DNA of 18,297 nt from PVC group bacterium (GTDB lineage Bacteria > Auribacterota > Erginobacteria > Erginobacterales > Erginobacteraceae), in the NCBI GenBank assembly GCA_043804695.1, contig JAZDIV010000061.1, positions 1 to 18,297 on the forward strand, written 5' to 3'. Shown here one piece after another: positions 1-18,297 of this stretch (the first letter of the stretch is position 1; each line of letters opens with the position of its first letter). Both the position numbers and the translations under genes were made by a program. The notes under the pieces are model-generated. The model did not search any database. It was not told the DNA's origin and saw only the letters and a list, made by a program, of their open reading frames with translations.

Positions 1-212
1 TCTGTTGGTTAACCAACATATCTTAACCGAGGCACAATAATAAAAAAGCCTTCTAACCTCAGCCACCATTTACCCCATGGGACATAATTTATCTGTCGGT
101 TTCCGATATTCCATTCTTATTTTTCCTCCGGAAAAATAAGAGAACCTACCACCCTCCCTCCGCGCCGTCAAGAAGAAATGCGGAACAATCGGTTGATCCG
201 GAGTTCCGGGAG

Positions 213-947
213 CTAATAGATCACCCGGACAAGATATAATCCCTGAGCCGGCGCGGTGGGGCCGGCAAGGGTCCGGTCGCCGGAGGCGATGATCCGCGCC
301 ACGTCCCCGGCAACCAGCTTCCCCCGCCCCGCCTCGAGAAGGGTCCCCACGATGTTCCGAGCCATCTTGTAGAGGAAGCCGTCGGCCTCGAGTTCGAACT
401 CGATCAGGTCTCCGGCTTCGGAGATCTCCAGCCGGGAGAGAGTCCGGATCGTGTCCTTTATCGAACAACCCGCTGCCGCAAACGAAACCAGGTCGTGCCG
501 CCCGGTCAGCTTCCGGGCGGCGGTCCACATCGCTTCCATGTCCAGGGGAGGAGAAACCCGATAGGCCCGGTGACGCTCCAGGGGTGCCCGGACCGGCCTC
601 AGGAGTACCCGGTAGCGGTAGATTTTTCCCCGGGCGCTGTAGCGGGCGTGAAAAGAGGCGGGGACATCCTCCGCCCGGAGGATAACGATATCGGGGGGGA
701 GATGGGTGTTGGCCCCGTCCCGGATGTTCTCCGCCGGGAGGAGGGAGCCGGTCTCGAAGTGGGCAACCTGGCCGAGGGCATGGACGCCGGCATCGGTCCG
801 GCCCGCGCCGTGGACCCGTACCTTTTCCCGGATGACTTCGCGGAGGGCGTCTTCCACCCGCTGCTGGACGGTGTCGGCATTCGGCTGGACCTGCCATCCG
901 CCATAAGCGGTGCCGTCGTACTCCAGGGTGAGCCGAATCTTTCTCAT
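213..947 (-). CDS. truA: tRNA pseudouridine(38-40) synthase TruA
   Basis: 244 aa; N-terminal LTLEYDGTAYGGWQVQ, catalytic GAGRTDAGVHALGQV, GFLYKMARNIVG and C-terminal TAPAQGLYL motifs; usual position after asd. Confidence 0.97.
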   Translation of the reverse strand: MRKIRLTLEYDGTAYGGWQVQPNADTVQQRVEDALREVIREKVRVHGAGRTDAGVHALGQVAHFETGSLLPAENIRDGANTHLPPDIVILRAEDVPASFHARYSARGKIYRYRVLLRPVRAPLERHRAYRVSPPLDMEAMWTAARKLTGRHDLVSFAAAGCSIKDTIRTLSRLEISEAGDLIEFELEADGFLYKMARNIVGTLLEAGRGKLVAGDVARIIASGDRTLAGPTAPAQGLYLVRVIY

Positions 948-1014
948 GAAATTTTGACTGGATCAACAGGATAATATCATTGGATTAATTTAATGGTCCG
1001 AAGGCGAGAGAAAC

Positions 1015-1143
1015 GGTTATCAGGATACCAGGGAATCAGCAGGAAGATCATCAGGAGACCAGGGGATCAGCGGGGGACAGACCCCGCCTGATAACCAGTT
1101 ATCCTGATATCCTTCCCACTGATATGCTGATAACCCGATATCC
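1015..1143. repeat. Inverted array of GGATATCA-like octamers forming a long imperfect hairpin
   Basis: Left units GGTTATCA GGATACCA GGGAATCA ... GGAGACCA GGGGATCA; central GCGGGG/CCCCGC stem; right units TGATAACC ... TGATATCC ... TGATATGC TGATAACC CGATATCC. Confidence 0.8.
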
Positions 1144-1204
1144 ATTTTGAGAATAATCGCCGGTCCAAGCAACCGCGGGAACTATCATGTAAAATTGCCA
1201 TATG

Positions 1205-2221
1205 TTACACCAACCCATCCTCGATCATTCTCTCCGCGATCTGGATGACGTTAAGGGCGGCGCCTTTCCGGATGTTATCGGAGACGATCCAGAGATGGAG
1301 GCCGTTCTCGACATAAGGGTCCCGGCGAACCCGGCCGACCAGGACCCCGTCCTTCCCGGACGCGTCGATCGGCATCGGGTAACGGGAGTTATCCGGGTCA
1401 TCGACCAGGACCACGCCCGGGGCGCCGGAGAGGATCTCCCGCACCCGCTCGACCGGTATCGCGTCTTCCGTTTCCAGATACACCGATTCGGAGTGCCCGT
1501 TGAAAACGGGAACCCGGACCGCGGTGCAGGTGATCCGCATCGAGTCGTCGTGGAGCATCTTCTTCGTCTCCCGGTCCATCTTCCACTCTTCGGTGGTGAA
1601 CCCGAACTCCTGAAAGCTCCCGATCTGGGGGATGACATTGAAGGCGATCCGGTGCGGGTACTCCCGGCACTCCACCTCCCCTTCCCCGGCCAGGATTTTC
1701 GGAGCCTGCTCGGCGAGTTCCCGGATAGCGGCCCGGCCGGTCCCCGAGACCGCCTGGTAGGTGGAGGCGATGATCCTTTTCACCCGGCTCTCCCGGTAGA
1801 TGGGGGCGACCGCAACCAGCATCTGGATGGTGGAGCAGTTCGGGCTCGCGATCAGCCCCTTGTGTTTGCCGATGTCTTCGGGGTTGACCTCGGGGATGAC
1901 CAGCGGGACATCGGGATCGAGCCGGAAGTCGGCTCCGTTGTCGATCGATACCGCCCCCCGCCGGGCGGCGGCGGCGGCGTAGGTAGCCGAGGCTCCTTTC
2001 TCCCCCTCGGTCCCGGCGAAGAAGACGAAGTCCGCCCCGTCAAACTCTTTGTCGGCGGCGGCCCGGACCCGGTAGGTCCGCCCGGCAATCTTCTCGTCCC
2101 GCGGGGAACGGGCCAGAACCCTGATCTCTCCGGCCGGGAAATGTCTCTGGCCGAGGATCTTCAGCATCTCGGCGCCGACGGCGCCGATGCCGACAACGAC
2201 GACGGTGTATTTCCTAGACAT
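1205..2221 (-). CDS. asd: Aspartate-semialdehyde dehydrogenase
   Basis: Rossmann VVGIGAVG, active-site SPNCSTIQM, STYQAVSGTG, RVPVFNGHSE, DNIRKGAALN. Start moved from 2314 to ATG 2221 (MSRKY), which has GGAGA just upstream. Confidence 0.96.
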   Translation of the reverse strand: MSRKYTVVVVGIGAVGAEMLKILGQRHFPAGEIRVLARSPRDEKIAGRTYRVRAAADKEFDGADFVFFAGTEGEKGASATYAAAAARRGAVSIDNGADFRLDPDVPLVIPEVNPEDIGKHKGLIASPNCSTIQMLVAVAPIYRESRVKRIIASTYQAVSGTGRAAIRELAEQAPKILAGEGEVECREYPHRIAFNVIPQIGSFQEFGFTTEEWKMDRETKKMLHDDSMRITCTAVRVPVFNGHSESVYLETEDAIPVERVREILSGAPGVVLVDDPDNSRYPMPIDASGKDGVLVGRVRRDPYVENGLHLWIVSDNIRKGAALNVIQIAERMIEDGLV

Positions 2222-2285
2222 TGCTAATTCTCCATTCTCCTTGATTGAAAATACGGTATGAAAAATTCGCCCAAACAGAACCTTC

Positions 2286-2472
2286 TGGAGTGATGGAGTA
2301 GCCGCCTTCGCCATAATAGCCTATCCTGCCGTCGTAGCCACGGCTACTATGGCGGAGTCGGCTGGTTATGTCGGCTGAATTGGAGTGGTGGGCTGCCGGC
2401 CGCTCCATCACTCCAGCACTCCACCACTTTTACCCGCCGAAGCTTTAGCGAAGGAGGGCCATTATTCCATCA
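2286..2472. repeat. Inverted GGAGTRNT/ANYACTCC octamer array with nested REP-like hairpin insertions
   Basis: TGGAGTGATGGAGTA...TTGGAGTGG left arm; CCATCACT CCAGCACT CCACCACT ... CCATTATT CCATCAC right arm; interrupted at 2301-2379 and 2429-2458. Confidence 0.8.
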
Positions 2473-3526
2473 CGTATCCCGCAACCAGGTCCCCCACCTC
2501 CGACGTGCGGTACCCCATTTTGCCGGCGGAAAGGCTCTTCAGCTTCCCGCAGGTCCTGACGATCGCCTCCTCCATCTTCCCGGCGGCCGCCTCCTCGCCC
2601 AGAAAAGAGACCATCATCTGCCCGGCGGCGATCGCGGCCAGCGGGTTGATCTTCCCCTGCCCGGTGTACTTGGGGGCGGACCCGCCGATCGGCTCGAACA
2701 TCGAGGTCCCTTCCGGATTGATGTTCCCCCCGGCGGCGATCCCCATTCCGCCCTGGATGATCGCCCCCAGGTCGGTGATGATGTCGCCGAACATGTTGTC
2801 GGTGACAATCACGTCGAAGTATTCCGGGTTCTTCACCATCCACATGCAGGTGGCGTCCACGTGGGCGTAATCCCGCTTGATCTCCGGATAATCACGCTCG
2901 CCGATCTCGTGGAAGGCGCGCTCCCAGAGGTCGAAGGCGTAGGTCAGGACGTTGGTCTTCCCGCAGAGGGTCAGCATTCTCTTCCTGTCGCGCTTCCGGG
3001 TCGTCTCGAAGGCATACCGGAGGCAGCGCTCCACCCCGAAGCGGGTGTTGATGCTCTCCTGGATCGCCACCTCCTGCGGCGTCCCCTTTTTGAAAAATCC
3101 GCCCGCTCCCAGGTAGAGGCCCTCGTTGTTCTCCCGGACCACCACGAAGTCGATGTCTTCCGGCCCCTTGTTTTTGAGCGGGGTCTCCACCCCGGGGTAG
3201 AGCTTTACCGGTCGGAGGTTGATGTACTGCTCGAGAGCGAAACGGAGGCGAAGCAGTATCCCCTTCTCCAGGATCCCCGGCTTCACACCGGGGTGGCCGA
3301 TCGCGCCCAGGTAGATCGCCTGGAAACTCTTAAGCTCATCGATGGCGGAATCGGGCAGAACCTCCCCCGTTTTCAGGTACCTCTCGCCGCCGAAGTCAAA
3401 ATATTTCCACTCAAATTTCAGGCCGAAGCGATCGGCCAGGGCGTTCATGACCTTGATCCCTTCCGCCACCACTTCCGGACCCGTGCCGTCACCGCCAATG
3501 ACCGCGATGGGGTATGTCTTAGACAT
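2462..3526 (-). CDS. leuB: 3-isopropylmalate dehydrogenase
   Basis: IAVIGGDGTGPEV, EKGILLRLR, NLRP, VVRENNEGLY, TDNMFGDIITD, MFEPIGGSAP; follows leuCD. Start at ATG 3526 (MSKTY) with AGGAG upstream. Confidence 0.93.
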   Translation of the reverse strand: MSKTYPIAVIGGDGTGPEVVAEGIKVMNALADRFGLKFEWKYFDFGGERYLKTGEVLPDSAIDELKSFQAIYLGAIGHPGVKPGILEKGILLRLRFALEQYINLRPVKLYPGVETPLKNKGPEDIDFVVVRENNEGLYLGAGGFFKKGTPQEVAIQESINTRFGVERCLRYAFETTRKRDRKRMLTLCGKTNVLTYAFDLWERAFHEIGERDYPEIKRDYAHVDATCMWMVKNPEYFDVIVTDNMFGDIITDLGAIIQGGMGIAAGGNINPEGTSMFEPIGGSAPKYTGQGKINPLAAIAAGQMMVSFLGEEAAAGKMEEAIVRTCGKLKSLSAGKMGYRTSEVGDLVAGYVME

Positions 3527-3589
3527 ATGCTGCACTCCTGTGTGTTGATGCATAAAGATCGATTAACATTATATTCGATTAACTGCTCC

Positions 3590-3670
3590 GGAATGTTGGA
3601 ATACTGGAGTATTGGAGTATTGGAAACCCAAACTCCATCACTCCATCACTCCATCACTCCATTACTCCAT
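3590..3670. repeat. Inverted octamer array (GGAGTATT-like x4 / ACTCCATY x5)
   Basis: GGAATGTT GGAATACT GGAGTATT GGAGTATT, short loop, then ACTCCATC x3 ACTCCATT ACTCCAT. Confidence 0.9.
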
Positions 3671-3689
3671 TTTTATTTACTCTATCCGT

Positions 3690-4181
3690 TCAGCCACGCT
3701 GTTTTGCCAGGTACGCAATCAGTCCCCCGGCGGCAATCAGCTCCTGCATGAAAGGGGGGAGCGGATGGGCGTGACAGACCTTCCCGGTGGCCAGGTTGCT
3801 GATCCGGCCGGAGCTTTCGTCGATCTCGATCTCTTCGCCTTCTTCCAGAACCCGGGCCGCCTCGGCGGACTCGAAGATCGGCAGCCCCATGTTGAGGGCG
3901 TTGCGGTAAAAAATCCGGGCGAAGCTGGCCGCCACCACGGCGGCAATCCCGGCACCCTTGATCGCCAGCGGGGCGTGCTCCCGGGATGAACCGCAGCCGA
4001 AGTTCTCTCCTCCGACGATAATATCGCCGGGGCTGATCTCCCGGGCAAAACCGGGGCGGATGTCCTCCATCAAGTGGCTCCCCATCTCAACCGGGTCGGT
4101 GGTGATCAGGTACCGGGCGGCCAGAATCTCGTCGGTGTTGACGTTGTCGCCGAATTTCCAGACTGTACCTTTCAGTTTCAT
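3690..4181 (-). CDS. leuD: 3-isopropylmalate dehydratase small subunit (short LeuD2/HacB-like type)
   Basis: VWKFGDNVNTDEI, GENFGCGSSREHAP, SFARIFYRNALNMGLP; between leuC and leuB. Confidence 0.95.
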   Translation of the reverse strand: MKLKGTVWKFGDNVNTDEILAARYLITTDPVEMGSHLMEDIRPGFAREISPGDIIVGGENFGCGSSREHAPLAIKGAGIAAVVAASFARIFYRNALNMGLPIFESAEAARVLEEGEEIEIDESSGRISNLATGKVCHAHPLPPFMQELIAAGGLIAYLAKQRG

Positions 4182-4183
4182 TT

Positions 4184-4238
4184 TATTAATTAGCTCACTT
4201 CGTTCGCGAATTAATAGTGGCTCCGACTTCGTCGGAGC
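4184..4238. repeat. Family-A hairpin plus second hairpin GCTCCGAC-TTC-GTCGGAGC
   Basis: TATTAATT-AGCTCACTTCGTTCGCG-AATTAATA (4184-4216), then a perfect 8-bp stem at 4220-4238. Confidence 0.85.
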
Positions 4239-4290
4239 TGAATCTTAACCCACATAATTGTATTGCGGTGACCTAATCAAAAATACTCTT

Positions 4291-5574
4291 CTAATGAACA
4301 TACGAAACCGGAGATTCAAGATCATCCGGATGGGTTAACTCTCCCGCTACCGCGCTGGCGGCGGCGACCGCCGGACTGGCCAGATACACCTCGCTCTCCG
4401 GATGGCCCATCCTGCCCACAAAATTGCGGTTCGTCGTCGCCACCGCCCGCTCGCCGGCCGCCAGAATGCCCATATGGCCTCCCAGGCACGGCCCGCAGGT
4501 CGGTGTTGAGACAGCCGCGCCCGCTTCCACGAAGATCTCTATCAGGCCCTCACGGAGCGCCTCAAGATATACCTGCTGGCTGCCGGGAAGTATGATCGTC
4601 CGCACCGTGGGGGCGATTTTTCTTCCCCGGAGAATCCCGGCGGCGACACGGAGGTCTTCCAGGCGTCCGTTGGTGCAGGAACCGATCACGGATTGGTCTA
4701 TCCTCACCCCTTTTGCCTCCCTGACCGGTTTCACATTCGAAGGAAGACTGGGACAGGCGACCAGCGGCTCGATCCCGCCCACGTCGATGGTGACGGTCTC
4801 CAAATACTCCGCGTCGGGATCGCTGGCATAAAACCGGGGCTCCCTCCGGGCGCGATTTTTCACGTACTCCCGGGTCACCCGGTCCGGCGGGAATATTCCG
4901 GCCTTGGCCCCCGCCTCGATCGCCATGTTGGACATGGTCAGCCGGTCGTTCATCGGCAGAGAGCCGATAACCGGCCCGTTAAACTCCATGGCAGAGTACC
5001 GGGCTCCGGAGACGCCGATCTTCCCGATCGTGTAAAGGATCAGGTCCTTGCCGGAGACCCAGGGATTCAGTTCCCCTTCATAGCGGAAAAGCATGGAATG
5101 GGGGACCCGGAACCAGGCCTCTCCCCCGATCATGGCCGCGGCCAGGTCCGTGGACCCGACCCCGGTCGCGAACGCCCCCAGCGCCCCATAGGTGCAGGTG
5201 TGGCTGTCGGCGCCGATGACCAGATCGCCGGGGACGACCAGCCCCTGTTCGGGGAGAAGAACGTGCTCGATCCCCATCTCTCCCACGTCATAAAAATGAG
5301 TGATCTTCTGCTCCCGGGCAAAATCCCGCACCAGGCGGCACTGCTCGGCCGAGCGGATATCCTTATTGGGGGTAAAGTGATCCAGCACCAAAACTATCCT
5401 CTCCCGATCAAAGACGGTCTCCACCCCGCTCTCCCGGAAAGCCTCGATGGCCAGAGGAGCGGTGATGTCATTCCCCAGGACCAGGTCCAGCTCGGCCATC
5501 ACGATCTCGTCCGGCTCGACCGTCTCCCGGCCGCAATGGGCCGCCAGTATTTTCTGGGCGATCGTCATTCCCAT
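4291..5574 (-). CDS. leuC: 3-isopropylmalate dehydratase large subunit (LeuC2/HacA-like type)
   Basis: MGMTIAQKILA, GADSHTCTYGA, Fe-S ligands IGSCTNGR and PTCGPCLG, TTNRNFVGRMG. Confidence 0.96.
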   Translation of the reverse strand: MGMTIAQKILAAHCGRETVEPDEIVMAELDLVLGNDITAPLAIEAFRESGVETVFDRERIVLVLDHFTPNKDIRSAEQCRLVRDFAREQKITHFYDVGEMGIEHVLLPEQGLVVPGDLVIGADSHTCTYGALGAFATGVGSTDLAAAMIGGEAWFRVPHSMLFRYEGELNPWVSGKDLILYTIGKIGVSGARYSAMEFNGPVIGSLPMNDRLTMSNMAIEAGAKAGIFPPDRVTREYVKNRARREPRFYASDPDAEYLETVTIDVGGIEPLVACPSLPSNVKPVREAKGVRIDQSVIGSCTNGRLEDLRVAAGILRGRKIAPTVRTIILPGSQQVYLEALREGLIEIFVEAGAAVSTPTCGPCLGGHMGILAAGERAVATTNRNFVGRMGHPESEVYLASPAVAAASAVAGELTHPDDLESPVSYVH

Positions 5575-5606
5575 ATTAATTAGCTCCCTTCGGTCGCAAT
5601 TAATAT
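5573..5606. repeat. Family-A hairpin overlapping the leuC start codon
   Basis: ATATTAATT-A-GCTCCCTTCGGTCGC-AATTAATAT. Confidence 0.85.
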
Positions 5607-5644
5607 ATTATTATATTTTGCAACGTTAAAAATAACATTATCGT

Positions 5645-5703
5645 TCCGATTTCTCATCTAAAATTTCGCGGCTCTGCCGCGAAATTTTAGATAAGAAATC
5701 GGA
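5645..5703. repeat. Long inverted repeat (28-bp arms, 1 mismatch, 3-nt loop)
   Basis: TCCGATTTCTCATCTAAAATTTCGCGGC-TCT-GCCGCGAAATTTTAGATAAGAAATCGGA between divergent leuC and pagL-like genes. Confidence 0.95.
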
Positions 5704-5730
5704 GCAATCAACCTGAATTATCTTTAAATC

Positions 5731-6258
5731 ATGCGATTATTACCCGCCATTGCCCTCTCCTGCCTGCTTTTAACAGTCACGGAAACCCGGGCGGATGTCG
5801 ATCAGGAACTGTTCCTGGGCGCCTACGTCTCCACGCTTCGGAATCTGCCAACCAGAGGGGTGACCGGGGCCTACCGGATCTGGCTGAAGGCCGGCGCCGA
5901 TCAGGGGTTCTCCATTCTGTACCCCCGACCCTTTACACTCGGCTGCGAACTGCGGGGAGGGTGGCTGTGGGGGCCGGATGACACCGGTGAAGTGAGTCTC
6001 CTGGTCGATCTCAAGTACGAGCTTGATCTCTACGATGATTTCGGGTTCTATCTCCTGATCAGCGGCGGGGGCAATTACTCCGGGGCCTCGTATGAGAGCG
6101 TGCCCACCCACGTGAACTTTATCGACCGCGGCAGTTTCGGTATCCGGATTTATCGGGTGCTGCTCCAGGCTTCCTATGAGCATCGGAGCAATGCCGGCCT
6201 GGACGCCCCGAACCGAGGCGTCGATCTGATTACCGCCTCTGTCGGCTACCGTTTTTAA
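5731..6258 (+). CDS. PagL-like lipid A 3-O-deacylase / acyloxyacyl hydrolase family outer-membrane beta-barrel
   Basis: Signal peptide (MRLLPAIALSCLLLTVTETRA), alternating beta-strand pattern, PagL-type YEHRSNAGL..PNRGVD (H-x-S) motif, C-terminal GYRF. Confidence 0.8.
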   Translation: MRLLPAIALSCLLLTVTETRADVDQELFLGAYVSTLRNLPTRGVTGAYRIWLKAGADQGFSILYPRPFTLGCELRGGWLWGPDDTGEVSLLVDLKYELDLYDDFGFYLLISGGGNYSGASYESVPTHVNFIDRGSFGIRIYRVLLQASYEHRSNAGLDAPNRGVDLITASVGYRF

Positions 6259-6285
6259 TAAATTAGCGCCTCCGGCGCTAATTTA
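6259..6285. repeat. Family-A hairpin directly after the pagL-like stop; possible terminator
   Basis: TAAATTAGCGCC-TCC-GGCGCTAATTTA, perfect 12-bp stem. Confidence 0.85.
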
Positions 6286-6426
6286 GTGGATTTTTCACCT
6301 TTTAAACTTAAAACAGATTGATGATAATCCCAAAATTAGTTCGTATCCAACAGCTCAATCCATAAAGGTAAACCCTTAGCATTATACAGAAAAAACAAAA
6401 TTATGTTTTGTTGGTTTCTTTTTCGT

Positions 6427-6480
6427 CTGTTTCGGAATTTCAATGATCGGATCTATCCGATCATTGAAATTCCGAAACAG
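6427..6480. repeat. Perfect 26-bp inverted repeat with 2-nt loop
   Basis: CTGTTTCGGAATTTCAATGATCGGAT-CT-ATCCGATCATTGAAATTCCGAAACAG. Confidence 0.97.
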
Positions 6481-6490
6481 GAACTTAATT

Positions 6491-6526
6491 CCACCACTCC
6501 ATTACTCCACTACTCCATCACTCCAT
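6491..6526. repeat. CCAYYACT octamer array (right arm only)
   Basis: CCACCACT CCATTACT CCACTACT CCATCACT CCAT. Confidence 0.85.
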
Positions 6527-6571
6527 GTTTCTCCATGCTGAATACAAATCCAGAATAGGAGTCTATGACAG

Positions 6572-7123
6572 ATGAACTCTCAGTATAAAACAAAGCAGAG
6601 CCGAGAGATATACCGGGGGCCTTTCTTCTCCCTCCGGGAATATCTGGTGGAGTATCCGGATGGAGAGGAGAAGAAGCGGATCATCCTGGAGCACCCGGGG
6701 GCGGGGGCGGCCGTTCCCCTGCTGGATGATGACAGAGTCGTCATGGTACGGCAATTCCGAAAAGCCGCCGGCCGGGTGACACTGGAGATACCGGCCGGCA
6801 AGATGGAAAACGGCGAAAATCCTGAAGACTGCATCCGGCGGGAACTCCGGGAAGAGATCGGCTACCGGGCCGGACGGCTGACCCATCTGAGAAGCTACTA
6901 CCCCTCCTTCGGGATCAGCAGCGAGATCATCCACGTCTATCTGGCGGAGGACCTTCTCCCGGCCCCTCCCGCCGGCGGCGATGAGATCGGACTGGGACCG
7001 GTAATCCTCCCTCTGGCAGAAGTCCGGGCCCTGATCGGGGCCGGAAAGATCATGGACAGCAAGACCATCATCGGGGTCCGGGAGTTGGACCGATTTAGAA
7101 CCGCGAAGACGCAAAGAACTTAG
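6572..7123 (+). CDS. nudF: Nudix hydrolase, ADP-ribose pyrophosphatase (NudF-like)
   Basis: SREIYRG, EHPGAGAAV, VRQFR, LEIPAG, Nudix box GKMENGENPEDCIRRELREEIG, IMDSKTIIG; AGGAG at 6557-6561. Confidence 0.88.
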   Translation: MNSQYKTKQSREIYRGPFFSLREYLVEYPDGEEKKRIILEHPGAGAAVPLLDDDRVVMVRQFRKAAGRVTLEIPAGKMENGENPEDCIRRELREEIGYRAGRLTHLRSYYPSFGISSEIIHVYLAEDLLPAPPAGGDEIGLGPVILPLAEVRALIGAGKIMDSKTIIGVRELDRFRTAKTQRT

Positions 7124-7345
7124 CTCGCTGCGCTCGCAACTTTTGCCACCAAGACACTAAGAAAAAAGCAAATACGATGAGTATTTTACCCTTTTTCCTC
7201 TTTTCTTGGTGCCTTTGTGCCTTGGTGGCTAATAATTATTGAAATTCCGAAACAGTACATTAGGTTAGTGTCGATACGTGTAATTCGTGGGCTGTAATAG
7301 GGGCAACGCCGGGGGGAAAGAATCAGAGTAATCAGTGAAATCTGA
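7100..7345. repeat. Mosaic of repeat families between convergent nudF and GNAT genes
   Basis: Family-A core 7123-7137; GCCACCAAGACACTAAG (7145-7161) inverted to CTTGGTGCCTTTGTGCCTTGGTGGC (7205-7229); half-site 7238-7255; AATCAGAGT AATCAGTGA AATCTG (7321-7344). Confidence 0.75.
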
Positions 7346-7371
7346 GGACTAACAAGGGGGCACGGTGGGAA

Positions 7372-7842
7372 TCAGGTATCCCGGACCAGCGCCACCTCCT
7401 TGCAGTCCGGGAAATGGGGACAGTAAATACAGTCCTTCCAGATCTTCTGGGGAAGGCTCTCTTTCGAGATCTCGGAGAAGCCGAGCTGGAGGAAAAATTC
7501 CGGAGAAAAAGAGAGCGTGAAGACACGCGGAATCTTGAGATCGGCGGCATCGCGAAAGCAGTCCTCGACCAGCGCCCTCCCCCACCCTTTCTCCCGGATG
7601 TCCTCCGCCACCGCCAGGGTCCTGATTTCCGCGATGTCTTCCCAGCAGACCTGGAGGGCGGCGCAGCCCACGATCCGGTCCCCCGCCGCCAGCACCCGGA
7701 AGTCCCGGATGCGCTCATAGATCGAGGAGAGAGACCGGGGGAGCATCAGCCCCCGGGCGGCGTACTTGTTCACCATCTCCCTGATCCCCTCCGCGTCGGG
7801 GGGGTACGCTCTTCTCAGCGCGACGCTCATCTCCGGGCTCAT
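7372..7842 (-). CDS. GNAT N-acetyltransferase, short ArgA-like (amino-acid N-acetyltransferase) family
   Basis: GLMLPRSLSSIYERIRDF, AEIRTLAV, acetyl-CoA motif REKGWG, LPQKIWKDCIYCPHFPDCKEVAL tail. Start chosen at 7842 (GGAGG 8 nt upstream); 7884 and 7830 are alternatives. Confidence 0.85.
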   Translation of the reverse strand: MSPEMSVALRRAYPPDAEGIREMVNKYAARGLMLPRSLSSIYERIRDFRVLAAGDRIVGCAALQVCWEDIAEIRTLAVAEDIREKGWGRALVEDCFRDAADLKIPRVFTLSFSPEFFLQLGFSEISKESLPQKIWKDCIYCPHFPDCKEVALVRDT

Positions 7843-7873
7843 CTTTTCATCCTCCCGTTCTTTTCCCGTCTCT

Positions 7874-8986
7874 TCAATCGGCAATCGTCACCCGGGTCCC
7901 CCGGGGGAGAAAGATAAACAGTTCATCCACATCCGCATTGACCATCCGGACGCAGCCGTCGCTGCTCTGGCTGCCGACCGTCTCCGGCATGGTGGTGCCG
8001 TGAATCCCATAGGCGGCATAGGGGTCGTCGAATCCCATCCAGCGGGTCCCCAGAATATTGCGGGGGTCGAAGGGGGGGATCGTCTCTCCCCCGTGAATCC
8101 AGGGAGGGTCGATCAGCCTGGTGACGATGGTGAATTCGCCGACCGGGCTGCAGTTGTTCCGCCCGGTGCCGACGGAGTACTCCTTGAAGAAGGCGCCGCC
8201 GTAAAGCAGGGTCAGGGTGTTGCGAGACTTACTGACGGCGACCTCAAAGCGCCGGTCCGGCACCTTCAGTACCTGTCCGGGATGAATGATGTCCCCGGAG
8301 ATTTTGTTCATCTCCTGCAGGAGGGCGGCGGTGGTGCCGTGGGCCCGGGCGATCGCCTCCAGCGAGTCTCCCGAACGGACCGTGTACGAGCGATCCCCCT
8401 CGCCGATCGCCGGGGAGAGAAAGAGCGAGAGGTTCAGCTCCCCGAGTTCCGCCCGGGCCCGGGCGATCGTTTCCGCCGGGCCGGCGGATTCCAGTACCTC
8501 CCGGTAGAGAGCCGCGGCGGCGGCGACATCTTCCGCCTCTTTCCTGGCCCGGGCCAGAAGCAGCCGGGCCTCCGGGCTCCGGGGAGAGCCGGGATACCGC
8601 TCCAGATAGGATTGCAGCCGTTCCCGGGATCGGCCGCCCTTTTCCATCGCAATCAGAACACGATTGTATTCGGCTTCCTCCCGGAGCGCGGGGTCGTCCG
8701 AGGAACCCAGTTCTTCCCAGAGCGCGGCCGCCGCCGGGTAGTCCCTCAGCCGCATCCGGCAGCGGGCGAGCAGAAGGGCGGCTTCTCTCCCGGTGGCTTC
8801 ATCCGGCGGGGCGGCAACGATTTTTTCCAGGAGGGGGACCGCGGCCCGGCAGTCTCCTGACCGGGCCCGTTCGAAGGCGGCCCGGAATTCCTTCCCGGTC
8901 GGGCGGGGGCGGAAGACAAAAAACCAGAAGAGAAGGACAACAATCAGAAGCGACACCAGTGCGATTAGAACAAACTTGCCGCGCAT
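7874..8986 (-). CDS. Membrane-anchored TPR-LysM-L,D-transpeptidase (YkuD family)
   Basis: N-terminal TM helix, TPR-like helical repeats, LysM (YTVRSGDSLEAIA...IHPGQVLKVP), YkuD motif YGIHGT...SSDGCVRM. Start at ATG 8986 (MRGKF). Confidence 0.9.
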   Translation of the reverse strand: MRGKFVLIALVSLLIVVLLFWFFVFRPRPTGKEFRAAFERARSGDCRAAVPLLEKIVAAPPDEATGREAALLLARCRMRLRDYPAAAALWEELGSSDDPALREEAEYNRVLIAMEKGGRSRERLQSYLERYPGSPRSPEARLLLARARKEAEDVAAAAALYREVLESAGPAETIARARAELGELNLSLFLSPAIGEGDRSYTVRSGDSLEAIARAHGTTAALLQEMNKISGDIIHPGQVLKVPDRRFEVAVSKSRNTLTLLYGGAFFKEYSVGTGRNNCSPVGEFTIVTRLIDPPWIHGGETIPPFDPRNILGTRWMGFDDPYAAYGIHGTTMPETVGSQSSDGCVRMVNADVDELFIFLPRGTRVTIAD

Positions 8987-9026
8987 ATTTCTCTCGATTG
9001 GATTCTGCTGTCGCGGAACCGGGAAT

Positions 9027-9764
9027 CTATCCGGCCTTCCGGGGCAGCGGATGGTGCCGCACGACCTTTTTTTGCCGGATCTCAATCCGGATCCCCTGGT
9101 AGAGGCCCATGATCAAATAGGACATGAAGGCCAGAAAAATACCGACCTGATGATGGGTGATCAGGATGACCAGGATTAAAATCACGGCCACCAGGTAGAG
9201 AAAGGGCTGTTTCTTCCTCAGGTCCATGGTCAGCAGCGTGGGGTAGGTGAGGCTGGTCACCATCAGGGCGCTGAGCACGATCATGATGAAGGGGATGACC
9301 ATCTCCAGGCCGAACCCGAAATGTTCGTTAAAGATAATGAACGAGAGCAGCACCCCCGCCGCCACCGGGGAGGGAAGCCCCTTGAAATCACTCTTCTCTT
9401 CCTTGTTGACCTGGATATTGAAGCGGGCCAGGCGCAGCGCGCAGAAGACGATGTAGAGAAAGGCGATGCCGACGCCGAAGCCCCCTAGCCGTTCCAGGAC
9501 GATCCGGTAGGCCAGGATGGTGGTGACCACCCCGAAAGAAAGAAAGTCGGCCAGGGAGTCGAGCTCGACCCCGAACCGGGTGGTCGCCCGATACAGCCGG
9601 GCCAGCTGCCCGTCGATGAAGTCGAAGATCATCGCCAGCAGGAGGAACCAGGCCGCCCGGGGATACAGCTCCGGGACGCCCCGCAGGATCAGGGAGAGGG
9701 AATAGACCCCGCAGAAGATGTTGGCGGTGGTGAAGAGATTGGGGAGAATGTAGATCTTTTTCAT
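9027..9764 (-). CDS. pssA: CDP-diacylglycerol--serine O-phosphatidyltransferase
   Basis: ILPNLFTTANIFCG, CDP-alcohol motif DFIDGQLAR...FGVELDSLAD, ALRLARFN, FKGLPSP; ATG 9764 overlaps the psd stop (ATGA). Confidence 0.94.
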   Translation of the reverse strand: MKKIYILPNLFTTANIFCGVYSLSLILRGVPELYPRAAWFLLLAMIFDFIDGQLARLYRATTRFGVELDSLADFLSFGVVTTILAYRIVLERLGGFGVGIAFLYIVFCALRLARFNIQVNKEEKSDFKGLPSPVAAGVLLSFIIFNEHFGFGLEMVIPFIMIVLSALMVTSLTYPTLLTMDLRKKQPFLYLVAVILILVILITHHQVGIFLAFMSYLIMGLYQGIRIEIRQKKVVRHHPLPRKAG

Positions 9765-10393
9765 GTTATTTTTCCTATGAGGGTCCGCCCCCCCCGGACG
9801 CGATCTCCCGGGGAGACGGTAAATGACGCGGACAGCGGGAAGAAAAGCTCCACCCGGGAACCGAAACGGATCAGACCCAGTTTCTCCCCCGCCCGCAGGC
9901 GATCTCCCACCCGGCAGCGGCAGACGATCCGGCGGGCGACCACGCCGGCAATCTGCTTCATCATCCAGGAGCACCGGTCACCCCGGAAACCGATCTTCTG
10001 GGCTTCATTCCCCTCCGAAGCGGACTCCAGGTAGGCTTTTTTGAATCCTCCCGGCTGACGGGAGAGATAGGCGACTTCGCCCGCGGCCGGCGCGTAGTTG
10101 ATGTGCTCGTCGAAGAGGGACATGAAAATGCTGATCTTCCTGACCATCTCTCCCATAAAGTCCGGTTCCCGGACCTCCCGGATATCGATGATTGTGCCGG
10201 AGGCGGGGGCCACGATCTGGGGGCCGTCGAATGTTGTCTCGACGGGGCTCTCCCGGAAAAAGAGCGCGGAAGCCAGGGCCAACAGGAGAAAGAGAGCCCC
10301 GATCGGCCACAGCCTCCAGAAGATGAAGAGGAAGACCGCCCCGATCACGAAGAACAGCCCGATAAACTTCAAACCGTCTTTTTCAACCATCAT
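9761..10393 (-). CDS. psd: Phosphatidylserine decarboxylase proenzyme (short type)
   Basis: LFFRES, ISIFMSLFDEHINYAP, KQIAGVVARRI, autocleavage motif IRFGSRVE; coupled to pssA. Confidence 0.94.
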   Translation of the reverse strand: MMVEKDGLKFIGLFFVIGAVFLFIFWRLWPIGALFLLLALASALFFRESPVETTFDGPQIVAPASGTIIDIREVREPDFMGEMVRKISIFMSLFDEHINYAPAAGEVAYLSRQPGGFKKAYLESASEGNEAQKIGFRGDRCSWMMKQIAGVVARRIVCRCRVGDRLRAGEKLGLIRFGSRVELFFPLSASFTVSPGDRVRGGRTLIGKIT

Positions 10394-10394
10394 A

Positions 10395-10465
10395 ATAAAT
10401 TAACTCGCTTTGCTCGTTAATTTATGCGAACCCCCCGACTGAAGTAGTCGGGGGGTTGTTGCTTA
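10395..10465. repeat. Composite element: family-A hairpin + CCCCCCGACT/AGTCGGGGGG hairpin + tail
   Basis: ATAAATTAAC-TCGCTTTGCTC-GTTAATTTAT, linker, CCCCCCGACT-GAAGT-AGTCGGGGGG, TTGTTGCTTA. Confidence 0.85.
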
Positions 10466-10628
10466 GACAAAGATTACTCCCCGAAAGCAAGGTCGCGAAA
10501 GGTATTTCTTATTCCTGCCAATATCTATAACTTTCGTGTTGCTGTTCTTTTTATCCCTGTCATGGTTCAAAACTACCCCTATTTATGAAATAAATCGGGG
10601 TTACACTATAATTTTTTCGAAGAAAAAA

Positions 10629-12020
10629 TTATATGCTGATAAAACCGAACAGGGACTTGATGTCGTCGTCCCGCAGCCTCAGCCCTCCTCCCCCATAAAA
10701 ACCCGGCTCATCAAGGAGGTTGTCTCCTCCCAGCCGGAGATAAAAACCCCACCAGACGTGGGTGTCGATGAACGCGCGGAGGAGGAAGGGATCGATGTTC
10801 TCATCCTTCTCCTTCGACCAGACGTCCCTCCCTTCTATGGTGGCCACCAAGTCCTCACCCCAGATCCGGAAATCCAGGCCGCCGCCGACCCGGCCTTCCA
10901 GCAGCCCTCCCCGGACGGTCAGGATGTTGTCGAAGAAGCGGAGGCCGATCTGGGCGTCGATTTCCGTAGAGGGGTCGTCGGTCCGGTCCGCCTCCGTCCC
11001 CTCCCCCCCCAGCAAACTGAAACCGATCTGATAAATCTTGCTGGGGGTGGGCTCGATCTGTATATAGGCCTTGGTCAGGCTGTGCTGGTTCCGGGTATTG
11101 TAGGCGGCCTCGGCCCCGATGTAAATGCGGAGCCGCTCCGCCTTTGACAGCATGTCGGTCAGCTTCTGACCGGCGGTGTTGACCGAGGCCAGCGTTCCCT
11201 GGGCTTCGGTGTAAAACTCCTCCTCATTGACCAGCTTGCCGATCGTCCCCTTGCCCTGGTTGATCTTGTCGGTTATCTCCTTGAGGTTCTTCATGGTGTC
11301 CCGGATCGAGGGGGTCGTCTCCTTCAGCTCCCCGACAATCTCATCCACCTTGTCCCGGTTTTCCTCCACCATCTTCTGGAGGTCGGCGAAGAGCTTCCTG
11401 ACATCGTTATAGAGCTCGCGGTCGTTGATCAGCTTGCCGACCGTCCCCTCTCCCGCAGCAATTTTGTTCGCGATCCGCCGGATGTCGTTGTAGATGTCCT
11501 CTTCGGCGATCAGCTTCCCGACCGTCCCCTCCCCCCGGGAAATCTTGGCCGTCGTGTCCTTGATCGAGGCCAGGATCTGATCGACATTGTCTCCCGCCTT
11601 TCCCAGACTGGCGATCGCCTCCGACAGCCCCGGAGAACTCAGCCCCTCAATCTCATCCCCCTTCTGGATAAATCCGGATGACTCGTCGCCCCAGATGATA
11701 TCGACCCGCTTGCCCCCCAGTAAACCGATGTCTCCCAGCCGGAAGATCGAGTCCCGCGGGATCTTGATCCCCCGGTCGATGGCGATGATAACCCTGATCT
11801 TTCCCTTTGCCTGGACCAGGTCCTTGACGGATCCCACCACCATGCCGCCCAGGGCGACCTTGTCCCCCCGCTCCAGGCCTCCGACCTGGTCGAAGGCAAC
11901 GCTGATGGTGTACTGTTTCTTGAAGATATTGATGTCGGTGAGCAGAATGGTGAAGAGAGCCAGAAGAGCGATCCCCAGGAAGAAGACCAGACCCACTTTC
12001 TTTTCTGCCGACAGGCCCAT
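10629..12020 (-). CDS. mlaD: MCE/MlaD family protein with long helical region and beta-rich C-terminal domain
   Basis: N-terminal TM (KVGLVFFLGIALL), MCE domain (FDQVGGLERGDKVALGGMVVGSV...GLLGGKRVDI), three G-x-GT-x-GKL repeats, C-terminal amphipathic strands; follows mlaE-mlaF. Confidence 0.9.
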   Translation of the reverse strand: MGLSAEKKVGLVFFLGIALLALFTILLTDINIFKKQYTISVAFDQVGGLERGDKVALGGMVVGSVKDLVQAKGKIRVIIAIDRGIKIPRDSIFRLGDIGLLGGKRVDIIWGDESSGFIQKGDEIEGLSSPGLSEAIASLGKAGDNVDQILASIKDTTAKISRGEGTVGKLIAEEDIYNDIRRIANKIAAGEGTVGKLINDRELYNDVRKLFADLQKMVEENRDKVDEIVGELKETTPSIRDTMKNLKEITDKINQGKGTIGKLVNEEEFYTEAQGTLASVNTAGQKLTDMLSKAERLRIYIGAEAAYNTRNQHSLTKAYIQIEPTPSKIYQIGFSLLGGEGTEADRTDDPSTEIDAQIGLRFFDNILTVRGGLLEGRVGGGLDFRIWGEDLVATIEGRDVWSKEKDENIDPFLLRAFIDTHVWWGFYLRLGGDNLLDEPGFYGGGGLRLRDDDIKSLFGFISI

Positions 12021-12024
12021 ATTA

Positions 12025-12197
12025 CAAGTTAGCGCCTCCGGCGCAACTTGATGTGTAAAGTGTAAAGTGGAAGGTGTAAGGGGTCTTTAAACTTTACACC
12101 TTACACTTCACACTACTTTATTGAAATTCCGAAGCAGTAAATTAGCTCGCTGCGCTCGCTACTTTATATCGGACCCCCCCGATTGAATCAATCGGGG
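12025..12197. repeat. Five stacked repeat modules in the mlaF-mlaD spacer
   Basis: Family A 12025-12050; GTGTAAA/TTTACAC heptamer hairpin 12053-12113; half-site 12120-12137; family A 12138-12166; CCCCGATTGA-A-TCAATCGGGG 12177-12197. Confidence 0.88.
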
Positions 12198-12242
12198 AAG
12201 AAAAAATAATATCGGGGTTACCGGGGACACGCCGACATACTG

Positions 12243-12992
12243 TCACTTTTCCCATCCCTCTTCGTGCTTCGGGATGCCCTTGATGAACTCCTGCACCAGC
12301 CGCTCCGGGCTCCGCCTGATCTCGTCCGGGGTCCCGAGGGCGACAATCCTCCCGTCATAAAGCATGGCGATCCGGTCCGCGATCAGGTAGGCAAAGCTCA
12401 TGTTGTGAGTCACCGCGATAGCAGTAAATCCAATCCGGGCATGGAGGTCAACTATTAAATGCCCAATGGTGGCGCTCAGGATCGGGTCAAGGCCGATGTC
12501 GGGTTCGTCGAAGAGAACCAGGTGCGGATCCATCACCAGGGCCCGGGCCAGGGAAACTCTTTTCTGCATCCCCCCGGAGAGTTCGGAGGGCAGTTTCTCC
12601 TCGACATCAAACAGTTTGACCAGATGCAGCCTGTCGCTGACGATCTCCCGGATCTTCTCGTCGGGATAACCGCTGTGTTCTTTCAGGGGAAGGGCCACGT
12701 TATCCCCGACCGTCAATGACTGGAGAAGGGCCGGCGACTGGAAGATCACCCCGTACCGTTTCCTGATCTCGTAGAGTTCTCGGAGTGAGCAGCCGGGGAT
12801 CGAGACGCCGTCCACCAGGACATCCCCGGAGTCGGGCTTTAAAAAGCCGATGATGTGCTTGAGGAGAACCGACTTCCCCATCCCGCTCCCGCCGATGACA
12901 ACCATCAGTTCCCCCTCCTTCACCTCGAGGTTGACTCCTCGGAGCACCTCTTTCCCCCCCAGGCGCTTATGTACATTGTTAATCTCAATCAC
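12243..12992 (-). CDS. mlaF: ABC transporter ATP-binding protein MlaF/Mkl
   Basis: Walker A GGSGMGKS, signature LSGGMQKR, Walker B LVLFDEP, H-loop VTHN; GTG start; between mlaE and mlaD. Confidence 0.93.
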   Translation of the reverse strand: MIEINNVHKRLGGKEVLRGVNLEVKEGELMVVIGGSGMGKSVLLKHIIGFLKPDSGDVLVDGVSIPGCSLRELYEIRKRYGVIFQSPALLQSLTVGDNVALPLKEHSGYPDEKIREIVSDRLHLVKLFDVEEKLPSELSGGMQKRVSLARALVMDPHLVLFDEPDIGLDPILSATIGHLIVDLHARIGFTAIAVTHNMSFAYLIADRIAMLYDGRIVALGTPDEIRRSPERLVQEFIKGIPKHEEGWEK

Positions 12993-13050
12993 GGCAGAAT
13001 TAATTCCTTATGCAACACGCCCAACTGTACCGACACTCGGATAATGTTCC

Positions 13051-13139
13051 GGAGTATTGGAGTGCTGGAATACTGGAGTGGTGGAAACCGGTACTCCAAT
13101 GCTCCCTTACCCCAATACTCCATTACTCCATCACCCCAT
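13051..13139. repeat. Inverted GGAGTRYT/ARYACTCC octamer array
   Basis: GGAGTATT GGAGTGCT GGAATACT GGAGTGGT GG ... TACTCCAA TGCTCCCT TACCCCAA TACTCCAT TACTCCAT CACCCCAT. Confidence 0.9.
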
Positions 13140-13158
13140 TTCCTATACCCCATCTCAT

Positions 13159-13206
13159 CTATTTTCTACTGAGGGAGCATCAAGATGCTCCCTCAGTAGA
13201 AAATAG
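13159..13206. repeat. Perfect 23-bp inverted repeat overlapping the mlaE 3' end
   Basis: CTATTTTCTACTGAGGGAGCATC-AA-GATGCTCCCTCAGTAGAAAATAG. Confidence 0.97.
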
Positions 13207-13960
13207 CAGTGATGAAATAATCGAAGACCAGTACCGTCAAAAACGAGAACACCAGCGACCGGGTGGTCGCCCGGCCCACGCCCTGCGCTCCCGCCCGGGC
13301 GTTCAGGCCCTGGTAGCAGGCGACCGCGGCGATCGTCAGCCCGAACACGACCGCCTTCACCATCCCGGTGTAGATATCCTTGATCTCGAGGTTGGACATC
13401 GCCCCGTCGAAAAACGTGTAATAACTGATCCCGATCTGGAGCCGGGCGATCACCCCCCCTCCCACGATGCCGACCAGGTCGGCGAATGCGGTGAGGATGG
13501 GGAGCATCACCAGAAGCGCCCAGATCCGGGGCATCACCAGGAAGCGGACCGGGTTGATCGACATCGCCTCCAGGGCGTCGATCTCCTCCGAGACCTTCAT
13601 CGTTCCCAGCTGGGCCGCCATCGCCGATCCCACCCGGCCGGCCACGATGATGGCGGCGAAGACCGGCCCCATCTCGCGGCAGATGGAGGCGGCGACGATA
13701 TTGCCGATCGTCCCCTGGAGCTGGAAGCGGGCCAGCTCGTGGCCGGTCTGGAGCGCCAGCACCATCCCCGTGAAGAGGGCGACCACCATCACCACCGGCA
13801 GGCTTTCCACGCCGCAGAGGAGCATCTGGTCGATGATCAGGACCCGGTATTTCAGGGTGGTCTTGAACCAGTAGAGCCCCCGGAAGAGGAGAACCACCGT
13901 GCCCCCCATCCCCTGAAGCATCTCCAGTATCTTGCCGCCGGTTTTATCCAGGATATCCAT
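13193..13960 (-). CDS. mlaE: ABC transporter permease MlaE
   Basis: GVESLPVV, REMGPVFAAIIVAGRVGSAMAAQLGTMKVSEEIDALEAMSINP, GAQGVGRATT. Confidence 0.96.
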   Translation of the reverse strand: MDILDKTGGKILEMLQGMGGTVVLLFRGLYWFKTTLKYRVLIIDQMLLCGVESLPVVMVVALFTGMVLALQTGHELARFQLQGTIGNIVAASICREMGPVFAAIIVAGRVGSAMAAQLGTMKVSEEIDALEAMSINPVRFLVMPRIWALLVMLPILTAFADLVGIVGGGVIARLQIGISYYTFFDGAMSNLEIKDIYTGMVKAVVFGLTIAAVACYQGLNARAGAQGVGRATTRSLVFSFLTVLVFDYFITAIFY

Positions 13961-13965
13961 CTTGG

Positions 13966-14034
13966 AAGTGCCTAAAGTGCCTAAAGTTTTCAGCCAGAGG
14001 CTGATCCGCCTCCGGCGGAGAAGTGCCTAAAGTT
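13966..14034. repeat. AAGTGCCTA nonamer array interrupted by a double-hairpin element
   Basis: AAGTGCCTA AAGTGCCTA AAGT [TT TCAGCC-AGA-GGCTGA TCCGCC-TCC-GGCGGA G] AAGTGCCTA AAGTT. Confidence 0.85.
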
Positions 14035-14093
14035 AAAACTACTCGCCGACATTGGAGCGGGAACGAGCTATTATTCATTATTTTAATATTTTT

Positions 14094-14137
14094 TTGAAAT
14101 TCCAAAGCAGTTAATTAGCCCCCTTCGGTCGCTAATT
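14094..14137. repeat. Half-site plus family-A hairpin
   Basis: TTGAAATTCCAAAGCAG-TT-AATTAGC-CCCCTTCGGTC-GCTAATT. Confidence 0.85.
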
Positions 14138-14253
14138 TATGTTTTGAACCAAGACTATTATGATTCCATTGAGGCAATACCGGTGACTTAAACTGTTCCT
14201 GCAATATTGCTTCAATGCTTGCACACTCTTATTTTTCCGCAGAAAAAATAAGA

Positions 14254-14952
14254 TTATTGAATCACGTCCCCCCCGCTCTCCAGCGGCTCGAAGAGATCCG
14301 CTCCTTCCGGCAGCCTGAAATCGAAGAAACGGTCGGAAAGCCCGGAGTTGATCCGCCATTCCTTTATCTCCAGCTCCACCGGGGGCTGGGACTGCCGGGA
14401 GATGACCATCCGGCTGATCAGCCAGGTCCGGGGGTCGACCCGGGCCCGGACCTCCCTGATCTCCGCGTCCTTCTGGTCCGGGACCACCGTCACCAGGTAG
14501 GACCCGTCGGCCTGGACCGCGGCCGAACGGTTCGTCCCCCGCAGGAGCACCTTGATCGGGGAGGTCAGCCCCCAGCTCATTTCGTAGAGGGTCGCCTGCC
14601 GCTGCTCTTCATCCTTCAGCCGGTAGGCCTCGACGATCCCCAGGTCGGGAGAATAAATCCACATCCGGGCGCCGTTGATGAGGACCTCCCGCCCGCCATT
14701 GACCACAGTCTTCAGCTTGTCCGGCTTCTGGTAGCTCAGGGTGATCAGCGCCGGCACGCCCGGGCCGCCGTCCCCCGCCCGGGGGATCAGTTCCACCGCG
14801 GCCACCAGGTCGTCGATCTTCTCCCGGACCGCCTCCATCTTATAAATAATCCGGTTAATGTCCGGCGGCGGCTCCGGCGCAGTGAAACTCCGGAAGGGCA
14901 TCGCGGTGGTTATAACCATCAAGATGTAAAAAATGATTTTTCTAAGGCACAT
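14254..14952 (-). CDS. LolA-like outer-membrane lipoprotein carrier family protein
   Basis: Signal-like N-terminus; YQKPDKLK, LINGARMWIYSPDLG and INSGLSDRFFDFRLPEGAD match the LolA-fold pattern (KP..., DG...W.Y.P, N.......F.F..P.G). Confidence 0.78.
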   Translation of the reverse strand: MCLRKIIFYILMVITTAMPFRSFTAPEPPPDINRIIYKMEAVREKIDDLVAAVELIPRAGDGGPGVPALITLSYQKPDKLKTVVNGGREVLINGARMWIYSPDLGIVEAYRLKDEEQRQATLYEMSWGLTSPIKVLLRGTNRSAAVQADGSYLVTVVPDQKDAEIREVRARVDPRTWLISRMVISRQSQPPVELEIKEWRINSGLSDRFFDFRLPEGADLFEPLESGGDVIQ

Positions 14953-14987
14953 AATTCAACTCGGCGGATAGGGAATAACGACATCCG

Positions 14988-15070
14988 GGAGTGCTGTCCG
15001 GCCCTCCATCACTTTTACCCGCCGAAGCTTTAGCGGAGGAGGGCCATCACTCCGGTACTCCAACACTCCA
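14988..15070. repeat. Octamer array containing the same 30-bp REP-like insert as 2429-2458
   Basis: CCATCACT [TTTACCCGCCGAAGCTTTAGCGGAGGAGGG] CCATCACT CCGGTACT CCAACACT CCA. Confidence 0.88.
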
Positions 15071-15125
15071 TACGGATCCTTCCCGGAATCTCATAAACGA
15101 AATATATCTATTGATTCAGCCGTGA

Positions 15126-15638
15126 TTACTCTTCTTTGCTCAGAACCGCCTGATAATAGATGCCCTTCTTGCGGATCGTGTACCGATCGAACGGAGACGA
15201 TGCCAGCCACCCGCTGATCCGTTGCATCGATACCGCGCCCGGCAGGGGCAGCCGGACATTCGCCCGTTCATCCCGCCGCCGGATCCGGCTTTCCCACTCC
15301 CTGACATCATCAGGACGGGGATGGCGGTAATGACCGTAGAGAAGCGCCTCCCCCCCGTTTCTCAGCAGGCCGTACACCGTCTCCGGGGGAAGGATCGCGT
15401 TCGTCCTGCCGAGCACCTGCCAGCCGATGAAGAGATCGCAGCCGTCACTCCCCCCCGCCGCGGGCGCGGCCGGATCGGCCGCCTCCAGCGGGAAGGGCAG
15501 TCCGGCCTCCCGGCGCAGGAACCGGCAAAAGTCGGTATCGAAACCAAGAACGCCGACGCCGGACCGTGTGCCTGACAGGTCACGGGCAATCTCTTCCCAG
15601 ATTGCTCTTTTGACCGGATCGATCTTCATTTTATTCAT
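15126..15638 (-). CDS. Hypothetical protein, possibly a degenerate class I SAM methyltransferase fold
   Basis: 170 aa, GGGAG RBS 7 nt upstream, GC-rich body with AT-rich boundaries; VGVLG, CDLFIG and VYGLLRNGGEALL resemble methyltransferase motifs I-III. Confidence 0.6.
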   Translation of the reverse strand: MNKMKIDPVKRAIWEEIARDLSGTRSGVGVLGFDTDFCRFLRREAGLPFPLEAADPAAPAAGGSDGCDLFIGWQVLGRTNAILPPETVYGLLRNGGEALLYGHYRHPRPDDVREWESRIRRRDERANVRLPLPGAVSMQRISGWLASSPFDRYTIRKKGIYYQAVLSKEE

Positions 15639-15738
15639 TCACATTCTCCCACAAGCCCCTTGATTGGGCAAGAATAACAACAGACGGGGCCGGATCAGCC
15701 CCCGTCGGAGACGCGCCTCTGGCGCACAATAACTGTAT

Positions 15739-15789
15739 TGTGGGAGGGGTTTTTAACCCCGATTATCGGGTTAGGAAAGCCCTCCCACA
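15739..15789. repeat. GTGG-type REP doublet (REPIN-like)
   Basis: TGTGG-GA-GGGGTT-TTT-AACCCC-GA-T, and on the opposite strand TGTGG-GA-GGGCTTTCCTAACCC-GA-T, head to head. Confidence 0.75.
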
Positions 15790-16010
15790 GTTGCGAGGCT
15801 AAGTTCCTGCTTCGGAATTTTCCCGACATCCGTCGGAATCCCGATAACAATATTTTTAAATAAATGAATCGGGGCAATAATCTTATTTTTTCTGCGAAAA
15901 ATAAGAACGGTATATCTGAAGCCGACTGATAAATTATATTCCATGGTATAAACATAGTGGCTGAGGTTATCGGGCTATTTTATCGTGTTGCCTCGGTGAA
16001 AATATTTTAA

Positions 16011-16113
16011 TTAACCAGCAGCCCCCCGACTGAATCAGTCGGGGGGCCAGTATAAAGTAACGCCGAAGGCGCTAATTTATTTGTTTTTCTTGGTGTCTTG
16101 GTGCCTTGGTGGC
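16011..16113. repeat. Composite element in reverse orientation plus CTTGGTG nonamer array
   Basis: GCCCCCCGACTGA-A-TCAGTCGGGGGGC (16021-16047); family A 16052-16080; TTTTCTTGGTGTCTTGGTGCCTTGGTGGC (16085-16113), 27/29 identical to 7201-7229. Confidence 0.85.
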
Positions 16114-16175
16114 GATATGATATAGCTGAGGTACAGCCAACGCTGCCATCACCGGGGCGGGGAGTGGCGAAACCA

Positions 16176-17669
16176 ATGAGGAAAAGACCGCTGATAATTT
16201 TATCGTTGATCCTGATCACGATCCTGGTCCCGGGTGTGTCTTTCGGGGCGACGTCTGATACCGGACCTTATCTCAAGTTCTGCGGGGCCAACGGGACCAT
16301 CTTCGGCAGCTGCCATCTCCTCTACACCGGACAGAGCACCGTGCTGCTCGACTGCGGCCTCTTTCAGGAAGAGGGCTATCCCGAACGGGAGGTGGACCGG
16401 AGAAACCGGTTCCTCCCCTTTGAGCCCCGCGACATCGACTACATCCTTGTCTCCCACGCCCACGGCGACCACCTCGGCCGGCTGCCCTATCTGGTCAGGA
16501 AAGGCTTTTCCGGGAAAGTGTATTGCACCGAAGCCACCGCCGAAATTGCCGGGGAGATGCTCCGGCTTCTGTCCTGGATCCTCTCCCAGGACACCCCGCT
16601 TTACAACCAGAACCACCTGGAAGCCGCTCTCAAATGCCTCTCTCCCTGTAAATACAACCGGGCCTACACCCTCCCGGATGGACTTCGCTTCCGGTTTCTG
16701 GAGGCCGGCCACATCCTCGGCTCGGCGATGATCTATCTTGACTTTAAAAATGACGGCAGCGACTATTCCGTGCTCTTCACCGGTGATGTCGGCAACCCGG
16801 CGATCCCCCTTCTCCGCCGCCAGGAAACAGTGGAGGAGGTTGATTACCTGATCTGCGAATCGACCTACGGCAACCGCCTCCACGGCGATGACACGGCGGA
16901 ACTGGAGATGTTCCGGGAGATCATCAACACCGCCGTCACCAAAGGCGGTAAAGTGATCATCCCCTGCTATGTCCTCGACCGCACCCAGAACATCCTCTAC
17001 ACCCTGAACACGCTGATCCGGGATAAAAAGTTCGACCGGCCTTTCAACGTTTATGTTGACAGCGTCTATGCCAACAAGCTGACCAATATCTACCGGAAGC
17101 ACTCCCAGCTTTTTCACGATGACATCCGCCAGGAGATCCGGGAGAGGAAACAGCCGCTCTCTTTTCCCGCCCTTAAGGAATATAAACCGGATGAAAGAAT
17201 AAGCGGTCCGGCGGTCATCCTCGCCCCCAGCGGGATGGTCAATGTCGGTTCGGTCCTCACCCACCTGGCCAAGTATCTCCCCGATCCCGACAGCGCAGTC
17301 ATCTTTGTCGGCTATCAGCCGGAGGGGATGATGGGGAGGCAGCTGCTGGACGGAGCTGAATCGGTGAAGATCGGGGGTAAGATGGTGCCGGTGCGGGCGA
17401 AGTCGTACTACCTCAGCAGCTTCTCCGGACACGCCGATTACCGGCAGATCATCGACTGGCTGAAAAAGTTCAAGCGAATCGGCGAAATCTTCGTCGTCCA
17501 CGGCCAGCCCGACTCGTCGCAGGCTCTGGCGGAGCGCATCGAAGCCGAAACGCCTTTCCGGGCCGCGGTCCCCCAGTTCCTCCAGAAGATTTACCTCAAG
17601 CCCATCCTCGAAGAACACCCCGAGGTTTCATTGGAGAAAGCCGCTGGTCTCGCTGCAGTGAAGCAATAA
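16176..17669 (+). CDS. MBL-fold beta-CASP nuclease (CPSF73/Ysh1/TTHA0252-like) with N-terminal signal-peptide-like segment
   Basis: LLDCG, SHAHGDH, AGHILGS, FTGD, ESTYG, SGHAD and VHG motifs; ATG 16176 with GGGAG upstream. Confidence 0.92.
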   Translation: MRKRPLIILSLILITILVPGVSFGATSDTGPYLKFCGANGTIFGSCHLLYTGQSTVLLDCGLFQEEGYPEREVDRRNRFLPFEPRDIDYILVSHAHGDHLGRLPYLVRKGFSGKVYCTEATAEIAGEMLRLLSWILSQDTPLYNQNHLEAALKCLSPCKYNRAYTLPDGLRFRFLEAGHILGSAMIYLDFKNDGSDYSVLFTGDVGNPAIPLLRRQETVEEVDYLICESTYGNRLHGDDTAELEMFREIINTAVTKGGKVIIPCYVLDRTQNILYTLNTLIRDKKFDRPFNVYVDSVYANKLTNIYRKHSQLFHDDIRQEIRERKQPLSFPALKEYKPDERISGPAVILAPSGMVNVGSVLTHLAKYLPDPDSAVIFVGYQPEGMMGRQLLDGAESVKIGGKMVPVRAKSYYLSSFSGHADYRQIIDWLKKFKRIGEIFVVHGQPDSSQALAERIEAETPFRAAVPQFLQKIYLKPILEEHPEVSLEKAAGLAAVKQ

Positions 17670-17738
17670 ACCAGGCTGAGATAATACCACCCCGTTTATT
17701 GTCGATTAGAAAAGACTTCTGAAGATACGTTGTTGAAT

Positions 17739-17793
17739 TATTAAAATTGAAGGCCGGCCCGGATTGCATCCGGGCCGGCCTTCACTTTTAATA
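17739..17793. terminator. Probable bidirectional intrinsic terminator between the nuclease gene and tRNA-Glu
   Basis: 17-bp perfect stem TGAAGGCCGGCCCGGAT-TGC-ATCCGGGCCGGCCTTCA flanked by TATTAAAA and TTTTAATA, between convergent genes. Confidence 0.75.
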
Positions 17794-17864
17794 GCCCCTA
17801 GGGGAATCGAACCCCTGTCTCCAGACTGAGAATCTGGCATCCTGGGCCACTAGACGAAGGGGCC
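17792..17864 (-). tRNA. tRNA-Glu(CTC)
   Basis: GGCCCCTTCGTCTAGTGGCCCAGGATGCCAGATTCTCAGTCTGGAGACAGGGGTTCGATTCCCCTAGGGGCTA; anticodon arm CCAGA-TT-CTC-AG-TCTGG; T-loop TTCGATT; CCA not encoded. Confidence 0.95.
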
Positions 17865-18064
17865 TGAAATTTTACTTCGTAAAAATTTATCATGTATTTT
17901 CCCGAAAGGGAAAATAAAATATCGTTTTCGGCGTTGATACAGCAATTTAAAATATACATATAAAAATCCGGGAAGTATTTCAAGTCCAAATGCTCGACCT
18001 ATTACGGTAAGCCCTGATAATCATAAAACAAGAAGGAAAAATATTATTTCAGTTGCTTTTTCGC

Positions 18065-18117
18065 CTTTTTCAAAAGACCGATAATCGAGTAACCCGATTA
18101 TCGGTCTTTTGAAAAAG
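18065..18117. repeat. Perfect 23-bp inverted repeat just downstream of tRNA-Lys
   Basis: CTTTTTCAAAAGACCGATAATCG-AGTAACC-CGATTATCGGTCTTTTGAAAAAG. Confidence 0.95.
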
Positions 18118-18122
18118 TAAAA

Positions 18123-18196
18123 TACCTCCGGAAGGATTTGAACCTTCAACAAACGGATTAAGAGTCCGCTGCTCTACCAGATTGAGCTACGGAGGC
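18123..18196 (-). tRNA. tRNA-Lys(CTT)
   Basis: GCCTCCGTAGCTCAATCTGGTAGAGCAGCGGACTCTTAATCCGTTTGTTGAAGGTTCAAATCCTTCCGGAGGTA; anticodon arm GCGGA-CT-CTT-AA-TCCGT; CCA not encoded. Confidence 0.95.
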
Positions 18197-18217
18197 GAAT
18201 TCTAAAATTCTGCGCTC

Positions 18218-18245
18218 ACTATACGGATTTTCACCCGCCCGGCAA
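18218..18245 (-). promoter_or_regulatory. Candidate sigma70 promoter for tRNA-Lys
   Basis: Minus strand TTGCCG-16 nt-TATAGT, followed by a GC-rich GAGCGC discriminator, about 21 nt before the tRNA. Confidence 0.45.
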
Positions 18246-18297
18246 GAAATTTTTTCCGGCACCCGAAATGATCGCCAATAATCTCCCTCTCCTCCGA

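Follow-up and report, generated by a model that had tools for sequence, protein, structure and literature searches.

A polar hairpin repeat flush with start and stop codons in an uncultured PVC-group bacterium

The 18,297-nt stretch of DNA analysed here as a whole (contig JAZDIV010000061.1 of assembly GCA_043804695.1, hereafter the window) contains several small hairpins, which raises the question of whether they are maintained as single-stranded DNA structures or in relation to the genes next to them. A previous sequence-only reading had listed nine such hairpins and interpreted them as a strand-specific single-stranded DNA element. All nine are present at the positions and on the strands given in that reading (Table 1), with AT-rich arms of the AAATTAGC...GCTAATTT type or variants of it. 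Together they belong to a family of GC-rich short hairpins with AT-rich arms that counts about 250-290 copies in the 2.97-Mb assembly. The density of one copy per 1.5 kb that had been claimed holds within the window (one per 1.5-2 kb), but this is a local figure, as the whole genome has about one copy per 10-12 kb on average.

The family was defined by a genome-wide scan for TTAGC-N7/9/11-GCTAA that allowed at most one mismatch in each arm and filtered for an inner hairpin. It yielded 288 filtered loci, 254 of them retained after curation, whereas each unrelated spacing from 12 to 15 gave 3-4 filtered matches. Exact matches to the short-form pattern number 89 in the genome, versus 0 for its reversed control. 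In the window, the constant 3' arm GCTAAYT has 10 occurrences where 1.89 would be expected, a number reached in 0 of 200 shuffles. The members are imperfect palindromes of 20-40 nt and largely extragenic, with just 5 of the 254 contained in called genes. Most copies have TTAGC or TTTGC as 5' arm, and in a further subfamily GTAGC replaces TTAGC (e.g., GTAGCGCCGAAGGCGCTAA, 13+11 times, and GTAGCGAGCGCAGCGAGCTAA, 8+8 times).

Table 1. The nine hairpin copies of the window, with cores written for the purine-loop strand.
Position	Strand	Form	Core	Placement	Bits	Associated features
4185..4215	-	long	GCGAAC-GAA-GTGAGC	start-flush; ends 5 nt before leuD ATG (4181)	46.2	Aconitase_C
5575..5605	-	long	GCGACC-GAA-GGGAGC	flush on leuC ATG (5574)	37.9	promoter-like TTGATT-16-TAAAAT ~80 nt upstream, same strand
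6258..6286	-	short	GCGCC-GGA-GGCGC	stop-flush; directly 3' of TAA of plus-strand PagL-like gene (5731-6258)		purine strand antisense to the PagL-like gene
7115..7145	-	long, degenerate	GCGAGC-GCA-GCGAGC	stop-flush	41	arm provides TAG stop (7121-7123) for plus-strand NUDIX gene
10395..10425	-	long	ACGAGC-AAA-GCGAGT	ends 3-4 nt before psd ATG (10393)	48.9	sole window copy matched by a same-type copy at the same site of congener G001
12024..12052	-	short	GCGCC-GGA-GGCGC	ends ~5 nt before ATG (12020) of MlaD-domain gene		congener carries a long-form copy at this site
12137..12167	-	long	GCGAGC-GCA-GCGAGC	mid-spacer	48.6	followed by reverse complement of TTGAAATTCCGAAGCAG module
14110..14140	-	long	GCGACC-GAA-GGGGGC	mid-spacer; ~150 nt upstream of gene start at 13960	42.9	followed by AT-rich module, reverse complement of TTGAAATTCCGAAGCAG, as at 12137..12167
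16052..16080	+	short	ACGCC-GAA-GGCGC	~100 nt upstream of plus-strand start 16176		A.C mismatch at base; preceded by CCCCCCGACTGAATCAGTCGGGGGG hairpin module

The tips of the hairpins obey the C-GNA-G plus tandem-GA rule, which is described as DNA-stabilising in the available text of the review by Hirao (PMC13037366). The loop is G-N-A in 227 of the 254 curated members and is closed by a C-G pair in 246 of them, while tandem GA/GA is kept in 97 of the 113 long forms, with Watson-Crick GA/TC in 7 further ones; the conservation claimed from nine copies thus extends to the larger set, and the tip code is retained in stop-flush and mid-spacer copies. The compensatory stem changes that had been claimed were recovered for the second pair from the loop (GC 21, CG 18, AU 7, unpaired 0), whose covariation score, calculated over repeat copies sharing descent, was 0.109 compared with 0.031 after shuffling, with 0 of 500 shuffles reaching 0.109. 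The remaining stem pairs, on the other hand, hardly vary. The covariation in the family stem is therefore narrow but real, and the description of a strand-asymmetric, structure-constrained hairpin family proved correct. Tips of this type are reported to be far more stable as DNA than as RNA in the same text (PMC13037366). Nearest-neighbour folding, with parameter sets that may lack special triloop terms, gave the better absolute energies to RNA (-15.9 kcal/mol for the short form as RNA versus -11.7 as DNA). When both strands of four long forms were folded as RNA, the purine strand was better than its complement by 1.3-2.1 kcal/mol; as DNA it was better by 0.4-1.7 kcal/mol in three of the four, and the copy at 4193 adopted a DNA fold other than the family hairpin, with the pyrimidine strand 0.5 kcal/mol better. 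G.T oppositions on the purine strand (24) showed no clear excess over A.C oppositions (18).

The distribution of the copies relative to genes revealed a pronounced polarity. A coding-scored ORF start is located within 40 nt at 166 of 284 loci on the purine strand versus 21 of 269 on the other strand, and 100 of these 166 starts are 5-8 nt from the hairpin. In co-directional spacers, sense copies outnumber antisense ones by 98 to 4 up to 40 nt from a start codon (74:1 at 12 nt or less and 24:3 at 12-40 nt), whereas up to 12 nt from a stop codon there are 5 sense and 27 antisense copies. The sense bias at starts together with the antisense bias at stops means that one end of the hairpin is always directed towards the nearest ORF. 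The module is polar, with the 3' side of its purine strand (constant arm GCTAATTTAT) towards the nearest ORF and often flush with it. Where a copy adjoins a start codon, its purine strand has the sense orientation and the hairpin lies within the leader. With genes called by our own codon-usage caller (2,128 genes), in which single start calls may be wrong, in 112 copies the hairpin is followed on the purine-loop strand by a start codon at a distance of 0-12 nt, the commonest junction being GCTAA + TTTATA + ATG. The stop-flush class comprises 33 loci, in 22 of which the arm contains the stop codon, and identical upstream modules precede the hairpin in start-flush and stop-flush copies alike. 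As a control of the pipeline, the GTCATTGCGA repeat family gave 61:58, i.e., no bias, with 0 copies on the 3' side and 8 on the 5' side within 12 nt of a gene boundary. The start-flush fraction is 31 of 51 in the GAGCGCAGCGA subfamily, which has no Shine-Dalgarno-like run, versus 19 of 37 in the GGAGG type. Since the former is start-flush as often as the subfamilies bearing such a run, the supply of a Shine-Dalgarno sequence cannot account for the placement.

An orientation set by replication, as might be considered for a strand-specific element, was not borne out. In a GC-skew test, copies associated with genes on the skew-positive strand were 80 sense to 21 antisense, and those associated with genes on the skew-negative strand were still 19 to 10, so that orientation follows gene direction in both skew classes; overall, 126 copies versus 69 were on the skew-positive strand, compared with a gene-spacer baseline of 625:271. 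The strand asymmetry tracks transcription units rather than replichores.

Among the 31 genomes searched, the elements occur only in a single family-level clade within an uncultured PVC-group (Auribacterota-like) lineage. Long-form counts, taken at or below the search threshold with at most 150 candidates scored per genome, were 143 in the genome of the window (G000), 83 in G001 and 73 in G003. Six further genomes from this family gave 0-6, and each of the 22 genomes from outside it gave 0. The exact short form follows the same pattern (89, 46, 61, 11, 1, others 0). The start-flush rule is also found in G001 and G003, in 16 of the 20 best matches of the former and 13 of 20 of the latter. The copies turn over rapidly between congeners: in the syntenic region of G001, just 2 of the 9 window copies are matched by a copy at the equivalent position, in one case of a different subfamily, and G001 has a copy at one start where G000 has none. 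The leuC and leuD leaders, which have the hairpin in G000, contain canonical AGGAG-type Shine-Dalgarno sequences in G001, G002, G004 and G005.

These data bear on whether the hairpin could be a dedicated cis-regulatory RNA motif, i.e., the site of a global translational regulator, an RNA thermometer or a processing signal, used for coordinated control. The fixed distance to the start codon in the 112 loci and their commonest junction, the stronger conservation of the 3' arm than of the 5' arm across the family, and the better RNA folding of the purine strand in the four long forms would all suit such a motif, and proteins that bind RNA commonly recognise tandem GA pairs and G-N-A loops. We nevertheless consider this improbable, as just 2 of 9 sites are shared by congeners, the genes concerned (leuC, leuD, psd, MlaD) are housekeeping genes with no relation to one another, 33 copies are antisense at stop codons, copy numbers range from 0 to ~290 within the genomes of one family, and the predicted RNA stability spreads from -4.7 to -15.9 kcal/mol across copies, which is hard to square with a single switch.

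A role as bidirectional intrinsic terminators or insulators, halting transcription out of the adjacent ORF, is suggested by the architecture (a GC stem flanked by an A-rich arm on the 5' side and a U-rich arm on the 3' side), by the fact that in both flush classes a polymerase leaving the ORF reads the pyrimidine-loop strand, and by 2 of the 9 window copies, including the stop-flush one at 6259-6285, passing a simple terminator scan. However, the other 7 fail, the window has 19 terminator-like sites compared with 20.4 in shuffles, the U-tract (UAAUUU) is short and base-paired, and terminators placed 0-12 nt ahead of 112 start codons, many of which belong to operon-like runs (leuC-leuD, for example), would prevent those genes from being expressed. 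Such a role is thus very improbable.

We propose, with a probability of about 0.55, that the hairpin forms the terminal module, polar to the nearest ORF and leader-borne at starts, of mosaic intergenic repeat cassettes that are lineage-restricted and combine spread at the DNA level with selection on placement. Next to a start codon, the hairpin would be transcribed into the 5' leader, as suggested by its position and one promoter-like site, and would be functional, or at least tolerated, in the translation-initiation region of the mRNA. There it could offer an AU-rich spacer and, in some subfamilies, also a Shine-Dalgarno-like GGAGG or GGGAG. The cassettes would spread and be replaced at the DNA level, a process for which no cognate enzyme was found, and selection would remove any copy whose placement or orientation prevents expression of the adjacent gene. 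About 112 of the ~2,100 called genes begin within 12 nt of one repeated hairpin, where close relatives use ordinary Shine-Dalgarno leaders. Either the translation-start regions of many housekeeping genes can be occupied by a selfish repeat without lethal effect, or this lineage has adopted a portable leader, and both cases bear on the flexibility of bacterial translation initiation and on the influence of repeats on gene expression.

Several observations speak against this explanation, among them the lack of a clear G.T excess over A.C on the purine strand and the placement of copies that have no Shine-Dalgarno-like run. For the purine strand of the stop-flush class (33 loci), there is no rationale at the RNA level. 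The G-N-A loop is as well conserved in copies whose purine strand is off the mRNA of the neighbour (30 of 33, versus 107 of 112 with the purine strand in the mRNA), and the tip code is of the DNA-favouring type according to the available text of PMC13037366. Finally, the tips are common to the repeats around an Ssn-like gene, of the single-stranded DNA nuclease type. This gene encodes a 95-aa single-domain GIY-YIG protein and has GTCATTGCGA...GAAGCAAT repeats on both sides in G000, G001, G003, G006 and G009. The repeats form a third family, with 254 copies, and are capped by the same 11-nt tips (GAGC-GNA-GCGA, GAAC-GAA-GTGA), so that GA-NC-GNA-GN-GA tips are common to both families. Their presence around the Ssn-like gene may point to a DNA-level origin of the code and makes a reading of the code at the DNA level testable.

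The genome also encodes a RAYT, an HUH enzyme (G000:C62; NF047646, 134 bits), with eight GTGGGAGGG-type repeats, arranged in doublets, within 1.5 kb; these are a different repeat. Genome-wide, none of the six Y1_Tnp matches has a TTAGC hairpin within 3 kb. The linkage to an HUH or RAYT gene that the sequence-only reading had suggested looking for was accordingly not found at any of the six loci, and the TTAGC hairpin was rejected as the partner of the HUH transposase of this genome, the RAYT carrying GTGGGAGGG repeats instead.

If the hairpins were a single-stranded DNA element, their tips would be kept as the folded purine strand read by a structure-specific enzyme (Ssn-type GIY-YIG, HUH or other), and their gene-linked orientation would result only from selection against harmful insertions. 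The strict tip code, its reported greater stability as DNA, its persistence in stop-flush and mid-spacer copies, the rapid turnover between congeners, the sharing of its tips with repeats that flank an Ssn-like gene in five genomes and the cleavage by Ssn enzymes of their own flanking hairpin repeats as single-stranded DNA (PMC11893778, Chenal et al. 2025, available text) are consistent with this, and we regard it as possible, albeit with limited confidence. It is opposed by the distance to Y1_Tnp genes and by the ~2-3-kb Ssn-like loci of the five genomes, in which a strict TTAGC-family pattern found 0 members. Moreover, the SRM search pattern as published in PMC11893778 matches 0 of the 254 members (12-nt flanks, both strands), and the Ssn-like ortholog occurs in G006 (3 elements) and G009 (0 elements) but was not found in G004 (17 elements). 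The independence of orientation from GC skew and the lack of gene-boundary placement in the Ssn-flanking family point in the same direction. In a more speculative and rather unlikely scenario, the tip would be a single-stranded DNA recognition code shared by at least two repeat families, and the TTAGC family an Ssn-type offshoot with new arms, deposited hairpin-end-first at start and stop codons by a single-stranded DNA mechanism; native ribosome-binding leaders would have been overwritten and the hairpin would serve as working 5' leader in ~5% of genes. The TTAGC family would then be a mobile element targeting ORF boundaries.

The terminal-module explanation can be compared with known systems. 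In agreement with the element having been regarded as undescribed, Rfam covariance models detected just two tRNAs at gathering score over the window, and no element match above about half the gathering score at 4100-7300 with E up to 5, the nearest being STnc490 at 5579-5705 (27 bits versus a gathering score of 56). Like REP, REPIN and BIME sequences, the TTAGC hairpins are short, largely extragenic imperfect palindromes present in hundreds of copies, lineage-restricted and divided into subfamilies, which form mosaics with other modules and differ sharply in copy number between relatives. REP palindromes have a conserved GT[AG]G head at their 5' end. In contrast to the REP/REPIN-RAYT system, the RAYT is flanked here by another repeat and no Y1_Tnp gene adjoins the TTAGC hairpins, which are polar towards genes and flush on start and stop codons; to our knowledge, such flushness and polarity have not been described for REPs. 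The BOX repeats of Streptococcus and the TAACTGA 5'-leader repeats of Beggiatoaceae (PMC4679880) are likewise modular, non-coding intergenic repeats transcribed with their neighbours, for which post-transcriptional effects are suspected, but they differ in sequence and architecture, and the available text describes no start-codon-flush, Shine-Dalgarno-replacing end for them. The Ssn/SRM (NTS) system also consists of hairpin-forming inverted repeats of 20-50 nt in hundreds of copies (PMC11893778, available text), and the Ssn-flanking repeats of this genome have the same cores, although the arms are TTAGC/GCTAA here and GTCATTGCGA/GAAGCAAT at the Ssn-like gene. The DNA mini-hairpins d(GCGNAGC), the N4 vRNAP promoters and RSF1010 ssiA, as covered in the available text of PMC13037366, have the same C-G-closed G-N-A triloop on a short GC stem, and the phage N4 promoters, with a 5-bp stem and a GGA or GAA loop, resemble the short form. 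The N4 and ssiA hairpins are single sites that a dedicated polymerase or primase recognises when the DNA is single-stranded or supercoiled (PMC13037366), whereas the ~290 copies here are chromosomal and have the purine loop on the coding strand of the gene downstream.

All nine hairpin cores claimed for the window by the sequence-only reading were found, in position and strand, each within AT-rich arms. GCTAAYT, the constant 3' arm, was counted 10 times in the window where 1.89 would be expected; none of 200 shuffles reached this number. The window makes up all of contig C61 in an assembly of 2.97 Mb, 155 contigs and 57.8% G+C. We scanned this assembly with the pattern TTAGC-N(5-15)-GCTAA, with at most one mismatch per arm and an inner hairpin required, and obtained 288 loci of this TTAGC family (33, 134 and 121 at spacings of 7, 9 and 11), against 3-4 filtered hits at each of the control spacings 12-15. 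Removal of weak in-gene hits gave a curated set of 254 members. The main cores on the purine strand, i.e., the strand with the purine loop, are GCCGAAGGC (55), GAGCGCAGCGA (51), GCCGGAGGC (37), GACCGAAGGGA (20) and GCGAAGC (12). In Rfam, the window matched two tRNAs alone at gathering score, and a search of 4100-7300 with E up to 5 gave no significant overlap with any element. No sub-threshold match on an element exceeded about half the gathering score of its family; the nearest, STnc490, lies antisense over the leader of leuC and reaches 27 of 56 bits, and the remaining hits were microRNA-precursor models on long hairpins nearby. Among the literature titles seen for 'Auribacterota' none has repeats as its subject, and the records seen for REP with start codon and Shine-Dalgarno (SD) hold no description of the TTAGC element.

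The placement of the hairpin relative to genes is strongly oriented. When the orientation of a locus is set by its purine-rich unpaired bases, a coding-scored ORF start lies within 40 nt of GCTAA on the purine strand in 166 of 284 loci, 100 of them at 5-8 nt, compared with 21 of 269 on the opposite strand. Against our own gene calls (2,128 genes), copies in co-directional spacers were sense in 74 cases and antisense in one when within 12 nt of the downstream start, and 24 versus 3 when 12-40 nt from it; within 12 nt of the upstream stop the counts were 5 sense versus 27 antisense, and near neither boundary 21 versus 10. As a rule, the purine strand has its 3' side towards the closest ORF. Over the 288 loci, 100 starts and 32 stops fall within -5 to +10 nt of this 3' side, and about 8 boundaries are equally close to the other side of the hairpin. 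The commonest start junction is GCTAA-TTTATA-ATG, and ATG is the codon at 103 of the 112 flush starts (hairpin at most 12 nt away). At stops, the codon lies inside the arm in 22 of 33 flush cases, either as the TAG of TTAGC or as a TAA one base earlier. A control repeat family taken through the same pipeline, with the head GTCATTGCGA, and unrelated to the hairpin family, showed no orientation bias (61 versus 58); a gene boundary lay within 12 nt of the 3' side in no copy and of the 5' side in eight.

Replication, the other possible source of orientation raised for these hairpins, does not account for it. Using whole-contig GC skew on 71 contigs of at least 15 kb, copies are sense to genes by 80:21 on the skew-positive strand and by 19:10 on the skew-negative strand, so that the asymmetry follows the genes. 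Elements lie on the skew-positive strand by 126:69, which is no stronger than for co-directional gene spacers (625:271). Local skew (±10 kb) gave an apparent replication effect (Fisher p = 0.004); the contrast looks weaker with the whole-contig ratios, and we take the local effect as noise from gene-driven local skew.

A further explanation is that hairpins sit at starts to supply the ribosome-binding site. The 3' end of the 16S rRNA is GATCACCTCCTTT, and GGAG, GAGG or AGGA occurs within 20 nt of the start in 409 of 1,023 genes without an element, a count based on crude start calls, with most of these motifs 6-10 nt before the start. Flush copies leave no space for a separate SD; those with a GGA loop present GGAGG 11-12 nt before ATG, and in the GACC type GGGAG stands at a distance of about 10 nt. 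The GAGCGCAGCGA type has GCGAG alone to offer as an SD-like run, and it is equally flush (31 of 51, versus 19 of 37, 26 of 55 and 13 of 20 for other types), which rules out SD supply as the reason for flush placement; we infer that the position of the hairpin is fixed by something other than SD supply. Copies 13-40 nt from a start are followed by an SD of their own. Upstream of the leuC hairpin, at a distance of about 80 nt, the same strand carries a promoter-like TTGATT-16-TAAAAT, which places this hairpin in the leader. The hairpin would be transcribed within the leader, compatible with initiation from the AU-rich spacer. By a simple scan, two of the nine window copies are terminator-like, and such sites are no more numerous in the window than shuffles predict.

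The structural code and the strand asymmetry proposed for the tips are both real in the enlarged set. The loop is G-N-A in 227 of the 254 curated members and is closed by a C-G pair in 246, and tandem GA/GA occupies the tandem-mismatch positions in 97 of 113 long forms, with GA/TC, which restores Watson-Crick pairs, in 7 more. A covariance model built on 25 long-form copies matched this genome at least 143 times at E ≤ 0.001, with 150 of about 1,500 candidates scored. The proposed covariation was borne out in part: in 84 aligned matches from three genomes, which comprise 52 distinct rows, the stem pair second from the loop reads GC in 21, CG in 18 and AU in 7 and is never unpaired; the other pairs hardly vary. 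The covariation score of 0.109 compares with 0.031 in shuffles (0 of 500 reach 0.109) and at most 0.025 in slid registers; the aligned copies share descent. The hairpin is well supported, and the evidence for covariation comes mainly from one pair. As a strand test, G.T versus A.C on the purine strand (24 versus 18) is uninformative.

Predicted RNA folds of perfect short forms reach -15.9 kcal/mol on either strand. For the four long forms folded on both strands, the purine strand gives -4.7 to -8.8 kcal/mol, 1.3-2.1 kcal/mol better than the complement as RNA. Predicted DNA folds are of smaller magnitude, and in three of these forms they favour the purine strand by 0.4-1.7 kcal/mol; the copy at 4193 does not fold as the family hairpin in DNA, and its pyrimidine strand is better by 0.5 kcal/mol.

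The suggested link to HUH enzymes fails on adjacency. The genome has six Y1_Tnp (HUH) matches, none with a TTAGC hairpin within 3 kb. One of the candidates, a 162-aa protein on contig C62, scores 134 bits against the NCBIfam model for the REP-associated tyrosine transposase (RAYT; cut-off 80), and 8 copies of a GTGGGAGGG...CCCGAT doublet repeat lie within 1.5 kb of its gene. GTGGGAGGG occurs 95 times on both strands, versus about 23 expected by uniform chance. Given the copies around the gene, these doublets and the RAYT are the classical REPIN-RAYT system of this genome. The window itself holds one doublet of the RAYT-flanking repeat (see table).

According to Chenal et al. 2025 (PMC11893778), Ssn proteins are single-domain GIY-YIG nucleases that cleave the hairpin repeats (SRM) flanking them, in the form of single-stranded DNA. 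In the present genome, contig C27 carries a gene for a 95-aa single-domain GIY-YIG protein with GTCATTGCGA...GAAGCAAT hairpin repeats at both sides, as do its orthologs in four related genomes (G001, G003, G006 and G009). The GTCATTGCGA head, present 292 times across the genome, is absent from the window. This gene and its repeats are an Ssn/SRM-like pair. The TTAGC family is ruled out as SRM by the published pattern and by adjacency: none of the 254 members matches that pattern, which is not enriched in the genome (37 matches versus 26-32 in shuffles), and the strict family pattern has no copy in the loci around Ssn-like genes. The distribution of Ssn-like orthologs fits the hairpin copy number only loosely. 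Among RAYT/Y1_Tnp and Ssn-like candidates, no cognate enzyme of the TTAGC family was found.

The tips of the Ssn-flanking family are the same as TTAGC tips, G-GAGCGCAGCGA-C (30), G-GAGCGAAGCGA-C (21) and G-GAACGAAGTGA-C (6), besides short C-GNA-G hairpins, and shared tips are also present in the Ssn-flanking repeats of three other genomes. TTAGC copies keep the G-N-A rule both where the purine strand is in the mRNA of the neighbour and where it is not (107 of 112, 30 of 33 and 93 of 112). The Hirao review (PMC13037366) describes GNA-type mini-hairpins as much stabler in DNA than in RNA and names two natural uses: the promoter hairpins of phage N4, with a 5-bp stem and a GGA or GAA loop, and ssiA of RSF1010. 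The tip code may therefore have a DNA-level origin.

The same 19-nt tip, TTAGCGCC-GNA-GGCGCTAA, was seen to cap far longer, otherwise unrelated palindromes in records of cyanobacteria, Alphaproteobacteria, Bacteroidota and Chloroflexota among the matches listed. These matches include Pseudanabaena (L086, L096, L102, L114, L117, L130, L139, L158), Fulvimarina (L097, L124, L125, L135, L136) and the further loci L088, L128 and L144. The outer arms of the palindromes vary yet remain complementary, and they have no Rfam match.

Other repeats neighbour the hairpins in the window. An AT-rich module adjoins hairpins in a fixed relative orientation, with its reverse complement after the hairpin in two window copies. 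A second hairpin module precedes the TTAGC hairpin, mostly by 10-12 nt, and often follows GTTAACCAACAG; genome-wide it is among the commonest 5' neighbours of the hairpin. Several spacers hold facing arrays of 7-11-nt units, and a lone AATTAGC arm beside a normal SD may be the remnant of a hairpin copy.

Coordinates of repeat modules in the window and of the Ssn-like gene
Feature	Sequence	Position	Remark
AT-rich module	TTGAAATTCC(G/A)AA(A/G)CAG	6463-6480, 7240-7256, 12120-12137, 14097-14113	
Second hairpin module	(C)nGA(C/T)TGAA(T/G)(C/T)A(G/A)TCG(G)n or GGCTCCGACGAAGTCGGAGCC	10431-10457, 12174-12197, 16023-16047, 4218-4240	
Facing arrays	e.g. ACTCCA(T/C)C, GTGTAAAG, GTGCCTAAAG, CTTGGTGCC	2390-2430, 3595-3675, 6490-6530, 12050-12115, 13040-13130, 13965-14035, 7150-7235, 16085-16115	
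Lone AATTAGC arm	GGAGAATTAGCA-ATG	2217-2232	before the start of minus-strand gene 1205-2221
Doublet of RAYT-flanking repeat	GTGGGAGGGGTTT...AACCCCGAT / ATCGGG...CCCTCCCACAG	15738-15795	
GIY-YIG gene		G000:C27:25968-26252	contig of this genome (G000)

Comparison with 30 related genomes showed that the family is narrowly distributed. With at most 150 candidates scored per genome, the long-form model had 83 matches in G001, the congener, and 73 in G003, a different genus of the same family; six more members of that family had 6, 2, 2, 1, 0 and 0, and the model matched none of the 22 genomes from other families of the phylum. The exact short form occurs 89 times in this genome and 46, 61, 11 and 1 times in related genomes, with 0 in the others, and the reversed control was absent from every genome. 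Among the matches listed from public genome records, the short form is repeated in Candidatus Euphemobacter frigidus, a member of Candidatus Auribacterota, and in two MAG records named 'uncultured bacterium'. Among the top 20 long-form hits, the dominant cores are GAGC-GAA/GCA-GCGA in G001 and GAAC-GAA-GTGA with GACC-GAA-GGGA in G003, and placement is start-flush in 16 and 13 of the 20, respectively, next to ORFs taken without a coding score. A convergent-ORF test in both genomes could not separate real genes from shadow ORFs, so stop-flush counts are restricted to the present genome.

Individual sites turn over. The window is entirely syntenic with one G001 contig, with 73-89% nucleotide identity in genes, and only two of its nine copies have a same-site counterpart there. 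The psd start carries one and the same type in both genomes, with one arm pair changed on both sides from A-T to G-C; at the start of the MlaD gene, the short form here corresponds to a long form in G001. The ortholog of the 13960 start has a flush copy in G001 and none at that position in this genome. At leuC and leuD, G001, G002, G004 and G005 have a canonical AGGAG-type sequence 6-9 nt before ATG where this genome has the hairpin. The leuD start of G003 carries GCCCGAGC-GAA-GTGAGGGC 10 nt before ATG, like the leuD copy here in its tandem-GA, GAA-loop tip, and with outer pairs GCCC/GGGC, not TTAGC/GCTAA.

Overall, the reading best supported is that of a hairpin module which ends mosaic repeat cassettes, is lineage-restricted and turns over rapidly. 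From the earlier interpretation it retains the structural code and strand asymmetry, and drops the tie to replication, as the asymmetry tracks genes, and the HUH link, for want of adjacency. The module abuts ORF boundaries and may stand as, or instead of, the 5' leader at about 112 genes. The family resembles REP, BIME and SRM in kind, as an interspersed repeat, with the RAYT and Ssn-like genes of this genome flanked by other repeats.
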